Part shown: positions 1-64,000 of the stretch, piece by piece
How the letters are laid out: the number at the start of each line of letters is the position of its first letter
Numbering within the stretch: the stretch's first letter is position 1
Assembly: GCA_963736545.1 (NCBI GenBank)
Contig: CAVTPA010000001.1
Span: 3,038,940-3,102,939 of the forward strand
Direction of reading: 5' to 3'
Length of the DNA stretch: 64,000 bases
Source of the DNA: an uncultured Chloroflexia bacterium
GTDB lineage: Bacteria > Chloroflexota > Limnocylindria > Limnocylindrales > CSP1-4
Made by a program: the position numbers and the translations under genes
Notes under the pieces: generated by a model
Database searches by the model: none
Told to the model about the DNA's origin: nothing
What the model saw: the letters and a program-made list of their open reading frames with translations, nothing else

Positions 1-932
<932 letters not shown>

Positions 933-968
933 CGGCCGGCGTCTCGCGCGCCGATCGCCGTGACCCTC

Positions 969-999
969 GAGGCCCGGGCTGTGCCCGGGCCTCGTGATT
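969..999 (+). terminator. Candidate intrinsic terminator after dnaK
   Basis: Perfect 10-bp inverted repeat gaggcccggg-ctgtg-cccgggcctc about 35 nt after the dnaK stop, followed by gtgattc. The T-tract is weak. Coordinates are good to about 2 nt. Confidence 0.45.
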
Positions 1000-1095
1000 C
1001 GCGGCGAACCGCACGGCCCCGTCGGACGAAGAAGAGGTTGACGCCCGCGACGACCGCCGGGCGGGCACGACGACCACCGAGGACGAGGCGGGCAG

Positions 1096-2904
1096 ATGGG
1101 CGACGAGCAGGGGGCACCGGGCACACCCGGCCGCGACGGCCGCGACGGGCGGGGCGGCTCCCCGGCGGTCGAGATCGAGGAGGTCGTCGTCGGCGGTCGG
1201 GCTCCCCGCCGGCCTCCGCCGTCGTCCGCGGGGCGCCGTCGCCGGCCGCCCGGGCCGGGGCCGGCGACCCGGGCCGGGCTCGTCGTGGGCGGGCTCGCGG
1301 TGGCGATCATCGGGGTCGGGCTCTTCGGCAGCCGCCCGGCGCCCTCCCCCGACGCCGCGTCCCCGTCGCCCGCGCTCGACGCCGCCCCGCGCACCCCGCG
1401 GCCGGACGTTGCCGTCGCCGCGCCGATCGGCCCGATCCCGCTGGTTCGCAGCTCCGGGTCGCCGCTCGCCGACCAGCACGTCCTCGTCGCCGGCCGCTGG
1501 ATGGACCTCGCGAGCGGGCGTGCGGTGGCGGGAGCCCCGGACGGCTGCGCCCGCCAGCGGGTCCACGTGCTCGGGAGCGGGCGGATCGTCTGCGTGACGG
1601 CCGAGGTGACCCGAACGCCCGGCTCGCGGATCGCCCTCTTCGACCTCGGCGTCGTGACGGTCGGGGCCGTTCGCCGGGATTCCGGCGGCCCGCCGCCCAC
1701 CGGTTCACCGGCCGGCGGCACCGAGCCGCAGGCGCTCGCAACGCTCCTCGGCCGGCGCGACGTCGTCATCGGCGACCCGGTCGCGATCGCCGTCGCGCCG
1801 GGTCCCGGCCCGGACGACCTCGTCCTTGCCTGGGCCGTCGCCGACCAGGGCGAATACGAGGTCGGGCTCGAGTCGTTCCGCCTCACCGACACGGAGGGCC
1901 CGGCCGAGCGCATCGGCGACTGGCAGGTGGGGCGGGCGCCGAGCACCGGGCGCGACGCCGTGGAGACCCTCGCCGACCTCTCCGTGGCCGTCGACCCCGG
2001 TGGTGGCAGGGCGATCGTCGGCTGGACCGAGTCCGGGCGGGGGATTCCCGGACCCGCTCGTCGCCTCGTGGCTGTCCGCCTGGACGGTTCCGCGCCGCCC
2101 GTGGCTCTCCCGGCGGCCGCGACCCGGAACCTCGCCGCGGAGGCCGCGGACGGGCCGCTCCGGATGGTCAAGCCGTGCGGCGGCCCGTTCGGGGAGGGAT
2201 TCGCCGGCGTCGGCGTGGCCTACGTCGTGTGCCCCGGATCCACCGCCGAGCTCCGCCTCCTCGACCTCGGGGAGCAGGCTGGCGACTCGCCCGGGGGCGT
2301 CCTCGCCACCGCGCGGCTGGAGCCGGCCGGATCGACTGCCGGGTCCGCCTGGCTCGCCGGCAACGGCATCGTGATGGACGCGACGCGGTCGATCCTGTAC
2401 CGCTGGTCGCCGGCGGCGGGGACGATCTGGCGGATCGAGCTGGACGGCGCCGGGGCCGTCGCGTCCGACTCCTCGCGTGCAGCACCCCGCGTGACCGCGC
2501 TCCCGCTCCAGCCGTGGGGCGATGCCCGCGAGGCGGACCCGGCCGGCGACGCCGCTTCGGCCGCCGGGCCGCGGCCGATCCTCGCACTCGACGCCGCCCG
2601 CAACCGGCTGTACGCGCTCGACGCCCCGCTCCCCGCCTTGGGGCGCGCCGTCGTCCACGTCGTCGACCTCGCCGGGTGGCGACATCAGGCCACGTTCCCG
2701 ATCGCCGACCCTGCGACGCGGGCGATCACCCTCAGCCCCGACGGCGCGCTGCTCTATGCGTCGACCGCGCCCCGCCCGGCCGGCAGCCTGCCGCTCGCGG
2801 TCGGCGTCGCCGTCATCGACGCGAGGACCGGCATGGAGATCGCCTACGCCGGGCGCCTTCCCGTCACCGCCGGCGCGCCCCTCCAGGCGGCCGTCGTGCG
2901 GTAG
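1096..2904 (+). CDS. Hypothetical membrane-anchored beta-propeller repeat protein (YVTN/lactonase-like repeats)
   Basis: 602-aa ORF with an ATG start. It has a Pro/Arg-rich cytoplasmic N-terminus, a single TM segment (GLVVGGLAVAIIGVGLF), and extracytoplasmic repeats of the type NRLYALD and ITLSPDGALLYAST. Confidence 0.6.
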   Translation: MGDEQGAPGTPGRDGRDGRGGSPAVEIEEVVVGGRAPRRPPPSSAGRRRRPPGPGPATRAGLVVGGLAVAIIGVGLFGSRPAPSPDAASPSPALDAAPRTPRPDVAVAAPIGPIPLVRSSGSPLADQHVLVAGRWMDLASGRAVAGAPDGCARQRVHVLGSGRIVCVTAEVTRTPGSRIALFDLGVVTVGAVRRDSGGPPPTGSPAGGTEPQALATLLGRRDVVIGDPVAIAVAPGPGPDDLVLAWAVADQGEYEVGLESFRLTDTEGPAERIGDWQVGRAPSTGRDAVETLADLSVAVDPGGGRAIVGWTESGRGIPGPARRLVAVRLDGSAPPVALPAAATRNLAAEAADGPLRMVKPCGGPFGEGFAGVGVAYVVCPGSTAELRLLDLGEQAGDSPGGVLATARLEPAGSTAGSAWLAGNGIVMDATRSILYRWSPAAGTIWRIELDGAGAVASDSSRAAPRVTALPLQPWGDAREADPAGDAASAAGPRPILALDAARNRLYALDAPLPALGRAVVHVVDLAGWRHQATFPIADPATRAITLSPDGALLYASTAPRPAGSLPLAVGVAVIDARTGMEIAYAGRLPVTAGAPLQAAVVR

Positions 2905-2997
2905 GTCATCCCGGGCACGCCCCGCGGGCCCGGGAATCGAAGGGCCGGCGCCTCGCGGCGCCGGCCCTCGTCGTGGCTGGCCGGGCAGGCCGGTCCG

Positions 2998-3540
2998 CTA
3001 CGGGCGGCCGCCCTTGCCGGCCGAGGCACCCGGGTCCGCCGGGGCGCCGGCGGCCTGGGCTCGTTCCTTCGCCTTCTGCTTCGCGGCCCTGGCGACTTCC
3101 GGGGTCCCGTCGCCGGCGGCCTTCTCGGCCCGAACCTCGGCACCGTGGTTGTCGCGGGCGACCTCGCTGACGTACTCGCCGCGGTTGGCGTAGCCCTCGG
3201 GAACGTCGGCGTGCGCCGCGGCGCAGACCATCGCGCCGTGGGTCGCGTACTCCTCGCCCTCGGGGAGCAGGGTGCACGGCTCGACGGCTTCGTCCTCCGC
3301 GGGCTCCTCCTCCGGCTCGGTCGGCTCGGCGGGCTCGGCGGGCTGCTCGTCGACCTCGGGCGCGACCGGGCGGTTGACGACCGGGACGGTCTTGCCGGCC
3401 GCCGCGGAGGCGGTCGCGAGCCCGTCGGCCGCTGCGTCCGGCATCGTGAGGCCGCCGCCGGCGAGGACGACGCCGGCGCTGAGGGCGAGAGTTGCGACGG
3501 CCGCGACGAGCGGCCGGAGATGGTGGCGAAGACGATCCAT
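2998..3540 (-). CDS. Hypothetical small secreted or N-anchored protein
   Basis: The 180-aa C-terminal part of the minus ORF 2998..4587 begins at ATG 3540 (MDRLRHHLRPLVAAVATLALSAGVVLAGG). It has a hydrophobic N-terminus, an acidic Pro/Glu linker and a Cys-containing C-domain. The rest of that ORF is antisense to the ABC ATPase and is rejected. Confidence 0.5.
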   Translation of the reverse strand: MDRLRHHLRPLVAAVATLALSAGVVLAGGGLTMPDAAADGLATASAAAGKTVPVVNRPVAPEVDEQPAEPAEPTEPEEEPAEDEAVEPCTLLPEGEEYATHGAMVCAAAHADVPEGYANRGEYVSEVARDNHGAEVRAEKAAGDGTPEVARAAKQKAKERAQAAGAPADPGASAGKGGRP

Positions 3541-3741
3541 GCTCAGGGAGACCTCGAGTGCTGCGGGCGCCCCCCATGAGGCGCCTTCGCCCTGTAGTAA
3601 CGGGCTGGCCCCTCGTCGCGTTATGGGTACCTTCGTACTGGGCCCGTCGCGGCCACGTCCGTCCGGCGGCCGACCCGCCGCCGGGGATCGGTCGTTCGTC
3701 CATGGGCGCCGGCTCCGTGGCGCCGCTACACTCCCCCTCCG
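3541..3741. promoter_or_regulatory. Divergent intergenic region with a local drop in GC and short palindromes
   Basis: Lies between divergent starts at 3540 (minus) and 3742 (plus). It contains gtagtaacg...cgttatgggtac and the palindrome gtaccttcgtac. These may be promoter or operator elements for the ABC exporter. Confidence 0.3.
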
Positions 3742-4680
3742 ATGCCGCCCTCCCCGAGCGAATCCCTCATTCATGCCCGCGGCCTGACGAAGCGCTTCGG
3801 CGGCTTCACCGCGGTCGACGCCGTCGACTTCGACGTCGCCCCGGGTGAGTCGTTCGGCTTCCTCGGCCCCAACGGCGCCGGCAAGACGAGCACGATGCGG
3901 ATGATCGCCTGCGTGTCGCCGGTGTCCGCGGGGACGCTCAGCGTCCTCGGGATGAACCCCGCGGTCGACGGCCCGCGCATCCGAGCCCGCGTCGGCGTCG
4001 TTCCCCAGCAGGACACGCTCGACATGGAGCTCACGGTCCGCGAGAACCTGCTGATCTACGGGCGCTACTTCGACCTGCCGCGCCCGCTGATCCGCCAGCG
4101 TGTCGACGAGCTCCTCGAGTTCGTGCAGCTCGCCGACCGCGGCAAGGACCAGGTCGAGCCGCTCTCGGGCGGCATGAAGCGGCGCCTGACGATCGCCCGG
4201 AGCCTCATCAACGAGCCCGACCTGCTCCTCCTCGACGAGCCGACCACCGGCCTCGACCCGCAGGCGCGACACCTCCTCTGGGACCGCCTCTACCGCCTCA
4301 AGCAGAAGGGCGTCACCCTCGTCCTCACGACCCACTACATGGACGAGGCCGAGCAGCTCTGCGATCGGCTCGTCGTCATGGACAAGGCGAAGATCGTGGC
4401 CGAGGGGAGCCCGCGCGAGCTCATCGAGCAGCACTCCAGCCGCGAGGTCCTGGAGATGCGCTTCGCGGTGGACGTGCAGGCCTCGCTCGACGGCCAGCTG
4501 GAGGGCCTCGGCGACCGTGTCGAGCGGCTGCCCGACCGGGTCCTCGTCTACGCCCACGACGGCGAGGCGGCGGCCGAGCAGGCTCACGCCCGCGGCCTGC
4601 GGCCGGAGATGACCCTCGTCCGGCGGTCGTCGCTCGAGGACGTCTTCCTGCGGCTGACCGGCCGCAGCCTCGTCGAGTAG
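3742..4680 (+). CDS. ABC transporter ATP-binding protein (ABC-2 exporter family, DrrA/NodI-like)
   Basis: Walker A GPNGAGKTS, Q-loop, signature LSGGMKRRL, Walker B LLLLDEPTTGLD, H-loop TTHYM. Confidence 0.9.
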   Translation: MPPSPSESLIHARGLTKRFGGFTAVDAVDFDVAPGESFGFLGPNGAGKTSTMRMIACVSPVSAGTLSVLGMNPAVDGPRIRARVGVVPQQDTLDMELTVRENLLIYGRYFDLPRPLIRQRVDELLEFVQLADRGKDQVEPLSGGMKRRLTIARSLINEPDLLLLDEPTTGLDPQARHLLWDRLYRLKQKGVTLVLTTHYMDEAEQLCDRLVVMDKAKIVAEGSPRELIEQHSSREVLEMRFAVDVQASLDGQLEGLGDRVERLPDRVLVYAHDGEAAAEQAHARGLRPEMTLVRRSSLEDVFLRLTGRSLVE

Positions 4681-4693
4681 GGGAGGGTCGGGG

Positions 4694-5499
4694 GTGGCGT
4701 CGCCGGCGGCCAGGGTCCTCGAGCACGAGCTGCTCGTCTACCGCCGCGCCTGGCGGGGGAGCGTCTTCTCGTCGTTCCTCAGCCCGGTCCTCTTCCTCGC
4801 CGCGATGGGACTCGGCCTCGGCAGCCTCGTCGACGCGAGCGCGTCCACCGGCGCCTCCACGCCGGGCGCGAACGCCGCGGCCCTCGCCGGGGTGTCGTAC
4901 CTGGCCTTCCTCGCCCCGGGGCTCCTCGCCTCGACGGCGATGCAGACGGCGGCCTCCGAGTCGACGTTCCCGGTCATGGCCGGGATCGTCTGGGTCAAGA
5001 GCTACCACGGGATGCTGGCGACGCCGATCCGCACCGCGCGACGTCGTCGTCGGCAAGCTCACGTACATCGGGCTGCGCATCCTCATCGTCACCGGCCGTC
5101 TTCTTCGTCGTGAGCGTCGCCTTCGGCGCGATCACCCGGCCGGAGGCCGTCCTCGCGGTCCCCGCGGCCCTCCTCACCGGCGTCGCCTTCGCTGCGCCGA
5201 TCGCCGCGTTCTCCGCGACGCAGAAGGACGCGAACGGCTTCAACAGCCTCTTCCGCTTCGGGGTCATCCCGCTCTTCCTCTTCTCCGGGACGTTCTTCCC
5301 GATCAGCCAGCTCCCGGAGCTGCTCCAGCTGGTCGCGGTCCTGACGCCCCTCTGGCACGGCGTCGACCTGTGCCGCTCGCTCGCCCTCGGGACCGCCGAG
5401 CCGCTCCTCAGCCTTGTCCACGTGGCGTACCTCGGGACGATGAGCGCGCTCGGCGTGGCGGCGGCCCTCACGACGTTCCGCCGGCGGCTCGTGAAGTGA
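4694..5499 (+). pseudogene. ABC-2 type transporter permease disrupted by two nearby frameshifts (or assembly indels)
   Basis: ORFs 4694..5113 and 5110..5499 align collinearly with the intact paralog 5510..6310. The frame is lost after ATPIRTA near position 5039, and 18 codons in a third frame (DVVVGKLTYIGLRILIVT) match DVALGEIGWALIRGGIYA of the paralog. A second shift near 5094 restores AVFFVVSVAFGAI. Confidence 0.65.
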
Positions 5500-5509
5500 G
5501 GATGGCCCG

Positions 5510-6310
5510 ATGACGCTCCTCGCCCGCGTCGCCCCGCCGATCCTGTTCGGGGGTCGGCGGGCCGGCCTCCTGATCGAGCGCAACCTGCTCGTCTACCGGC
5601 GCGGCTGGCTCGTCATCGTCTCGGGGTTCTTCGAGCCGCTCTTCTACCTGCTGTCGATCGGCCTCGGGATCGGCGCCCTCGTCGGCACGGTGACCGTCGA
5701 CGGCCAGGCGATCCCCTACACGGCGTTCGTCGCTCCCGCGCTGCTGGCCTCGTCGGCGATGAACGGGGCGATCTACGACTCGACGTTCAACGTCTTCTTC
5801 AAGCTGAACTACGCGAAGACGTACGACGCGATCCTCTCGACGCCGGTCGGGGTCGGCGACGTCGCGCTCGGCGAGATCGGCTGGGCGCTGATCCGGGGCG
5901 GCATCTACGCGGCGGCCTTCATCGTCGTCATGTTCGCCCTCGGGATGATCCTCTCGCCGTGGGCCGTCCTCGCGTTCCCCGCCGCGCTCCTCGTCGGCTT
6001 CGCGTTCGGGGCGGCCGGGATGGCGGCGACGAGCTTCATGCGGACGTGGCAGGACTTCGACCTCGTCCAGCTCGTGATCCTGCCGCTCTTCCTCTTCAGC
6101 GCGACGTTCTACCCCATCACGACGTACCCGGAGCCGATCCAGGTCATCGTCCAGCTCACGCCGCTCTACCACGGGGTGGACCTGATTCGCGGCCTCACGA
6201 CGGGCAACGTCGACCCGGGCCTGCTGGTCCACGTGGCGTACCTGTTCGCCATGGGCCTGATCGGCCTCGCGATCACGTCGCGGCGCCTGGAGCGGCTCCT
6301 GCTGAAGTAG
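5510..6310 (+). CDS. ABC-2 type transporter permease (6 TM)
   Basis: 266-aa hydrophobic protein with the ABC-2 pattern. It is a paralog of the disrupted upstream gene and lies 10 bp after it. Confidence 0.85.
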   Translation: MTLLARVAPPILFGGRRAGLLIERNLLVYRRGWLVIVSGFFEPLFYLLSIGLGIGALVGTVTVDGQAIPYTAFVAPALLASSAMNGAIYDSTFNVFFKLNYAKTYDAILSTPVGVGDVALGEIGWALIRGGIYAAAFIVVMFALGMILSPWAVLAFPAALLVGFAFGAAGMAATSFMRTWQDFDLVQLVILPLFLFSATFYPITTYPEPIQVIVQLTPLYHGVDLIRGLTTGNVDPGLLVHVAYLFAMGLIGLAITSRRLERLLLK

Positions 6311-6401
6311 CCGACCCGCGGCGGCCGGACCCAAGGGAGTGTGCAGCAACGCGGGCCCCGGCTGCATACGCCAGGGCGTCGGCCCTGCTACCATCGTCCC
6401 C

Positions 6402-6665
6402 ATGCGAAAGCACACGACGATCGACCTCGACCTCGATCTTGTTCGCGAGGCGGCCACCTCCCTCGGCACCACGCGCACCACGGACACGATCCACGCGGCC
6501 CTCGCCGAAGTCGTCGCGCGTCGGCGGCGGGCAGCGCTCGCTCGCATGCCGCTGCCGGACCTGACCCCGGAGGCGCTCGAGGAGATGCGCTCCACGCCCG
6601 CGGTCGAGCGACGCGCGGGGGCCACCCCTCGACGGCCCCGGTCCGCGCCCGGGGCGGCGACGTGA
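6402..6665 (+). CDS. vapB: Type II antitoxin VapB (ribbon-helix-helix-like)
   Basis: 87 aa, MRKHTTIDLDLDLVREAATSLGTTRTTDTIHAALAEVVARRR. Its stop overlaps the vapC start as GTGA. Confidence 0.75.
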   Translation: MRKHTTIDLDLDLVREAATSLGTTRTTDTIHAALAEVVARRRRAALARMPLPDLTPEALEEMRSTPAVERRAGATPRRPRSAPGAAT

Positions 6666-7075
6666 CCGAGCTGGCCGACACGAGCGTCTGGGCCCGCAAG
6701 GCGCATCCCGACGTGCGCGACTGGTTCGTCGCCTCCATCGAAGCGGGCGACGTCGCCGCGTGCGACATGGTTGCCCTCGAGCTGCTCCACTCGGCCCGGA
6801 ACCCCGCCGAGTTCGCGGCGCTCGAGCTCGGGCTCGCGGCACTTCCGTGGGCGGACATGGATGCGTCCGTGTGGCGGCGCGCTCGCGAGGTGTACCGCCT
6901 GCTGGGCGCGCGGCCGGGCATGGTCCAGCGCAGCGTGAAGCACGCCGACGTGTTGATCGCGGCCGCTGCCGAGCTGGCCGGGATGACGCTCCTGCACTAC
7001 GACGCGGACTACGACACGATCGCGGCCGTGACCGGCCAGCCGACCCGCTGGGCGGCTCCGCGCGGCTCGCTCTGA
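6662..7075 (+). CDS. vapC: Type II toxin VapC (PIN-domain ribonuclease)
   Basis: 137 aa with PIN acidic residues (ELADTSVW, ELLHSARNPAEFAALE, HADVLIAAAAE, LLHYDADYD). The GTG start is translationally coupled to vapB. Confidence 0.8.
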   Translation: MTELADTSVWARKAHPDVRDWFVASIEAGDVAACDMVALELLHSARNPAEFAALELGLAALPWADMDASVWRRAREVYRLLGARPGMVQRSVKHADVLIAAAAELAGMTLLHYDADYDTIAAVTGQPTRWAAPRGSL

Positions 7076-7107
7076 GACCGGTCGGCCGGCGCGCTATCCT
7101 CCATTCC

Positions 7108-8142
7108 ATGAGCAAGCCGAAGGCAGCCCCAAAGCACCCGGCGGGTACGGCGCCCGAGGCCGAGCCCGGGGTCACGCCCGGGCTCGAGCCGACCGCGGAC
7201 CCTGTCGCCGAGCCGGCGCCGACCGTCGACGCCGTCGCCGAGCCGGCCCAGCGCGAGCCGGCCCAGCCGGAGGCAGGCGGCGAGGCACCGGCCCAGCCCG
7301 AGGCAGGCGGCGATGCGTCCGCCGAGCCGGTGCCGGCCCCCGAGCCGGCAGCCGAGGCGACGCCGGCCCACGGCCGGGCGATCGGGATCGACGTCGGCGG
7401 CACCGGCGTGAAGGCCGCAGTCGTCGACCTCGCGACCGGCGAGCTCGTCTCACCGCGCATCCGCGAGAAGACGCCCCAGCCGGCCACGCCCGAGGCCGTC
7501 ATCGAAGTCGCCGGCCAGATCCTCGACCGCCTCGCCGAGGGCGGCCACCTCGCGCCGGGGATGCCCGCCGGCGTCGGCCTTCCCGGCGTCGTGAAGGGCG
7601 GCCTCCTCAAGACGGCGGCGAACATCGACGCCTCCTGGGTCGACTTCCCCGTCCGCGAGACCCTCGAGGCGCGGATCGGCCGCCCCGTCCGGCTCATCAA
7701 CGACGCGGACGCGGCCGGGCTCGCCGAGGTCGCCTTCGGTGCGGCGAAGGGTGTCCCGGGGACGGTCCTCCTGCTGACGATCGGGACCGGGATCGGGAGC
7801 GCGCTCCTCGTCGACGGCCGGCTCCTCGACTCGACCGAGTTCGGCCACGTGACGTACCGCGGCAAGGACGGCGAGTGGCTCGTGTCCGGCGCCGCGCGCG
7901 AGCGGCGCAAGATCGGCTGGCGGCGCTGGGCCCGCGAGTTCAGCGAGTACCTCGCCCTCCTCGAGAAGTGGTTCTGGCCCGACCTGATCATCCTCAGCGG
8001 CGGGGTCAGCAAGGAGCACGCGAAGTTCGACAAGTGGCTGAAGTCGCGCGCCCCGATCGTGATGGCCCACTTCCTCAACACCTCGGGGATCATCGGCGCG
8101 GCCCTCGCCGCGGGCGGCCACGAGGAGGCGCCTGACGACTGA
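7108..8142 (+). CDS. ppgK: Polyphosphate glucokinase / ROK-family sugar kinase with a disordered Pro/Ala/Glu-rich N-terminal extension
   Basis: ATG at 7108. About 90 aa of low-complexity N-terminus is followed by GIDVGGTGVKAAVVD and LINDADAAG, a typical PPGK/ROK core. Confidence 0.85.
   Translation: MSKPKAAPKHPAGTAPEAEPGVTPGLEPTADPVAEPAPTVDAVAEPAQREPAQPEAGGEAPAQPEAGGDASAEPVPAPEPAAEATPAHGRAIGIDVGGTGVKAAVVDLATGELVSPRIREKTPQPATPEAVIEVAGQILDRLAEGGHLAPGMPAGVGLPGVVKGGLLKTAANIDASWVDFPVRETLEARIGRPVRLINDADAAGLAEVAFGAAKGVPGTVLLLTIGTGIGSALLVDGRLLDSTEFGHVTYRGKDGEWLVSGAARERRKIGWRRWAREFSEYLALLEKWFWPDLIILSGGVSKEHAKFDKWLKSRAPIVMAHFLNTSGIIGAALAAGGHEEAPDD
7261..7320 (+). repeat. Perfect 30-bp tandem duplication inside the ppgK N-terminal extension
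   Basis: gcccagccggaggcaggcggcgaggcaccg is followed by gcccagcccgaggcaggcggcgatgcgtcc, encoding AQPEAGGEAP then AQPEAGGDAS. Confidence 0.7.
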
Positions 8143-8227
8143 TCCGGGGGCGAGGGCCGCGTCGGGCGCGGATCTGCCGTCCTCGACGGGACCCGCGCCG
8201 TCGCTCCTCGTCCCGGCAGGGACCGTC

Positions 8228-8806
8228 GTGCGCGGCCACTACCAGGCGCGCCTGATCGAGTATGTCCGCGCGACCGCCTGGCTGAGTCGACGTTCTCGTG
8301 TGGCGGTCGTCGTCGGCCTGCTGGTCCTGGCCGGCGCGGCCATGGCAACCGGCGTCGCCCTCGCGTATCCCGACGACCTCGTCGGCTGGATCCTGCGCCG
8401 GGGTCGGGGTCGCCCTCGGCGCCGCGCTCGTCAGCGGCTGGTCCTGTGCGCCGGGCCTCTGGCTGGCCGCTCGCCGCAACCGACGGATCTACGAGCGGCC
8501 GACGGAGATCGAGGTCGACGCCCTGCGGCTGACGATCACGAACGGTGCCTTTGTCACCACGGCTCCGTGGCCGATGTTCCGGCGCGTGCGCGAGAACGAC
8601 GCCTACTTCTTCCTCGACAACGGGGTCGGCGCGGCCATCCTGGTGCCCAAGCGGGCCTTCGACCCCGTCGGCGTGGTGCGCTTCGGGGCGCTCGCCGGGC
8701 GGGGGTCGCCGCCGGCACGAGTTCGCGCACTCCGGATGGCGCCGGCGCCCGGACGCCGCTCGAGACCGCCGGCGGCCTGGTGCCGGCGACGCAGCCCGCC
8801 CGGTGA
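8228..8806 (+). pseudogene. YcxB-like (two TM plus PH-like domain) protein, copy 1, frame-disrupted
   Basis: The N-terminus in frame 8228 (ARLIEYVRATAWLSRRSRVAVVVGLLVLAG) continues in frame 8298 (LVPKRAFDPVGVV). It aligns with the intact downstream paralog (TIGEYGRASAWLMRRAASSWVVGLGLVTFG...VVPLRAFEPPDLD). The shift is near 8395 and the C-terminal frame is uncertain. Confidence 0.5.
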
Positions 8807-8850
8807 CGGGGCCCGAGGCCGATGGCGCGGTCGTCCACGGGTCCTTCACG

Positions 8851-9315
8851 ATGACCATCGGCGAGTACGGACGGGCGAGCGCGTGGCTCATGCGCCGCGC
8901 CGCAAGCTCGTGGGTCGTCGGCCTTGGCCTCGTGACGTTCGGGATCGTCCAGGTCGTGGCGTGGGGCGCGGCGCAGGACCCGATCACGGCCGCCGTCGCC
9001 GTCGGGACGGTCGGGATGGGCGTCGCCCTGGCAACCGGGCTCGTCGCCCGCCCGATCCTCTGGCTCGCCGGCCGCCGCCGCCGCGACCTCTTCACCCAGC
9101 CGACGACGATCGTCGCCACGGCGGCCGGCATCCGGATCGCGTCGCCTCTCTACGACAACGTCCTCGCCTGGGACTCGTTCGAGCGGATCCGCGCCAGCCG
9201 CGAGCACCTGTACCTGGAAGCCGGCGGCGGCCAGACGGTGGTTGTGCCGCTCCGCGCCTTCGAGCCGCCAGACCTGGACAGCCTCCTGGAGCTCGCGGCG
9301 ACCGCCCGCGCCTGA
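8851..9315 (+). CDS. YcxB-like membrane protein, copy 2 (intact)
   Basis: 155 aa from ATG 8851 with two TM helices and a C-terminal PH-like domain (TTIVATAAGIRIASPLYDNVLAWDSFERIRASREHLYLEAGGGQTVVVPLRAFEP). A GTG about 50 nt upstream is an alternative start. Confidence 0.6.
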   Translation: MTIGEYGRASAWLMRRAASSWVVGLGLVTFGIVQVVAWGAAQDPITAAVAVGTVGMGVALATGLVARPILWLAGRRRRDLFTQPTTIVATAAGIRIASPLYDNVLAWDSFERIRASREHLYLEAGGGQTVVVPLRAFEPPDLDSLLELAATARA

Positions 9316-9398
9316 CCGGCGGCGCCCCTCCCGGTGCACGCCGCATCCCACGAACGGAGGGGATCGCCCGGTGCGAGCCGGGGGGCAATTGCGGGCTG

Positions 9399-9749
9399 AT
9401 GGATAATCGGGGCCTGATGGACGAGAGCCAGCGCGACCGCCGAGGTGACCCGGATCAGGCAGATCCGGGTCGGGACGATCAGCACGAGCGCCGACGCCTG
9501 TTCCCCGCCCGGGTCATCGCCGAGCTCGAGCTCGGAGTTGCCGGCGCCCTGATCGTCGCGTTCGGGTTGGCCCATCTCCTCAGGCCGACGTTCATCGGCG
9601 GCCCGGGTTGGTCAGTCTCGGACGACGTTGGACCGGGCATCGGCCTCGCGCTGGCGCTTGTCGGGCTGTATTGGATGGTCCGGATCTACCGGCGCAGCTT
9701 CGGTTACGAGGAAGAGCCGCCTCCGTGGCGCTCCCGTCGCCCACGCTGA
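9399..9749 (+). CDS. Hypothetical small membrane protein (2 TM)
   Basis: ATG 9399 (MDNRGLMDESQRD...). TM segments are VAGALIVAFGLAHLL and GIGLALALVGLYWMVRIY. GC is locally lower. It occupies the distal part of the otherwise spurious ORF 8298..9749. Confidence 0.45.
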   Translation: MDNRGLMDESQRDRRGDPDQADPGRDDQHERRRLFPARVIAELELGVAGALIVAFGLAHLLRPTFIGGPGWSVSDDVGPGIGLALALVGLYWMVRIYRRSFGYEEEPPPWRSRRPR

Positions 9750-9963
9750 TCGCGGCCTCGTCCCCGAGCGGGCGAGGCGAGCGGACCGGGGACGCCCGGT
9801 GCGCGTCCATCCGCGGGCCGGGTGGGAGCGCGCGCACTGCCGCACGCCGCGTGGCCTGACGAGGCCGAGCAGCCGGCGCGGGGCGGGCGACCCGCCCGGG
9901 TCGTGACGCCGGGTCTTCGGATGGCGCCGCCCAGCCGTGGCAGACTTGCCGCTGTGACACTGC

Positions 9964-11109
9964 GTGAGTACAGGTATCAGCTTGTCCCAGACTGACTACT
10001 ACGAGATCCTCGGCGTCGAGCGAGGCGCGACCGACGCCGAGATCAAGAAGGCGTTCCGCAAGCTCGCCCAGCAGTGGCATCCCGACGTCAACCGGGACGC
10101 CGGCTCCGATGAGCGCTTCAAGGAGGTCAACGAGGCCTACCAGGTCCTCTCCGATCCCCAGCGCCGGCAGGCCTACGACATGTTCGGGCGGGCCGGCGTC
10201 GGTGGCGCGGCCGGCGGCTTCGACCCATCCGCCGGGGCGGGGTTCGGGGCCTTCTCCGACCTCTTCGACGCGTTCTTCGGGGGCGGCGCGGCCGGCGGCG
10301 TCCGGCGCGGCCGGCCGGCGGTCGGGTCGGATCTCCGCTACGACCTGCGGATCACGTTCGAGGAGTCGATCCGCGGCACGGAGAAGGAGATCGAGTTCCC
10401 GGTCCTCGACCGGTGCGCCACGTGCTCCGGCACCGGGGCGAAGGCGGGGACGGCCGCCCAGACCTGTCCGCAGTGCAGCGGCCGCGGCGAGATCCGTCAT
10501 GCGCGGCAGACGATGCTCGGCCAGATGGTGAACGTCGTCACGTGCCCGCGCTGCCGCGGCGAAGGCAAGATCGTCGACACGCCGTGCGACGACTGCAACG
10601 GCGACGGCCGCAAGCAGCGCACGAAGCGACTCCGGATCGCGGTCCCGGCCGGCATCGACGACGGCCACCAGATCCGCCTCTCGGCCGAGGGCGAGGCGGG
10701 GCCGCGCGGCGGCCCGCCGGGCAGCCTCTACGTCGCGATCCACGTCGCGGCTCACCCGCACCTCCGACGCGAGGGGACGGAGCTGTACCACGAGCTCGAG
10801 CTCTCGATCGCCCAGGCCGCGCTGGGGGCAACGGTCCGTGTCCCCACCGCCGACGGCGACGAGGACCTCGAGATCAAGCCCGGGACGCAGCCCGGGACGG
10901 AGGTCCGGCTGCGCGGCCGCGGCGTGCCGCACCTGCGCAGGGCCGGCGCGCGCGGTGACCTCCACGTGCTCGTCGACGTGCGGATCCCGACGAAGCTCAA
11001 CCGCGAGCAGCGCGAGGCGCTCGAGTCGTACGCCGCCGCGTCGGGCGAGACGAACGTCGGCGGCGGCAAGACCGGGGTGCTCGACCGGATCAAGGACGTC
11101 CTCGGGTGA
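9964..11109 (+). CDS. dnaJ: Chaperone DnaJ (Hsp40)
   Basis: J-domain (DYYEILGV...HPD), a Gly/Phe region, four CxxCxGxG zinc-finger repeats and a C-terminal domain. The start is either GTG 9964 or TTG 9982; the latter gives [12 protein letters not shown]. Confidence 0.9.
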
Positions 11110-11155
11110 CCGGCGCCGAGCCGGGTCGAGGACGCTGCGCTCCGGGCGCCGACGC

Positions 11156-12157
11156 GTGACCGCCGCGTCCGACCCGGCGGCCGACGGGCTCGTCGGCGAC
11201 GACGCCTGGCTCGAGCTCGCGGTGACCTGCGACCCGGAGGCGGTCGAGGCCGTCAGCGAGATCCTCTCCCGGGTGGCGCCGGGCGGCGTCGGCGTCGAGC
11301 CCGGGTTCACGCTCGTCGACGAGGGGCTCGGGGCGGCGGTCGACCCGGCCGCGCCGGCGACCGTGCGCGCCTACGTGCCCGCCCGCGACGCGACCGCCGT
11401 CCGGACGGCGGTCGGGCTGGTCGACCGGGCGCTCGGCCACCTCCAGGCCTTCGACCTCCGCGAGATCGGAGAGCTGCGGACCCAGGTCGTCCACGAGTCG
11501 GATTGGGCGACCGCCTGGAAGCGCCACGTCGGCGTCCTCCGGATCGGGCGGGGGATCGTCATCCGGCCGACCTGGCGGCGCCACCGCCGCCGGCCCGGCG
11601 ACACCGTGATCGCCATGGACCCGGGCATGGCGTTCGGGACCGGCCTCCACCCGACGACCCGGCTCTGCCTGGCCGGCATCGAGCGCTGGGCCGACGAGGG
11701 GCGACTGGCCCGGGGAGGCGCCCGGGACGGTCGGGCACGGCTGCTCGACGTGGGGTGCGGCTCCGGGATCCTCGCGATCGCGGCGGCGCTCCTCGGCGCC
11801 GGCGAGCTGGTCGGCGTCGACACGGACCCGATCGCCGTCGAGGCGACGCTCGCGAACGCACGCCGGAACCACGTCGCTCGTCGGCTGCGCGCCCGGCACG
11901 GCTCCCTGCCGTCGGGCGCCGGGCTCTTCGACCTCGTCGCCGCCAACCTCATCGCGTCGGTGCTCGTCGCCCTCGCCGCCGACCTCGCGGCGGAGCTCGC
12001 GCCGGGCGGCCGGCTGCTCGCCTCCGGCATCTTCATCGATCGCGAGGGGGATGTCCGGGCCGCCTTCGAGGCGGCAGGCCTGCGCGTGGTCCGGCGCGAC
12101 GCAGAAGGCGACTGGGTGGCACTCGACGCGGAGCGACCCGCCGAGCGGCACGCCTGA
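11156..12157 (+). CDS. prmA: Ribosomal protein L11 methyltransferase
   Basis: 333 aa from GTG 11156. Carries the SAM-binding LLDVGCGSGILAIAAALLGA and GTGLHPTTRLCL motifs. It sits directly downstream of dnaJ, as in Firmicutes. Confidence 0.85.
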   Translation: MTAASDPAADGLVGDDAWLELAVTCDPEAVEAVSEILSRVAPGGVGVEPGFTLVDEGLGAAVDPAAPATVRAYVPARDATAVRTAVGLVDRALGHLQAFDLREIGELRTQVVHESDWATAWKRHVGVLRIGRGIVIRPTWRRHRRRPGDTVIAMDPGMAFGTGLHPTTRLCLAGIERWADEGRLARGGARDGRARLLDVGCGSGILAIAAALLGAGELVGVDTDPIAVEATLANARRNHVARRLRARHGSLPSGAGLFDLVAANLIASVLVALAADLAAELAPGGRLLASGIFIDREGDVRAAFEAAGLRVVRRDAEGDWVALDAERPAERHA

Positions 12158-12272
12158 GCGACCGGCGGTCCTGCGTCGAGCGGGCCGATCCGCGCTCCTG
12201 CGCTACGATCTCGGCCCGAGCACGGACCCGCCGTTCAGCCGACGGTCTCTCCGCGCCCCGAGACTCCACGGA

Positions 12273-12761
12273 ATGCCGAACCTCGCTCCGCTCTTCCCGT
12301 ACATCCTCGTCGTGCACGTGACGCTGGCGATCTCGCTGTTCGTGCCGAGCCTCCTGCTGCCGTTCACGCTGCGAAACCGCTCCGTGGACCGCGGGGCGGT
12401 CGCCGCGCGGCCCGGTTGGTTCGTCCGGCTCCTCCTGTGGATCCAGGCCCACGGGACGGTCGTCATCGGGGCCGGCCTGGCGCTCACCGGATTCGCCATG
12501 CTCGCCGTCCTGGGGCCGCGCCTCCTCGAGCAGCCGTGGCTGCTCGTGAGCCTGGCCACCTACGCCGTCACGGCGATCATCGCCTTCGCCTACCAGCGCC
12601 CCGGGCTGCGGCGCCTGCAGGCGCGGGAGGGCCTCGCGAGCGACGCCGACCGCGACGCGTGGCGGGCCAGGGCGCGGCGCCAGCGCTACATCGCCTACGG
12701 GATCACCACGGCGGTCGGCCTGATCGCCTTCCTCATGTCGACGAAGCCGGAGCTATGGTGA
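12273..12761 (+). CDS. Hypothetical 4-TM membrane protein (DUF2269-like)
   Basis: 162 aa from ATG 12273 with four predicted TM helices. It occupies the slot where rsmE sits in Bacillus-type operons. Confidence 0.6.
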   Translation: MPNLAPLFPYILVVHVTLAISLFVPSLLLPFTLRNRSVDRGAVAARPGWFVRLLLWIQAHGTVVIGAGLALTGFAMLAVLGPRLLEQPWLLVSLATYAVTAIIAFAYQRPGLRRLQAREGLASDADRDAWRARARRQRYIAYGITTAVGLIAFLMSTKPELW

Positions 12762-12784
12762 GCGGCGGGCGACCCGAGCCCGCG

Positions 12785-12850
12785 CCGACCCACCGGCCGC
12801 GGTGCCTGCGCCGACGGCACCGGCCGCGGTGCCTGCGCCGGCGGTACCGG
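12785..12850 (+). repeat. Near-perfect tandem repeat of about 27 bp just 5' of, or inside, the mtaB start region
   Basis: caccggccgcggtgcctgcgccgacgg is followed by caccggccgcggtgcctgcgccggcgg, encoding PAAVPAP twice if translated from GTG 12802. Confidence 0.6.
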
Positions 12851-12870
12851 CGCCCGAGCCCCTGCAGCCC

Positions 12871-14405
12871 GTGCGCCGCGCGGCGATCACGAACCTCGGC
12901 TGCAAGGTCAACCAGTCCGAGATGGACGCGGTCGAGCGCCTCCTTCGCGCCCGCGGCGTCGAGCTCGTCGGGGACGGGACCGCAGTCGACCTTCACCTCG
13001 TGAACACCTGCACGGTCACCGCCATCGCCGACGAGAAGTCGCGCAAGGCGCTCCGGCGGGCGCGGCGCGCGTCGCCGGGTGCCGCGGTCATCGCCACCGG
13101 CTGCTCGGTCCAGGTCGGCCGGGCGGCGTTCGCCGCCGTCGACCCGGAGGCTCGCCTCGTCACGAACGAGGAGAAGGACGGGCTGCTCGCCGAGGTCGAG
13201 CGGCTCCTCGGGCTGCCGGAGGATGGGCTCGCGGCGGTCCACGGGCCGCTCGACGGGCCGCTGCCGACGCTCGCCGGCGTCGTGGTCGCCGGGGGCGGCG
13301 CGGGCACGGCGATCGCCGGCGTGGCCGACGGGCGCGACCGGATCGATCGGACCCGAGCCTACGTCAAGGTGCAGGACGGCTGCAGCTTCCACTGCACGTA
13401 CTGCATCATCCCGCGGGCCCGCGGCGCGGAACGCTCCCTCGCGCCCGAGGCCGTCCTCGGCGACGTCCGGCGGGCCCTCGGGGCCGGCCACCGCGAGATC
13501 GTCCTGACCGGCATCAACATCGGGACCTACGACGGGGGCTGGTCGGAGCGGGGCGCACGAGGCTCCCACCGGCGGTCCGCCCTGACGCTCGCGGGCCTCG
13601 TGCGGCGCATCCTCGCCGAGACGCCGGTCGAGCGGATCCGTCTCTCGTCGATCGAGCCGCAGCACGTCGACGACGAGCTGCTCGCCGCCTGGACCGAGGA
13701 GGGGGCCGGGCGCTGCCTGCCCCACCTCCACCTGCCGCTCCAGACGGGCGACGACGACGTCCTTCGCCGGATGGGTCGCCGCTACGACACGGCGGCTTAC
13801 GCGCGCGTCGTCGAACGTGTCCGCGAGGCGATCCCCGGCGTCGCGGTGCACGCCGACGTCATCGCCGGCTTCCCGACCGAGGACGACGCGGCCTTCGAGC
13901 GCTCGCTCGCCTTCATCCGTGCGCTCGATCCCGCCGGGCTGCACGTCTTCCGCTACTCCGCCCGGTCGGGGACGCCGGCGACGCGGATGACGGGCCAGGT
14001 CGCCGAGCCGGTCCGCAGGGAGCGGGCGGCCCTGCTGCTGGCCGAGGCAGCCGCCGCGCGCGCCCGGTTCGCCGCCGCCGCCGGGGGCGGGCGGCGGCTC
14101 GTGCTGTTCGAGGCACCGGCCGATGCCGCCGACCCATCGGCCGGCTGGGCCGGCCACGCCGAGGACTACGTGCTCGTCCGGGTGGGCGCCAAGGCCCTCG
14201 GGCCGGCCGCGGCGCACCGGGGCTCGCTCGAGGGCGAGATCGGCGTCGTCGCCGTCGAAGGTCCCGACCCGGACCACCCGGAGCGGGCGATCGGCCGCCT
14301 GGAGCGGCTCCTGCCGCGCCCGTCCGGCGCTCGCGGGTCGGGCATCGGCGCCCCGGGATCGCTCGGCGCCGCCGCTCGGGCGCTGCCCGTCGTACCCTTC
14401 CGCCC

Positions 14406-14409
<4 letters not shown>
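12871..14409 (+). CDS. mtaB: tRNA N6-threonylcarbamoyladenosine methylthiotransferase MtaB (YqeV; MiaB-like radical SAM)
   Basis: ITNLGCKVNQSEMD at the N-terminus, the radical SAM motif CSFHCTYCIIP and a TRAM-like C-terminus. The preferred start is GTG 12871 (MRRAAITNLGCK). An in-frame GTG at 12802 would add 23 aa. Confidence 0.85.
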
Positions 14410-15302
<893 letters not shown>

Positions 15303-15336
15303 CGCGCCCGGCCCGGGGGCGAGCGGCCCCGGCCGG

Positions 15337-17037
15337 CTACGAGCGTTCCGAGACCGGCATCGGTGCCGAGACCGAGGCCCATGCCCGGACCTGGTCGCGC
15401 TTCACCTTCATCGTGTGCGTCCGCGGGAAGTCGGCGTCGGGCCAGAACCGCCAGGCCGCCAGGCGTGCGTTCTGCCCGAGGGTCGCGTTCGCTGCCTTGA
15501 CCGCGGCGTCCACCTCCGCTCGCACCCGGTCGAGGCTCTCCCCGGCGGCGAAGGCACCCACGACCGGCGCAGCCGAGCCCCCGGTCGCCATCCGCTCGGG
15601 CGTCGTCGGCGCGAGGATGATCGCCTCGATCCGCCCCGGCTCCGTCTCGAGCACGACCGAGTCGCGGACGCCGGCGTTGCGCAGGGCGTTCTCGAGGTCC
15701 TCCGGGAAGACGTTGAACCCGTTCGGGAGCACGATCATGTCGCGCTTGCGCCCGTGGAGGACGAGCCGGCCCTTGGCGTCGAGGTGCCCGAGGTCGCCGG
15801 AGCGGTAGAAGCCGTCCGGGGTGAAGGCCGCCGCGGTCGCCTCGGAGTCCTGCCAGTACCCGCGCGTCACCGTCGGGCCGCGGAACTGCACCTCCCCGTC
15901 CTCGGCGATCCGCATCTCCACGCCGGGAATCGGCCATCCCACGCACCCCAGCGGGTGGTCCTTCCACGTCGTGATCGCGCCCGACCCCGTCTCCGTCGCG
16001 CCGTAGCCCTGCATGACCACGACCCCGAGGTCCTCCCAGGCCCGCTGCACCGACGGGGGCAGGAACGCCCCGGCAGAGACGAAGAGCCGGAGGCTGCCGC
16101 CGATCTGCTCGTGGACCCGGCGGAAGAGGCGCCGGCGCAGCCCCATCGGGAGGAAGCGGGCCGCCCGGCGGGCCCTCGCGAACTGCGCCGCCTGGCCCCG
16201 CTTCTCGATCTCGCGCTCGAGGCCGCTCCAGAAGAGGTCGAGGACCTGGGGCACGACGATCATCGCCGTCACCCGGATCTCCCGGAACGCCTCGAAGATC
16301 ACCCTCGGGTTGCGGCTCCGGACGTACAGGATCTCGGCCCCGAGGTCGATGACGAGATAGAGGCCGATCGCCTGCTCGAAGAGGTGCGAGAGCGGCAGGA
16401 GCGAGACGATCCGGTACTCGATGTCCGGGACGAGGAGGTGGAATCCGTCGATGCCGGCCACCGTGTTGCGGTGGGTCAGCGTCACGCCCTTCGGCGTGCC
16501 GGTCGTGCCCGAGGTGTAGATGAGGAGGTAGACGTCGTCCACGGCCGGCCGCGTCCACGAGGCGACCCGCTCCTCCCAGTCGGCCGGCATGCCGGCGCCG
16601 GGATCCGCGCAGAGATCCGCGGTGGTCGTGATCGGCAGGTGGTCGAGATCCGCCTCGGCCGGGTCCGGGGCGTCCCGACCGGTCGCGATGACGAGCTGGC
16701 GCGCCTCGGAGCGGTCGGCGATCCGGCGGATCGCGTCGGGCGCCATCCGCAGGTCGAGCGGGACGAGGATCACGCCGGCCCGGATCGCCCCGAAGTAGAC
16801 GGCGGCCAGCTCCGGCGTCGACGCCGACCACGTGAGGAGCCGGTCGCCGGGCTGGAGCCCGCGTGAGCGGAGCCGCCACGCGGCGAGACGGCTGCGCCGG
16901 TCGAGCTCGCGGTAGGTCCACCAGGCCGTCGTGCCGTCGTCGCCCCGCTGGCCGAGGGCCCGGCGCTCGCCGCGGCGGGCAACCGCGCCCTCGAGGATGT
17001 CCAGGATGGTGCGCCCGGAGAAGCGGTACGCGCTCAT
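15337..17037 (-). CDS. Long-chain fatty-acid--CoA ligase / AMP-dependent synthetase (FadD-like)
   Basis: 566 aa from ATG 17037 (MSAYRFSGRTILDIL). AMP-binding motif YTSGTTGTPKGV plus GYGATETG and a C-terminal adenylate-forming fold. The upstream part of ORF 15337..18057 is a spurious extension. Confidence 0.85.
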   Translation of the reverse strand: MSAYRFSGRTILDILEGAVARRGERRALGQRGDDGTTAWWTYRELDRRSRLAAWRLRSRGLQPGDRLLTWSASTPELAAVYFGAIRAGVILVPLDLRMAPDAIRRIADRSEARQLVIATGRDAPDPAEADLDHLPITTTADLCADPGAGMPADWEERVASWTRPAVDDVYLLIYTSGTTGTPKGVTLTHRNTVAGIDGFHLLVPDIEYRIVSLLPLSHLFEQAIGLYLVIDLGAEILYVRSRNPRVIFEAFREIRVTAMIVVPQVLDLFWSGLEREIEKRGQAAQFARARRAARFLPMGLRRRLFRRVHEQIGGSLRLFVSAGAFLPPSVQRAWEDLGVVVMQGYGATETGSGAITTWKDHPLGCVGWPIPGVEMRIAEDGEVQFRGPTVTRGYWQDSEATAAAFTPDGFYRSGDLGHLDAKGRLVLHGRKRDMIVLPNGFNVFPEDLENALRNAGVRDSVVLETEPGRIEAIILAPTTPERMATGGSAAPVVGAFAAGESLDRVRAEVDAAVKAANATLGQNARLAAWRFWPDADFPRTHTMKVKRDQVRAWASVSAPMPVSERS

Positions 17038-17177
17038 GGCGGCATGGTGCGCGCGCAGGCCCCGCGCGGCAATGGCCCTTCGGCCCGGCGCCGCGGTCGC
17101 CGGACGGGCCCGTCGCGACGGCCGTGCCGGGGCGCCGGCGTCGTCTCCGCGATACCGTGTGCGCCGGAGGTGACCGC

Positions 17178-17504
17178 ATGACCGAGCCCGCCGTCTTCTT
17201 CGCCGACCTCGCCGCGGAGGCGAAGCCCGTCGAACGGGGGATCCACAGCCAGACGCTCTACGACGGTGACGACCTGCGGCTCGTCCTGTTCGCCTTCGCC
17301 GTCGGCGAGGAGCTGTCGGAGCACACCGCGGCGCGGCCGGCCGTCGTCCATGTCCTCGACGGAGAGGGGGACGCGGTGGTCGGCGGCGAGCCGCACCCGC
17401 TCGGACCGGGCACGTGGTTCCGGATGCCGGCCGGGATGCCGCACTCGATCCGGGCCCGGACGCCGCTCCGGATGGCCCTCTACATGCTGCCTGCGGCCGA
17501 CTGA
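17178..17504 (+). CDS. Cupin-domain protein
   Basis: 108 aa from ATG 17178, divergent from the fadD-like gene. Cupin motifs include [16 protein letters not shown] and PAGMPHS. Confidence 0.7.
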
Positions 17505-17623
17505 CACCCGTCGCAGGCCGCGGGCCGGTGCGGCCGCCGGTGCTGCCGCCGCTGCGGCCCCGGTGCGGCCGCCGGAACCGGCCCGGGCGGCCGGCGGAGC
17601 CGGTTTCGGGACCTTCGGCACGT

Positions 17624-17652
17624 TTGACCCGTTCCCGCGACCGGTCTATGCT
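17624..17652 (+). promoter_or_regulatory. Candidate sigma-A type promoter for rpsU-yqeY
   Basis: TTGACC, 17 nt, TATGCT in a locally AT-richer stretch. A roughly 115-nt leader follows, and GGAGG lies 11 nt before the rpsU TTG start. Coordinates are good to about 2 nt. Confidence 0.4.
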
Positions 17653-17766
17653 CCGCCGGGCTCGCCGGCGCGCGACGGAACCGCGCGTCGGTGGGCGTAC
17701 GCGCCTGCCGACCTCGCCCGGCGGCGGCGCCGACACAAATCCAGGGCGGAGGAGGTGATCCCGGCA

Positions 17767-17949
17767 TTGGCAGAGATCCGCGTTGGTGAGAACGAGACCT
17801 TCGAAAGCGCCCTGCGCCGCTTCAACAAGAAGATCCAGCAGAGCGGCATTCTCGCGGAAGCCCGCCGTCGCGAGCACTACGAGAAGCCGAGCGTGAAGCG
17901 CAAGCGCAAGGAAGCCAAGCGCAAGAAGGCCACCCGCCAGCAGGGTTAG
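17767..17949 (+). CDS. rpsU: 30S ribosomal protein S21
   Basis: 60 aa ([60 protein letters not shown]). TTG start with a strong SD. Confidence 0.9.
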
Positions 17950-18110
17950 CCGCCGGGATCGGCGGCCGCGGGGCCGGTCCGCAACGAGGACCGCCCGCAG
18001 CGTCCCCGCCGATCCACCTGCTTCCCCGGCCCGTGCCCAGGCCCCGGAGGCCCCCAAGCTCAGCCGGCGTCCCGTCCCGGACGGAGCGCCACAGCGAAGG
18101 AGCCACGCCG

Positions 18111-18632
18111 GTGTCCCTCAGAGATCGTCTCCACGACGAGATGACCGCCGCGACGCGGTCGGGTGACGCGCTGCGCCGCGACACCCTGCGGATGGCCTGG
18201 AGCGCCGTCTACGCCGTCGAGAAGCGCGATCGCACGACCCTGACCGACGAGCAGACGATCGCGATCCTCGCCCGCGAGGTGAAGACGCGCCGCGAGTCGG
18301 TCGAGGCCTTCCGCAAGGGCGGCCGGGAGGAGCTGGCAGCCAAGGAGGAGGCGGAGATCGCGATCCTCGGCGAGCTCCTCCCGCAGGCGCTCGGCGCCGA
18401 CGAGCTCGACGCGCTCGTCGCCGAGGCCATCGTGGCCACCGGCGCGAGCTCGGCCCGCGATCTCGGGAAGGTCATGGGCTGGCTCAGCCCGCGCACCCGC
18501 GGCCGGGCCGACGGCAAGGTCGTCTCGGGTCTCGTGGCCGCCGCCCTCGCCCGCGCCGATCTCGCCGCCCACGACGAGGGCGGCCACGCCTCTGCCTCGA
18601 CGCCGCAGCCCGGGGGCGACGGCCGGGGCTGA
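18111..18632 (+). CDS. yqeY: GatB/YqeY domain protein
   Basis: GTG 18111 with AAGGAG upstream. YqeY fold (LRDRLHDEMTAATRSGDALRRDTLRMAWSAV...KVMGWLSPRTRGRADGKVVSGLV). Located immediately after rpsU, as in Bacillus. Confidence 0.85.
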   Translation: MSLRDRLHDEMTAATRSGDALRRDTLRMAWSAVYAVEKRDRTTLTDEQTIAILAREVKTRRESVEAFRKGGREELAAKEEAEIAILGELLPQALGADELDALVAEAIVATGASSARDLGKVMGWLSPRTRGRADGKVVSGLVAAALARADLAAHDEGGHASASTPQPGGDGRG

Positions 18633-18651
18633 CGCCCCACCGCCCGACGCG

Positions 18652-20802
18652 ATGCTCTCCCGACGCCTCGACCAGGTCGCCGCCTTCACCCGGCGTGACG
18701 CCGTGCGCCTCGTCGTCGCCTCCGCGCTGCTCATCACCGGGCTGACCGCCGTCCTGTCGATGAACGACCTGCCGAGCGCGGTCGACCTGCAGGTCGGCGA
18801 CCTGGCCCCCGCGGACGTGCCGGCTCCGCGGACGATCCTCTTCACCAGCGAGTTCGAGACCGCGGAGGCCCGGCAGGCGGCCCGCGACGCCGTCCCGCCC
18901 CAGTACGACTACCGGGCCGAGACCGCGGCAACCCTGACGAGCCGCCAGCTCGGCGTCCTCGCCGCGGCGCTCGCGCCGGTCGACGCCGCCTTCGACCCCG
19001 CCGTCACGCCCGAGGAGCGCGCAGCCGTCCTCGCCGAGCAGCCGCCCGACCTCTCGCCCGATGCCCGCGCCACGCTCCAGGCGCTCGCCCCGGAGCGGTG
19101 GGCCCTCGTCGGGGCGGAGGCCGCCCGCGTGCTCGGTCTCGTGCAGCGGGCCGAGCTTCGAGATGCCGACCTGGAGGCGGTCCGCCGCAACCTCGGCGAG
19201 CGCTTCTCGGCCGCGCTCACCGACGCCGAGCGGGAGCTCGCGACCGAGATCGTGGCCCCGCTGCTCGTCCCCAACGCCACCTACAGCGAGGCGCTTCACG
19301 AGGCGGCGCGCGACGCCGCGGACGCGGCGGTCGAGCCGATCAGCTACACGATCCGCCAGGGCGAGCTCATCGTCCAGGCCGGCCTGCAGGTGACACCCCT
19401 CGAGGTCGAGAAGCTCGAGGCCTTCAGCCTCACCGAGGCGACGCTCGACGTCGCCCGCGTCGCCGGCTGGTTCCTCCTCGCCACCCTCGTCGTCGTCCTC
19501 CTCCTCGCCTGGACCTGGCGCTATCGCCAGGAGCTCTGGCACCGGGCCCAGGCCCTCACGCTGCTGGGGCTCGTCCTCCTCGTCACGGCCCTCGCCTACC
19601 AGCTCACGGCCGGCCGCTCGATCCTGCCGTTCTTCGTGCCGGGGGCCGGCGCATCGATCCTCGTCGCGATCCTTCTCGGGTCCGGCCCCGCGACGATCGC
19701 GACCGCGCTCATCGCCATCCTCGCCGGCGCCGTCAACGGCCTCTCGCTCGAGCTCACCGCCTACGTCTTCGTCGGTGGGATGACCGGGATCATCGCGATC
19801 CGGCGCGGCGACCGGGTCGGGATCTTCCTGCAGGCCGGCCTCGCGATCGTCGTGGCGAACATCGTCACGGTCACGATCTTCTCGCTCCTCGGCACGCGCA
19901 ACCTCGAGGGCATCCTCCAGCTCTGGGGCGCCTCGGTGGCCTCGGGCGTCGGCTCCGCGGTCGCGGCCGTGGGGACGTTCCAGGTCGTCGGGAACCTGTT
20001 CGGGATCCTCACGGTCTTCCAGCTCCTCGAGCTCGCCAACCCGTCCCAGGCGCTGCTGCGCCGCCTCCTGCTCGAGACGCCGGGGACGTACCACCACTCG
20101 CTCATGGTCGGCAACCTCGCCGAGCGCGCCGCCGAGGCGGCCGGCGCCGACCCGCTCATGGCCCGGGTCGCCGCCTACTACCACGACGTCGGGAAGCTGG
20201 CGAACCCCGGCGCCTTCATCGAGAACCAGGCCGGCGGCACGAACGTCCACGACGAGCTGCCGCCCGAGGTCAGCGCGCAGATCCTGCGGGCGCACACCGC
20301 CGACGGCATCGACATCGCCTACCGGGCGAAGCTGCCGAAGCCGCTCATCGCGTTCATCCCGCAGCACCACGGCACGGCCAAGATCGGCTACTTCCTGGCG
20401 AAGGCGCGCGAGCAGGCGGCCGCGCCGTTCGGTGGCCTCGAGACGGCGGCCGGTCGGGCCGCTGCCGATGCGGTCGACGAGCGTCGGTTCCGCCACAGCG
20501 GTCCGAAGCCCCAGACCCGCGAGGCGGCGATCCTCATGCTGGCCGACAGCGTCGAGGCGTCCGTCCGCTCCCTGTCGAGCCACGAGGAGTCGACGATCCG
20601 GGCGATGGTGACGAGGATCGTCGACGAGCGGCTCGACGACGGCCAGTTCGACGAGTGCGATCTCACGCTCCGGGACGTCGAGCGGATCCGCGAGGCGTTC
20701 GTGGCCCAGCTCCTCGGGATGTACCACCAGCGGATCGCCTACCCGCAGAACAAGGTCGTCGAGCTCGAGGCGCGCCGCAACGCGGTTGGCCCCGGCGCGT
20801 AG
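18652..20802 (+). CDS. pgpH: 7TM-receptor with intracellular HD hydrolase (PgpH/YqfF-type cyclic-di-AMP phosphodiesterase)
   Basis: 716 aa with an extracellular N-domain, seven TM helices and the HD motif (HHSLMVGNLAERAAEAAG...YYHDVGK...IPQHHGT). Confidence 0.85.
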   Translation: MLSRRLDQVAAFTRRDAVRLVVASALLITGLTAVLSMNDLPSAVDLQVGDLAPADVPAPRTILFTSEFETAEARQAARDAVPPQYDYRAETAATLTSRQLGVLAAALAPVDAAFDPAVTPEERAAVLAEQPPDLSPDARATLQALAPERWALVGAEAARVLGLVQRAELRDADLEAVRRNLGERFSAALTDAERELATEIVAPLLVPNATYSEALHEAARDAADAAVEPISYTIRQGELIVQAGLQVTPLEVEKLEAFSLTEATLDVARVAGWFLLATLVVVLLLAWTWRYRQELWHRAQALTLLGLVLLVTALAYQLTAGRSILPFFVPGAGASILVAILLGSGPATIATALIAILAGAVNGLSLELTAYVFVGGMTGIIAIRRGDRVGIFLQAGLAIVVANIVTVTIFSLLGTRNLEGILQLWGASVASGVGSAVAAVGTFQVVGNLFGILTVFQLLELANPSQALLRRLLLETPGTYHHSLMVGNLAERAAEAAGADPLMARVAAYYHDVGKLANPGAFIENQAGGTNVHDELPPEVSAQILRAHTADGIDIAYRAKLPKPLIAFIPQHHGTAKIGYFLAKAREQAAAPFGGLETAAGRAAADAVDERRFRHSGPKPQTREAAILMLADSVEASVRSLSSHEESTIRAMVTRIVDERLDDGQFDECDLTLRDVERIREAFVAQLLGMYHQRIAYPQNKVVELEARRNAVGPGA

Positions 20803-20838
20803 ACGGCCGGAGCCCATGCCCCCCGCCGATCCGCGCCC

Positions 20839-21420
20839 GTGACCGCCGTGGGCCCCCGCCCGCTCTACCTCCCGCCGTTCCGGGTCGACCTCGAGGTCCG
20901 GCCAGGTGTTGCGCGGCTGCTGCCCTCCGCCGCGCTCGGCCGCGCCCTGCGGGCGGCGCTCCTCGCCGGGGGCGCACCGGAGCCGGCCACGGTCGGCCTC
21001 ATCCTCGCCGACGACGCCGAGCTCGCCGCGCTCAACGCCGCTCACATGGGGAAGGCCGGCCCGACCGACGTCCTGTCGTTCCCGCTCCTGCCGCCCGAGG
21101 CCTATCCGCCTCACGCCAGCGGCCCGGCACCGGCACCGGCGACCAGGGGACCCGCCGCCGACACGGGCCGAGCCTTCCTGCTCCCGCCAGGCACCCGTCT
21201 CCACCTCGGCGACGTCGTCGTGTCGGTCGAGCGCGCGGTCGCGCAGGCCGAGGCTGGGCGCGGCGGCCAGACCGGCGACGTCCGCTGGTCGCCCGCCGAC
21301 GAGCTGCGCCTCCTCGTCGTCCACGGTGGGCTCCACCTCTGCGGCTGGGACCACGCCGAGCCGGCCGAGGAGGCCGCGATGCGGTCACTCGAGCAGCGGA
21401 TCCTCGCGTCGACGGTGTGA
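20839..21420 (+). CDS. ybeY: Endoribonuclease YbeY (16S rRNA 3'-end maturation)
   Basis: Metal-binding motif HGGLHLCGWDH and DVLSFPL. GTG start. The 3' end overlaps the convergent marR-like gene by about 36 bp. Confidence 0.85.
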   Translation: MTAVGPRPLYLPPFRVDLEVRPGVARLLPSAALGRALRAALLAGGAPEPATVGLILADDAELAALNAAHMGKAGPTDVLSFPLLPPEAYPPHASGPAPAPATRGPAADTGRAFLLPPGTRLHLGDVVVSVERAVAQAEAGRGGQTGDVRWSPADELRLLVVHGGLHLCGWDHAEPAEEAAMRSLEQRILASTV

Positions 21421-21858
21421 GCGGCAGCGGTACGGATCCCGACCGCGGTCGTCGCGAAGTGCGTCGTCGGTGGCCGCGACAAGGCGGCGGATCACGTGCC
21501 CGCCGTCCTCTTCGGCAAGCACGCTGAGTCGCCAGGCGGTCGCGGTGATCGCGCTCAGCGCGAACTCGGCCAGCTGTCGGCCCGGCCGCGTCAAGGTCAG
21601 ATGCGGCGTCGTCCAGCGCCCGGGGTCGCGGACGCGCCGTACGCAGCCGCGATCCTCGAGCGCGCGGATCGCGCTGCTCAGCGTCGAGTCCGAGCAGCCG
21701 ATCCGGTCCAGCAGCCGTCGGAAGCTCGAAGGTCCGTCGCGCAGCAGCACGATCAGCAGCTGTGCGTGGAGTGGAGACAGGCGGATGGCGCCGAACTCGA
21801 GCGACAGGTGTCCCTCGACCATCCGGGTGCACCGGAGCAGCTCCATGAGCGTTTCCAT
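21385..21858 (-). CDS. MarR-family transcriptional regulator
   Basis: 157 aa from ATG 21858 (METLMELLRCTRMVEGHLSLEFGAIRLSPLHAQLLIVLLRDGPSSFRRLLDRIGCSDSTLSSAIRALEDRGCVRRVRDPGRWTTPHLTLT), a winged-helix MarR pattern. Confidence 0.75.
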   Translation of the reverse strand: METLMELLRCTRMVEGHLSLEFGAIRLSPLHAQLLIVLLRDGPSSFRRLLDRIGCSDSTLSSAIRALEDRGCVRRVRDPGRWTTPHLTLTRPGRQLAEFALSAITATAWRLSVLAEEDGGHVIRRLVAATDDALRDDRGRDPYRCRSHRRREDPLLE

Positions 21859-21931
21859 GGCGTGCGACCTCCAGCCATGCGGGCCTGGGGTGGGCCTGGC
21901 CCGCGACGACCGAGCGCGTGGCCTGACCCTC

Positions 21932-21960
21932 CCGATCTCGCGGGCGGGGCGCGAGATCGG
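21932..21960. promoter_or_regulatory. Perfect 11-bp inverted repeat upstream of marR (candidate MarR operator; could also act as the macroglobulin-gene terminator)
   Basis: ccgatctcgcg-ggcgggg-cgcgagatcgg lies about 75 to 100 nt upstream of the marR start. A second, weaker IR (ccgatttcgcgctcatcgg) is adjacent. Confidence 0.35.
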
Positions 21961-22065
21961 AGTATCCGATTTCGCGCTCATCGGCCACGTATCGGGCACT
22001 GACCTCTGCTGTTCCCGCCCGTGGGAGCGGCGGCACCCGGTGGTGCGAGCCTGGGGCGGGACCTG

Positions 22066-25000
22066 TCAGCGGATCGTCACCGTCGTCGTATCGGTGGCGA
22101 ACCAGGTCGACGGGTCGGCGGCCAGGGTGATCGTCGCGGGCTCCCAGCGGTACTCGCCGGGCGTCACCACGCGGGCCAGGTAGCAGAGAAGACGCTCGGT
22201 GTGCGTCGGGTCATGGCCTGTGGAGAACTCGACCCGCTGACCGTCGACGAGGGAGGGGGGCTCGCACCTCGCGACGCCGTCCTCGTCGTCCCCGTCGTCC
22301 TCGGCGTACCACGCCTCGGCCGGCTCGACCGGGACGAGGCCCGACGGCACGAGCTCGACGACGCGGTAGGTTTCCGAGGCGCTCCCGGTGAACCGGGCCG
22401 TGATGCGAACCCGGACGAGCGACGTCCGGGCGATGTCGCCCGACGGCGCGGCCGTCCGCGTGATCACGGCTCTCGCGGCGGGTCCGACCGGAGCGCCCGC
22501 CTCGTCCCAGCGGCCGACGACCGCCACCCGGCCCTCGAGCGCCTCGAAGACGAGGGTGGCGCGCTGCGCCGGGGTCACGGTGACCGCGACAGCCCGGCCG
22601 TCCGCCAGGTCGACGCGCGTGGTCGCGCCGTCGACCGACCAGGCGAGCACGGTCGGCTCGGGGGCCAGGTGCGCCACGAGCCCGCGGATCGTGAGCACCT
22701 CCTCGAGCACGGCGAGGTCGTCCGTCCGCGGGTGCTCGGCGACGTACGCCAGCGCCGGCTCGGCAAGCGGGTCGCCGACGGCGGCCGCGAGCGCGGCGAA
22801 CTGCGCGGTCGCCTCGGCGACCTGGTTCGGTGCCTCGCTCACGGCGAGGCGGACGAGGATGCCGCTTCGCTCGCCGAACCGGGCAGCCAGGTGACGGGCC
22901 ACCGCCGTGGCCGTGGTCGCGTCGCCGAGCGCGGCCGCGCCGAGGCCAAGCCACAGCGTCTCGCGCGGCGTGACATCCGCCGCGCCGAGTCGGTCGCGGA
23001 TGCGCTCGAGGACGGGTTCGCCGAGGGCGGCGAGGCCGACGAGCGCGACCGAGCGGCGCTCCGGCGTGTCGGCCTCATCACCGTCGTCCGGGTCGTCGTC
23101 GACGATCCCGTGGAGCCAACCGGCGGTGGACCGGCCCGCGACCGACGGGTCGGCAAGGAGCGACCGAACAGTCAGCTCGAGGTCGGCCGCGCCGTAGGCG
23201 AGGACGGCCAGCGCGCCCTCGTCGCGCAGGAACGGCTCGAGCGCCGGCGGGGTCGGCAGGGCGTCGGCGGCGACGCCGAACTCGCCTGCCAGCATCGCGA
23301 CGGCCGCGCGCGCCGCGACCGCCTGGTCGCCGCGAGCTCCCGGCTCGGCGGCGAGCGCGTACAGGCGCGGGACCCAGGCCCCGCGACCGGCGTCGCTGAC
23401 GATGAAGGTGCTGAGCCCGTCGGCCGCCCCCGTTGGCCGCAGTGCGTCGGTCACGGTCCACGCCCGGAGAACGGGGCGCGTGCGGCGCGTCTCCACGACC
23501 CGGAACGAGCGCACCACGGTGTCGCGATGGCGGCCGTCGTCGGCGGTGATCGTGAGCCGGTGGATCCCCGGCGTGAGCGTCGCGAGCGGGATGACCACGC
23601 CGCTCGCCGCTGGCCCGGTCGCGGAGGCCGCGGCCATCGGGAGCGTGTCGGAGCGCACCGTGAACGTGACCGGGGCGGCCGCGGCGACGGCCGTCCCGAA
23701 CGCCCGCACCTGCACGGCCGGGCGGTCGGCGGCCAGGTACTCGGCGGCCACGGTTGCCTCGGCGAAGAACGGCAGCCCCACGCGGAGGTCGGCCGTGCCG
23801 AGCCCGCCCCGGAGCCGCCCGTCGACCGCCCCGGCCGCGACACGCCAGCTGGTCAGGTCGTCGGACAGCTCGACCGGGATCTCGGCCATCCCGTCCGCGA
23901 CCAGTCGCCACGGTCGTGAAGAGGAGCGCGTCGCGGAAGTCGCTTCGCTCCCCCTCGCTGCCCCCGGTCGCGCCCTTGCCGTCGGTCGGGAGGTCGGGCC
24001 AGGCGGGGTGGGCGACGAGGGCCTCGACGCCGTCGCCGAGGGTCGCATAGAGGAGCTCCCGGGGGTCGCCGATGGGGGCGCCGCCGGTGGCGTCGAGGAG
24101 CCGGCGATCCACGATCGCGACGACGACCGTCGCCGCCGCAGGCCGGCCGGCGCGATCCGTCACGCGGACCCGGACGCGCGCGGTGGCCCCGGGCTGGTAT
24201 CGATCGCGGTCCGCGGTGACGGCGACCCGGAGCGTCCGCGCCGCCGGCGCGATCGCAGGCCGGAGGCTGCCGTACGGGACGACGTAGCGGCGGCCGTCGA
24301 ACCAGACGGCGTGGACCACGACGTTCGGGACGTCCGAGGCCCGGAACGTCTCGTCGTGCGTGGGCGAGGCGGAGAGGGTCCAGCGCCGGAGGCCCTCCTG
24401 CTCGACGAGGAAGAGGTACCGGTTGGCGCCTCCGCTCGGGAGCGGGCCGGCCCCCACGAGCGGAACGGTGTAGGCGTCCCCGACGCGGCAGCTGACCGGG
24501 CAGCCGTCACCGGTGACCTCGCCCAGGCTGAGCGGCACGACCTCGGCCTTGGTCCGCTGTGCTGCCCAGGCACGCTCCGCGACCTCGCGGCCCCCGGGGT
24601 CCACCGTCGTCGCGGTGACGTCGTACCAGCGGTCGCCGCCGCGAACCGCGACCCGGGCGCGGTACGTGCCGTCGCCGCGCGTCCGGACCGTCACGGGGCG
24701 AAGCGCCCGCTCGCGCTCCCGCATCTCGTAGACCGGCGCGGCCTGCTTCGTGATGGGGTCGTAGGCGGTCCCCGTGCGGACGCGGACGGTCCAGCGCTCG
24801 ACGACCGCGAGCCGGACCCGCGCCCCGGCGATGGGCCTCCCGCGCGGGTCGGCGTCGAGGGCGGCCTCGAGCGAAGGCAGCCGGTTGAGGCGGGCGATGT
24901 CGGCGACGTGGACGGCGCCGGTGGCGACCAGCGCCGTGCCGCGGACCGTTGCCGCGGCGTCGACGAGCCTGGTGCCGCGGAAGACGATGACGTTCGTCGA

Positions 25001-27142
25001 CGCTTCGATCGAGCCCTCCTCGGGAGCAGTCGGCCGGGCGAGGATCTCGCGGTCCGCGACCTGCCGGGGGACTTCGTCCTCGTACGTCGGAATCCCGATC
25101 GTCGAGGAGGTCCGAGCGGTCCCGTCCGCTCCGGTCGTGATGGTCGCCGTCGGGCCGTCGTCGACGGCGAGGCGGACGTCGATCCCGGCGGCGGGCGTTC
25201 CCTCGTAGAAGGTGGCCGCCACGGCCACCGCGGTCGACCTGCCGGCGAGCATCGCCCAGCGGTCGGCGGTGACGCGGAGCCGGTACGCCGGCGTGCGAAT
25301 GACGCCGATCTCCACCCCGGCCTGGCGCACGACGCGCGAGCCGACCACGAGCTCGACGGCGTACCAGCCGGCGGGAACGTCGCGCACCGGGAGCTGCACG
25401 GCGAACGCGCCGCGCGCGTCGGGACGTGCCGTGGAGCTGGCGACGACGGCGCCGCCCTCCTCGACGACGAGGCGGACGACCGCAGTCGCCGGGACGTCGA
25501 GATCGGCCCGGGCTCGAAGGACGCCCCAGGCGTCGATCGTGTCGGACGAGCGGTAGCGGAGGCGGTCGGTCGCGAGCGCCGCCCACCACGCGGGGTCGCC
25601 GGCGGCGCTGGCCCGGCTCCCCTCCGCGACCCGGTCGACGACCAGCGCCTCCTGCTCGTCGAGCACGAGGTAGGCACGCCGCCCGTCGGCCGCGTCGAGG
25701 AGAAGCGTCGGCGGCGCCGTGTCCGTCGGGATCTCCCAGCGGTCGTCGCCCTCGTCACCGGCCAGGAGCGCTGCCGGCGTCGTCGCGTCGACGATCCCCC
25801 TGGCGTCCGTTCGGCCGAGCGACGGGCCACCGGCAACCAGGACCCTCGTGCCGGAGACCGGGGTGCGCCGGACCACGTCGTTGACCCAGGCGAGCGTCCG
25901 CGTCGTCGTGACGAGCGCGAACGGAGCCAGATCGGTGACCTGGAGGACGGCCTGCGACGGCCTCCCGTTGGCGACGAGGGTCACGACGTAGAAGCCGATC
26001 GGGAGCCGGCGCGGCAGGCGGACGGCGGGCATCCACACGCCGTCGACCTCCCGGAACGTCACCGCGGCCTGCAGGACCACCGGCAGCCCGTCGGTCGACA
26101 CGACGACGTGCCGGCCTGAGGAGAAGAGGTACCGAGTCGCGGAGAGACGCTGGCCGATCTCGAGCGCCGCGTCGCGGTCCGGCAGCCGGTGGACGGTCAC
26201 GTCGCCGCCGGCGACCGGGGCGACGCCCTCGTCCTCGGAGCGGTCCACGAGCAGGAGCGCGCGGCCGCGCGGCGTCGTCGTCACGCGCCCGGCCTGCAGC
26301 CACGCGTCGGCCTGCAGGTCACCCGCGCCCGCGGCGGCGGTCTCGAACTGCCACCGGACGGGCTCCTCGAGCACGTAGGGCGAGCCTGGCCGGCCGACCC
26401 CGGCCCGAAGCGTCACCGTGTAGACGGTGTCCGGCTCGAGGGCGGTCGGGACGAAGGCGACGACGCGGCCGTTCGTCTCCACGCGGCCGGTGACGGCCGG
26501 CGCGATCGTGAAGTCGGCGGCGGTCACGACGACCCCGTCCTGGTCGAAGGCGACCTCGACCCCGGTCGACACCGGGACCTCCGACGCCTCCTGGCGGGGG
26601 AGGACGGCGACGACCCGCGGGGCGCGGTCGATCTCGTAGGCCCACGAGCCGGCGAGCGTGCCGTCCGCGGCGGCGAGACGGAAGCGAACGAGGGAGCCGG
26701 CCGGGAACGGCGTCACCGGCCGCACGAGGACGTGGGCGGCGTCGCGTCCGGGGCTGATCGTCAGCGCCGTGGCGGGCTCGACGGTGAGGCGGGCGGCGAG
26801 CACCGCGGCGGGCACGTTGCCGACCGACGCCATCTCGAACGCCGCATCGGCGGCGATCGGGGCCGAGCCGCCCCGTTCCGGGGTGAGCGTGGCGACCGTC
26901 GCGAGCGGCGGCAGGTTCCCGAGGTCCTCCCACGCGTCGGCGGCGGGGGGCGAGCCGGGGCCGGCCGAGGCAGCGGGGCTCGCGGAGGGACGGGCTCCGT
27001 CGTCGGGCGACGGAGCGGGCGTGGCCGACGGCAGGGCCGGGCCGCAGGCAAGCGGAACGAGCGTGGCGAGGACGAGCAGGAGCGGCGCTGCCCGCCGTGC
27101 GTGCCGGGCGTCTCTCGGGCGGGGAAGGTCCTGGACCGACAT
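22066..27142 (-). pseudogene. Bacterial alpha-2-macroglobulin-family lipoprotein (about 1690 aa) interrupted by a frameshift near 23905 (possible assembly indel)
   Basis: The N-terminal part (ORF frame 23078..27220) starts at ATG 27142 with a signal peptide and lipobox (LLLVLATLVPLAC) followed by Ig-like MG domains. The C-terminal part (ORF 22066..24048) carries the macroglobulin hallmarks ADGMAEIPVELSDDLTSWRV, an alpha-helical TED-like region and a receptor-binding-like end. The two parts join between FRDALLFTTVATG and LVADGMAEI. No CxEQ thioester motif was seen. Confidence 0.7.
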
Positions 27143-27366
27143 CGCGATCGACCTCCACCGGGACCGGGGAGTGGCCGGCCCGGCCTGCAGTAGGGGACGC
27201 CCGTGCATCAGACGCCGCACCCGCCCACCGCGTTACGCGCGCACCGCCGCGGGCGTCCGGGAGCGCGTACCATCCAAGGAGGCTCGGCCCGCGCGGGATC
27301 CGGGCCGTTCGGCGTGCCGCCACCGGCCGGGATCCGGGACGCGGCGCATCCGCAGGCGGAGGGACC

Positions 27367-28053
27367 GTGAAGGTCGTCGTCGGGCTCGGGAACCCGGGCG
27401 AGCAGTACGCGAAGACGCGCCACAACGTCGGCTGGATGACCCTGGACCGGGTCGCCGACCGCGCGGGCTGGTCCGGGCGCGGGCGCACGCGCGATGCCAG
27501 CGCCGTCGTCCAGGGCCGCTATCGGGGCCTCGACCTCGTGCTGGCCAAGCCTCTCACGTACATGAACGACTCTGGGATCGCGGTCCGCAAGCTCATCGCG
27601 CGCGAGCGGGCGCCCCTCCACGAGGTCCTCGTCGTCACCGACGACTTCAGCCTCCCGTTCGGCAAGATGCGGTTCCGCGAGGGCGGCAGCCACGGCGGTC
27701 ACAACGGGCTGCGCTCGATCATCGACGAGCTGCACACGGAGGCGTTCCCGCGACTGCGAATCGGGATCGGCGAGCCGGGTCGCGATGCGGTGGACCACGT
27801 TCTCTCGGTCTTCCAGCCCGACGAGCGGCAGCGGCTCGACGAGCTGCTCGACGCCGCGGCCGATGCGGTGGAGGCCTGGGCCCGCGACGGCGTGAGCAAG
27901 GCGGCGAACCGTTTCAACGCCTTCCAGCTTCGACCCGCCGACGAGACGCGGACGGCACCCCCGGGCGAGGTCGACGGGCCGCCCGGCCTGGACGGCGTGC
28001 GCCGCACGCGGACCGGCTGGCGTCGGGTCCGGCCGGCCGACGAGGCGCGATGA
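27367..28053 (+). CDS. pth: Peptidyl-tRNA hydrolase
   Basis: GTG 27367 with GGAGGG upstream. VKVVVGLGNPGEQYAKTRHNVGW and the GGHNGLRSI motif are present. The stop overlaps the mfd start as ATGA. Confidence 0.9.
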   Translation: MKVVVGLGNPGEQYAKTRHNVGWMTLDRVADRAGWSGRGRTRDASAVVQGRYRGLDLVLAKPLTYMNDSGIAVRKLIARERAPLHEVLVVTDDFSLPFGKMRFREGGSHGGHNGLRSIIDELHTEAFPRLRIGIGEPGRDAVDHVLSVFQPDERQRLDELLDAAADAVEAWARDGVSKAANRFNAFQLRPADETRTAPPGEVDGPPGLDGVRRTRTGWRRVRPADEAR

Positions 28054-31000
28054 CCGGGCGCTCCGCCGCGCCGCCCGCCGCGGCACCCGGCACGGCGCGC
28101 CGAATCCCCGACCTCTCGGCGCTCCCGCCGCTCCTTCGCGAGACGGCGGCGTTCGCGCGGCTGGCCGACGACCTTGCCGTCCCGCCCGGAACGCGCGCGC
28201 GGGGCCGGCACGCGGCCGTGACGGCCGTCCCGCACGGCGCCAAGTCGTTCCTCGTCGCCGCCCTCGCCCTTGGGGCGGGGGAGCGGATCTGCTGGATCGC
28301 CCGCGACGCAGAGATCGGCGACCGCGTGGCCGAGGAGCTCACGGCCTGGCTCGGCGACCCGGCCGCGGTCGCCGTTCTCGAGCCCCGCACCGCGCTGGCG
28401 TACGAGCGCAGCGAGCTCATCCGCGACGAGTCGGCTGCCCGGGTCGCGACGCTCGCCCGCTGGCGCAGCGGCCGGGCTCGCGTCCTCGTCGCGTCCGTCC
28501 AGGCGCTCCTCCAGCCGACCCTTCCCCCGGACGACCTTCCCGAGCGGCCGCGCGTCCTGCGCCGGGGCGACCGGGTCCGCCAGGCCGACCTCCTCGCCGA
28601 GCTCCTCCAGCTCGGGCACGAGCCGGTCGTCGAGGTCGCCGGCCGCGGCGAGATGGCGCGCCGGGGCGGCCTCGTCGACGTCTTCCCGGCCGGCGCCGAC
28701 CTGCCGGTCCGGATCGAGCTGTTCGGCGACGAGGTCGAGGAGATCCGGGTCTTCGACCCGACCGACCAGCGGACGATCCGCGCCGTCGAGGAGGTCGAGC
28801 TCCTCCCGGCGAGCGAGTTCCTGGTGCCGGCCGGCGGGCCGGCCGCCATCCGGGAGCGGCTGGGCCGCCTCGCGGGACGGCTGTCCGAGCGCCTTGCAGC
28901 CGACCTCGCGCGTCTCGAGGGCGACCCCGGAGCCGGCCCGGGAGCCGTCGCTGCGGGATCCTCCGCGGCCGGCGCGCGCGCGCTCGACGTCGGGGACGCG
29001 GCCGAGGTGTGGGCCGCGGTGCTGTGCCCGGCGAGCGGCCTCGACCTCGTGGAGCCGGGGACGCTCCTCGTCGTGGACGAGCCCGGCGAGGTCGCCGCCG
29101 CCGCCGAGTTCCTGTGGGACCAGGCGGCCGAGCGGCGCCGCGACCTCGTCGCGGCCGGCGACCTTCCCGACGCCTGGCCGGACGCGTATCTGCCGCCGCG
29201 CGAGTGGAAGGCCCGGCTGCTCGGTGCGCGGACCCTCGAGCTCGGCTGGGAGCCGGGCCCCGTCGAGGCGATCGGGGGCGGCCGCGCGCTCGAGGACCCG
29301 TTCGGCTGGCGCGAGCCGGTCCTCCCCCCGGGCCGCAGCGCCGGCCTCGCCCGGGCCGTCGAGCGGTGGCGCGCGGGCCGCCCGGCCTCGGTCCCGCTCG
29401 CCGACGAGGAGGCCGAGAGCCCCCGCCCCGTGCTGCCGCCGGGAGCGGTCGCCAGGCCGGGCCGGGGCGGTGCCCGCGGCAGCCTGCGCGACGCGGCCCC
29501 GGCCCCCCGGATCGTGCTCGCGTCGGACCAGGCCCCCCGCCTCGCCGAGCTCCTCGGCGACGCCGGGATCCCGGTCGGCGTGACGATGCGACCGGGCGCC
29601 CCTCCGCCGGGCGCCGTCGCCCTTGTCGGCCGCAGCCTCAACGCCGGCTTCGCGGGCGGCCCCGACGGTCTCGTCGTCGTCACCGACCGGGAGCTGTTCG
29701 GCAACGTCCGCGTCCGCCGCCCGAAGGCGCTCCGGCGGGTCGTCCCGCGCGACATCCTCGAGCGCCTCGTCCCCGGCGACCTCGTGGTCCACATCGACCA
29801 CGGCATCGCCCGCTACGAGCAGATGCTCCGCCGCGGCGGGGCGGGCGAGGAGCGCGACTACCTCGAGCTGTCGTTCGCCGCCGGCGACCGGATCTACGTG
29901 CCGGTCGAGCAGATCGCCCGGGTGACCCGGTACGCGGGCGCCGAGCGACCGTCGCTCTCCCGCCTCGGCGGCGGCGAGTGGGCCCGCACGAAGACCCGCG
30001 TCCGCCGGGCGGTCGCCGACCTGGCGGACGACCTGCTGCGGCTCTACGCCGCCCGGGCCGCCGCCACGGGCCACGCGTTCGCGCCGGACACACCCTGGCA
30101 GCGCGAGCTCGAGGCGTCGTTCCCCTACGAGGAGACGGTCGACCAGCTGCGCGCGGTCGACGAGGTGAAGTCGGACATGGAGGCGACGCGTCCCATGGAC
30201 CGCATCGTCGTGGGGGACGTCGGCTACGGCAAGACCGAGGTCGCGCTCCGAGCCGCGTTCAAGGCGATCCAGGACGGCCGCCAGGTGGCCGTCCTCGTGC
30301 CGACCACGGTCCTCGCCGACCAGCACGTGCGCACCCTCGACCAGCGCTTCGCCGCGTTCCCGGTGACCGTGCGGCTCATGTCGCGGGCGGTGCCGGCGCG
30401 CGAGCAGGCGGCCACCCTTGCCGGTCTGGCGGCGGGGACGGTCGACCTCGTCGTCGGGACCCACCGCCTCCTCTCGAAGGACGTGCGCTTCCGCGACCTG
30501 GGCCTCCTCGTCGTCGACGAGGAGCAGCGCTTCGGGGTGGCGGCGAAGGAGCGGCTCAAGCAGCTCCGGACCGAGGTGGACGTCCTCACCCTCTCGGCGA
30601 CGCCGATCCCGCGCACCCTCAACCTCGCCCTCGTCGGCGTGCGCGACCTGTCCGTGATCGAGACGCCGCCGGAGGACCGCCTGCCGATCCAGACCCGCGT
30701 CGCGGAGGCCTCGGCGGGGCTCGTGAAGGACGCGATCCTCCGCGAGCTGGACCGCGGCGGCCAGGTCTTCTTCGTCCACAACCGGGTCGAGACGATCGAG
30801 GCCCAGGCCGACCAGCTGCGCCACCTGCTGCCGGCGGCCCGGATCGTGGTCGGGCACGGCCAGATGGGCGAGAACGCGCTCGAGCACGTCATGCGGGCGT
30901 TCGCCGCCGGGGAGGCCGACGTCCTCGTCTGCACGACGATCATCGAGTCCGGGCTCGACATCCCGAACGCCAACACGATCGTCATCGACCGCGCCGACGC

Positions 31001-31859
31001 CCTCGGCCTGGCCCAGCTCTACCAGCTCCGGGGGCGTGTCGGACGGAGCAGCCGGCGCGCCTACGCCTACCTCCTGTACCGCCGGCGGGACCGCCTCTCC
31101 GACGAGGCGCGCAAGCGCCTGCAGGCGATCTTCAACGCGTCCGAGCTCGGCGCCGGCTTCCAGATCGCACTGGCCGATCTCGAGATCCGCGGGGCGGGGA
31201 ACATCCTCGGCGGCGAGCAGTCGGGGCACATGGCCGACGTCGGCTTCGACCTCTACACGCGCCTGCTCGCGGAGGCCGTCGAGGAGCGCAAGGCCAGCTA
31301 CGAGGGGCGCGAGCCGGTCCGCGTGGCGGCCGGCGCGACGGTGGACCTGCCCGTGGACGCGCACCTTCCCGACGAGTACGTCCCGGACGAGGCCCAGAAG
31401 CTCGAGCTGTACCGCCGGCTGGCGCGGGCCCGTACGGCGGGCGACGTTGCCGCCTTCCGCCAGGAGCTCGGCGATCGGTTCGGGCCGCTGCCGGCGCCGG
31501 TGCTCCGCCTCGTCGAGGTCGCCGAGCTGCGCCTCGCCGCCGAGGCCGCGGGGATCGCCTCGCTCGCCCGCGAGGAGGGCCAGCTCGTCGTGCGCTTCGC
31601 GTCCGGCCTTTCCCGCGGCGACGCGATGCGGCTCGTGGCCGGCGCCCCGCTGCCGGGCGTTCGTCCGGGCGACGTCACGTTCGCGGCGAGCCAGGTCCGG
31701 ATCCGCGCCCCCCGGGACCCCGCCCGGGCCTGGGCGCTGTCGCAGGCGCTCGTCGCCCGCGTCGCGACCGCCCGCGGGCCGGCCGGAGCGGGCCCGTCCG
31801 CGGCGGACGATCAGTCGTCCTCCGCGCCCCCGTCGTCGCCGCCGGCCGCGAACCGATAG
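28050..31859 (+). CDS. mfd: Transcription-repair coupling factor
   Basis: 1269 aa with a UvrB-homology N-terminus, an RNAP-interaction domain and a superfamily-2 helicase core (GDVGYGKTEVALRAAF, DEEQRFGV, QLRGRVGRS). It sits directly after pth, as in Firmicutes. Confidence 0.9.
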   Translation: MTGRSAAPPAAAPGTARRIPDLSALPPLLRETAAFARLADDLAVPPGTRARGRHAAVTAVPHGAKSFLVAALALGAGERICWIARDAEIGDRVAEELTAWLGDPAAVAVLEPRTALAYERSELIRDESAARVATLARWRSGRARVLVASVQALLQPTLPPDDLPERPRVLRRGDRVRQADLLAELLQLGHEPVVEVAGRGEMARRGGLVDVFPAGADLPVRIELFGDEVEEIRVFDPTDQRTIRAVEEVELLPASEFLVPAGGPAAIRERLGRLAGRLSERLAADLARLEGDPGAGPGAVAAGSSAAGARALDVGDAAEVWAAVLCPASGLDLVEPGTLLVVDEPGEVAAAAEFLWDQAAERRRDLVAAGDLPDAWPDAYLPPREWKARLLGARTLELGWEPGPVEAIGGGRALEDPFGWREPVLPPGRSAGLARAVERWRAGRPASVPLADEEAESPRPVLPPGAVARPGRGGARGSLRDAAPAPRIVLASDQAPRLAELLGDAGIPVGVTMRPGAPPPGAVALVGRSLNAGFAGGPDGLVVVTDRELFGNVRVRRPKALRRVVPRDILERLVPGDLVVHIDHGIARYEQMLRRGGAGEERDYLELSFAAGDRIYVPVEQIARVTRYAGAERPSLSRLGGGEWARTKTRVRRAVADLADDLLRLYAARAAATGHAFAPDTPWQRELEASFPYEETVDQLRAVDEVKSDMEATRPMDRIVVGDVGYGKTEVALRAAFKAIQDGRQVAVLVPTTVLADQHVRTLDQRFAAFPVTVRLMSRAVPAREQAATLAGLAAGTVDLVVGTHRLLSKDVRFRDLGLLVVDEEQRFGVAAKERLKQLRTEVDVLTLSATPIPRTLNLALVGVRDLSVIETPPEDRLPIQTRVAEASAGLVKDAILRELDRGGQVFFVHNRVETIEAQADQLRHLLPAARIVVGHGQMGENALEHVMRAFAAGEADVLVCTTIIESGLDIPNANTIVIDRADALGLAQLYQLRGRVGRSSRRAYAYLLYRRRDRLSDEARKRLQAIFNASELGAGFQIALADLEIRGAGNILGGEQSGHMADVGFDLYTRLLAEAVEERKASYEGREPVRVAAGATVDLPVDAHLPDEYVPDEAQKLELYRRLARARTAGDVAAFRQELGDRFGPLPAPVLRLVEVAELRLAAEAAGIASLAREEGQLVVRFASGLSRGDAMRLVAGAPLPGVRPGDVTFAASQVRIRAPRDPARAWALSQALVARVATARGPAGAGPSAADDQSSSAPPSSPPAANR

Positions 31860-32566
31860 CCGAGGCCGTACTGCGTCTCGATGAAGCGCCGCCCGGGGGC
31901 CGCGACGGCGAGCCGGGCCCGGACGTTGCGGATCGTCTCGCGCAGCAGGTGATGGTCGCCGGTGTACGCGGGGCCCCAGACCGTCGCCAGGAGCTCGCCG
32001 TGCTCGACGAGGACGCCCGGTTGCTCGGCCAGGTGGCGCAGCAGGCGGTACTCCGTCGGCGTGAGGTGCACCTCCCGGCCATCGATCTCGACGCGGTGGC
32101 GGGTGTCGTCGATCCGAAGGCCGGCCAGCTCGACGACCGGCTCGGCGGGCGCCGACGGCGCCGGCGGACGGGCCCGGCGGAGCGCCGCCGCGACCCGCGC
32201 CACCAGCTCGGGAAAGCTGAGGGGCTTCGTCACGTAGTCGTCCGCGCCGCTGGCGAGCCCCCGCACCTTGTCGGCCTCCGCCCCGAAGGCCGTGACGATG
32301 ATGATCGGCACGCTGCTCGACTCCCGGATCCGGCGAATGACGTGCCAGCCGTCCACCCGCGGGAGCCCGAGGTCGAGGACGATGAGGTCGGGGGGCTCGG
32401 CGTCGAAGGCGCGGATCGCGTGGGCCCCGTCGGGAGAGATCGACGGCTGCCAGCCGTGCCGTTCGAGCCAGAGCGCGATGAGCTCGGCGAACGCCGGCTC
32501 GTCCTCGACGACGAGGATCCGCTCGCCGCGGCCGGCGATCGGGCCGGGCGGCCGCGGACCGCTCAC
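31811..32566 (-). CDS. OmpR-family response regulator
   Basis: Receiver domain (ILVVEDEP...DLIVLDLGLP...TAFGAEADKV) and a winged-helix output (LTPTEYRLLRHLA...GLGYRF). Its GTG start overlaps the HK stop as GTGA. The 3' end overlaps convergent mfd by about 49 bp. Confidence 0.85.
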   Translation of the reverse strand: MSGPRPPGPIAGRGERILVVEDEPAFAELIALWLERHGWQPSISPDGAHAIRAFDAEPPDLIVLDLGLPRVDGWHVIRRIRESSSVPIIIVTAFGAEADKVRGLASGADDYVTKPLSFPELVARVAAALRRARPPAPSAPAEPVVELAGLRIDDTRHRVEIDGREVHLTPTEYRLLRHLAEQPGVLVEHGELLATVWGPAYTGDHHLLRETIRNVRARLAVAAPGRRFIETQYGLGYRFAAGGDDGGAEDD

Positions 32567-34338
32567 GGCCGCGCCTCCGAGCCGGTCGGGGTGAGGGCGC
32601 CGGCCGCGACGGGGAGCCCGACCGAGATCGAGGTGCCCCGCGTGGTCGCGTCGAGGCGGATCCAGCCGCCGTGCGCCTCGACGATCCGCCGGCAGAGGTA
32701 GAGGCCGAGGCCGCTGCCCGGCACGCCCGACTCGCGGACGCCGCGCCCCCGGAAGAACCGCTCGAACACGTGGTCGCGGTCCTCGGCCGCGATGCCCCGG
32801 CCGTCGTCGGCGACGGTGAGGACGACGGTCGCCTCGTCGAGGCGGCGTACCCGCATCTCGATCCGGGACGTGCGGCCGGCGTGCTTCTCGGCGTTCTCGA
32901 CGAGGTTCTGCACGACCTGGCGGATGCGTGACCCGTCGACGTCGACGCGGGGCAGCATGCGCGGCAGGTCGAGCGCCACGGGCCGGGCGTCGGGCCGCTC
33001 GGCCCGCTCCGCCAGGTAGGCCCGCAGGACGCCGTCGAGCGCGACCGGCGTCCGGCGGAGGACGAGGGCGTCGCTCTCGAGCTGCCCGACGTCGATGATC
33101 TCGTCGACCAGGCCGGCGAGCCGCCGGGCGGCCGCGGCAATCCGCTCGAGGTGTCGTCGCGCGGTCGTCGGATCGAGGTCGAGCTGGAGCAGGCTCTGGG
33201 TGTAGCCGTCGATGAGCGCGAGCGGCGTCCGCAGCTCGTGCGAGACGGCCGCGACGAAGCTCGCCTTCGCCGCCTCCAGCGATCGGGCGGGGCGCAGGTC
33301 GCGCAGGACGCCGACGGCCCCACCGTCGACGGCCGGCATCCGGGAGAAGCTCGCCGCGACCGGGATCCGGCCGCCGTCCCGATGGCGAACTTCGATCTCC
33401 CGCCCGACGATCGGGAGGCCGGACTCGAGGACCTCGCCGAACGGGCAGGCCTCGCCGCACAGGAGGAGGCCCGGCGCGTCGTCGACGCCGGCGGGAGTCC
33501 GGGCATGGGCCGCGTTTCGCCACGGGGGGCCGACGCCGTCAGGGCTCCCGGGCCCGCCCGGCCCCGGTTGTCCGCGGCCCGTGGCCACGCAGCCGAGGAA
33601 CGCTTCGCAGGGCATGCCGGCGGCCGCCCGCGCCGCGCCCCCGACGAGCGCCTCGGCGGCCGGGTTGAGGCGCACGATGCGGCGGCTCCCGTCCACCGCG
33701 ACGATCGCGTCGGTCGCGCCCTCGAGGATCGCGGCGAGGGTCGCCTGCTCGCGGGCGAGCCAGCCCCGGAGCTGGGCCGCCCGGAGCGTGACGGCGAGCT
33801 CCTGGCGGACGCTGGCGAGATACCGGACGTGGCCGGGGTCGAGCGTCCCCTCCGCCCGCACGGCCAGGAACCCGACGCCGCCGGCCGCGCCGACCGGCGA
33901 GGCCGGCCCGACGGAACGCCCCTCGGGGAGGGCCGTCCCGCTCCACCCGGCGGCCGTGGCCCAGGCCCGCGCGGCCCTGACGTCGACGAACGCCGGCGGA
34001 ACCGCCGGCCCGGGCTGAGGGGTGCTCCCGGCGTCGCCCGGGAACGTCGCCACGAGCTGGACGGTCGCGGCGCCCGGCTGCGCGAGCCAGAGCGCGGCGT
34101 CGACGGCGCCGACGGCCCGGGCGACCTCGGCGATCACGGCGCTCGCGATCTCGGCGACCGTGCCGCCGGCGGCGAGAAGCTGGCTGAGCTGGTACTGGGC
34201 GAAGACCGCGTCGGCCTCGTGCTGGGCGTCGGTGAAGACGCGATGGCGCTCGACCTCGAGCTCGCGGACGCGGGCCGCGAGGGCCGCGACCTGCGCCGCG
34301 AGCGCCTCCGCCCCCGGGTCGGCGGGCGGCGGCGTCAC
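32563..34338 (-). CDS. Cytoplasmic sensor histidine kinase with GAF-like and PAS-like sensory domains
   Basis: About 591 aa from GTG 34338. No TM segment is apparent. A GAF-like region (AEIASAVIAEVARAVGAVDAALWL) and a PAS-like region (LAAILEGATDAIVAVDGSRRIVRLNPAAEALVG) precede HisKA (AAVSHELRTPLALIDGY) and HATPase_c (NLVENAEKHA...DDGRGI...GSGLGL). The rest of ORF 32563..35055 is a spurious extension over the DhaL-like gene. Confidence 0.8.
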   Translation of the reverse strand: MTPPPADPGAEALAAQVAALAARVRELEVERHRVFTDAQHEADAVFAQYQLSQLLAAGGTVAEIASAVIAEVARAVGAVDAALWLAQPGAATVQLVATFPGDAGSTPQPGPAVPPAFVDVRAARAWATAAGWSGTALPEGRSVGPASPVGAAGGVGFLAVRAEGTLDPGHVRYLASVRQELAVTLRAAQLRGWLAREQATLAAILEGATDAIVAVDGSRRIVRLNPAAEALVGGAARAAAGMPCEAFLGCVATGRGQPGPGGPGSPDGVGPPWRNAAHARTPAGVDDAPGLLLCGEACPFGEVLESGLPIVGREIEVRHRDGGRIPVAASFSRMPAVDGGAVGVLRDLRPARSLEAAKASFVAAVSHELRTPLALIDGYTQSLLQLDLDPTTARRHLERIAAAARRLAGLVDEIIDVGQLESDALVLRRTPVALDGVLRAYLAERAERPDARPVALDLPRMLPRVDVDGSRIRQVVQNLVENAEKHAGRTSRIEMRVRRLDEATVVLTVADDGRGIAAEDRDHVFERFFRGRGVRESGVPGSGLGLYLCRRIVEAHGGWIRLDATTRGTSISVGLPVAAGALTPTGSEARP

Positions 34339-35048
34339 GGTCGCGCCTCGCCGTCGACGGCCCGCGCCATCGCCCCGAGCAGGAGGAAGCAGGAGGTTGC
34401 GCCGGGGTCGCGGTGGCCCCTCGAGCGTTCGCCGAGGCGAAGCGCGAGGCCGCGGCGGGCGACGAGCGGGATCGTCGACCGCATCCCGCTCCCGGCGGCG
34501 AGGGTGGCCGCGGCGAGGCAGTCGCCGAGCGGGCGGCCCGCTGCGGCGCCGGCCCGGAGAGCGGCGACGCCGGGAGCCAGGGCGTCGAGGATCGTCTTGT
34601 CGCCGACGGCGCACCGCCCACGGCGCTCCAGCCCTGCCCGGCCGGCCTCGAGCGCGGTCGCGAGGTCGACCGGCGTGGCCGCGTTCCGGCCCGCCAGGAC
34701 GAACCCGGCCTCGATGAACGCGGTCCCGTAGAGCGGGCCGCTTGCGCCGCCGACGCTCGCCACGAGCGAGTGGCCGAGGACCCGCAGCAGCTCTCCGACG
34801 TCCTCCGGGTGCTCGACGAGCCCGGTCCGGGCGGCCTCGGCGGCGGCCCTGAAGCCGATGGCCATGTTGGCCCCGTGGTCGCCGTCGCCGAGCGCCGCGT
34901 CCAGCCGGTCGAGGAGGGCCTCGTGGCGGTCGAGCGCGGCCACGGCGTGCTCGACGAAGCGGACCACGTCGCGGGCAGTGAGCGCGTCGTGGTCGACCGC
35001 GCCGGACGCGGCGCGCGGAGACTTCAGCGGGGGCCCTATCCTCTCCAT
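34335..35048 (-). CDS. DhaL-like (Dak2 domain, ADP-binding) protein translationally coupled to the histidine kinase
   Basis: 237 aa from ATG 35048. DhaL motifs are [32 protein letters not shown] and LGERSRGHRDPGA. Its TGA stop overlaps the HK GTG start as GTGA at 34335..34338. Confidence 0.75.
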   Translation of the reverse strand: MERIGPPLKSPRAASGAVDHDALTARDVVRFVEHAVAALDRHEALLDRLDAALGDGDHGANMAIGFRAAAEAARTGLVEHPEDVGELLRVLGHSLVASVGGASGPLYGTAFIEAGFVLAGRNAATPVDLATALEAGRAGLERRGRCAVGDKTILDALAPGVAALRAGAAAGRPLGDCLAAATLAAGSGMRSTIPLVARRGLALRLGERSRGHRDPGATSCFLLLGAMARAVDGEARP

Positions 35049-35121
35049 CGGCCACCGGAGTCTACGGCGGCCGCTGGGGCGGCGCGAGGTCGGCGCTCCG
35101 CGAGACGGACGGGAGGCGGCG

Positions 35122-35550
35122 ATGATCGCCCTGGCACTGGTGGGCCACAGCCCCGAGCTGTTGCGCGCGCTTCGGGCGATGCTTGCCCAGGCGGCGCCCG
35201 GCGTACCGGTCGCGACGGCCGGCGGATCGGCGGCCGGCTCGCTCGGCACCAGCAGCCCCGTGATCGAGGAGGCGCTCGCGGCCGCCATGGTCGCCAGCGA
35301 CGGCGCGGGCGTCGTCGTCCTGTTCGACCTCGGCAGCGCCGCGATGGCGCTCGAGATGGCGCTCGAGGCCCTGCCGGCGGCGGACCGCGACCGGGTTCGC
35401 GTCAGTCGAGGCCCGCTCGTCGAGGGGGCGGTCGCGGCTGCCGTCGAGGCCGCAGCCGGGGCGCCGCTCGACCGCGTGCTGGCGATCGCGGACGCGGAAC
35501 GGCTCACGGAGAAGCTGCCGGCCGACTGGCTCGCCGGGGCGAGCCGGTGA
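35122..35550 (+). CDS. DhaM-like phosphotransfer protein (PTS EIIA-mannose fold), paralog 2
   Basis: ATG 35122 with GGGAGG upstream. MIALALVGHSPELLRALRAMLAQAA with the conserved His of the EIIA-Man fold. About 40% identical to the second DhaM at 43452. The stop overlaps the downstream DhaL start as GTGA. Confidence 0.7.
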   Translation: MIALALVGHSPELLRALRAMLAQAAPGVPVATAGGSAAGSLGTSSPVIEEALAAAMVASDGAGVVVLFDLGSAAMALEMALEALPAADRDRVRVSRGPLVEGAVAAAVEAAAGAPLDRVLAIADAERLTEKLPADWLAGASR

Positions 35551-36191
35551 CGGAGGCGCTCCTCGTCCGCTGGCTGCGCACCGCGGCCGAGCGCGTCGCG
35601 GGAGCCCGCCTGCTCCTGACGGAGCTCGATGCGGCCATCGGGGACGGCGACCACGGGATCAACCTCGACCGCGGCTTTGCCGAGCTCGTGCGACGGCTCG
35701 ATGTCGGTGAGGTGCCTGACGCGCCGCCGGCGGCGACCCTGGAGGCGGCCGGCAGGACGATCATGGCCACCGTCGGCGGGGCCAGCGGCGCGCTGTACGG
35801 CCGGGCGCTCCAGCGTGCAGGGGCCGCCCTGATCGCTCCCGTCGCGACCGGGCCGGCGGCGCGCGAGGAGATTGCGGCAACGGCTCTCGCCGCGGCCGTC
35901 GCGGCGATCTCGGCGCTCGGCCGGGCGACGATCGGCGAGAAGACGATGCTTGACGCGCTCGTCCCGGCGCGGGACGCGTTCCAGGCTGCGGTGGCCTCCG
36001 GAGCGGACCTCGCCGCGGCCGCCGCGGCCGCCGCGGCGGCCGCCGACGCCGGCGCGGCGGGGACGGTCCCGCTCCTGGCCACGAAGGGCCGGGCGAGCTA
36101 CCTCGGCGAGCGCTCGATCGGGCACGTCGACCCGGGCGCCGTGTCGAGCGCCATCCTCCTCCGCGCGCTGGCCGACGTCGCCGCCGGCTGA
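35547..36191 (+). CDS. DhaL paralog 2 (Dak2 domain)
   Basis: GTG 35547. Motifs LDAAIGDGDHGINL, GGASGALYG, GEKTMLDAL and [19 protein letters not shown]. Confidence 0.8.
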   Translation: MTEALLVRWLRTAAERVAGARLLLTELDAAIGDGDHGINLDRGFAELVRRLDVGEVPDAPPAATLEAAGRTIMATVGGASGALYGRALQRAGAALIAPVATGPAAREEIAATALAAAVAAISALGRATIGEKTMLDALVPARDAFQAAVASGADLAAAAAAAAAAADAGAAGTVPLLATKGRASYLGERSIGHVDPGAVSSAILLRALADVAAG

Positions 36192-36505
36192 CTCCTCCCC
36201 GGCGCGCCACTCGAGCGGCCCGTCCTCACGAATCTGACAATGTCCTGACGATTCCCGGACGTGCCCGGTCGTAACCTTTCCGCAACGGTGCCGGCGGGCA
36301 CCGTGCGCCGACCGCGCCCAGACGGTCGCGCGGCCCGGGGCCGTGGCCGCGACATGACGGGAGGGACGCAACCCGAGCAGATCGTGCTGTGCCCTACCCG
36401 GCGAGCCCGAACCGGGTGCTCGCTCGCCGGATCTCGGTTCGATCGGCGACGCGGCGTCGCCCTCCGCGCGATTGGCGCGTTTCCTTCATCCCAGAGGGAG
36501 AGAGC

Positions 36506-37270
36506 ATGGAACTCAACATCTTCATGTCCGAGGTCTTCGGCACAATGCTGCTGATCCTCCTCGGCGATGGCGTGGTCGCGGGCGTCCTGCTCGCGAAGTC
36601 GAAGGCCAACGCCTCCGGCTGGATCGTCATCACGATGGCATGGGCCTTCGCGGTGTTCACCGGCGTCGTGGTCGCCGGCGGCGTCGGCGGCGACCTGGTG
36701 TACGGCAACGCGCACCTGAACCCGGCCGTCACGCTCGGCATCTTCGTGAACGCGGCCGTCAGCGGCGGCACCGTCGACGTGGTTGCGATGTTCATCTACA
36801 TCGCCGGCCAGTTCGTCGGCGCGTTCATCGGCGCGACCCTCGTGTTCCTCCACTACTACCCGCACTGGGCGGAGACCGAGGATCCCGGGCTCAAGCTGGC
36901 CGTCTTCTCGACCGCTCCGGCGATTCGCAACGTGACCTGGAACTTCGTCTCCGAGGTCATCGGCACCTTCGTCCTCGTCTTCGTGGTTCTCGCGTTCGGC
37001 AACAACGCGGGCCTCTCCGGCCTCGGCCCCCTGTCGGTCGCCCTGCTGGTCCTCGTGATCGGCCTCGCCCTCGGCGGCACGACCGGGTACGCGATCAACC
37101 CCGCCCGCGACCTCGGGCCGCGGATCATCCACGCGATCATGCCGATCCCGGGCAAGGGAGGCTCCGACTGGGAGTACTCCTGGATCCCGGTTGTCGGCCC
37201 GCTCACCGGCGGCGTCGTCGCTGCCCTCGTGTACCAGTTCATCTTCGTGACGACGGTCGTCCCGGCCTGA
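36506..37270 (+). CDS. glpF: Glycerol uptake facilitator (aquaglyceroporin)
   Basis: Six TM segments and two NPA boxes (HLNPAVT, INPARD). SD GGGAGAG upstream. Confidence 0.9.
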   Translation: MELNIFMSEVFGTMLLILLGDGVVAGVLLAKSKANASGWIVITMAWAFAVFTGVVVAGGVGGDLVYGNAHLNPAVTLGIFVNAAVSGGTVDVVAMFIYIAGQFVGAFIGATLVFLHYYPHWAETEDPGLKLAVFSTAPAIRNVTWNFVSEVIGTFVLVFVVLAFGNNAGLSGLGPLSVALLVLVIGLALGGTTGYAINPARDLGPRIIHAIMPIPGKGGSDWEYSWIPVVGPLTGGVVAALVYQFIFVTTVVPA

Positions 37271-37387
37271 TCGCGCGAACCTAGCCCGCAGCTACCGCGC
37301 GCCGGCGGCCAACGGCCTCGCCGCCGGCGCGCCCACCGTCCAGCAACGTTCCCGAGCACCCGGCGTCATCGCATCCTGGAGGAACGG

Positions 37388-38386
37388 ATGAAGAAGCTCA
37401 TCAACGCTCCCGACGCGGTCGTCGACGACTCGCTCGCCGGCGTCGTCGCGGCCCACGGTGACCTGGTCAAGGTCATCGAGCCGAACGTCGTCGTGCGCGT
37501 CGACGCCCCGAAGTCGGGCAAGGTCGGCGTGATCTCCGGCGGCGGCAGCGGCCACGAGCCGATGCACGGCGGATTCGTCGGGATGGGCATGCTCGACGCT
37601 GCCTGCCCCGGCGCGGTCTTCACCTCGCCGGTGCCGGACCAGATGCTCGCCGCGACCAAGGCGGTCGACGGCGGCGCCGGCGTCCTGCACATCGTCAAGA
37701 ACTACACCGGCGACATCATGAACTTCGAGCTCGCGGCCGAGATGGCCCGGGCGGAGGGGATCGAGGTCACCAGCGTCGTCATCGCCGACGACGTCGCGGT
37801 CAAGGACTCGCTCTACACCGCGGGCCGCCGCGGCGTCGGCGGGACCGTCCTCGCCGAGAAGATCGTCGGCGCCGCCGCCGAGGCGGGGGCCGACCTCGCC
37901 ACGGTCACGGCGCTCTGCCAGAAGGTCCAGGACAACGTCCGCTCGATGGGCATGGCGCTCACGAGCTGCACGGTCCCGGCCGCCGGCAAGCCGACCTTCG
38001 ACATCGGCGACGACGAGATGGAGATCGGCGTCGGCATCCACGGGGAGCCGGGCCGCACGCGGATGAAGGTCGCCACGGCGGCCGAGGTCACCGCGATGCT
38101 CGCCACGCCGATCCTCGACGACCTGCCGTTCCAGGCCGGGGACAAGGTCCTCGCCTTCGTGAACGGGATGGGCGGGACGCCGCTCATCGAGCTTTACGTG
38201 ATCTTCAACGAGCTCAAGAAGATCCTCGACGCTCGCGGGATCACGATCGCCCGCAACCTCGTCGGCAGCTACATCACCTCGCTCGAGATGGCGGGCTGCT
38301 CGATCACCCTCCTGCGCCTCGACGACGAGCTGACGAAGTACTGGGATGCCCCGGTGCTGACGCCCGGCCTTCGCTGGGGCCTGTGA
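37388..38386 (+). CDS. dhaK: Dihydroxyacetone kinase, DHA-binding subunit
   Basis: [26 protein letters not shown]...[15 protein letters not shown], with the DHA-binding His in GHEP. Confidence 0.9.
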
Positions 38387-38441
38387 GCGCGACGTCCATC
38401 ACGTCACCTTCCACGCCCGCAGCGCGGGACTGGAGCCGCGG

Positions 38442-39074
38442 ATGATCTCGCACGACGATGTCATTGCCTGGGTTCGCCGGTTCGCCGCCGTGGTGGCGGA
38501 GAACAAGACGTACCTCACGGAGCTCGATTCCGCGATCGGCGACGCCGACCACGGGATCAACATGGACCGCGGCTTCACCGCCGTGGCCGGCAAGCTCGAC
38601 GGTCTCGTCGGCCCTGACATCGGGGCGACGCTGAAGACGGTCGGCACGACGCTCGTCTCGACGGTCGGCGGCGCCAGCGGGCCGCTCTACGGGATGTTCT
38701 TCATGCAGATGGGAGGGGCCGCGGCCGGCAAGGAGTCCCTCGACGCGCAGGAGTTCGCCACGGCCTTCGAGGCCGGTGTCGGCGGGGTCCTCCGCATCGG
38801 GAAGGCCGAGCTCGGCGACAAGACGATGGTCGATGCCCTCCTGCCCGCGCGCGATGCGCTGCAGGCCGCGATCGCCGACGGGGCTTCCGCCGGGGACGCG
38901 GTCCAGCGGATGGCGAACGCGGCGGAGGAGGGCATGCTCGCCACGGTGCCGCTCGTCGCCCGCAAGGGCCGGGCGAGCTACCTCGGCGAGCGGTCGGCCG
39001 GGCACCAGGACCCGGGCGCGACGTCCACCCATCTGCTGCTGCGGTCCGCCGCAGAGGCATTCGCCGGGCGCTAG
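38442..39074 (+). CDS. dhaL: Dihydroxyacetone kinase, ADP-binding subunit
   Basis: [51 protein letters not shown]. Confidence 0.9.
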
Positions 39075-39112
39075 CCCGGCATGTTCGGTCAAGCCAGTAT
39101 CGGGAGACGCAC

Positions 39113-40609
39113 ATGACGAAGTACGTGGGGGCCCTCGACCAGGGGACCACGAGCACCCGCTTCATGATCTTCGACCACGCCGGCCTGCCGGTGGCGATCG
39201 ACCAGATGGAGCACGAGCAGATCTTCCCGAAGCCGGGTTGGGTCGAGCACGACCCGATGGAGATCTGGGCCCGCAGCCAGGACGTCATCAAGGGCGCCCT
39301 CGCCAAGGCCGGCCTCACCGCCGCGGACCTCGCCGCGGTCGGCGTCACCAACCAGCGCGAGACGACGGTCGTCTGGGACAAGCGCACCGGCAAGCCGGTC
39401 TACAACGCCATCGTCTGGCAGGACACCCGGACCAAGGACATCTGCGACGAGCTCGAGAAGGACGGCGGCCCGGATCGTCTCCGCCCGAAGACCGGCCTGC
39501 CGCTGGCGACCTACTTCTCCGGCCCGAAGGCCAAGTGGGTCCTCGACAACGTCGCCGGCGCGCGCGCCGACGCCGAGGCGGGGCACCTCCTGTTCGGCAA
39601 CATCGACACCTGGTGCATCTGGAACCTGACCGGCGGCGTCAACGGCGGCGTCCACGTCACCGACGTGTCCAATGCCAGCCGCACGCTCATGTTCAACTAC
39701 ACGACGCTCGCGTGGGATCCCGAGATCACAGCGCTTCTCGGCGTCCCGGCGTCGATGCTGCCGGCCGTCAAGGCCTCGTCCGCGGTCTACGGCACGTGCG
39801 TCGGCGACCTCGCCGGCGTCCCGGTCGCGGGCGACCTGGGCGACCAGCAGGCCGCCCTCTTCGGCCAGACCTGCTTCTCGCCCGGCGAGGCGAAGAACAC
39901 GTACGGCACGGGCTGCTTCATGCTCCTCAACACGGGCACGAAGGCAGTCCCGAGCAAGAGCGGCCTCCTGACGACGTTGGCGTACAAGATCGGCGACCAG
40001 CCGGCCGTGTACGCGCTCGAGGGCTCGATCGCCATCACGGGCGCCCTCGTGCAGTGGGTCCGCGACAACCTCCAGATGATCGAGAAGTCGCCCGACATCG
40101 AGGCCCTCGCGGCCTCCGTCGAGGACAACGGCGGCGTCTACTTCGTCCCGGCGTTCTCCGGCCTCTTCGCGCCGTACTGGAAGAACGACGCTCGCGGCGT
40201 GATCGCGGGCCTCACCCGGTACGTCACCAAGGCCCACATCGCACGGGCCGTCCTCGAGGCCACCGCCTGGCAGACCCGCGAGGTCCTGGACGCGATGAAC
40301 GCCGACTCCGGCGTTCCGCTGACGGCCCTCAAGGTCGACGGTGGCATGGTCTTCAACAACCTCCTCATGCAGTTCCAGTCCGACGTCCTGAAGGTTCCGG
40401 TCATCCGGCCGAAGGTCGCCGAGACGACGGCCCTCGGGGCGGCCTACGCGGCCGGCCTGGCGGTCGGGTACTGGGGCGAGGTCGAGGACCTGCGCGCGAA
40501 CTGGGCGAAGGACCACGAGTGGCATCCGACGATGGATCCCGCGAAGGTCGACGCCGAGTACGCGCAGTGGAAGAAGGCCGTCACCCGCACGTTCGGCTGG
40601 GTCGACTGA
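39113..40609 (+). CDS. glpK: Glycerol kinase
   Basis: 498 aa with the FGGY kinase signature ([16 protein letters not shown]...[11 protein letters not shown]...[18 protein letters not shown]). Confidence 0.95.
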
Positions 40610-40679
40610 CGACCCTCCCGGTGTCCGGGCCCCGCGTCGCGGGGCCCGGACACCACCATCCCGGGCGCGGAGCGCAGAC

Positions 40680-41867
40680 ATGACCATCCCCCGACTTCCC
40701 CGGCAGCCCTTCCACGTCGTCATCGTCGGCGGTGGCGGGACCGGCGGCGCCCTCGCCCATGACCTGATCCTCCGAGGGTTCCGCGTGACCCTCGTCGAGC
40801 GCGGCGAGCTCACCTCCGGGACCACCGGCCGCCACCACGGCCTCCTCCACTCGGGCGCCCGCTACGCCGTCAAGGACCAGGAGTCGGCCGTCGAGTGCAT
40901 CGAGGAGCGCCGGATCCTCGGGAAGGTCTGCCCCGGCTCGTTCGAGGAGAACGACGGCCTGTTCGTCGCGATCACCGACGAGGACGTCGCCTACGAGCCG
41001 ATGTTCTACGAGGCCTGCCTGGCCAGCGGGATCCCGGCTCGCCGGGTGACCCGCGAGGAGGCGCTCCGCCTGGAGCCGCACCTCAACCCCGACCTCAAGA
41101 TGGCGGTCCAGATCCCCGATGCGACGATGGACGCCATGCGGATGCCCCTCCGCTTCTTCGCGACCGCGAAGGCCGGAGGCGCGGTCATCCGTCCCTGGAC
41201 CCTCGTCACCGAGCTGCTGGTCGCCGACCGCCTCGTGACCGGGATCCGCGTCCGCGATCTCACGAACGGCGTCGAGGAGGAGATCCACGGCGATCTCGTC
41301 GTCAACGCGACGGGACCCTGGGCCGAGCAGATCGCCGTCATGGCCGGCTGCGACGTCCCGATCCGCCCCTCGCCGGGCGTGATCCTCGCCGTCCGCGGCC
41401 GCTGGTGCAACATGGTCATCAACCACCTCCACGCGTCCGGCGACGGCGACATCATCGTTCCCCAGCGCGGCCTCTCGGTCGTCGGCACGAGCTCCTGGGT
41501 CGTGGAGGATCCCGACGACCTCGGGGTCCCCGAGGACCACGTCGAGCGGATGTACGTCGAGGGCTCGAAGATGATCCCCGCGATCCGGACCGCGGAGCGT
41601 CGAGCAGCCTGGTCGGCGGCCCGCCCGCTGATCGGCTCGCGCGACGCGGACTCCGGGCGCGAGCTGAGCCGGACGTTCAAGTGCTTCGACCATCGCGAGA
41701 CGGACGGCGTCGAGGGGTTCGTCACGATCTCCGGCGGCAAGGGCACGACGCTCCGGGCGATGGCCGAGACGACCGCCGACGTCATCTGCCGGAAGGTTGG
41801 CGTCGAGGCGCCCTGCCAGACCCGGGAGGTCGTGACCCTTCCGCACGGCGCCTACTACGCGGCGTAG
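40680..41867 (+). CDS. glpA: FAD-dependent glycerol-3-phosphate dehydrogenase flavoprotein (GlpA-like, short form)
   Basis: FAD fold VVIVGGGGTGGALAHDL and the GlpA/GlpD signature SGTTGRHHGLLHSGARYAVKDQESAVECIEE. Confidence 0.8.
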   Translation: MTIPRLPRQPFHVVIVGGGGTGGALAHDLILRGFRVTLVERGELTSGTTGRHHGLLHSGARYAVKDQESAVECIEERRILGKVCPGSFEENDGLFVAITDEDVAYEPMFYEACLASGIPARRVTREEALRLEPHLNPDLKMAVQIPDATMDAMRMPLRFFATAKAGGAVIRPWTLVTELLVADRLVTGIRVRDLTNGVEEEIHGDLVVNATGPWAEQIAVMAGCDVPIRPSPGVILAVRGRWCNMVINHLHASGDGDIIVPQRGLSVVGTSSWVVEDPDDLGVPEDHVERMYVEGSKMIPAIRTAERRAAWSAARPLIGSRDADSGRELSRTFKCFDHRETDGVEGFVTISGGKGTTLRAMAETTADVICRKVGVEAPCQTREVVTLPHGAYYAA

Positions 41868-41877
41868 GAGCAGAGCC

Positions 41878-42624
41878 ATGACAGCACCTGCCGCCGAGCA
41901 GCGCACCGTCCGGGTCAGCGTCTCCCGCCGCAAGGAGGGCGACGACCCGGCGGAGCAGCGCTACGACACCTTCGACGTCGCCGTCGGCCCGAGCGCGATG
42001 ATCCTCGACGCGCTCGTCGCCATTCGTCGCCAGCAGGACGCCACGCTCGCGTTCCGCCACTCCTGCTTCCACGCCTCCTGCGGGACCTGCGGGATGCGGG
42101 TCAACGGCCGCGAGGGCCTCGCCTGCGTGACGCCCGTCCCCGCCGGCGACGAGGTGGTCGTCGAGCCGCTCGCCAACATCCCGGTGGTCTCGGACCTCGT
42201 CGTCGACATGAACGTCTTCTACGACGAGTTCGACGAGGCCGGACGCCCGCTCGTCCGTGCCGACGACCTCATCCCCGAGTGCGAGCCGGCCGAGGGGATC
42301 GACCAGCTCGAGCGGTACGAGGACTGCATCGAGTGCGGGATCTGCGTGTCCGCCTGCCCGGTGGCCGGCAGCGACCCGCGCTACGTCGGGCCGGCCGCCC
42401 TCGCGGCAGCCTCGCGTCTCCTCGACGAGCCGCGCGGGCGCGATCCCGGCCCGGTCCTGCGGCTGATGGACAGCGAGCAGGCCGCGTGGCGCTGCCACCT
42501 GGCGTGGGAATGCTCCGAGGCGTGCCCGTCGGGCGTGGACCCGGCCGGCGCGATCATGCGGCTCCGGCGAGCGGCTGTCGCGGCGCGCGCTCGTCGCCTC
42601 TTCTCGTTCGGAGGATCCCGCTGA
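41878..42624 (+). CDS. Succinate-dehydrogenase/fumarate-reductase-type iron-sulfur subunit (SdhB-like)
   Basis: A 2Fe-2S ferredoxin-like N-domain (CFHASCGTCGMRVNG...ACV) and two 4Fe-4S dicluster motifs (CIECGICVSACP; CHLAWECSEACP). The stop overlaps the next start as TGATG. Confidence 0.8.
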   Translation: MTAPAAEQRTVRVSVSRRKEGDDPAEQRYDTFDVAVGPSAMILDALVAIRRQQDATLAFRHSCFHASCGTCGMRVNGREGLACVTPVPAGDEVVVEPLANIPVVSDLVVDMNVFYDEFDEAGRPLVRADDLIPECEPAEGIDQLERYEDCIECGICVSACPVAGSDPRYVGPAALAAASRLLDEPRGRDPGPVLRLMDSEQAAWRCHLAWECSEACPSGVDPAGAIMRLRRAAVAARARRLFSFGGSR

Positions 42625-43046
42625 TGGCCACCACGACCGTCCAGCCCCCGCGGCCGGAGACCGGGCCGGCCCAGCGCCGGGGGATCATCGGCTGGTTCGA
42701 CCCGCGCGGCCGGCGCCTCGGGGGCCTTGCCTTCATCCTCAACCGGCTGAGCGGGATCGGCCTCGCCGTCTACCTGTACCTGCACCTCGGCATCCTGTCG
42801 CTCCTGGCCACGGGACCCGATGCCTGGGACACGTTCGTCGACATCGCCCTGAGCCCCCCGGTCCTCGTGCTGGACGTGGTCCTCCTGGCCGGCATGCTGT
42901 TCCACGGGCTGAACGGGATCCGCGTCGGCCTGGTCGGGATGGGCCTGGTGGTGAGCCGCCAGCGCGCGCTCGTCATCGCCGCGGTCGTCATCGCCGGCTT
43001 CGTCACCTTCGTCGGCGCGCTCCGCATCTTCGGCGGGGAGGGGTAG
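42624..43046 (+). CDS. Membrane anchor cytochrome b subunit (SdhC-like)
   Basis: 140 aa with three TM helices and conserved His residues (HLGILSLL, FHGLNG). Confidence 0.7.
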   Translation: MATTTVQPPRPETGPAQRRGIIGWFDPRGRRLGGLAFILNRLSGIGLAVYLYLHLGILSLLATGPDAWDTFVDIALSPPVLVLDVVLLAGMLFHGLNGIRVGLVGMGLVVSRQRALVIAAVVIAGFVTFVGALRIFGGEG

Positions 43047-43054
43047 GAGAAGCC

Positions 43055-43441
43055 ATGACCACCGAACAGCGGGCGCTCGAGCGCCCGGCCGCGGGCTCGC
43101 GCGGCATCCCTGCCTTCGTCGGCCAGGTCCTGAGCGGCGTGGTGCTGCTGGTGCTCCTCACGCTGCACATGGTCGCCCAGCACTTCGTGGTGCCGACCGG
43201 GCTGCGCTATTACGAGGACGTCATCGACTGGCTGAGCAACCCGGTCGTGGTCGCGGTCGAGGTCCTCTTCCTGACGTTCGTCACGTACCACGCCCTGCTG
43301 GGCATGCGGGCGATCCTCTTCGACTTCGGCTTCTCGGAGAGGACCGAGCGCCGCCTGACCGCCATCTTCGTCGTCGTCGGGATCGCCACCGTGGTGTACG
43401 GCGTGGCGCTCCTCGCGGCGATCATCAACAACGCGCAGTAG
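43055..43441 (+). CDS. Membrane anchor subunit (SdhD-like)
   Basis: 128 aa with three TM helices and a His in the first TM (LTLHMVAQHF). Confidence 0.65.
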   Translation: MTTEQRALERPAAGSRGIPAFVGQVLSGVVLLVLLTLHMVAQHFVVPTGLRYYEDVIDWLSNPVVVAVEVLFLTFVTYHALLGMRAILFDFGFSERTERRLTAIFVVVGIATVVYGVALLAAIINNAQ

Positions 43442-43451
43442 GATCCTGGCC

Positions 43452-43859
43452 ATGGAGCCGCTCGTCGGGATCGTCGTCGTCAGCCACTCCGCCCAGATCG
43501 CCGCCGGGACGGTCGAGCTCGCCCGCCAGATGGCGGGTCCAGACCTGCGGATCGAGGGCGCCGGCGGCATCGCGGACGGCTCGCTCGGCACGGATGCGGC
43601 CGCGATCATGACCGCCATCGAGACGGCCGACACGGGCGCCGGGGTCCTCGTCCTCGTCGACCTTGGCAGCGCCGTGCTCGCAACGCAGACGGCCCTCGAG
43701 CTCCTCGGCGAGGACGTGGCCGCTCACGTCCGGCTGTCCGGCGGGCCGCTCGTCGAGGGCGCGGTCGTCGCGGCCCTGCAGGCGAGCATCGGGGATGCGC
43801 TCGACGCCGTCCATGCGGCGGCGGAGGGCGCGGCGAGCCTGCCGAAGCTTCCGGAGTGA
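43452..43859 (+). CDS. dhaM: Dihydroxyacetone kinase phosphotransfer subunit (EIIA-Man fold only)
   Basis: MEPLVGIVVVSHSAQIAAGTVELARQMAG, with the phosphorylatable His in VSHS. The stop overlaps the next start as GTGA. Confidence 0.8.
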   Translation: MEPLVGIVVVSHSAQIAAGTVELARQMAGPDLRIEGAGGIADGSLGTDAAAIMTAIETADTGAGVLVLVDLGSAVLATQTALELLGEDVAAHVRLSGGPLVEGAVVAALQASIGDALDAVHAAAEGAASLPKLPE

Positions 43860-44953
43860 GCGCAGTCGCGGACGCCGCCGCGGACGTCGCGACGGCCCCG
43901 CGGCGCGTCGCCGTCGTCGGTGCGGGGGCCGTCGGCACGCTGCTCGGCGGGCTCCTCGCGGCGGCCGGCGCCGATGTCACGCTCGTCGATGCCCGCGTCT
44001 CGGCGGACGCCTCCGCCGACGTGTCCATCCACGAACCGGGAGGCCGCGAGGTGGTTGCCCGGGTCCGCCGCGCCACGCACCTCGCCGACGTCGCCGGCGA
44101 CCCCGACCTCGTGGTCCTCGCCGTCAAGATGTTCGACCTGGCGGGGGCTCTCGACGACCTCGTCGCCTGGCCGAACGCAACCCTCCTCACGATCCAGAAC
44201 GGGATCGGCGCGGAGGAGCTCGTGGCCTCGGCACGGCCCGGGGCGGGCCTCGTCGCCGGGTCGCTGACCTCGCCCGTGGAGCGGCCCGGCCCCGCCGAGG
44301 TCCGCTGGCGCGGCCGCGGCGGCATCGCCCTCGCGGTTGCCGCCGGGGACGCCGCCGCCGACGCCGACTGGCTGGCAGCCGCGTTCGCGACGGCCGGCCT
44401 GCCCTCGCGGCGCCTCGACGACCCGCGGGCGATGAAGTGGTCGAAGCTCGTCGGCAACCTCGTCGGCAACGCGCTGAGCGCGCTGGCGGACCGTGAGCCG
44501 GCGGCCGTCTACGCCGACCCCGTCCTCTTCGACCTCGAGCGTCGGCAGCTCGCGGAGACCCTGGCCGTCATGCGGGCCGCCCGGATCCCGGTGGTCGCCC
44601 TCCCGGGCGCCGACGTGCGCCTCCTCGCCCTCGCGATCCGGCTGCCGGCTCCGCTGTCGCGGGCCGTGCTCCGGCGAGTCGTCGGCGGCGCGCGCGGCGG
44701 CAAGTCGCCGTCCCTGCGGCTGCATCTCCAATCGGCGGAGGGCCCGACCGAGGCCGCCTGGCTGAACGGCGCGGTGGCCCGCGCCGGTGCCGTGGCCGGC
44801 GTGCCGACGCCCGTGAACGCCGCCCTTGCCCGTCTGCTCGACGCGGTCGTCGGCGATCCCGAGCTGCGCGACGAGCTCGCGGCGCGGCCCCACCGGATCG
44901 CCGAGATCGTCGCCGCCGAACCGCCAACCCACGTCCCGAGCCGCGGCCCCTAA
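43856..44953 (+). CDS. Ketopantoate-reductase (ApbA/PanE) family NAD(P)-dependent oxidoreductase
   Basis: Rossmann motif VAVVGAGAVGTLLGGLLAAAG, then LAVKMFDL and a KPR C-terminal domain. Embedded between dhaM and ptsH. Confidence 0.75.
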   Translation: MSAVADAAADVATAPRRVAVVGAGAVGTLLGGLLAAAGADVTLVDARVSADASADVSIHEPGGREVVARVRRATHLADVAGDPDLVVLAVKMFDLAGALDDLVAWPNATLLTIQNGIGAEELVASARPGAGLVAGSLTSPVERPGPAEVRWRGRGGIALAVAAGDAAADADWLAAAFATAGLPSRRLDDPRAMKWSKLVGNLVGNALSALADREPAAVYADPVLFDLERRQLAETLAVMRAARIPVVALPGADVRLLALAIRLPAPLSRAVLRRVVGGARGGKSPSLRLHLQSAEGPTEAAWLNGAVARAGAVAGVPTPVNAALARLLDAVVGDPELRDELAARPHRIAEIVAAEPPTHVPSRGP

Positions 44954-44967
44954 CGGAGGACCTCCAG

Positions 44968-45252
44968 ATGCGCACCCTCGAGATCGAGATCCGCAACCCG
45001 TCCGGCATCCACCTCCGTCCCGCAGGGACCTTCGTGAAGGGGGCCGCCGCCTACCGCTCCGCGATCACCCTCGAGAACGTGACTCGCGGCGGCAAGGCGG
45101 TCAACGCGAAGGACGCCCTGGCGGTCCTCTCGTACGGCAAGGCGGCTCGCGGCGACACGGTCCGGATCGTCGCCGACGGGGAGGACGAGGACGTCGCGAT
45201 CGATGGGCTCCGGGAGCTCATCGAGAGCGGGCTCGGGGAGTCGCTGGAGTGA
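44968..45252 (+). CDS. ptsH: Phosphocarrier protein HPr
   Basis: 94 aa (EIRNPSGIHLRPAGTFV; His15 region). The stop overlaps the ptsI start as GTGA. Confidence 0.85.
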   Translation: MRTLEIEIRNPSGIHLRPAGTFVKGAAAYRSAITLENVTRGGKAVNAKDALAVLSYGKAARGDTVRIVADGEDEDVAIDGLRELIESGLGESLE

Positions 45253-47051
45253 CCGGGCCGCGCCTCGCCGGCGTGGGAGCAGCACCGGGGATCGCGATCG
45301 CGCCGGCCTGGCGCTACGTGGAGGGCGCGGCCGCGGCCGCCGGAGCCCCGGTCCACGCGGATCCCGCCGCGGCCGTTCGCGCCGCGGCGGACACGGCGGC
45401 GACCGAGCTCGAGGCCCTCGCGGCGCGCGTGCGCGAGACGGGACGCGAGGAGGAGGCAGGGATCTTCGAGGGCCAGGCGCTCCTCGCCACGAGCCCGAGC
45501 CTCATCGACGACGCGGTCGAGCGGACGGAGGGCGGCATGCCCCCTGCCGAGGCCGTCACGGCCGCCGCCGACGCTGCGGCCGAGGTGCTCGCCGCGCTCG
45601 ACGACGAGCTCCTCGCGGCACGGGCCGCCGACGTCCGCGACGTCGGGGCACGGATCGCCCGGATCCTCCGCGGTGAGCGCCTCTCCCTCCCGGGCACGCC
45701 CTCGATCGCCGTCGCCGACGACCTTCCGCCGTCGGTGACCGCGGAGATCCCGGCCGGGCTCCTGCTCGGCATCGTCCTCGAGGGCGGGTCGCGAACGGCC
45801 CATGCCTGCATCCTCGCCCGCAGCCTCGGCATCCCGGCCGTGGTCGGAGCCTCGGGGGTCCTCGCGGCGCTCGACGCGGCGACCGTGGTCCCTGCGGCGA
45901 CCGTGGTCCCTGCGGCGACCGTGGTCCCTGCGGCGACCGTGCTGGCCGTCGACGGGGAGTCCGGGGAGGTCGTCGTCGACCCGGACGCGGCGACCCGCGA
46001 GGCGTTCGGCGCACGCGCCGCCGCGCTCGAGGCCCGCCGAGCCCGAGCGGCGGCCGTCCGGGGACGTCCCGGGGCGACCGCGGACGGCAGGCGCGTCCTC
46101 CTCGTCGCGAACATCGGGACGCCCGACGATGCGCCGCGCGCCCTCGACGCCGGCGCCGAGGGCGTCGGCCTGTTCCGGACCGAGTTCCTGTTCATGCAGC
46201 GCCAGGTCCCGCCGACCGAGGACGAGCAGGTCGCCGCCTATCGCCGCGCCTTCGACGCGTTCGGCCCCGCACGCCCCGTGGTCGTGCGCCTGGCCGACAT
46301 CGGTGGCGACAAGGGGATCCCGTACCTCGGCCTGCCCGCCGAGGCCAACCCGTTCCTCGGCGTGCGCGCGATCCGGCTCGCCTACGGCGATCCCGAGCTG
46401 CTGCGCACCCAGCTGCGGGCGATCTGGCGGGCCGGCGGCCTCGCCGGCGTCGAGCCGCACGTCATGGCCCCGATGGTCGCCACGCTCGAGGACGTCGACC
46501 TTCTCGAGACGCTGCGCGACGAGGCGCGGGCCGCGGTCCTGGCCGCCGGGCAGCCGTGCGCCGCGCGCATGGTGACCGGGATCATGGTCGAGGTGCCGGC
46601 CGCGGCGTTCCTGGCCCCCGAGCTCGCCCGGCGCGTCGCGTTCTTCAGCATCGGCACGAACGACCTCACCCAGTACGTCATGGCCGCCGACCGGGGCAAC
46701 GCGGCGCTCGGGCGGCTGCAGGACGCGCTCCATCCGGCCGTGCTGCGTGCCGTGGCCGGCGTCGTGGCCGGGGCGGATGCGGGCGGGATCCCCGTCGCCG
46801 TCTGCGGCGAGCTGGCAGGCGACCCGGCCGGGGCGCTCGTGCTCGTCGGCCTGGGCGTGGACGAGCTCTCCGCCGACGCGGGCTCGCTCGACGAGGTGCG
46901 GGCGGCCCTCGCCGCGTGCACGGCGGCGGAGCTGGAGGCGCTGGCGACCGCCGCCCTCGCAGCGCCCGACGCACGTGCCGTCCGGGCGGCGGCAGCGCCG
47001 CTCCTCGCCCGGGCCGCCGGGACGGCTTGGGAGCCTGCCCCGGCGGACTGA
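45249..47051 (+). CDS. ptsI: Phosphoenolpyruvate-protein phosphotransferase (PTS Enzyme I)
   Basis: 600 aa with a phospho-His domain (GGSRTAHACILARSLGIP) and a PEP-utilising C-terminal barrel (GLFRTEFLFM, SIGTNDLTQY, CGELAGDP). Confidence 0.9.
   Translation: MTGPRLAGVGAAPGIAIAPAWRYVEGAAAAAGAPVHADPAAAVRAAADTAATELEALAARVRETGREEEAGIFEGQALLATSPSLIDDAVERTEGGMPPAEAVTAAADAAAEVLAALDDELLAARAADVRDVGARIARILRGERLSLPGTPSIAVADDLPPSVTAEIPAGLLLGIVLEGGSRTAHACILARSLGIPAVVGASGVLAALDAATVVPAATVVPAATVVPAATVLAVDGESGEVVVDPDAATREAFGARAAALEARRARAAAVRGRPGATADGRRVLLVANIGTPDDAPRALDAGAEGVGLFRTEFLFMQRQVPPTEDEQVAAYRRAFDAFGPARPVVVRLADIGGDKGIPYLGLPAEANPFLGVRAIRLAYGDPELLRTQLRAIWRAGGLAGVEPHVMAPMVATLEDVDLLETLRDEARAAVLAAGQPCAARMVTGIMVEVPAAAFLAPELARRVAFFSIGTNDLTQYVMAADRGNAALGRLQDALHPAVLRAVAGVVAGADAGGIPVAVCGELAGDPAGALVLVGLGVDELSADAGSLDEVRAALAACTAAELEALATAALAAPDARAVRAAAAPLLARAAGTAWEPAPAD
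45878..45950 (+). repeat. In-frame 18-bp tandem repeat (about 3.5 copies) inside ptsI
   Basis: gcgaccgtggtccctgcg repeated, encoding ATVVPA ATVVPA ATVVPA ATV. It lies in the linker between the His domain and the PEP-binding domain. Confidence 0.7.
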
Positions 47052-47072
47052 CGCCGCCTATACTCCCGGCCC

Positions 47073-47690
47073 ATGGAGCCGCTCGAACTCGCCCGCGCCG
47101 CCGCGCTCGTCGTCGCCGGCTACCTCATCGGCGGGATCCCGTGGGGCGTGATCGTGGCTCGCCTGTCCGGCGGCCCGGATCCCCGCACGGTCGGCAGCGG
47201 CCGGACCGGCGGGGCGAACGTGGCCCGCGCCCTCGGGCCGCGGCTGGCCCTCGTTTCAGGCCTCCTCGACATGCTCAAGGGCACCGCCGCGGTCCTCCTC
47301 GCCCGCGCCCTGGGGGCCGGCGTCGAGGTCGAGGTGCTGGCCGGGCTGGCGGCCATCGTCGGCCACAGCCGCTCGCCGTTCCTCGGCTTTTCGGGCGGCC
47401 GGGGCGTCGCGCCGGGCTTCGGGGCCGGGCTCGCCTTCTCCCCGCTCGCGGCCGTGATCACCCTCGCGGTGTTCGTCGCCGTCCTGGCGATCTGGCGCTA
47501 CACGTCGCTCGCCTCGCTCGTCGGCTCCGCCGCCGGCGGCATCGCCTTCGCCGCCCAGATCCTGGCGACGGGGCTTCCGCCCGCTCTGCTCGGCTTCGCC
47601 ATCGGCGCGCCCGTCCTCGTCTGGCTCTTCCACCTCGACAACATCGGGCGCCTGATGCGGGGCGAGGAGCGCAAGTTCGGCGCCAAGTGA
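47073..47690 (+). CDS. plsY: Glycerol-3-phosphate acyltransferase PlsY
   Basis: 205 aa membrane protein with GSGRTGGANVARALG (G-S-G-x-x-G-A-N motif) and HSRSPFLGFSGGRGVA. Confidence 0.85.
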   Translation: MEPLELARAAALVVAGYLIGGIPWGVIVARLSGGPDPRTVGSGRTGGANVARALGPRLALVSGLLDMLKGTAAVLLARALGAGVEVEVLAGLAAIVGHSRSPFLGFSGGRGVAPGFGAGLAFSPLAAVITLAVFVAVLAIWRYTSLASLVGSAAGGIAFAAQILATGLPPALLGFAIGAPVLVWLFHLDNIGRLMRGEERKFGAK

Positions 47691-47694
47691 GCCA

Positions 47695-47712
47695 CGAGCC
47701 GGTCGACCGGCT
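47695..47712 (+). terminator. Perfect 9-bp palindrome just after the plsY stop (candidate terminator, no T-tract)
   Basis: gagccggtc/gaccggctc begins 5 nt after the plsY stop codon. Confidence 0.3.
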
Positions 47713-47863
47713 CGGCCGGGCGCTGCCGGGCCGGCTCGTCACGCGGTCCCGTGGTCAGCGCGCGGCCTCCCTGCGGTAGACTTCCGACGAGGCGGCGCCC
47801 AGCCGCCCGGCTCGACTCTCGCCGTCCCGGCGCCGGCCGCGCGCCCTGGAGGAACCCGCCACG

Positions 47864-48385
47864 ATGACCCCCGAAGAGCTCCGCGCGAAGATCCGCGAGA
47901 TCCCGGACTTCCCGAAGCCGGGGATCCTCTTCTACGACATCACGACGCTCCTCAAGGACCCGGTCGCCTACCGCGCGGCGATCGACGCGATGCTCGCCCC
48001 GTACGCCGGGCAGGCGGTGGACGTCGTCGTCGGCATGGAATCGCGGGGCTTCATCTTCTCGGCGCCGATGGCCTACCAGCTCGGCGCGGGGCTCGTCCCG
48101 GTGCGCAAGCTCGGCAAGCTGCCGGCCGAGACGATCAGCGTCGAATATGCCCTGGAGTACGGGTCGAACACGCTCGAAGTCCACCGCGACGCGATCGAGC
48201 CCGGCCAGAAGGTCCTCATCGTCGACGACCTCCTCGCCACGGGCGGCACCGTCCGCGGGACGGTCGAGCTCGTGGAGCGCCTCCGGGGCGAGATCGTCGG
48301 CCTCGCGTTCCTCGTCGAGCTGTCGTTCCTCAAGGGCCGCGACCGGCTCGCCGAGCACGCCGTCTCGGCGGTCGTCCGGTACTGA
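47864..48385 (+). CDS. apt: Adenine phosphoribosyltransferase
   Basis: 173 aa with the PRPP-binding motif VLIVDDLLATGGT and the conserved N-terminus IREIPDFPKPGILFYDITTLL. Confidence 0.9.
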   Translation: MTPEELRAKIREIPDFPKPGILFYDITTLLKDPVAYRAAIDAMLAPYAGQAVDVVVGMESRGFIFSAPMAYQLGAGLVPVRKLGKLPAETISVEYALEYGSNTLEVHRDAIEPGQKVLIVDDLLATGGTVRGTVELVERLRGEIVGLAFLVELSFLKGRDRLAEHAVSAVVRY

Positions 48386-48419
48386 GCGGCCGGGCGGCCC
48401 CGGCGCGTCCGACGTCCGC

Positions 48420-49784
<1,365 letters not shown>

Positions 49785-49785
49785 C

Positions 49786-50676
49786 ATGGCGACGACCGCC
49801 GTTCCTCACGCCGGGGCGCGCGCGCTGACGGTGCGAACCACGACCGATCGGCCACTCCTGCGGGCGTTCCTGGAGCGCGATCGGCTCTATGCCGCCTATG
49901 CGCTCTGCGACCTCGACGTGCGCGAGTTCTCGCGGACCCGCTGGGGGGTCGCGCTCGAGGGCGAGGAGGCGGTCGCCGTCGTCCTCGAGTACGGCGGCTA
50001 CGCTCCCCAGCCGCTCTTCGTCATGGGCGAGTCGGCCGGGATCTCGGCGATCCTCGGCGACGTGATCCGGCCCCGCGCCGCATACGCGGCGATGCTCCCG
50101 GCCAGCCTCCCGGCCGTGGAGGCCCACTATCGCGTCGAGCCCGGGCCACCGATGGTCCGGATGTGGGTCGATCGCACCTCGTTCCGGCCGTACCCGGCGG
50201 ACGTCGCCCGTCTCCTGCCGGTCGAGATCGGGGACCTCAACCGCCTGTACCAGCTCGGATTCACGGCCTGGCTGCCGCCCTCGGCGATCGCCGAGGGCGT
50301 CTACTTCGGCATCCGAATCGAGGGGCGCCTCGTGGCGGCGGCCGGCACGCACGTCATCTCGCCCGAAGCGCGGCTCGGCGTCGTCGGGAACGTGTTGACC
50401 CACGTCGACTTCCGCGGCCGAGGCTACGCGACCGCGGTCACCGGCGCCGTGACCGCCGAGCTGCTGCGCTACTGCGACCAGGTGGTCCTCAACGTGCGAT
50501 CGGACAACCCACCGGCGCTCCAGGCCTACCGCAAGCTCGGCTACCGCGAGCACGTCCGCTTCGAGGAGCGGCTCGTTCACCGCGAGGACCCGCGCGGGGG
50601 CCTGCTCCGGACGATCGCCGGGCCGGTCCGCCGCCTTCTCGGCCGGCCCGCCAACGCGGGTCGTCGCCCGGACTGA
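49786..50676 (+). CDS. GNAT-family N-acetyltransferase (FR47-like)
   Basis: 296 aa. The C-terminal half has the acetyl-CoA binding pattern (VGNVLTHVDFRGRGYATAVTGAV...LNVRSDNPPALQAYRKLGY). Confidence 0.7.
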   Translation: MATTAVPHAGARALTVRTTTDRPLLRAFLERDRLYAAYALCDLDVREFSRTRWGVALEGEEAVAVVLEYGGYAPQPLFVMGESAGISAILGDVIRPRAAYAAMLPASLPAVEAHYRVEPGPPMVRMWVDRTSFRPYPADVARLLPVEIGDLNRLYQLGFTAWLPPSAIAEGVYFGIRIEGRLVAAAGTHVISPEARLGVVGNVLTHVDFRGRGYATAVTGAVTAELLRYCDQVVLNVRSDNPPALQAYRKLGYREHVRFEERLVHREDPRGGLLRTIAGPVRRLLGRPANAGRRPD

Positions 50677-50839
50677 CCCCGCGACGCCCGCGGTACCGCG
50701 CGTTCCGAACTCGGCACGTACCGCGGGCTCGGTTCGGGACGCCGTCGTCGCGCCGGACCGTCCCGCGACCGTCGGGCATAATCGGCGAGCCGCCCGACCA
50801 CGAGCCGCCACCGCCCTGCCACCCGGAGACTCCCGAAGC

Positions 50840-52117
50840 ATGACGATCCCGTCCGCGCTGCCGCCCCACGACGTCACCGACCTCGGCCTGGCCGACGAGG
50901 GCGTCCGCCGAATCGAGTGGGCCGAACGCGAGATGCCGGTCCTCCGGCTGATCCGCGAGCGATTCGCGCGCGAGCGGCCGCTGGCGGGCGTGCGGGTGGC
51001 GGCCTGCCTCCACGTGACGACGGAGACCGCCAACCTCGTCCGGACGCTCGCGGCCGGCGGGGCGGAGGTGGCCCTGGCGGCAAGCAACCCGCTGTCGACG
51101 AAGGACGACGTCGCGGCCGCGCTCACCGCGCGCTACGGGATCGGCGTCTTCGCCCGCCGCGGCGAGGACCGGGACACCTACTACGCGCACCTCAACGCGA
51201 TCGCCGACACGCGGCCCCAGATCACGATGGACGACGGCTGCGACCTCGTGAGCCTCCTCCACGACTCGCGGACGGAGCTGCTCCCCGGCGTGCTGGCGGG
51301 GACCGAGGAGACGACCACCGGCGTCATCCGCCTCCGGGCGATGGCCAAGGACGGAGCGCTCCGCTTCCCGGTCGTCGCCGTCAACGAGGCGGAGACGAAG
51401 CACCTCTTCGACAATCGCTACGGGACCGGCCAGAGCACGCTCGACGGGATCCTGCGGGCGACGAACATCCTCATCGCGGGCCGGCGGGCGGTCGTGGCCG
51501 GGTACGGCTGGGTGGGGAAGGGGATCGCGGCTCGCCTCAAGGGCCACGGCGCCCACGTCGCGATCGTCGAGGTCAACCCGGTCCGCGCGCTCGAGGCCCT
51601 CATGGACGGCTTCGAGGTGAAGACGGTCGACCAGGCCGCCCCGTGGGGCGAGCTCTTCATCACCGCGACCGGCAACGTCAACGTCTTCCGGCGCGAGCAC
51701 TTCGTGGCGATGCCGGACGGGGCGATCATGGCCAACAGCGGGCACTTCGACGCCGAGCTCGACCTCGTGGCGCTTCGCGCGCTCGCCGAGGGCCACGTCC
51801 GCGAGGTCCGGGAGAACGTCCAGGAGTTCGACCTGGGCCCGAAGAAGGTACATCTCATCGCCGAGGGTCGGCTCGTGAACCTCGGCGCCGCGGAGGGTCA
51901 CCCGGCGGCGGTCATGGACATGAGCTTCGCCAACCAGGCGCTCTCGGCCGAGTACGTCGTGGCGCACCACGCCGAGCTCGAGTCGACGGTGTACGTCGTG
52001 CCCGAGGCGATCGACGCCGAGGTCGCCCGGCTGAAGCTCGAGGCGCTCGGCATCACCCTCGACGACATGACGGCGGAGCAGAAGGCCTACATGACCAGCT
52101 GGCACAGCGGAACGTAA
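50840..52117 (+). CDS. ahcY: Adenosylhomocysteinase
   Basis: 425 aa with the NAD-binding motif VAGYGWVGKG, plus ACLHVTTETANLVRTL and HFDAELD. Confidence 0.95.
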   Translation: MTIPSALPPHDVTDLGLADEGVRRIEWAEREMPVLRLIRERFARERPLAGVRVAACLHVTTETANLVRTLAAGGAEVALAASNPLSTKDDVAAALTARYGIGVFARRGEDRDTYYAHLNAIADTRPQITMDDGCDLVSLLHDSRTELLPGVLAGTEETTTGVIRLRAMAKDGALRFPVVAVNEAETKHLFDNRYGTGQSTLDGILRATNILIAGRRAVVAGYGWVGKGIAARLKGHGAHVAIVEVNPVRALEALMDGFEVKTVDQAAPWGELFITATGNVNVFRREHFVAMPDGAIMANSGHFDAELDLVALRALAEGHVREVRENVQEFDLGPKKVHLIAEGRLVNLGAAEGHPAAVMDMSFANQALSAEYVVAHHAELESTVYVVPEAIDAEVARLKLEALGITLDDMTAEQKAYMTSWHSGT

Positions 52118-52136
52118 GCGGACGCGAGCGTACGTC

Positions 52137-54116
52137 ATGACGAACCCAACGGTCCGTACCGTCGCGCCATACGGGAGCTGGCGCTCGTCGATCGCCCCGG
52201 AGGCCCTGGTCGCCGGCAGCGTGCGGCTCGCCGAGCCCCGCTGGGACGGCGACGACCTCGTCTGGCTCGAGGGTCGCCCCGACGACGGCGGCCGCGCGAC
52301 GCTCGTCCGCCTCCGGCCGGGGGCCGGACCGGCCGACGTCAGCCCGCCCGGCGTGAACGTGCGGACGCGGGTCCACGAGTACGGCGGGGGGGCCTACCTT
52401 GCCGCCGGCGAGCTCGTCGTCGTCTCCGACTTCGCGAGCGGGCGGCTCCTGCGCGTGGCCCCGGACCGCACCGCGACTCCCCTCACGCCCGAGGGGCCGT
52501 TCCGCTTCGCCGACCTCGAGCACGACGCCCTCCGGGGGCGCCTCATCGCCGTGCGCGAGGATCACACCGGGCCGGGCGAGGCCGTGAACACGATCGTCGC
52601 GATCCCCCTCGACGGAAGCGCGGTCGACGACCCGGCGGCGATCCGCGTCCTCGTCGCAGGGAGCGACTTCTTCTCGTCGCCGCGCCTTGCCCCGGGGGGC
52701 GCGCGCCTGGCCTGGCTCCGCTGGGACCACCCGAACCTGCCGTGGGACGGCGCCGAGTGCCTGGTCGCGACGCTCGACGCGGACGGATCGCCCGTCGCGC
52801 CGCGGGTCGTGGCCGGCGATCCGGCGACGTGGACGACCCAGCCCCGGTGGCTGCCGGACGGGTCGCTCGTCGTCGCCACGGAGCCGGGTGAGTGGATCGG
52901 CCTGCACCGCTGGGACGGCGACCGCCTCACGCCCCTCACGGACGGGATCGCGGCCGAGTTCGCCGGCCCCGACTGGGTCTTCGGCCTCGCGTCCCACGGG
53001 GTGGCCGCCGACGGCTCCGTCCTCGGTGTCGGCCGGGCCCAGGGGAGGGACCGGATCTGGCGCATCGACCCCGCGCGCCTGCGCCCGCCGCAGCCGCTCG
53101 ACCTGCCGTTCACCGAGGTCTCGTCCCTCGTCGTCCGCGGGGCCGAGGCGGCCGCCGTCGTGGCCTCGCCGACGATGTTCCGAAGCCTCGTCCGGATCGA
53201 CCTCACGAGCGGCAGCTGGACGGTCGTCCGTCCCTCGTCGAGCCTCGAGCTGGACCCCGAGGTCATCGCGGTCGGCGAGCCCGTGACGTTCCCCACGGCC
53301 GGGGGCCGCTCGGCCCACGGGATCCTGTACCGCCCGACGAACCCCGGCTTCCGGGCGCCGGACGGGGAGCGGCCACCGCTCGTCGTCACGAGCCACGGCG
53401 GACCCACGTCGGCGGCGGCCACCGGCCTCTCGCTCACGGTTCAGCTCCTCGCGAGCCGCGGGATCGCCGTGCTCGACGTCGACTACGGGGGCAGCACGGG
53501 CTACGGCAGGGCCTACCGCAAGCGCCTCGAGGGGACGTGGGGCCTGACCGACGTCGACGACTGCGTCGCCGGTGCGCTGGAGATGTCCCGCCGCGGAGAG
53601 GCCGACGAGCGGCGGCTCGCGATCGAAGGCGGCAGCGCGTCGGGGTACACGACCCTGTGCGCGCTCGCCTTCCGCGACGTGTTCGCGGCCGGCGTCAGCT
53701 ACTTCGGCCTCGGGAACCTCGAGGCGTTCGCCGCCGAGACCCACAAGTTCGAGAGCCGCTACCTCGAGCGCCTCGTCGGACCGTACCCGGGCACCGTGGA
53801 CGTGTACCGAGAGCGTTCGCCGATCCTCCACCCCCAGGGCTTCTCCTGCCCCGTCCTCGTCCTGCAGGGTCTCGACGATCACGTCGTGCCGCCCAGCGAG
53901 GCGGAGCAAATCGTCGCGGCGCTCGCCGCGAAGGGGATCCCTCACGTCTACCTCGCGTTCGAGGGCGAGGACCACGGGTTCCGCCAGGCCGCCAACATCG
54001 TCCGCTCGGCCCAGGCGGAGCTCGCGTTCTACGGCGGCGTCTTCGGCTTCACGCCGGCCGACGACCTGCCGGGGCTGCCGTGGGTGAACGCGCCGGGCGA
54101 GATCCGGCCGGCGTGA
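52137..54116 (+). CDS. S9-family serine peptidase (prolyl oligopeptidase/acylaminoacyl-peptidase type) with an N-terminal beta-propeller
   Basis: 659 aa. Catalytic Ser in GGSASGYTT, Asp in GLDDHVVP and His in GEDHGF. Confidence 0.8.
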   Translation: MTNPTVRTVAPYGSWRSSIAPEALVAGSVRLAEPRWDGDDLVWLEGRPDDGGRATLVRLRPGAGPADVSPPGVNVRTRVHEYGGGAYLAAGELVVVSDFASGRLLRVAPDRTATPLTPEGPFRFADLEHDALRGRLIAVREDHTGPGEAVNTIVAIPLDGSAVDDPAAIRVLVAGSDFFSSPRLAPGGARLAWLRWDHPNLPWDGAECLVATLDADGSPVAPRVVAGDPATWTTQPRWLPDGSLVVATEPGEWIGLHRWDGDRLTPLTDGIAAEFAGPDWVFGLASHGVAADGSVLGVGRAQGRDRIWRIDPARLRPPQPLDLPFTEVSSLVVRGAEAAAVVASPTMFRSLVRIDLTSGSWTVVRPSSSLELDPEVIAVGEPVTFPTAGGRSAHGILYRPTNPGFRAPDGERPPLVVTSHGGPTSAAATGLSLTVQLLASRGIAVLDVDYGGSTGYGRAYRKRLEGTWGLTDVDDCVAGALEMSRRGEADERRLAIEGGSASGYTTLCALAFRDVFAAGVSYFGLGNLEAFAAETHKFESRYLERLVGPYPGTVDVYRERSPILHPQGFSCPVLVLQGLDDHVVPPSEAEQIVAALAAKGIPHVYLAFEGEDHGFRQAANIVRSAQAELAFYGGVFGFTPADDLPGLPWVNAPGEIRPA

Positions 54117-54814
54117 GGCGGTTCCGCTCGGGGACGGCCCTCGCGCTTGCGGCCGTCCTCGCCATGGCCTGCGGCGCGCCGTCGTCCACGTCGTCGCCCA
54201 GCCCGGCGTCGCCCTCGCCCGCCCTCACGCCGTCTCCGACGCCGAGCGCGTCGCCCTCGCCCGCCCCGACCCCGTCGCCGACGCCATCCGCGGCCCCGAC
54301 CGCGTCCCCCTCGCCCGTCGCCGAGACCGGGGACACGGGCCGGCCGACCCGCGTCGCCATCCCCTCGCTCGACATCGACCTGCCGATCATCGTCCCTCGG
54401 CGCGCCTCGACCTTCCCCCTCTGCGACGTGGCCGAGTACTTCCAGCGGCCGGCATTCCAGCACCCGGGCGCCGGCGGCGTGACCTACATCTACGCCCACG
54501 CCCAGGAAGGGATGTTCCTGCCGATCCTCCGGGCATCCCAGCGCCGCAACGGCCGCAGCATGCTCGGTGACACGGTGTCGGTATGGTCCAACGGCAATCA
54601 CCGCTACACGTACGAGATCGTCGAGGTGCGTCGCCGTCAGAAGACGCTCGCCTGGGCGTTCGACCTGCCCCCCAATTCGCTCGTCCTCCAGACGTCGGAG
54701 ACGCCGTACCGGGACGGTACGAAGACGATGATCGTCGCCCGCCAGGTCGGTGAGCCCATCGTGGTGGAGCGGGCCGAGGCCCGCCCGAAGCCGAAGCCGC
54801 GCGCCTGCGGCTGA
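54113..54814 (+). CDS. Hypothetical lipoprotein with a Ser/Pro/Thr linker and a sortase-like C-domain (tentative)
   Basis: GTG 54113 overlaps the peptidase stop as GTGA. Lipobox LAMAC. C-domain contains IPSLDIDLPIIVP...YAHAQ...LGDTVSVW...YTYEIVEV...LVLQTSETP. Confidence 0.6.
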   Translation: MRRFRSGTALALAAVLAMACGAPSSTSSPSPASPSPALTPSPTPSASPSPAPTPSPTPSAAPTASPSPVAETGDTGRPTRVAIPSLDIDLPIIVPRRASTFPLCDVAEYFQRPAFQHPGAGGVTYIYAHAQEGMFLPILRASQRRNGRSMLGDTVSVWSNGNHRYTYEIVEVRRRQKTLAWAFDLPPNSLVLQTSETPYRDGTKTMIVARQVGEPIVVERAEARPKPKPRACG

Positions 54815-54877
54815 CGTCGCGGACTCGCCGCCGCGACCCGCCGCGACGACGCCCGGCTGCGTGCTACGCTCGCCCTG

Positions 54878-56044
<1,167 letters not shown>

Positions 56045-56065
<21 letters not shown>

Positions 56066-56120
56066 GATCACCCGGACACGTCGGCCCCGGCAGCGCCTGC
56101 CGAGACCCGTCGCCGGCTGA
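56045..56120 (+). repeat. 21-bp direct repeat duplicating the 3' end of metK
   Basis: ccgagacccgtcgccggctga occurs at 56045..56065 (including the stop codon) and again at 56100..56120. The hairpin ccgtccggc-cggcagc-gccggacgg follows at about 56142..56166. Confidence 0.6.
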
Positions 56121-56353
56121 CGCCGGCATGTCGCGCCCCGTCCGTCCGGCCGGCAGCGCCGGACGGTCAGCACGGCACGGGACCGGCGCCGCCGACGGGC
56201 CGGGACCATCGACCCCTTCCTCGACTTCGCTTGATCGGGCATCCTTGGCGCCGCGGGGGAGCGGAACGCCCCGCCTGTCCTGGAGCGCCCGTGTCCTTCG
56301 GCCCGCCGACCCCGGATCTCGCCACCGCCCTGCCGACGGGTGGCCCCGCCGTC

Positions 56354-57253
<900 letters not shown>

Positions 57254-57381
57254 CGACCGCCGCGGATCGCCTGGCGCGGCCCTGACGCGTCCCGTCGGCC
57301 TGGCATCGTCCGCCGGCATCGCGCCCCGCGGACGCCCCTTGGCCACGATCCGTCGCCCGCCGGCCCGCTAGACTCACCTCG

Positions 57382-58458
57382 ATGTACGTCGTGATCCTGG
57401 CCGGCGGGGGCGGCACCCGACTCTGGCCGTTGTCGCGCCCGGACCGGCCGAAGCCGTTCCTGCACCTCCTCGGCGACCGGACGCTGCTGCGGGCGACGTT
57501 CGAGCGGGCCCTGCCGGCCGTCGGCGGGCCGGGAGACGTGGCTGTCGTCGTCGACGCGCGCCACGCGGCGCTGGTCCGGGACGAGCTGCCGGAGCTCCCC
57601 CCGGCGAACGTCGTTGCCGAGCCCGTCGGTCGCAACACCGCGGCCGCCATCGCCCTCGCCGCGGTCGCCCTCGAGCGCGACCCGGGTGACGTGATGGCCG
57701 TGCTGCCGGCGGACCACCTCGTCGTCGACGAAGGGGGCTTCCGTGACGTGCTGGCAAGGGCCGCCGCGGTCGCACGCGCGCCCGATCGCCCGCTCGTCAC
57801 GCTCGGCATCGCCGCGAGCGGACCCGAGACGGGGTACGGCTACGTCGTGGCCGGCGGACCTCGCCCCGAGGCCGGCGCGGCAGCGGTCGCCCGGTTCGTG
57901 GAGAAGCCGTCCGCCGACGCCGCAGCGGCCCTCCTTGCCGGCCCCGCCGCCGTCGCCTGGAACGCTGGGATCTTCCTCTGGCGCCGCTCCGCGATCCTCG
58001 ACGCGCTCGCGGCGTCCGCGCCCGACATCCTGGCCGCGATCCGTGGCGGTGTCACCGGCGGCCCGGCCGCGCTCGAGGCGGCCTACGCGACCGTGCGCGC
58101 CACCTCGATCGACTACGCGGTGCTGGAGCCGGCGTCGCTCGCCGGCCGCGTGGCGATGGTGCGGGCCGACGTGGGCTGGAGCGACCTCGGCAGCTGGTCG
58201 GCCCTGCGCGACGCTCTCGTGGCGCGCGCCGTGGCCGCAGGCGAGCCCGCCGGCGTCGTCGGCAGCGGCCCCCGGCGGGACGTCGGCTCCGAGCGAACCC
58301 TCGTCCACGCCGGCGACCGCCTCGTCGTGACGATCGGCCTGCGGGACACGGTCGTCGTCGACACGCCGGACGCGCTCCTCGTCTGCGCCGCCGACCGCTC
58401 CCAGGAGGTCCGGGCGATCGCCGAGGACCTGGCCCGGGCCAGGGAGGTGGACCCGTGA
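57382..58458 (+). CDS. manC: Mannose-1-phosphate guanylyltransferase (GDP-mannose pyrophosphorylase)
   Basis: MYVVILAGGGGTRLWPLSRPDRPKPFL with the nucleotidyltransferase fold. The stop overlaps the next start as GTGA. Confidence 0.85.
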   Translation: MYVVILAGGGGTRLWPLSRPDRPKPFLHLLGDRTLLRATFERALPAVGGPGDVAVVVDARHAALVRDELPELPPANVVAEPVGRNTAAAIALAAVALERDPGDVMAVLPADHLVVDEGGFRDVLARAAAVARAPDRPLVTLGIAASGPETGYGYVVAGGPRPEAGAAAVARFVEKPSADAAAALLAGPAAVAWNAGIFLWRRSAILDALAASAPDILAAIRGGVTGGPAALEAAYATVRATSIDYAVLEPASLAGRVAMVRADVGWSDLGSWSALRDALVARAVAAGEPAGVVGSGPRRDVGSERTLVHAGDRLVVTIGLRDTVVVDTPDALLVCAADRSQEVRAIAEDLARAREVDP

Positions 58459-59942
58459 CGAGGCAGGAGATCGGCGGGCCCCTGGCCCCGACGGCGATCG
58501 CCTTCGGCACCGACGGCTGGCGGGCCCGGGTCGCCGAGGAATTCACGTACCAGAACGTCCGCCGCTGCGCGGAGGGCGTTGCCCGCTACGTCGTCGACCG
58601 CGGCGAGGCGGCGAGGAGCGTCGTCGTGGCCTACGACCGGCGCTTCTCGTCGGAGCACTTCGCCGCCGCTGCAGCGGAGGTCCTCCTCGGGTACGACATC
58701 CCGGTCGCCTTCGCCGCGACGGCCGTCCCGACGCAGATGGCGAGCTTCGAGGTCGTGACGCGCGGCGCGGCGGCCGGTGTCGTCATCACGGCGAGCCACA
58801 ACCCGTGGACCGACAACGGGTTCAAGGTCAAGGCGCCGACCGGCGCGGCGGCCGGCCCCGAGCTGCTCGCCACGCTCGAGGCCGTGATCGCGACGAACGG
58901 CGCCCGCCCCATCCCGGTCCGGCCGCTCGCCGATGCCGAGGCGGCTGGGCTCGTCGAGCGCTTCGACCCCTACCCGGGCTACGAGCGGTTCGTCCGGCGG
59001 ACCCTCGACCTCGACGCCCTCCGGGCCGCAGACGCGCGGGTCCTCGTCGATCCCCTGTGGGGCGCCGGGGCCGGCTGGATCGGCCGCCTGCTCGCCGGCG
59101 GGCGGATCGACGTCGTGGAGATCCACGCCGAGCGCAACCCGTGGTTCGGCGGCGTCAACCCGGAGCCGATCCGGCCGAACGTCGACGAGGCGCTCGGGAT
59201 CGTCGCCGGCGGCGGGTTCGACCTCGGCCTTCTCCTCGACGGTGATGCCGATCGGGCCGGCGCGATCGACGAGCGGGGCGTCTTCGTCCACCAGCTGCAG
59301 GTCTACGGGCTCCTCATGTACTACCTGGCCGAGCACCGCGGGCTGCGCGATCCCGTCGTGAAGAGCGTCAACACGACGTCGATGGCCGAGCGCCTGGGCG
59401 AGCGGTACGGGATCGCGGTCCACGAGGTCCCGGTCGGGTTCAAGCACATCGCCCCGAAGATGATCGAGACCGGGGCGATGTACGGCGGCGAGGAGTCCGG
59501 CGGCTACGGGTTCGGGATGCACCTCCCGGAGCGCGACGGGATCTACGTCGACCTCCTCCTGCTCGACCTGTTCCTCCGCGAGCGCGCGGCCGGCCGCTGG
59601 CCCGTGTCGCGGGCGATCGAGCACCTCCACGAGATCGCCGGGCCGTCGCACTACCAGCGGCTCGACGTCCACGTCGAGCGGGCGACGTACCCGGCACTGA
59701 AGGAGCGGCTGGCGGTCGAGCTCGTCGAGCGCGCTCCGACCGAGCTCGCGGGCCAACCGCTGGCGCGGACCGTCGAGCTCGCGACGAAGGACGGCTTCAA
59801 GTTCTTCATCGGCGACGGCTCGTGGCTGATGGTCCGGTTCAGCGGAACCGAGCCGCTCGTGCGCGTCTACACGGAGGCCACCTCGGCGGCCGTGGCCGAC
59901 GCCTGCCTCGCCGCGGGCGAGGCGCTCGTCCGGGGCGGCTGA
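58455..59942 (+). CDS. manB: Phosphomannomutase/phosphoglucomutase
   Basis: Active-site Ser loop TASHNPWTDNGFK and metal-binding loop DGDADR. GEESGG is present. Confidence 0.85.
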   Translation: MTRQEIGGPLAPTAIAFGTDGWRARVAEEFTYQNVRRCAEGVARYVVDRGEAARSVVVAYDRRFSSEHFAAAAAEVLLGYDIPVAFAATAVPTQMASFEVVTRGAAAGVVITASHNPWTDNGFKVKAPTGAAAGPELLATLEAVIATNGARPIPVRPLADAEAAGLVERFDPYPGYERFVRRTLDLDALRAADARVLVDPLWGAGAGWIGRLLAGGRIDVVEIHAERNPWFGGVNPEPIRPNVDEALGIVAGGGFDLGLLLDGDADRAGAIDERGVFVHQLQVYGLLMYYLAEHRGLRDPVVKSVNTTSMAERLGERYGIAVHEVPVGFKHIAPKMIETGAMYGGEESGGYGFGMHLPERDGIYVDLLLLDLFLRERAAGRWPVSRAIEHLHEIAGPSHYQRLDVHVERATYPALKERLAVELVERAPTELAGQPLARTVELATKDGFKFFIGDGSWLMVRFSGTEPLVRVYTEATSAAVADACLAAGEALVRGG

Positions 59943-60097
59943 CCTCGCCGGTTCGCGACGCCGCGCGGCGGGCCGGGCAGCCCCTCTCTTGGCGGTCGGT
60001 AGTAGAGTTTGGGGACGACCGCCCCTTCCCGACCGCGGAGCGCACGGCCGGGCGGCGGGTCGCTCGAATGGCCACGGGCCACGGAGGGACCTCGGCG

Positions 60098-60379
60098 ATG
60101 CACAGCTCTCTCATCGGCAAGGTCGAGAAGGCGAATCGGTACGCCCGCGAGCGCGATCGCCTGACGTTCGACCGACTTGGCGTCACGTTCCGCGGGGACA
60201 ACGACACCCATCACGTGAGCCTCGATGCCGGTGCCTGGCACTGCACGTGCCATTACTTCGAGAGCTGGAAGAGCTGCGTCCATCAGCTGACCCTGCAGAA
60301 GATCCTCGGCGACATGCTGCCGGAGGCCGCCCAGGTCTCGATCTTCACCGCCGTCGAGGAGACCGCGGCCGCCAACTGA
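60098..60379 (+). CDS. SWIM zinc-finger domain protein
   Basis: 93 aa from ATG 60098 with GGAGGG 11 nt upstream. The CxCx(n)CxH motif is WHCTCHYFESWKSCVH. GC is locally lower. ATG 60068 is an alternative start. Confidence 0.55.
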   Translation: MHSSLIGKVEKANRYARERDRLTFDRLGVTFRGDNDTHHVSLDAGAWHCTCHYFESWKSCVHQLTLQKILGDMLPEAAQVSIFTAVEETAAAN

Positions 60380-60464
60380 TCCCGCAGGGACGCGCCCGCA
60401 GGGCCGCGCCCGCGCACCGCGCTGCTCGAGGACCCGGGCCGCGCGCCGGCGTGCGTCCCGCTCG

Positions 60465-61502
60465 TCACGGCGCGCGAACCCAGGCAACGATCGCGCTCCC
60501 CGGCTCCTCGTCGAGGTCCACCGTGCCGGCGGCGAGCCACGACGGGCCGTCCCGGGCCAGGACGTCCACCCGGTCGGGGGCGCCGCCGTCGCCGAGCCGC
60601 ACGACCGCGACGAGCGACCCGTCGGCGGCGATCGCCACCGCGCCGACGCCGTCCCGCCCCTCCAGGGGGAGCGTGTGGGTCGGGAGGCGGCCCTGGCGCA
60701 GCTCATCAAGACTCCCGATGCGGACGTCGACGTCGCCGACGATCGCGAAGACGTCGCCGCCCGCGGTGACGGCGCGAGCGGCCAGCGGGAGCGTCACGAA
60801 GGAGCCGGCCGGCGCCAGGCGCGCAAGGGCGCCGCGGTCGTTCGGGTCGCGGACGACGAACGCGACCTGTCCGTCGGGCAACGCGGCGAGCCCCGGGCCG
60901 TCCGCCTCGAGGGGGATCTCGACGGCGACCGGCGTCCTCGCGTCGAGCCGAGTCCGAACGACGACGGTCCTCCGCGCGCCCGTCCCCGGTGTGCCGGCCA
61001 GCAGCAGGAGCTCCCCGGCCGGGGAGCTCCACGTCGCTCCGAGCACGGGGCCCGGCAACCCGCCCGGGGGCGTGACCCGCTCGAGGTCGCGCCACGGCGG
61101 CGCGGTCTCGAGGAGATCGCCGCCCCGGGGCAGCGTCCAGGCGTGACCGTCGGGCGCGACCGCCGCCACGGCACCGTCGGCGGCCACGGCGAGCGCTGCG
61201 AGCGCCGTCGCGCCTGGAGGCAGGACGAGCGGGACCGGGCCCTCGTCCGACGTGCCGGGGGGACCCGGGCCGAACGCGATCGCGCGCGGCTCGACCGTCG
61301 GGTCGGAGACGACGACGAGCCGCCAGCCGGCCGGCCACGAGCCGCCCGTCGCGGACGCGGAGGGGGATCCCGCGCGGGCCGCGGTCGGGGAAGGGCGGCC
61401 GTCGTGAGGCCGCGGCTCGCAGGCGCCCGCGACGACGGCGACGAGGACGAGTGCCGCCGCGACGACCGGAGTCGCCGCGGCGGCAAGCGCCGGGTATCGC
61501 AT
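60465..61502 (-). CDS. Hypothetical lipoprotein with beta-propeller-like repeats
   Basis: 345 aa from ATG 61502. Signal peptide and lipobox MRYPALAAAATPVVAAALVLVAVVAGAC. Repeated PDGxxAxV segments. Confidence 0.6.
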   Translation of the reverse strand: MRYPALAAAATPVVAAALVLVAVVAGACEPRPHDGRPSPTAARAGSPSASATGGSWPAGWRLVVVSDPTVEPRAIAFGPGPPGTSDEGPVPLVLPPGATALAALAVAADGAVAAVAPDGHAWTLPRGGDLLETAPPWRDLERVTPPGGLPGPVLGATWSSPAGELLLLAGTPGTGARRTVVVRTRLDARTPVAVEIPLEADGPGLAALPDGQVAFVVRDPNDRGALARLAPAGSFVTLPLAARAVTAGGDVFAIVGDVDVRIGSLDELRQGRLPTHTLPLEGRDGVGAVAIAADGSLVAVVRLGDGGAPDRVDVLARDGPSWLAAGTVDLDEEPGSAIVAWVRAP

Positions 61503-61516
61503 CGGCGGGGCGGAGG

Positions 61517-62446
61517 TCACCGGAGGATGTCCCCGCCGAGGAGCGTGCCGTCGCCGGCGTCGAGGTAGAGCTCGATCGCGCGAAGCCGCTCGGCGAGTGG
61601 GCCGCTCGTCCGGGCGCGGGCGACCCAGGCGAGACGGAGGACGGGGTCCGGCGCGTCCGGCGCGGCGGCGTCGAACGTGTCGTTTGGTGCGACCCAGGCG
61701 AGGTCCAGGCCCACGAGGCTCGTCTGGGTGGCAGCGCCGGCACCGAGGAGCGTCGCGAGTCGCTCCCGGGCGAGGCGCTCGGCGGTCTCGCGGTCGAGGC
61801 GCGTGGTCGGCTCGGGCGCCAGCGTGCGGAGGCGCTCCGCGACGGCGTGGAGGGTCCCGTCCGCGAAGAGCGTCACGGACGCCCCGTCGCCGAGCGCGGC
61901 GATCCCGTCCACGGTCCGGCTCCACGTCGCCCGCCACCCGCCGTCGACGTCCCGGTCCACGACGGGGCGTCCGCCGACGGCCAGCCCGGCCGACCGGGCG
62001 ACGTCGGCCGCGCGGGCCGCCGCTCGCTCGGGACCGATCGGCGCGCCGTCGCGGGCGCGCCAGCCCAGGCGCACGGCCGCGGCGAGGCGGCCGTCGGTCC
62101 GCATCCGGACGATCGCCACGCGCCTCCCGGCCTCGTCGCGCACGACGACCTCGTCGAGTGCGTGGCCGGCGAAGCGGTCGACGACGCGGGCCGCCCGGGC
62201 CTTCGGCCCCGTCGGCAGCCCGAGGGCCCGGGCGTGGCCGAGGCCGCGGGCCTGCACCGTGGCAGCCTCGTCTCTCGTCAGGTCGCGGTGCACGACGGCG
62301 CGCTCGCCGGCGCGGTAGCGGTCGCCGGCCGCACCGGGGGCGGGACCGGCCGGGCCGCCTGCCAGGAATGCAACGCCGGCCACCGCGAGCGCGACCGGCA
62401 CGAGGGCGCCCGCACGTCGGGCGCGGGAACGGAAGAGGGTCATCGC
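61517..62446 (-). CDS. Hypothetical secreted protein
   Basis: 309 aa from ATG 62446 with the signal peptide MTLFRSRARRAGALVPVALAVAGVAFLAG. Lies 15 bp upstream of the lipoprotein gene on the same strand. Confidence 0.55.
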   Translation of the reverse strand, partial: AMTLFRSRARRAGALVPVALAVAGVAFLAGGPAGPAPGAAGDRYRAGERAVVHRDLTRDEAATVQARGLGHARALGLPTGPKARAARVVDRFAGHALDEVVVRDEAGRRVAIVRMRTDGRLAAAVRLGWRARDGAPIGPERAAARAADVARSAGLAVGGRPVVDRDVDGGWRATWSRTVDGIAALGDGASVTLFADGTLHAVAERLRTLAPEPTTRLDRETAERLARERLATLLGAGAATQTSLVGLDLAWVAPNDTFDAAAPDAPDPVLRLAWVARARTSGPLAERLRAIELYLDAGDGTLLGGDILR

Positions 62447-62453
62447 AGCCACC

Positions 62454-63212
62454 TCACAGGCACAGGTCGCAGCCCGACGGGAGGGGTCCCGCCCGGCCGG
62501 TGTAGACGTAGGAGCCCCACCAGTTCGCCGTGAACGCGTGGGAGAAGACCTGGGCCGCGGCGACGTCGAACGCCTCGCCGGCACCGTAGCCGGGCCCGAT
62601 CGCGTTCCAGAACGCGACCTCGAACTGCCACTCGTCGTTGTCCCAGGCGTCGCCGAGGTAGCCGACGAAGAACTCCGGTCCGCCCCACGTGCCCTCGCGG
62701 TACTTCTTCTTGGCGATCGCGAACGCGCCCGGCATCGTCGAGGTGTCCTCGCCCACGTGGCACATCGACATGACGACGAGGTTGCTCTGCTGGCCCGACC
62801 GCTTCGTCGCGATGTCCTTGGAGTAGACGACGGCCTGGTTGCACTTCCCGGCGTCCTCGCGGAAGCCGGAGTAGCGCCTCCCGTCGGCGGCGTGCCAGTA
62901 GTGGTCGCCGTGACTGTGGACGTAGGTGCCCCAGTCGGCCGCGGTGCGGTTCAGGTAGGCGCCGCGGGTGAAGCCGGCGCCCATGTACGTCCTCGTCGCG
63001 TAACCGAGCTCGGCAAACGCGGCGTTGGCCGCCTTCAGCATCTTCTCGGGGTACGGGTCGTCGAAGGACAGGCAGGGCGGCTCGAACGCGGTCTCGTTCG
63101 ACGCGATCGAGCCGGGGTACTCGGCGGCCCGCGCGGGGCCGGCCCCGGCGGCGGCGAAGGACGCGGCGAGCGTGAGAAGGGCGAGACGGCGGGTCCATCG
63201 TCCGGGCGACAT
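62454..63212 (-). CDS. Hypothetical secreted Cys/His/Trp-rich protein
   Basis: About 252 aa. Signal peptide MSPGRWTRRLALLTLAASFAAAGAGPARA. The mature part has His clusters (HSHGDHYWH) and six Cys. Sequence is lower in GC and less biased. The overlapping ORF 62440..63198 is rejected. Confidence 0.6.
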   Translation of the reverse strand: MSPGRWTRRLALLTLAASFAAAGAGPARAAEYPGSIASNETAFEPPCLSFDDPYPEKMLKAANAAFAELGYATRTYMGAGFTRGAYLNRTAADWGTYVHSHGDHYWHAADGRRYSGFREDAGKCNQAVVYSKDIATKRSGQQSNLVVMSMCHVGEDTSTMPGAFAIAKKKYREGTWGGPEFFVGYLGDAWDNDEWQFEVAFWNAIGPGYGAGEAFDVAAAQVFSHAFTANWWGSYVYTGRAGPLPSGCDLCL

Positions 63213-63334
63213 CCGGTGCAACCTCCTCCGGCGGGGTGGATTGGGCGGGAGGAGGCGGGTTCCGACGGCGTCGGCGACACCGCTCGCGGCAGTCTGCCGG
63301 CGGGCGCTTATCCGGGCCTTATCGGGCCGTTCGG

Positions 63335-63560
63335 CTCGCAGAGGGTGTGCCCGCGCGTGCTACGCTCCACCCGTCACCAAGACACGCCGCGTGGTCGCGA
63401 AGCCGGTGCGAATCCGGCACAGTCCCGCTACGGTGACCGTCCCCCTCGGGGGACGGAAGTCCGGTCGCCGGCCCCGCGGTGCAGCCGCTCGAACCCTCGA
63501 GAGAAAGGGGCAGGCCGGTATGCACGCTCCGACATAGGACCTCGCGCCGTCGCCGCGCGC
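63335..63560 (+). promoter_or_regulatory. Cobalamin (AdoCbl) riboswitch
   Basis: Conserved core GAAGCCGGTGCGAATCCGGCACAGTCCCGCTACGGTGA with a B12-box-like GCTACGGTG, a downstream GGGGGACGGAAGTCCGG element, and an expression-platform hairpin (gcgcgcc-ctc-ggcgcgc) just before the GTG of a BtuF-like gene. Boundaries are approximate. Confidence 0.75.
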
Positions 63561-63597
63561 CCTCGGCGCGCCCATCGCATCGTTCGCGAGGTCCTTC

Positions 63598-64000
63598 GTG
63601 CGTCACTCCCGATCCCGGCGCCATCGTGCCGTCCCGAGCCCGGTCGTCGGGCTCCTCGCCCTCGTCGCCCTGGCGTTGGCCGCCTGCGGCGGCGCCGCGA
63701 CCGCAGCCCCGAGCGGCCCCTCGCCGACCGGCTCGCTCGCCCCGGCCGTCACCGCGACCCCTGCCCCGACCGACCCCGCCAGCGGCCGACGCGTTCCCCC
63801 TCGCGCTCGTCGACGACGAGGGGACCGAGGTCGACCTTCCCGCCCGCCCCGAGCGGATCGTGTCGCTCACCCCGGCGACCACCGAGATCCTCTTCGCCGT
63901 CGGCGCCGGGCCGCGCGTCGTCGCCACCACCGACTTCGACGACTACCCGCCCGAGGCGATCGCGCTCCCCGACGTGGCGACATACCAGGGCGTCGACGTC
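63598..64000 (+). pseudogene. BtuF-like periplasmic cobalamin/siderophore-binding lipoprotein, 5' part; frame changes near 63783; 3' end outside the window
   Basis: GTG 63598 encodes a signal peptide with lipobox (VVGLLALVALALAAC) in frame 1. The conserved mature domain (ADAFPLALVDDEGTEVDLPARPERIVSLTPATTEILFAVGAGPRVVATTDFDDYPPEAIALPDV) continues in frame 2. This ORF is not in the supplied track because it runs off the window. Confidence 0.6.

Follow-up and report, generated by a model that had tools for sequence, protein, structure and literature searches.

[quoted passage not shown] The question raised by this locus is what a Dha-kinase subunit does in a two-component system. The likely role of the paralog, DhaL3, is to inform the two-component switch of sugar-phosphotransfer or dihydroxyacetone status. 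As the initial annotation had supposed, the literature searched describes neither a two-component system linked to DhaL nor a Dak2-fold partner of a kinase, and the pairing of a DhaL paralog with a sensor kinase is not previously described there.

Gene order and identity of the encoded proteins

The genes dhaL3, histidine kinase and OmpR-type regulator form a chain on the minus strand, as identified by Pfam, NCBIfam and GC3 frame analysis (Table 1). The positions and frames first proposed for these three genes and for the divergent dhaM2 and dhaL2 are confirmed, the GC3 frame plot, translations and domain matches being concordant for all five, and the quoted protein motifs, GERSRGHRDPGA among them, are all found in the translations. 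The 237-aa DhaL3 and 591-aa kinase products are identical in public gene calls. Start and stop codons overlap as GTGA between dhaL3 and the kinase gene (34335..34338) and between the kinase and regulator genes (32563..32566), both as first read, and a further GTGA joins dhaM2 and dhaL2 (35547..35550). The spacer between dhaL3 and dhaM2 is indeed 73 bp long (35049..35121).

DhaM2, which is 42% identical to DhaM1, scores 88.9 bits against TIGR02364, under the cutoff of 98.25, and its phospho-histidine His9 is invariant in 61/61 orthologs. DhaL2 retains the canonical catalytic K-G-R-A-S-Y motif. The glpF-dhaK-dhaL1-glpK genes, which are the canonical catabolic genes and the presumed target of regulation, had been placed about 300 bp beyond dhaL2; their order stands, and the exact glpF ATG is at 36506, 315 bp past the dhaL2 stop. 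Since dhaM1, ptsH and ptsI are found further downstream, dhaM2, dhaL2 and dhaL3 are truly supernumerary, and the view of dhaM2-dhaL2 as an extra pair without DhaK holds, the canonical dhaK, dhaL1 and dhaM1 set lying downstream. As judged from the encoded domains, dhaM1-ptsH-ptsI is the phosphoryl supply chain from PEP through EI and HPr to DhaM. The operon downstream codes for a dehydrogenase linked to respiration, whose subunits include FeS and cytochrome-b types.

Table 1. Features of the locus, in window coordinates.
Feature	Position	Strand	Evidence
OmpR/PhoB-type response regulator, 251 aa	31811..32566	-	Response_reg 2e-26; Trans_reg_C 3e-17
Cytoplasmic sensor histidine kinase, 591 aa	32563..34338	-	HisKA 3e-15; HATPase_c 6e-28; PAS 8.5e-5
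PAS domain, kinase residues ~208-347	33298..33717	-	
Four-Cys site C244, C250 ... C294, C298-P-F inside PAS domain	33445..33609	-	
Small GAF-like alpha/beta domain, kinase residues ~57-166	33841..34170	-	
FAQYQLSQLLA motif, kinase residues 46-56, end of long N-terminal helix	34171..34203	-	
dhaL3, diverged DhaL (Dak2) paralog, 237 aa, first gene of operon	34335..35048	-	Dak2 1e-44; TIGR02365
DhaL3-specific R-G-L-A-L-R, residues 199-204, in place of K-G-R-A-S-Y	34437..34454	-	
TAGACT, -10-like hexamer, 10 nt upstream of dhaL3 ATG	35059..35064	-	
dhaM2, single-domain EIIA-Man-type DhaM paralog, divergent from dhaL3	35122..35550	+	EIIA-man 5e-15
dhaL2, second extra DhaL	35547..36191	+	Dak2 1e-47; TIGR02365 199 bits
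GACAATGTCCTGACG, two GAC(A/G) units 11 nt apart, upstream of glpF leader	36236..36250	+	
225-nt 5' leader of glpF operon	36281..36505	+	
Terminator-like hairpin in glpF leader, then TTTCCTTC	36465..36479	+	
glpF	36506..37270	+	Pfam MIP
dhaK	37388..38386	+	Pfam Dak1
dhaL1	38442..39074	+	Pfam Dak2
glpK	39113..40609	+	Pfam FGGY
dhaM1	43452..43859	+	EIIA-man 1.6e-28; tblastn
ApbA-like reductase	43856..44953	+	
ptsH	44968..45252	+	PTS-HPr 9e-23
ptsI	~45276..47051	+	PEP-utilizers N, mobile, C domains

Divergence of DhaL3 and conservation of its operon

The assignment of the first gene to the Dak2/DhaL fold is upheld by profile matches (Dak2 1e-44; 167.9 bits against TIGR02365 DhaL, cutoff 138.3), and the protein aligns with the E. 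coli DhaL structures 3PNL and 4LRZ at 1e-33. The Mg/ADP-binding residues are kept (D50/D55/D57/H58, GGASG, T152/D155, GERSxGHxDPG) and the ATG start is conserved. DhaL3 sequences group as their own clade, apart from other DhaLs, in which ARRGLALR is found in 59/66 orthologs at the place where DhaL1, DhaL2 and the DhaLs of E. coli and L. lactis have A[RT]KGRASY; K-G-R-A-S-Y is otherwise near-universal and is kept by every catalytic DhaL compared. Further clade-specific residues are mostly charged (R41, D47, R48, R89, H93, E113, R143, R210), and C146 and C220 are also peculiar to the clade. The RGLALR-type motif is rare, occurring in 5 of the best 150 clusters from a library of 1.84 billion proteins, and in all three RGLALR clusters with retrievable context the next gene encodes a kinase with the FAQYQLSQLL motif. 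Sequence comparison supports DhaL3 as a diverged, lineage-specific paralog rather than a spare catalytic subunit, with signs of purifying selection and invariant residues of its own. Because K-G-R-A-S-Y is lost, phosphate exchange with DhaK may be gone; perhaps DhaL3 can exchange phosphate with neither DhaK nor DhaM, which would break the E. coli-like logic.

Conservation was surveyed in 78 species-level genomes of the single class Limnocylindria. DhaL3 is directly upstream of the kinase in 69/71 testable loci, an adjacency that persists down to 38% kinase identity, and the regulator follows the kinase in all 73 loci with enough flank. The dhaL3/kinase junction is a 4-nt or 1-nt start/stop overlap (NTGA or TGATG) in ~59/73 loci, and the junctions without it are frameshifted long-read assemblies. 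In one genome (L055) no DhaL3 adjoins the kinase and regulator genes. The predicted recurrence of the trio in relatives is thus found, which supports dhaL3-kinase-regulator as a conserved, translationally coupled unit across the whole class. Chance juxtaposition of DhaL3 and kinase is rejected by the same counts.

Most loci also conserve dhaL2, and a DhaM paralog faces away from dhaL3 in almost all loci. DhaL3 is the sole extra paralog in the simplest relatives (L061, L064, L066, L069), where dhaL3-kinase-regulator is divergent from a complete dhaM-ptsH-glpF-dhaK-dhaL operon, an arrangement that parallels dhaR adjoining the dha kinase genes. The identities of DhaM2, DhaL2, DhaL3, kinase and regulator to their counterparts in the window co-vary with Spearman coefficients of 0.77-0.93, confounded by phylogeny, while their co-variation with DhaK or DhaL1 is looser (0.53-0.65, with the same confounding); the five co-varying identities weakly suggest linked function.

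Upstream of dhaL3, 16 close relatives have GCCGCCGTAGACTC..ATG without any change, and in all three clades most loci have TA(G/C)ACT 10-12 nt ahead of this start codon, a position that implies a predicted leaderless or near-leaderless mRNA. Since the conservation evidence comes from one class, to which all 78 loci belong, the synteny could partly be inheritance. Inheritance as the sole explanation, in which an ancestral dhaL duplicate landed upstream of an unrelated two-component operon, is nevertheless highly improbable: the order is retained although protein identity falls to 38-50%, the overlap was kept or re-created in both its forms, DhaL3 has its own selected and invariant residues, and the conserved -10 element is directly before dhaL3 and not before the kinase gene.

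Sensor region of the kinase

The H-box of the kinase (SHELRTP) can be read in its translation, as can its N, G1, F and G2 boxes. The kinase had been described as lacking transmembrane segments, which agrees with a highest Kyte-Doolittle 19-mer of only 1.6, located in the GAF-like domain on a helix rich in Ala. In the structure model the sensor is a cytoplasmic GAF-like/helix/PAS module, preceded by a helix (residues 8-56) that contains FAQYQLSQLLA. This motif is invariant in the kinase ortholog alignment, its type is present in the kinases behind every DhaL3-type gene with context retrieved, and it is a candidate docking or dimerisation surface.

Both the GAF-like and the PAS-like regions of the initial annotation are present, the PAS match being weak (Pfam 8.5e-5) and the GAF-like domain generic and not specifically DhaR-like. 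DhaR is absent from the best 60 structural matches of the isolated GAF-like domain, which is matched by generic GAF domains, and the similarity of the sensor to DhaR by sequence is not significant (E 0.24). When both domains are compared, the best structural matches include DhaR(N), also as the entry 4LRZ of its complex with DhaL, but the tandem-PAS sensors FixL and DosP score as high.

The four PAS cysteines are invariant in 13 diverse kinase orthologs, and the intervening loop, which varies in length, has low pLDDT and is disordered in the model; a distant member of the family lacks one of the four cysteines. They form a candidate metal or Fe-S site and may provide a redox or metal input of the kinase itself. 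FixL is a heme PAS kinase and NreB a [4Fe-4S] PAS kinase; like them, the protein is a cytoplasmic PAS-HisKA kinase, its PAS aligns to that of FixL, and like cofactor-bearing PAS kinases it has four conserved cysteines in the PAS core. The cysteine spacing (C-x5-C ... C-x3-C with a 20-45-residue loop between) presumably differs from that of NreB, and we know of no partner protein of DhaL3 type for FixL or NreB.

It is unlikely, in our view, that the kinase senses redox, O2 or metal by Zn or Fe-S at this site while DhaL3 is merely co-expressed as a metabolic subunit or output, such as an alternative ADP-carrying DhaK partner or a DhaM~P buffer. The cysteines do bracket the loop where PAS domains usually hold their cofactor (Ealpha/Falpha), the retained nucleotide-binding residues of DhaL3 would suit such a subunit, and the respiration-linked dehydrogenase encoded downstream makes a redox input physiologically sensible. 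A metabolic role is disfavoured by the missing K-G-R-A-S-Y, by the two canonical DhaLs already encoded, by the place of dhaL3 as first gene, whose stop overlaps the start of the kinase gene in almost every genome, and by the finding of DhaL3-type proteins with retrieved context only beside this kinase family; the family member with three cysteines also speaks against sensing by this site.

Proposed mechanism and comparison with known systems

Dha-kinase subunits or their paralogs have precedent as transcription co-factors. E. coli DhaR uses DhaL as co-activator and DhaK as co-repressor (mechanism summarised in PMC10084136), and Lactococcus lactis DhaS, of the TetR family, uses DhaQ, a DhaK paralog that binds DHA, as co-sensor (PMC7590123). 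DhaR, which had been called a sigma-54 activator, is a bEBP-family protein that acts at a sigma-70 promoter (PMC10084136). By analogy, the dhaL3-kinase module is best read as an equivalent of DhaR/DhaL and DhaS/DhaQ in two-component form.

On balance, gene content and sequence make it somewhat probable that DhaL3 serves the kinase as a dedicated co-sensor of nucleotide state, fed via DhaM, with the regulator acting on the glp/dha genes. One near-leaderless, translationally coupled operon would produce a cytoplasmic two-component system that brings along its own accessory sensor protein. DhaL3, of the Dak2 fold and without the motif common to catalytic DhaLs, would bind Mg-ADP/ATP and dock on the N-terminal helix/GAF-like/PAS sensor, as E. 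coli DhaL does on the GAF-PAS of DhaR, and the presence of ADP or ATP on it would toggle the enzyme from kinase to phosphatase mode or back. Phospho-DhaM (DhaM2 and/or DhaM1), charged from PEP through EI and HPr of the same cluster, would set the nucleotide state of DhaL3, which would be drained during dihydroxyacetone phosphorylation, directly or by competition for DhaM~P. The OmpR-type regulator would then tune transcription of dhaM2-dhaL2 and glpF-dhaK-dhaL1-glpK. We infer the DhaL3-kinase binding, the activating nucleotide state, the DhaM to DhaL3 phosphotransfer and the target promoters. The earlier proposal of a DhaL co-sensor is sustained by the coupled module, the diverged paralog and the sensor fold, and weakened by the generic GAF-like domain and a sensor unlike DhaR in sequence; the four-Cys site, the lost K-G-R-A-S-Y and the separate conserved leader of the glpF operon complicate it.

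As for DhaR, the nucleotide-binding subunit is the proposed ligand of a cytoplasmic GAF-PAS module, the regulator genes are divergent from or adjoin dha genes, and the PTS (EI, HPr, DhaM) is proposed to set the DhaL nucleotide state. The output differs, being a HisKA/HATPase kinase with an OmpR-type regulator where DhaR is a one-component activator of AAA+/HTH type; a diverged paralog (RGLALR) is dedicated to the proposed co-sensor role in place of the catalytic DhaL itself, no DhaK paralog is available as antagonist, and there is an extra DhaM2-DhaL2 pair. With DhaS/DhaQ, in which DhaQ is non-catalytic, the locus shares a dedicated Dha-kinase-subunit paralog encoded with the regulator as proposed co-sensor, whereas it combines a nucleotide-binding DhaL paralog with a histidine kinase in place of a DHA-binding DhaK paralog with a TetR-type protein. 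PII with NtrB and EIIA-Ntr (PtsN) with KdpD or PhoR resemble the proposed DhaL3 role as a soluble kinase-controlling protein: a small metabolic-state protein binds the kinase and shifts its kinase/phosphatase balance, and the PtsN signal derives from the PTS phosphorelay. PII and PtsN have folds other than Dak2, and they are not known to share an overlapping-codon operon with the kinases they control.

It is distinctly unlikely that DhaL3 co-senses cellular energy charge, independently of DhaM and of PTS/DHA state, by a remodelled cap or partner surface and exchange of ADP/ATP with the free pool, tuning the kinase as a PII- or CBS-type nucleotide sensor does. The kept nucleotide pocket with its changed adjoining motif would agree with this, and ATP-dependent Dak2 domains with free nucleotide exchange exist as precedent (discussed in PMC9136124), but the co-varying DhaM paralog with intact phospho-His is divergent from dhaL3 in almost all loci and the module always adjoins dha/PTS genes.

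A weak candidate for the regulator box is GACAATGTCCTGACG, conserved in clade 1 at ~-280, with the analogue GACGTTTCCTTGACG at ~-218 in clade 2; no clear repeat is seen in the 73-bp divergent spacer. The glpF leader, which has no Rfam match, is single copy and always upstream of glpF, and its mean pairwise nucleotide identity is 0.90 against 0.805 for the glpF CDS. It is probably structured, as modelled by RNAalifold (67 pairs, few broken). The leader terminators of B. subtilis glpFK and glpD are controlled by the GlpP antiterminator. The glpF leader has no sequence relationship to them, but both belong to glycerol-uptake operons in which a long leader carries a terminator-like hairpin shortly before the ribosome-binding site, and the hairpin of the glpF leader is the only terminator-like site within 31600..36600.

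Gene content of the glycerol/DHA region

The G+C content of the region is 76-80%, so that long open reading frames occur in all frames, and the coding frame of each segment was picked by a GC3 frame plot. The gene calls of the initial annotation, which described a DhaL paralog coupled to a histidine kinase as a counterpart of the DhaR co-activator circuit, agree with these frames and are confirmed as an observation. Public gene calls contain identical proteins of 237 and 591 amino acids. The start and stop codons overlap as GTGA at both minus-strand junctions (dhaL3/kinase and kinase/regulator), and dhaM2 and dhaL2, the extra paralog genes divergent from dhaL3, are likewise joined by GTGA. The divergent spacer between dhaL3 and dhaM2 has 73 bp, and a non-coding stretch of 315 bp separates dhaL2 from glpF, whose ATG is at 36506.

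Features of the glycerol/DHA region, with window coordinates and profile matches
Feature	Position	Strand	Evidence or remark
OmpR-type response regulator	31811..32566	-	Response_reg 2e-26, Trans_reg_C 3e-17
Histidine kinase, 591 aa	32563..34338	-	HisKA 3e-15, HATPase_c 6e-28, weak PAS 8.5e-5
Four invariant cysteines, kinase PAS domain	33445..33609	-	C244, C250, C294, C298
DhaL3 (Dak2 protein), 237 aa	34335..35048	-	PF02734 1e-44; TIGR02365 167.9 bits (cutoff 138.3)
-10-like hexamer before dhaL3	35059..35064	-	TA(G/C)ACT
dhaM2	35122..35550	+	EIIA-man 5e-15
dhaL2	35547..36191	+	Dak2 1e-47
Weak candidate regulator box	36236..36250		GACAATGTCCTGACG
glpF 5' leader, 225 nt	36281..36505	+	downstream of candidate box; nucleotide conservation
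Terminator-like hairpin in leader	36465..36479		followed by TTTCCTTC
DAO-family flavoprotein, SdhB-like protein, two Sdh_cyt subunits	40680..43441	+	
dhaM1	43452..43859	+	EIIA-man 1.6e-28
ApbA/PanE-type NAD(P) oxidoreductase	43856..44953	+	
ptsH	44968..45252	+	PTS-HPr 9e-23

The plus-strand cluster contains, in this order, glpF, dhaK, dhaL1, glpK, the genes of a DAO-family flavoprotein, an SdhB-like FeS protein and two Sdh_cyt proteins, dhaM1, the ApbA-like reductase gene, ptsH, ptsI, and plsY. All components of a PTS-dependent DHA kinase (DhaK, DhaL, DhaM, HPr, and EI) are encoded: dhaK matches Dak1 (3e-134), dhaL1 matches Dak2, and EI matches the N, mobile and C domains of PEP-utilizers. With DhaK, DhaL1, DhaM1, HPr, and EI present, the kinase is therefore complete, and DhaM2, DhaL2, and DhaL3 are surplus to it. 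At the other side of the region, a long plus-strand ORF of mfd (TRCF) ends at 31859 and the regulator gene ends at 31811, so that the two are convergent and, as called, overlap by 49 bp; a terminator scan found no terminator-like site between them.

DhaL3 and its link to one kinase family

DhaL3 is a member of the Dak2/DhaL family, which it matches from position 2 to 173 of the 174 positions of PF02734, and it matches E. coli DhaL at 1e-33. In a comparison of 184 Dak2 sequences, 181 from the relatives' loci and the three DhaL proteins of the window, DhaL3 forms a separate cluster, with a mean identity of 65% within the cluster and 42-46% to DhaL1 and DhaL2. The residues D50, D55, D57, H58, G100-G104, T152, D155, and G206-G216 are conserved alike in DhaL3, DhaL1, and DhaL2. 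DhaL3 keeps the Gly-rich loops, the GERSxGHxDPG motif and the Asp triad D50/D55/D57, which corresponds to D30/D35/D37 of E. coli DhaL, where the triad binds the two Mg ions of ADP (PMC9136124, PMC10848957).

The segment A-x-K-G-R-A-S-Y is present in DhaL1, DhaL2, E. coli DhaL (ARKGRASY), and L. lactis DhaL (ATKGRASY). It reads ARRGLALR in 59 of 66 DhaL3 orthologs, which thus lack the motif of catalytic DhaL proteins. Further residues invariant in DhaL3 alone are mostly charged (R41, D47, R48, R89, H93, E113, R143, and R210), and the clade has two specific cysteines, C146 and C220. Literature text searches found no role for Arg178 of E. coli DhaL or for the K-G-R-A-S-Y segment, and we infer a functional meaning of its replacement from the alignment. 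The gene dhaL3 never adjoins dhaK, the sole dhaK being followed by dhaL1, and DhaL3 is predicted from its sequence not to be a spare catalytic subunit.

An exhaustive HMMER search covered 1.84 billion cluster representatives, and the best 150 clusters were inspected. Only five of these carry RGLA(L/M)R, the Arg of G-R-A being otherwise near-universal among them, and the long matches in this set are DhaL-DhaM(-HPr-EI) fusions, not kinase fusions. The genomic context was retrieved for three of the five RGLA(L/M)R clusters. In all of them a gene for a FAQYQLSQLL-bearing kinase comes after the DhaL3-type gene, either overlapping it by 4 nt or separated from it by 10 nt, and in one a divergent EIIA-Man gene is present as well. 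Since all three contexts carry this kinase, DhaL3-type proteins and the FAQYQLSQLL kinase family co-occur in every retrievable context.

The relatives of the kinase number hundreds, and the named ones come from MAGs of Chloroflexota or Candidatus Limnocylindrales. A scan of one genome per species, which was queried with an alignment of the kinase sensor domain and onto which the window proteins were then mapped by tblastn, gave 78 loci, all of them from Chloroflexota/Limnocylindria. In these Limnocylindria loci a dhaL-like gene does recur beside the kinase: of the 71 that extend 750 bp or more upstream, 69 have dhaL3 immediately before the kinase gene. The regulator follows the kinase in 73 of 73 loci. 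One of the two exceptions (L055) keeps kinase and regulator and has no Dak2 gene beside them, and the other (L063) is heavily frameshifted. In about 59 of 73 loci dhaL3 and the kinase gene overlap at their junction, by 4 nt (NTGA) or by 1 nt (TGATG), and the remaining ones are visibly frameshifted long-read assemblies. Two predicted proteins from long-read MAGs, P0063 (locus L014, 822 aa, Dak2 plus kinase) and P0122 (627 aa), were considered as Rosetta-stone fusions of DhaL and kinase and were rejected as frameshift artefacts, because both continue in a wrong frame from close to where the Dak2 part ends; they are evidence of adjacency only. Gene calls of this type, which arise from frameshifts of one base close to the dhaL3 3' end, can be mistaken for Rosetta-stone fusions.

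The alternative that the three genes are inherited synteny without function has to be weighed with loci that all belong to Limnocylindria and with a gene order that is kept down to 38% kinase identity, and we regard it as extremely improbable. Strong comparative evidence speaks for DhaL3 and the kinase as a functional unit.

The four most distant loci (L061, L064, L066, and L069) have a complete dhaM-ptsH-glpF-dhaK-dhaL as their divergent operon and no extra paralog besides DhaL3. The minimal design, which is probably also the ancestral one, is therefore dhaL3-kinase-regulator divergent from a dha operon. In the clade of the window, dhaM2 and dhaL2 are joined by overlap and glpF-dhaK-dhaL1 form a separate block, and in two other loci (L074 and L075) a third, convergent dhaL follows the regulator gene. 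From this variation of gene order between clades, it seems that a second dha block was gained and the original dhaK lost by deletion.

Kinase sensor and proposed signalling route

The translation of the kinase contains the H-box SHELRTP and the N, G1, F, and G2 boxes NLVENAEKH, DDGRGI, FERFFRG, and GSGLGL. The regulator has the receiver motifs LIVLDLGLP, IIIVTA, and VTKPL, with the Asp, Thr, and Lys residues, and a winged-helix Trans_reg_C output. Both proteins have the features of a classical two-component system, with a HisKA-type kinase and an OmpR/PhoB-type regulator. The Pfam GAF HMM has no match in the kinase, and the fold of its GAF-like domain was therefore taken from modelling. An AlphaFold model of residues 1-357, built on an alignment of 13 diverse orthologs (pLDDT 82.8), has a long helix (8-56), a small alpha/beta domain (61-165), a linker helix (168-207), and a PAS domain (208-347), which is split by a disordered loop (254-289). 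The kinase has no convincing TM segment, and the model agrees with its early description as a cytoplasmic protein with GAF-like and PAS regions. In the model, the overall architecture of the sensor resembles that of DhaR(N); the profile-to-sequence match between the sensor and DhaR is not significant, with an E of 0.24. The first helix ends with the FAQYQLSQLLA motif, which is invariant in the sensor alignment.

Four cysteines of the PAS domain are invariant in the 13 orthologs, with the pattern C-x5-C ... C-x3-C-P-F. They bracket a loop of variable length and lie where PAS domains usually hold cofactors, and their spacing is unlike that of NreB. A distant kinase homolog (L079) has three of the four. 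This possible Zn or Fe-S site could give the kinase a second input, of redox or metal type. In an alternative reading, the kinase senses through this Cys4 site itself and DhaL3 is no more than co-expressed. This would fit the invariance of the cysteines, and has to be set beside the overlap of dhaL3 with the kinase gene and the co-occurrence of DhaL3-type proteins with this kinase family in every retrievable context; we consider it unlikely.

The reading that we prefer, with modest confidence, makes DhaL3 a protein co-sensor dedicated to the kinase. It draws on the signals for co-transcription, the translational coupling, the class-wide conservation, the co-occurrence, the predicted nucleotide pocket, the remodelled surface, the cytoplasmic GAF-like/PAS sensor of DhaR(N)-like architecture, and the local PTS chain. 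By analogy with DhaL on DhaR(N) (4LRZ), DhaL3 would dock on the kinase sensor; the evidence for such binding is indirect and consists of the gene coupling. Its ADP/ATP state would be set by phospho-DhaM and also, directly or indirectly, by DHA turnover, and would switch the output of the kinase, and the OmpR-type regulator would then act on the adjoining dha/glp promoters.

The phospho-accepting His9 of DhaM2 is kept in 61 of 61 orthologs, dhaM2 and dhaL2 share an NTGA stop/start overlap in 29 of 56 loci, and DhaL2 retains the catalytic motif. The identities to the window proteins co-vary among DhaM2, DhaL2, DhaL3, the kinase, and the regulator (Spearman 0.77-0.93) and between DhaK and DhaL1 (0.89), with 0.53-0.65 between the two sets; this mirror-tree style correlation is confounded by shared phylogeny. 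The stronger co-variation within the sets is a hint, and no more, that the five genes on the regulatory side have a common history, different from that of the catalytic DhaK/DhaL1 pair. Sensing of free ADP/ATP by DhaL3, instead of the PTS state, would need the conserved Asp triad and Gly-rich loops of the predicted pocket, and it is to be judged together with the full conservation of His9 in the DhaM2 that is encoded beside dhaL3; we hold it to be distinctly unlikely.

A bolder form of the co-sensor reading, to which we give little credence, is that the PTS is wired directly into His-Asp signalling via a Dak2 protein, with a two-input kinase for carbon-phosphotransfer flux and respiratory state. 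PEP, EI, HPr, and DhaM2 would turn the ADP held by DhaL3 into ATP and DhaL3 would deliver its nucleotide state to the kinase, while the PAS Cys4 site would add the second, redox or metal, input; in the extreme form, DhaL3-bound ATP would be the phosphodonor or the gatekeeper of kinase autophosphorylation.

Two elements of the co-sensor reading are already known, namely the use of a Dha-kinase subunit or paralog as a transcription co-factor and the control of a histidine kinase by a soluble accessory protein. In E. coli, DhaL activates DhaR and DhaK represses it, depending on the nucleotide load of DhaL, and DhaR acts at a sigma-70 promoter (PMC10084136); in L. lactis the DhaK paralog DhaQ works with the TetR-type DhaS (PMC7590123). 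DhaR is an AAA+/HTH one-component activator, whereas the output here consists of HisKA and HATPase_c, the OmpR-type regulator being a protein of its own. No two-component system with a DhaL or Dak2 protein turned up in full-text searches, in line with the initial annotation, which was not aware of one with a DhaL co-sensor, and none is mentioned in a genomic-context survey of dha regulons. What appears to be new is the combination, together with the diverged DhaL3 clade and its exclusive association with a single kinase family.

If the co-sensor reading is true, this would be a third wiring, after DhaR with DhaL/DhaK and DhaS with DhaQ, so that the "trigger enzyme" logic would be plugged into three unrelated output devices, here by a dedicated DhaL paralog and a histidine kinase. 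Dak2 would join, as a new fold, the few soluble accessory proteins with control over histidine kinases, and the system would be a second protein-level bridge from the PTS to two-component signalling. Limnocylindria are abundant, uncultured Chloroflexota of soil and freshwater, and for this reason a glycerol/DHA regulatory module is one of few ways to approach their physiology by experiment. Being small, soluble, and easily reconstituted from five proteins plus EI and HPr, the system lends itself to a direct test of the hypothesis in vitro.

Putative promoter elements, glpF leader and adjoining genes

The divergent spacer is poorly conserved, except for a -10-like hexamer 10-12 nt before the dhaL3 ATG, which is found in most loci and in all three clades. 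A Shine-Dalgarno sequence is absent before dhaL3, in contrast to the clear GGAG-type ribosome-binding sites of dhaM2 and glpF. From the position of the hexamer, the operon mRNA is therefore probably leaderless or near-leaderless and starts at dhaL3.

Upstream of glpF, two GAC(A/G) units 11 nt apart, a spacing expected for OmpR/PhoB-type regulators, are conserved in clade 1, the group of relatives' loci to which the window belongs. Clade 2 has the analogous GACGTTTCCTTGACG, and GACAATGTCCTGACG is a weak candidate for the regulator box, its backing being this two-clade conservation only. A search of the window with a degenerate box pattern, which was one base off, gave 73 matches in GAC-rich coding DNA and was uninformative.

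The glpF leader has a mean pairwise nucleotide identity of 0.90 (20 sequences), against 0.805 for the glpF CDS and 0.71-0.80 for the regulatory genes, which is far above expected conservation and equals the best-conserved coding genes. It is single-copy, always upstream of glpF, and at the same position in loci L001-L017, L033, L039, L073, and L076. Its GC-rich consensus fold has 67 pairs, of which very few are broken and only 2 are fully compensated, because the leader hardly varies. A terminator-like hairpin, the only one in 5 kb and followed by TTTCCTTC, lies 27 nt before the glpF ATG, just before the ribosome-binding site, which an internal GGGAGGGA of the leader echoes. The leader of clade 2 is shorter and divergent, and a covarying first (5') hairpin is common to both clades. 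Neither the divergent spacer nor the leader matches any Rfam family; a sub-threshold sul1 match at 35218..35238 falls within the dhaM2 CDS and was rejected as chance.

The leader is a candidate for a new riboswitch or attenuator of the glycerol/DHA operon. Its conservation and its terminator-like hairpin suggest that the catabolic operon is probably also under attenuation, through some ligand or protein, and control of this operon by the two-component system only is an incomplete model.

Within the operon, the DAO-family flavoprotein, which is GlpD-like, the SdhB-like 2Fe-2S/4Fe-4S protein, and the two Sdh_cyt subunits look like a four-subunit complex of succinate-dehydrogenase style, in which the flavoprotein substitutes for SdhA and which is presumably a variant of glycerol-3-phosphate:quinone oxidoreductase. 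The identity of the GlpD-like gene is just 37-40% in some relatives, which suggests that it was replaced there. The ApbA/PanE-type (ketopantoate-reductase-like) enzyme, whose gene lies between dhaM1 and ptsH and overlaps the dhaM1 stop, may be a glycerol/DHA-related reductase.

Follow-up and report, generated by a model that had tools for sequence, protein, structure and literature searches.

A short GlpA followed by SdhBCD-like subunits in a glycerol/DHA operon of Chloroflexota, a probable glycerol-3-phosphate:menaquinone oxidoreductase

The window, a 64-kb stretch of DNA from a soil Chloroflexota bacterium, carries a cluster of 13 genes at 36506-47690, all on the plus strand, and a profile search assigned a family to each of them. 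The first is glpF, which encodes a MIP-family glycerol facilitator (36506-37270; TIGR00861, 163 bits, just short of the cut-off of 171; PF00230 on the source contig). It is followed by dhaK and dhaL for the DHA-binding subunit of a PEP-dependent DHA kinase (37388-38386; TIGR02363, 490 bits, cut-off 406) and its ADP-binding subunit (38442-39074; TIGR02365, 239 bits, cut-off 138), and by the glycerol kinase gene glpK (39113-40609; TIGR01311, 731 bits, cut-off 590). The next gene (40680-41867) encodes a short GlpA of 395 aa, the catalytic subunit of an FAD-dependent glycerol-3-phosphate (G3P) dehydrogenase (TIGR03377, 419 bits). Behind it lie genes for an SdhB-type iron-sulfur subunit (41878-42624; TIGR00384, 185 bits, cut-off 88) and for two Sdh_cyt anchors, one SdhC-like (42624-43046; PF01127, 49 bits, cut-off 25.8) and one SdhD-like (43055-43441; PF01127, 53 bits, same cut-off), each with three transmembrane helices by hydropathy. 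The remaining genes are dhaM, for the EIIA-Man-type phosphoryl donor of DHA kinase (43452-43859; TIGR02364, 125 bits, cut-off 98); a gene for a ketopantoate-reductase (KPR)-family NAD(P) oxidoreductase (43856-44953; TIGR00745, 152 bits, cut-off 141); ptsH for HPr, with His15 in GIH15LRP (44968-45252; TIGR01003, 62 bits, cut-off 48); ptsI for Enzyme I (45249-47051; TIGR01417, 434 bits, cut-off 342); and plsY for acyl-phosphate:glycerol-3-phosphate acyltransferase (47073-47690; TIGR00023, 150 bits, cut-off 137).

Start and stop codons overlap at TGATG (42622-42626) and at GTGA (43856 and 45249), the intergenic gaps from glpA to plsY are all at most 21 nt, and GC3 is 0.93 to 0.98 for each gene of the cluster. 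Independent gene calls on the 439-kb contig_7589 of ENA ERZ25039513 gave the same genes, in agreement with the profile searches, and both the 13 genes and their overlapping junctions stand as a preliminary description of this DNA had placed them. The KPR-family protein has 2-dehydropantoate reductases as its best PDB relatives, and its gene is the partner of plsY without exception in Limnocylindria-like loci.

The cluster does not start at glpF, however, as had been described; further genes upstream, at 31811-36191, had been missed. On the plus strand, a second EIIA-Man/DhaM-like protein of 142 aa (35122-35550; EIIA-man, 56 bits), 42% identical to DhaM and retaining the His of the VGHS motif, is followed by a second DhaL paralogue of 214 aa (35547-36191; Dak2, 163 bits; TIGR02365, 195 bits). 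A divergent operon on the minus strand (31811-35048) encodes a third DhaL paralogue of 237 aa with a Dak2 domain (34335-35048; 153 bits; GDGDHG motif kept), a PAS-HisKA-HATPase sensor histidine kinase identified with Pfam (32563-34338), and, as its last gene, an OmpR-type response regulator (31811-32566; Response_reg and Trans_reg_C) that was called identically on the source contig. The third dhaL is translationally coupled to the kinase gene, and a minus-strand dhaL match is kept at its position across many Chloroflexota and Actinomycetota loci; the PAS-HisKA-HATPase arrangement recurs in two relatives (L002 and L003). This third paralogue is a candidate sensor of DHA-kinase status.

The flavoprotein had been described as GlpA-type, and that assignment survived a check for clustering with non-G3P oxidases. 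Its match to TIGR03377 is continuous over model positions 1-374 of 530, and the absence of the C-terminal third keeps the score under the cut-off of 553. Rival models gave at most 85 bits (GlpD/GlpO) and 33 bits (the SdhA-type FAD_binding_2 domain). The closest folds to its AF2 model (pLDDT 95.7) are GlpD and GlpO, with TM values of 0.74 to 0.82. Homologues of the short GlpA (n = 82) reach 413 aa at most, with a median of 394 aa; by profile coverage and these lengths, we found no C-terminal BFD-type [2Fe-2S] domain in the short GlpA. The protein ends in a conserved LPHxAYYAA tail, and the tails of the short forms contain no Cys. The motifs TGRHHGLLHSGARY, RPL (R315), and GGK (K354) are common to short and canonical GlpAs. 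The Arg of RPL and the Lys of GGK, which we take to be phosphate-binding residues in GlpD, are invariant or nearly so in both groups. Together, profile, fold, and motifs mark the 395-aa protein as the catalytic core of GlpA, with the C-terminal [2Fe-2S] domain missing.

As previously proposed, the SdhB-type subunit is a three-cluster Fe-S protein: its [2Fe-2S], [4Fe-4S], and [3Fe-4S] motifs are complete, and all 11 cluster Cys are invariant in 78 homologues. Among solved structures, E. coli SdhB (1nek_B, 2e-37) and mitochondrial SDHB come closest to it. The subfamily has its own signature in the [2Fe-2S] region, HSCxHASCGTC, which differs from the aligned E. coli SdhB. Trp164, which in E. coli SdhB belongs to the proximal quinone site, is not conserved (CPVAGSDP here versus CPSFWWNP), which makes the quinone site uncertain. 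The position equivalent to His207, another quinone-site residue of E. coli SdhB, holds His in 88/88 anchor-bearing loci and Asp or Glu in three of the four scorable anchor-less loci. This residue thus tracks the presence of the anchors.

For both anchors, the best solved relative is SdhC of the dihaem M. smegmatis Sdh2 (6lum_C; 6.5e-12 for the SdhC-like and 2e-7 for the SdhD-like protein). In the SdhC-like protein, H54 and H94, each conserved to at least 98% among 78 homologues, align with His C47 and His C87, the ligands of haem bD and haem bP in Sdh2 (PMC7447783). The SdhD-like protein has a two-His pattern of identical spacing, and its H38, H43, and H79 are each at least 95% conserved. From these alignments, SdhC-like His54 is predicted to bind the distal haem b and His94 the proximal one, with SdhD-like His38 and His79 as predicted second ligands of both haems. 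All four are at least 95% conserved in 75 to 78 homologues, and a four-way alignment with L089 shows them retained in a module of 38 to 45% identity. The haem b anchor of the preliminary description therefore stands as far as haem-ligand His in both anchors are concerned, but not as a single haem: since two His per anchor align with the bP and bD ligands of Sdh2, we predict a dihaem, type-A-like anchor, which is a new point. Such anchors, with a distal quinone site, normally serve uphill succinate-to-menaquinone transfer via the membrane potential, an observation that counts against dihaem wiring. G3P-to-menaquinone transfer is downhill, and dihaem wiring would therefore waste energy.

Relatives with glpA-sdhBCD-like operons do exist. 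Among 80 species-level genomes of Chloroflexota and Actinomycetota, the SdhB-type gene lies immediately 3′ of a short glpA in 79, where the four genes hold together, and at the single exception the locus ends at a contig boundary; in none of the 80 does it lie behind or adjoin sdhA. All four metagenome homologues sampled show the same linkage, and the layout is very common in soil metagenomes, with hundreds of similar loci. A median of about 10 nt separates glpA from sdhB, the sdhB-sdhC overlap is mostly 1 or 4 nt, and in most loci glpF and glpK are directly upstream of the module. In most lineages, plsY is absent beside it. The same four genes, at 43% identity, occur in L089 behind a different operon (glpK, a GntR regulator, and an ABC transporter). 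Two loci, L083 and the Actinophytocola-like L074, have the four-gene module without any dha genes; in L074 it adjoins alpha/beta hydrolases, and there is no glpK. Anchor-less pairs of glpA and the SdhB-type gene are found in L069 (Chloroflexota) and in the spirochaete-like loci (L092-L096), so the anchors are not obligatory for the flavoprotein/Fe-S pair.

We propose, with a probability of roughly 0.7, that 40680-43441 encodes one membrane-bound glycerol-3-phosphate:menaquinone oxidoreductase, in which electrons pass from GlpA through the SdhB-type clusters and the anchor to menaquinone. The protein families, the cofactor-ligand motifs and their conservation, the tight translational coupling, and the linkage over two phyla agree with the original view, in which a GlpA-type flavoprotein takes the place of SdhA on an SQR-type B/C/D scaffold. 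GlpF and GlpK would supply sn-glycerol-3-phosphate, which the short GlpA would oxidise to DHAP at its FAD. Since GlpA is missing the BFD-type [2Fe-2S] domain, electrons would enter the SdhB-type subunit at its [2Fe-2S] cluster and move on through [4Fe-4S] and [3Fe-4S]. The two-subunit, six-helix anchor, which most likely binds two bis-His haems b like the anchor of type-A succinate:menaquinone reductases, would then reduce menaquinone. That GlpA assembles on the SdhB-type subunit, how much haem is bound, which quinone is used, and where it binds are inferred. The fold counts against such docking: GlpA has a DAO fold, which bears no relation to that of SdhA, the usual partner of SdhB.

PlsY may draw on the same G3P pool for lipid synthesis. 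Both routes to DHAP recognized earlier are present, but the PEP-dependent one does not lead from glycerol: we found no glycerol dehydrogenase at the locus, so this route begins from free DHA. It would be phosphorylated by DhaK and DhaL, with phosphate relayed from PEP through EI and HPr to DhaM. Natural DhaM-HPr-EI fusions of 833 to 870 aa, which relatives encode at the corresponding place in the operon, support the earlier suggestion that EI and HPr are dedicated to DhaM.

Could the SdhB/C/D-like genes belong to an ordinary succinate dehydrogenase, with SdhA encoded elsewhere and their place behind glpA incidental? The proteins match SdhB and Sdh_cyt family models, and we found no sdhA in the 64-kb window, so any sdhA sits elsewhere. 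Yet the linkage to short glpA extends to the 43%-identical module and the spirochaete-like loci, sdhA is adjacent in no case, translation of the genes is coupled to that of glpA, and the signature has diverged from E. coli SdhB. Moreover, a Chloroflexota enzyme, the Chloroflexus SQR (9lay), has a single b558-type anchor, and its SdhB matches weakly, at 46 bits versus 132 for E. coli SdhB. This makes an ordinary enzyme most improbable. It is also very unlikely that the flavoprotein now acts on a different substrate, such as another 2-hydroxy or amino compound, and is merely GlpA-like. Its score below the GlpA equivalog cut-off and the L074 module beside hydrolases without glpK fit such a drift; the missing C-terminal third explains the score, however, with the core matched continuously, the RPL Arg and GGK Lys are kept, and glpK lies next to the module at this locus and most others.

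The direction of the reaction and the role of the anchors also allow other readings. In vivo, the enzyme might run in reverse, as a menaquinol:DHAP reductase making glycerol-3-phosphate for PlsY; plsY and the KPR-family reductase share the operon, and complex II family members are reversible. The DHAP/G3P potential, about -190 mV, is below that of menaquinone, about -74 mV, so this reduction would be uphill. With glpF and glpK directly upstream, which speaks for catabolism, and plsY missing near the module in most lineages, we see hardly any chance for it. Alternatively, GlpA and the SdhB-type subunit may be a functional pair on a haem-free dock like E. coli FrdCD, with a proximal quinone site and no transmembrane electron transfer. 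The anchor-less pairs, a match of the anchors to the Fumarate_red_C profile, and the His207 equivalent, which points to a proximal site, are all consistent with this, and G3P oxidation, being downhill, can proceed without a dihaem wire. Nevertheless, the four His lie exactly where a solved dihaem enzyme has its bP and bD ligands, these His persist even at 38 to 45% identity, and haem-free anchors are not known to carry them. We consider a haem-free dock unlikely and favor the dihaem oxidoreductase.

The layout is unlike GlpABC or GlpD, as the preliminary description had recognized. Monotopic GlpD/GlpO shares fold and reaction chemistry with the present flavoprotein, but the GlpD models stay far below their cut-offs of 352 to 360 bits, the flavoprotein lacks the C-terminal cap domain of GlpD (395 aa versus about 500), and GlpD works without Fe-S or haem partners. 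GlpABC of E. coli and haloarchaea has a GlpA-family catalytic core and catalyzes the same reaction; here, GlpA has no BFD-type domain, and neither GlpB nor GlpC (a CCG-domain Fe-S protein) was found at the locus. The SdhB-type subunit gave 38 bits on the GlpC model (cut-off 278), sharing only the ferredoxin motif. M. smegmatis Sdh2 (6LUM, type-A dihaem) resembles the module in its three-cluster SdhB, two three-helix anchors, and four His at bP/bD, and the phyla of both use menaquinone. Unlike Sdh2, the module has a DAO-fold GlpA instead of SdhA (FAD_binding_2 and Succ_DH_flav_C), no evident SdhF, and a much more reducing substrate couple. In Sulfolobus acidocaldarius GlpA-CoxG, a truncated GlpA likewise relies on a separately encoded partner for membrane association, but that partner is a small CoxG-like protein without redox cofactors; GlpA-CoxG has been shown biochemically, whereas the SdhBCD type is a prediction from genes (PMC11962113).

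The idea of a GlpA-SdhBCD layout is already in print, since Schmerling et al. (Commun Biol 2025) proposed it by synteny for Thermofilum pendens and relatives (PMC11962113, Fig. 9b). Bacterial glpA was said there to co-occur consistently with glpB and glpC (PMC11962113), a statement at odds with this locus and hundreds of others of its kind; the bacterial occurrence is the new side. By the published description, both systems have a truncated GlpA followed by SDH b, c, and d homologues, read as serving electron transfer and membrane anchoring. The archaeal version is based on synteny in a few archaea, whereas the present one occurs in Chloroflexota, Actinomycetota, and at least one further bacterial lineage, is embedded at this locus in a dhaKLM/PTS operon, and has an anchor for which two haems are predicted.

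The window (71-79% G+C) is part of a 439-kb contig from a soil-type metagenome assembly at ENA (ERZ25039513 contig_7589). In a scan of one genome per species, its closest species-level genomes were Microflora-Danica MAGs labelled "uncultured Chloroflexia bacterium", and farther relatives came from Candidatus Limnocylindrales, Anaerolineae, Ardenticatenaceae, Promineifilaceae and Actinomycetota. We annotated the window with the source-contig gene calls and Pfam scans, and several ORFs had no Pfam hit. The glycerol/DHA cluster that the preliminary description had read from the sequence at 36506-47690, on the plus strand, is indeed there: every gene, from glpF to plsY, lies where it had been placed and matches its family model, most above the curated cut-off, and the source-contig gene calls, made independently, agree exactly. 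Its overlapping junctions were borne out as well (TGATG at 42622-42626, and GTGA at 43856 and at 45249). All intergenic gaps from glpA to plsY are 21 nt or shorter, a GGAG-type motif precedes each gene in this run, and GC3 is 0.93-0.98 throughout the cluster. The order glpF-dhaK-dhaL-glpK-glpA-sdhB-sdhC-sdhD-dhaM is repeated in dozens of genomes at a protein identity of only 50-70%, which is far beyond chance. The remainder of the window is chromosomal housekeeping, with dnaK, dnaJ, an ABC exporter, a MiaB-like radical-SAM enzyme, HIT, YqeY, a 7TM-HD protein, YbeY, Mfd, apt, mtnA, ahcY, metK, ManC and PGM.

At the center of the cluster is a four-gene module that starts with a short glpA (40680-41867). 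In a profile search, its 395-aa product scored 419 bits against TIGR03377, below the cut-off of 553 and over model positions 1-374 of 530 only. GlpD/GlpO models gave 85 bits or less; the protein fails both GlpD equivalogs (NF008899, 85 vs 360 bits; NF009906, 68 vs 352 bits), and its C-terminus falls where the GlpD cap domain would begin. The SdhA-type FAD_binding_2 model matched the Rossmann part alone, with 33 bits, and the flavoprotein is of the DAO type. AlphaFold2 run on a shallow alignment (47 sequences, 72-92% identity) returned a model with a pLDDT of 59.6, which we discarded; a deep alignment gave a pLDDT of 95.7 and a pTM of 0.93. The best matches of this second model were GlpD and GlpO (TM 0.74-0.82, 20-23% identity), and no solved GlpA was among the solved structures searched. 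The flavoprotein has the GRHHGLLHSGARY, R315-P-L and G-G-K354 motifs in common with canonical GlpAs; the last two are also present in GlpD and GlpO, and from GlpD structures we take their Arg and Lys to be phosphate binders.

What the protein is missing is the C-terminal BFD-type [2Fe-2S] domain, and there is no Cys-rich tail in its place. This is the normal size in its family: for the 82 homologues from related loci the median is 394 aa, and the longest has 413. When we searched 1.8 billion cluster representatives, almost all GlpA forms of 370-445 aa had at most two Cys past residue 385, and most had none; the exception was one 442-aa protein with four. Most forms of about 480-590 aa had at least four Cys in that region. 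On a rough neighbor-joining tree, about 16 short clusters, including the window GlpA, group apart from the canonical long GlpAs. The window GlpA ends in an aromatic tail, LPHGAYYAA. Two short GlpAs without this tail (metagenome proteins P0250 and P0258) have no SdhB downstream where the neighborhood is visible, and the tail may for this reason be an SdhB-docking element, judging from a very small number of cases. The tail-less clade is preceded by a conserved protein of 406-407 aa without a Pfam hit (loci L087 730-1950, L088 17-1237 and L091 451-1674) and is possibly another GlpA partner type.

The second gene (41878-42624) encodes an SdhB-type protein of 248 aa. With 185 bits it clears the cut-off of 88 for the SdhB/FrdB model, and the solved structures that it matches best are E. 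coli SdhB (2e-37) and mitochondrial SDHB. The motifs for all three clusters are complete: C63-x4-C68-x2-C71-x11-C83 for [2Fe-2S], and C150-x2-C153-x2-C156-x3-C160-P together with C206-x5-C212-x3-C216-P, from which [4Fe-4S] takes C150/153/156/216 and [3Fe-4S] takes C160/206/212. None of the cluster Cys varies among nine diverse homologues, and across 78 homologues their conservation is at least 95%. The region around the [2Fe-2S] cluster carries a signature, HSCxHASCGTC, where E. coli SdhB has RRSCREGVCGS, and this signature is retained in relatives of only 36-41% identity. Trp164 of E. coli SdhB, at the proximal quinone site, is not conserved in the SdhB-type protein.

Two small membrane proteins complete the module, one SdhC-like (42624-43046) and one SdhD-like (43055-43441). 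Both score above the PF01127 cut-off, and hydropathy gives each of them three hydrophobic segments. The best solved relative of both is M. smegmatis Sdh2 SdhC (6LUM), with 6.5e-12 for the SdhC-like protein, whose alignment to 6lum_C spans the full length, and 2e-7 for the SdhD-like protein. The 6LUM complex is a dihaem succinate:menaquinone reductase in which His D107 and His C87 are the ligands of haem bP, and His D65 and His C47 those of haem bD (PMC7447783). Counted along the alignment, His54 of the SdhC-like protein falls on His C47 and His94 on His C87, a spacing of 40 residues, as in M. smegmatis SdhC. His38 and His79 of the SdhD-like protein are at the paralogous positions, 41 residues apart. 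All four His show at least 95% conservation across 75-78 non-identical homologues, and they are retained in a module (L089) whose subunits are only 38-45% identical. Since four conserved His occupy the bP and bD positions, we predict from the sequence that the anchor holds two bis-His haems b and is type-A-like. The haem b anchor proposed in the preliminary description thus stands as far as the haem-ligand His are concerned, with its single haem replaced by two predicted ones.

The Fe-S and anchor genes could in principle be ordinary succinate dehydrogenase subunits, with an SdhA encoded elsewhere in the genome. The gene calls and Pfam scans of the window, with several ORFs lacking a hit, turned up no sdhA, and such a gene would lie outside it. 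The gene neighborhoods speak strongly against this reading. For each of four metagenomic SdhB-type homologues (55-67% identity), the gene immediately upstream is a short glpA. When 185,579 species, one genome each, were scanned with clade-specific peptide patterns, at least 478 loci proved to encode a relative. Among the best 80 of these, a short glpA is directly upstream of the SdhB-type gene in 79, and in the sole exception the contig ends 523 nt before sdhB; the glpA-sdhBCD-like operon that the preliminary description had proposed to look for in relatives is therefore found there. Both anchors follow in every sufficiently long locus of the best 80 except L069, a Chloroflexota locus. The gap between glpA and sdhB has a median of about 10 nt and the genes are nearly always coupled, with an overlap of 1 or 4 nt between sdhB and sdhC in about half of the loci. 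The four-gene unit also occurs alone, without the wider operon, in an Actinophytocola-like locus (L074) and in Streptosporangiaceae (L083), and a 43%-identical module follows an operon of glpK, a GntR regulator and an ABC transporter in L089 and L090. In the loci examined, sdhA is never adjacent to the SdhB-type gene. Because of this fixed linkage to glpA, we consider it very improbable that the genes encode ordinary succinate dehydrogenase subunits, and we treat the four genes as one module headed by the short GlpA.

Two apparent fusions came up among the metagenome proteins. P0016 (586 aa), a candidate GlpA-SdhB fusion, is a frameshifted read-through into a garbled SdhB, and P0153 (388 aa), a candidate SdhB-SdhC fusion, is a read-through at the TGATG junction. 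Both are most likely frameshift or assembly errors at overlapping junctions and not real fusions. Two loci differ in what surrounds the module. In the Actinophytocola-like MAG (L074 2500-5660), it has no glpK or dha genes nearby and lies behind a beta-lactamase-fold protein and two alpha/beta hydrolases, a context that points tentatively to the breakdown of lipids or esters. In an Ardenticatenaceae MAG (L075, from about 8670 onwards), a second GlpA-like gene, 38% identical, lies directly behind sdhD.

A variant of the module does without the anchors. Profile searching brought up short GlpAs from spirochaetes in culture, namely Alkalispirochaeta sphaeroplastigenens, A. americana and Sediminispirochaeta bajacaliforniensis. 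In metagenome loci at 65-85% identity to the Alkalispirochaeta protein (L092-L096), glpA is accompanied by an SdhB-type gene with the same signature; the anchor genes are absent, and the next gene is on the opposite strand. The Chloroflexota locus L069 (5300-9700) likewise has a short glpA and an SdhB-type gene and no anchor genes. Judged by these loci, the sequences suggest that the flavoprotein/Fe-S pair is the evolutionary core. In the spirochaete-like loci, Asp or Glu takes the place of the His beside the first [3Fe-4S] Cys. From E. coli SQR structures, we take His207 of E. coli SdhB to be a quinone-site residue. Its equivalent is His in 88/88 anchor-bearing loci and Asp or Glu in three of the four scorable anchor-less ones, with the His kept in L069. 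This residue covaries with the anchors, as would be expected if the anchored form contacts its quinone or its anchors at the [3Fe-4S] end. If the cultured spirochaete genomes hold the anchor-less pair, they would offer an experimental entry point.

The protein families, ligand sets, ligand conservation and gene linkage were observed directly; the assembly of the four proteins into a complex, its haem content, its quinone and its quinone site we infer. Glycerol would enter via GlpF and be phosphorylated by GlpK, and G3P would then be oxidized to DHAP at the FAD of GlpA. Electrons would pass to the [2Fe-2S] cluster of the SdhB-type protein, a putative functional stand-in for the lost BFD cluster of GlpA, and onward over [4Fe-4S] and [3Fe-4S] to menaquinone, which they would reach at the predicted dihaem anchor or by way of it. 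Menaquinone, the quinone of these phyla, is the assumed acceptor. Standard potentials of about -190 mV for DHAP/G3P and about -74 mV for menaquinone make this a downhill reaction. If its electrons crossed to a distal site over two haems, as they do when succinate is oxidized uphill, membrane potential would be dissipated. The boldest form of this proposal is a third class of G3P dehydrogenase in soil Chloroflexota and Actinomycetota, in which a DAO-fold flavoprotein replaces SdhA on a dihaem complex-II scaffold, docks by its aromatic tail, and transfers electrons through two haems in a manner sensitive or coupled to the membrane potential. Taken jointly, we give these elements a probability of roughly 0.3, and so offer them tentatively; if true, they would be a natural case of dehydrogenase-head exchange on complex II.

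The other genes of the cluster belong to DHA metabolism and the PTS. DhaK (490 vs 406 bits), DhaL (239 vs 138) and DhaM (125 vs 98) are equivalog-level matches; ptsI scored 434 vs 342 bits and ptsH 62 vs 48. The phospho-His residues are present, His15 in HPr and the His of VSHS in DhaM. The preliminary description had assigned EI and HPr to DhaM, and relatives provide Rosetta-stone support for this: in many of them, a single DhaM-HPr-EI polypeptide of 833-870 aa occupies the same position behind sdhD. No sugar-specific PTS permease was seen in the window by gene calls and Pfam scans, several ORFs being without a Pfam hit. Without a glycerol dehydrogenase in the cluster, the DHA kinase would depend on free DHA supplied by some other source. 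The KPR-family gene (43856-44953) is found in the Limnocylindria-like group only, and there always with plsY (47073-47690); on a sister contig (L086 1-76), the gene calls join DhaM and KPR into one protein of 500 aa. We considered whether this reductase is a disguised GpsA. It gave only a 26-bit match to a GpsA model, and its PDB relatives are all ketopantoate reductases. A triose or glycerol derivative might be its substrate or product, as in a reduction of DHA or DHAP.

Upstream of glpF is a region (31811-36191) that had escaped the preliminary description. It holds a divergent minus-strand operon in which a third DhaL paralogue is joined by a PAS histidine kinase and an OmpR-type regulator; the plus strand next to it carries a second EIIA-Man/DhaL pair. 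The GDxDHG motif is intact in the DhaL paralogues, as is the phospho-His in DhaM2. The region is conserved in Chloroflexota, and the minus-strand DhaL is also found in Actinomycetota loci. By analogy, it has the look of the DhaL/DhaK-controlled DhaR of E. coli recast as a two-component system. The 314 nt between it and glpF (36192-36505) gave no match to Rfam in a scan of 31-49 kb. A promoter and terminator scan of the same 31-49 kb carried little information at 75% GC; the only terminator-like hairpin of the region lies in these 314 nt, at 36465-36479, followed by TTTCCTTCAT. This stretch may mark the boundary between the dhaM2-dhaL2 transcript and the main operon.

Archaeal GlpA-type enzymes are known to have diverse partners (Schmerling et al., Commun Biol 2025, PMC11962113). 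The idea of a GlpA-SdhBCD complex is already published, since the same study drew one for Thermofilum pendens, from synteny alone. It also stated that bacterial glpA co-occurs consistently with glpB and glpC, and the bacterial loci described here correct this statement. We found no bacterial report of the layout in a literature search whose scope took in few subscription papers. What is apparently new, as far as the searchable literature shows, is that the layout occurs in bacteria and is abundant there, that its anchor is predicted to be dihaem, and that a variant lacks the anchors. The layout is frequent in soil Chloroflexota that are abundant but uncultured (Limnocylindria-like, Anaerolineae, Ardenticatenaceae, Promineifilaceae), as well as in Actinomycetota. 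In public sources, these GlpA-linked genes are named "succinate dehydrogenase/fumarate reductase", including the Fe-S proteins as "iron-sulfur subunit", and automated metabolic reconstruction could consequently credit genomes wrongly with succinate dehydrogenase subunits. The value of the finding lies in respiratory-chain enzymology and in annotation correction; it is not unexpected after the 2025 paper and is no key to a long-standing question.

Set against the known systems, the module departs from each in a different part. Canonical GlpABC has a full-length GlpA with a BFD-like [2Fe-2S] domain, and the window protein has neither; profile searches and the source-contig gene calls at this locus showed no GlpB or GlpC among the cluster neighbors. 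GlpD differs by its equivalog score and its C-terminal cap. Complex II proper is built on SdhA/FrdA (FAD_binding_2 plus Succ_DH_flav_C), in whose place the cluster has a DAO-type flavoprotein; SdhB and Sdh_cyt-type anchors are present. The preliminary description had called the layout unlike GlpABC or GlpD; this observation is confirmed, and its interpretation is supported in refined form. With a truncated GlpA followed by sdhB, sdhC and sdhD homologues, the module agrees with the synteny definition of the GlpA-SdhBCD type, a likeness of gene layout. Its two three-TM anchors, with four His at the bP/bD positions, resemble the type-A subclass, the haems being predicted. If the four proteins assemble, complex II would be a modular platform whose Fe-S wire and haem anchor accept a flavoprotein of unrelated fold, and an additional class of respiratory G3P dehydrogenase would stand beside GlpD and GlpABC.
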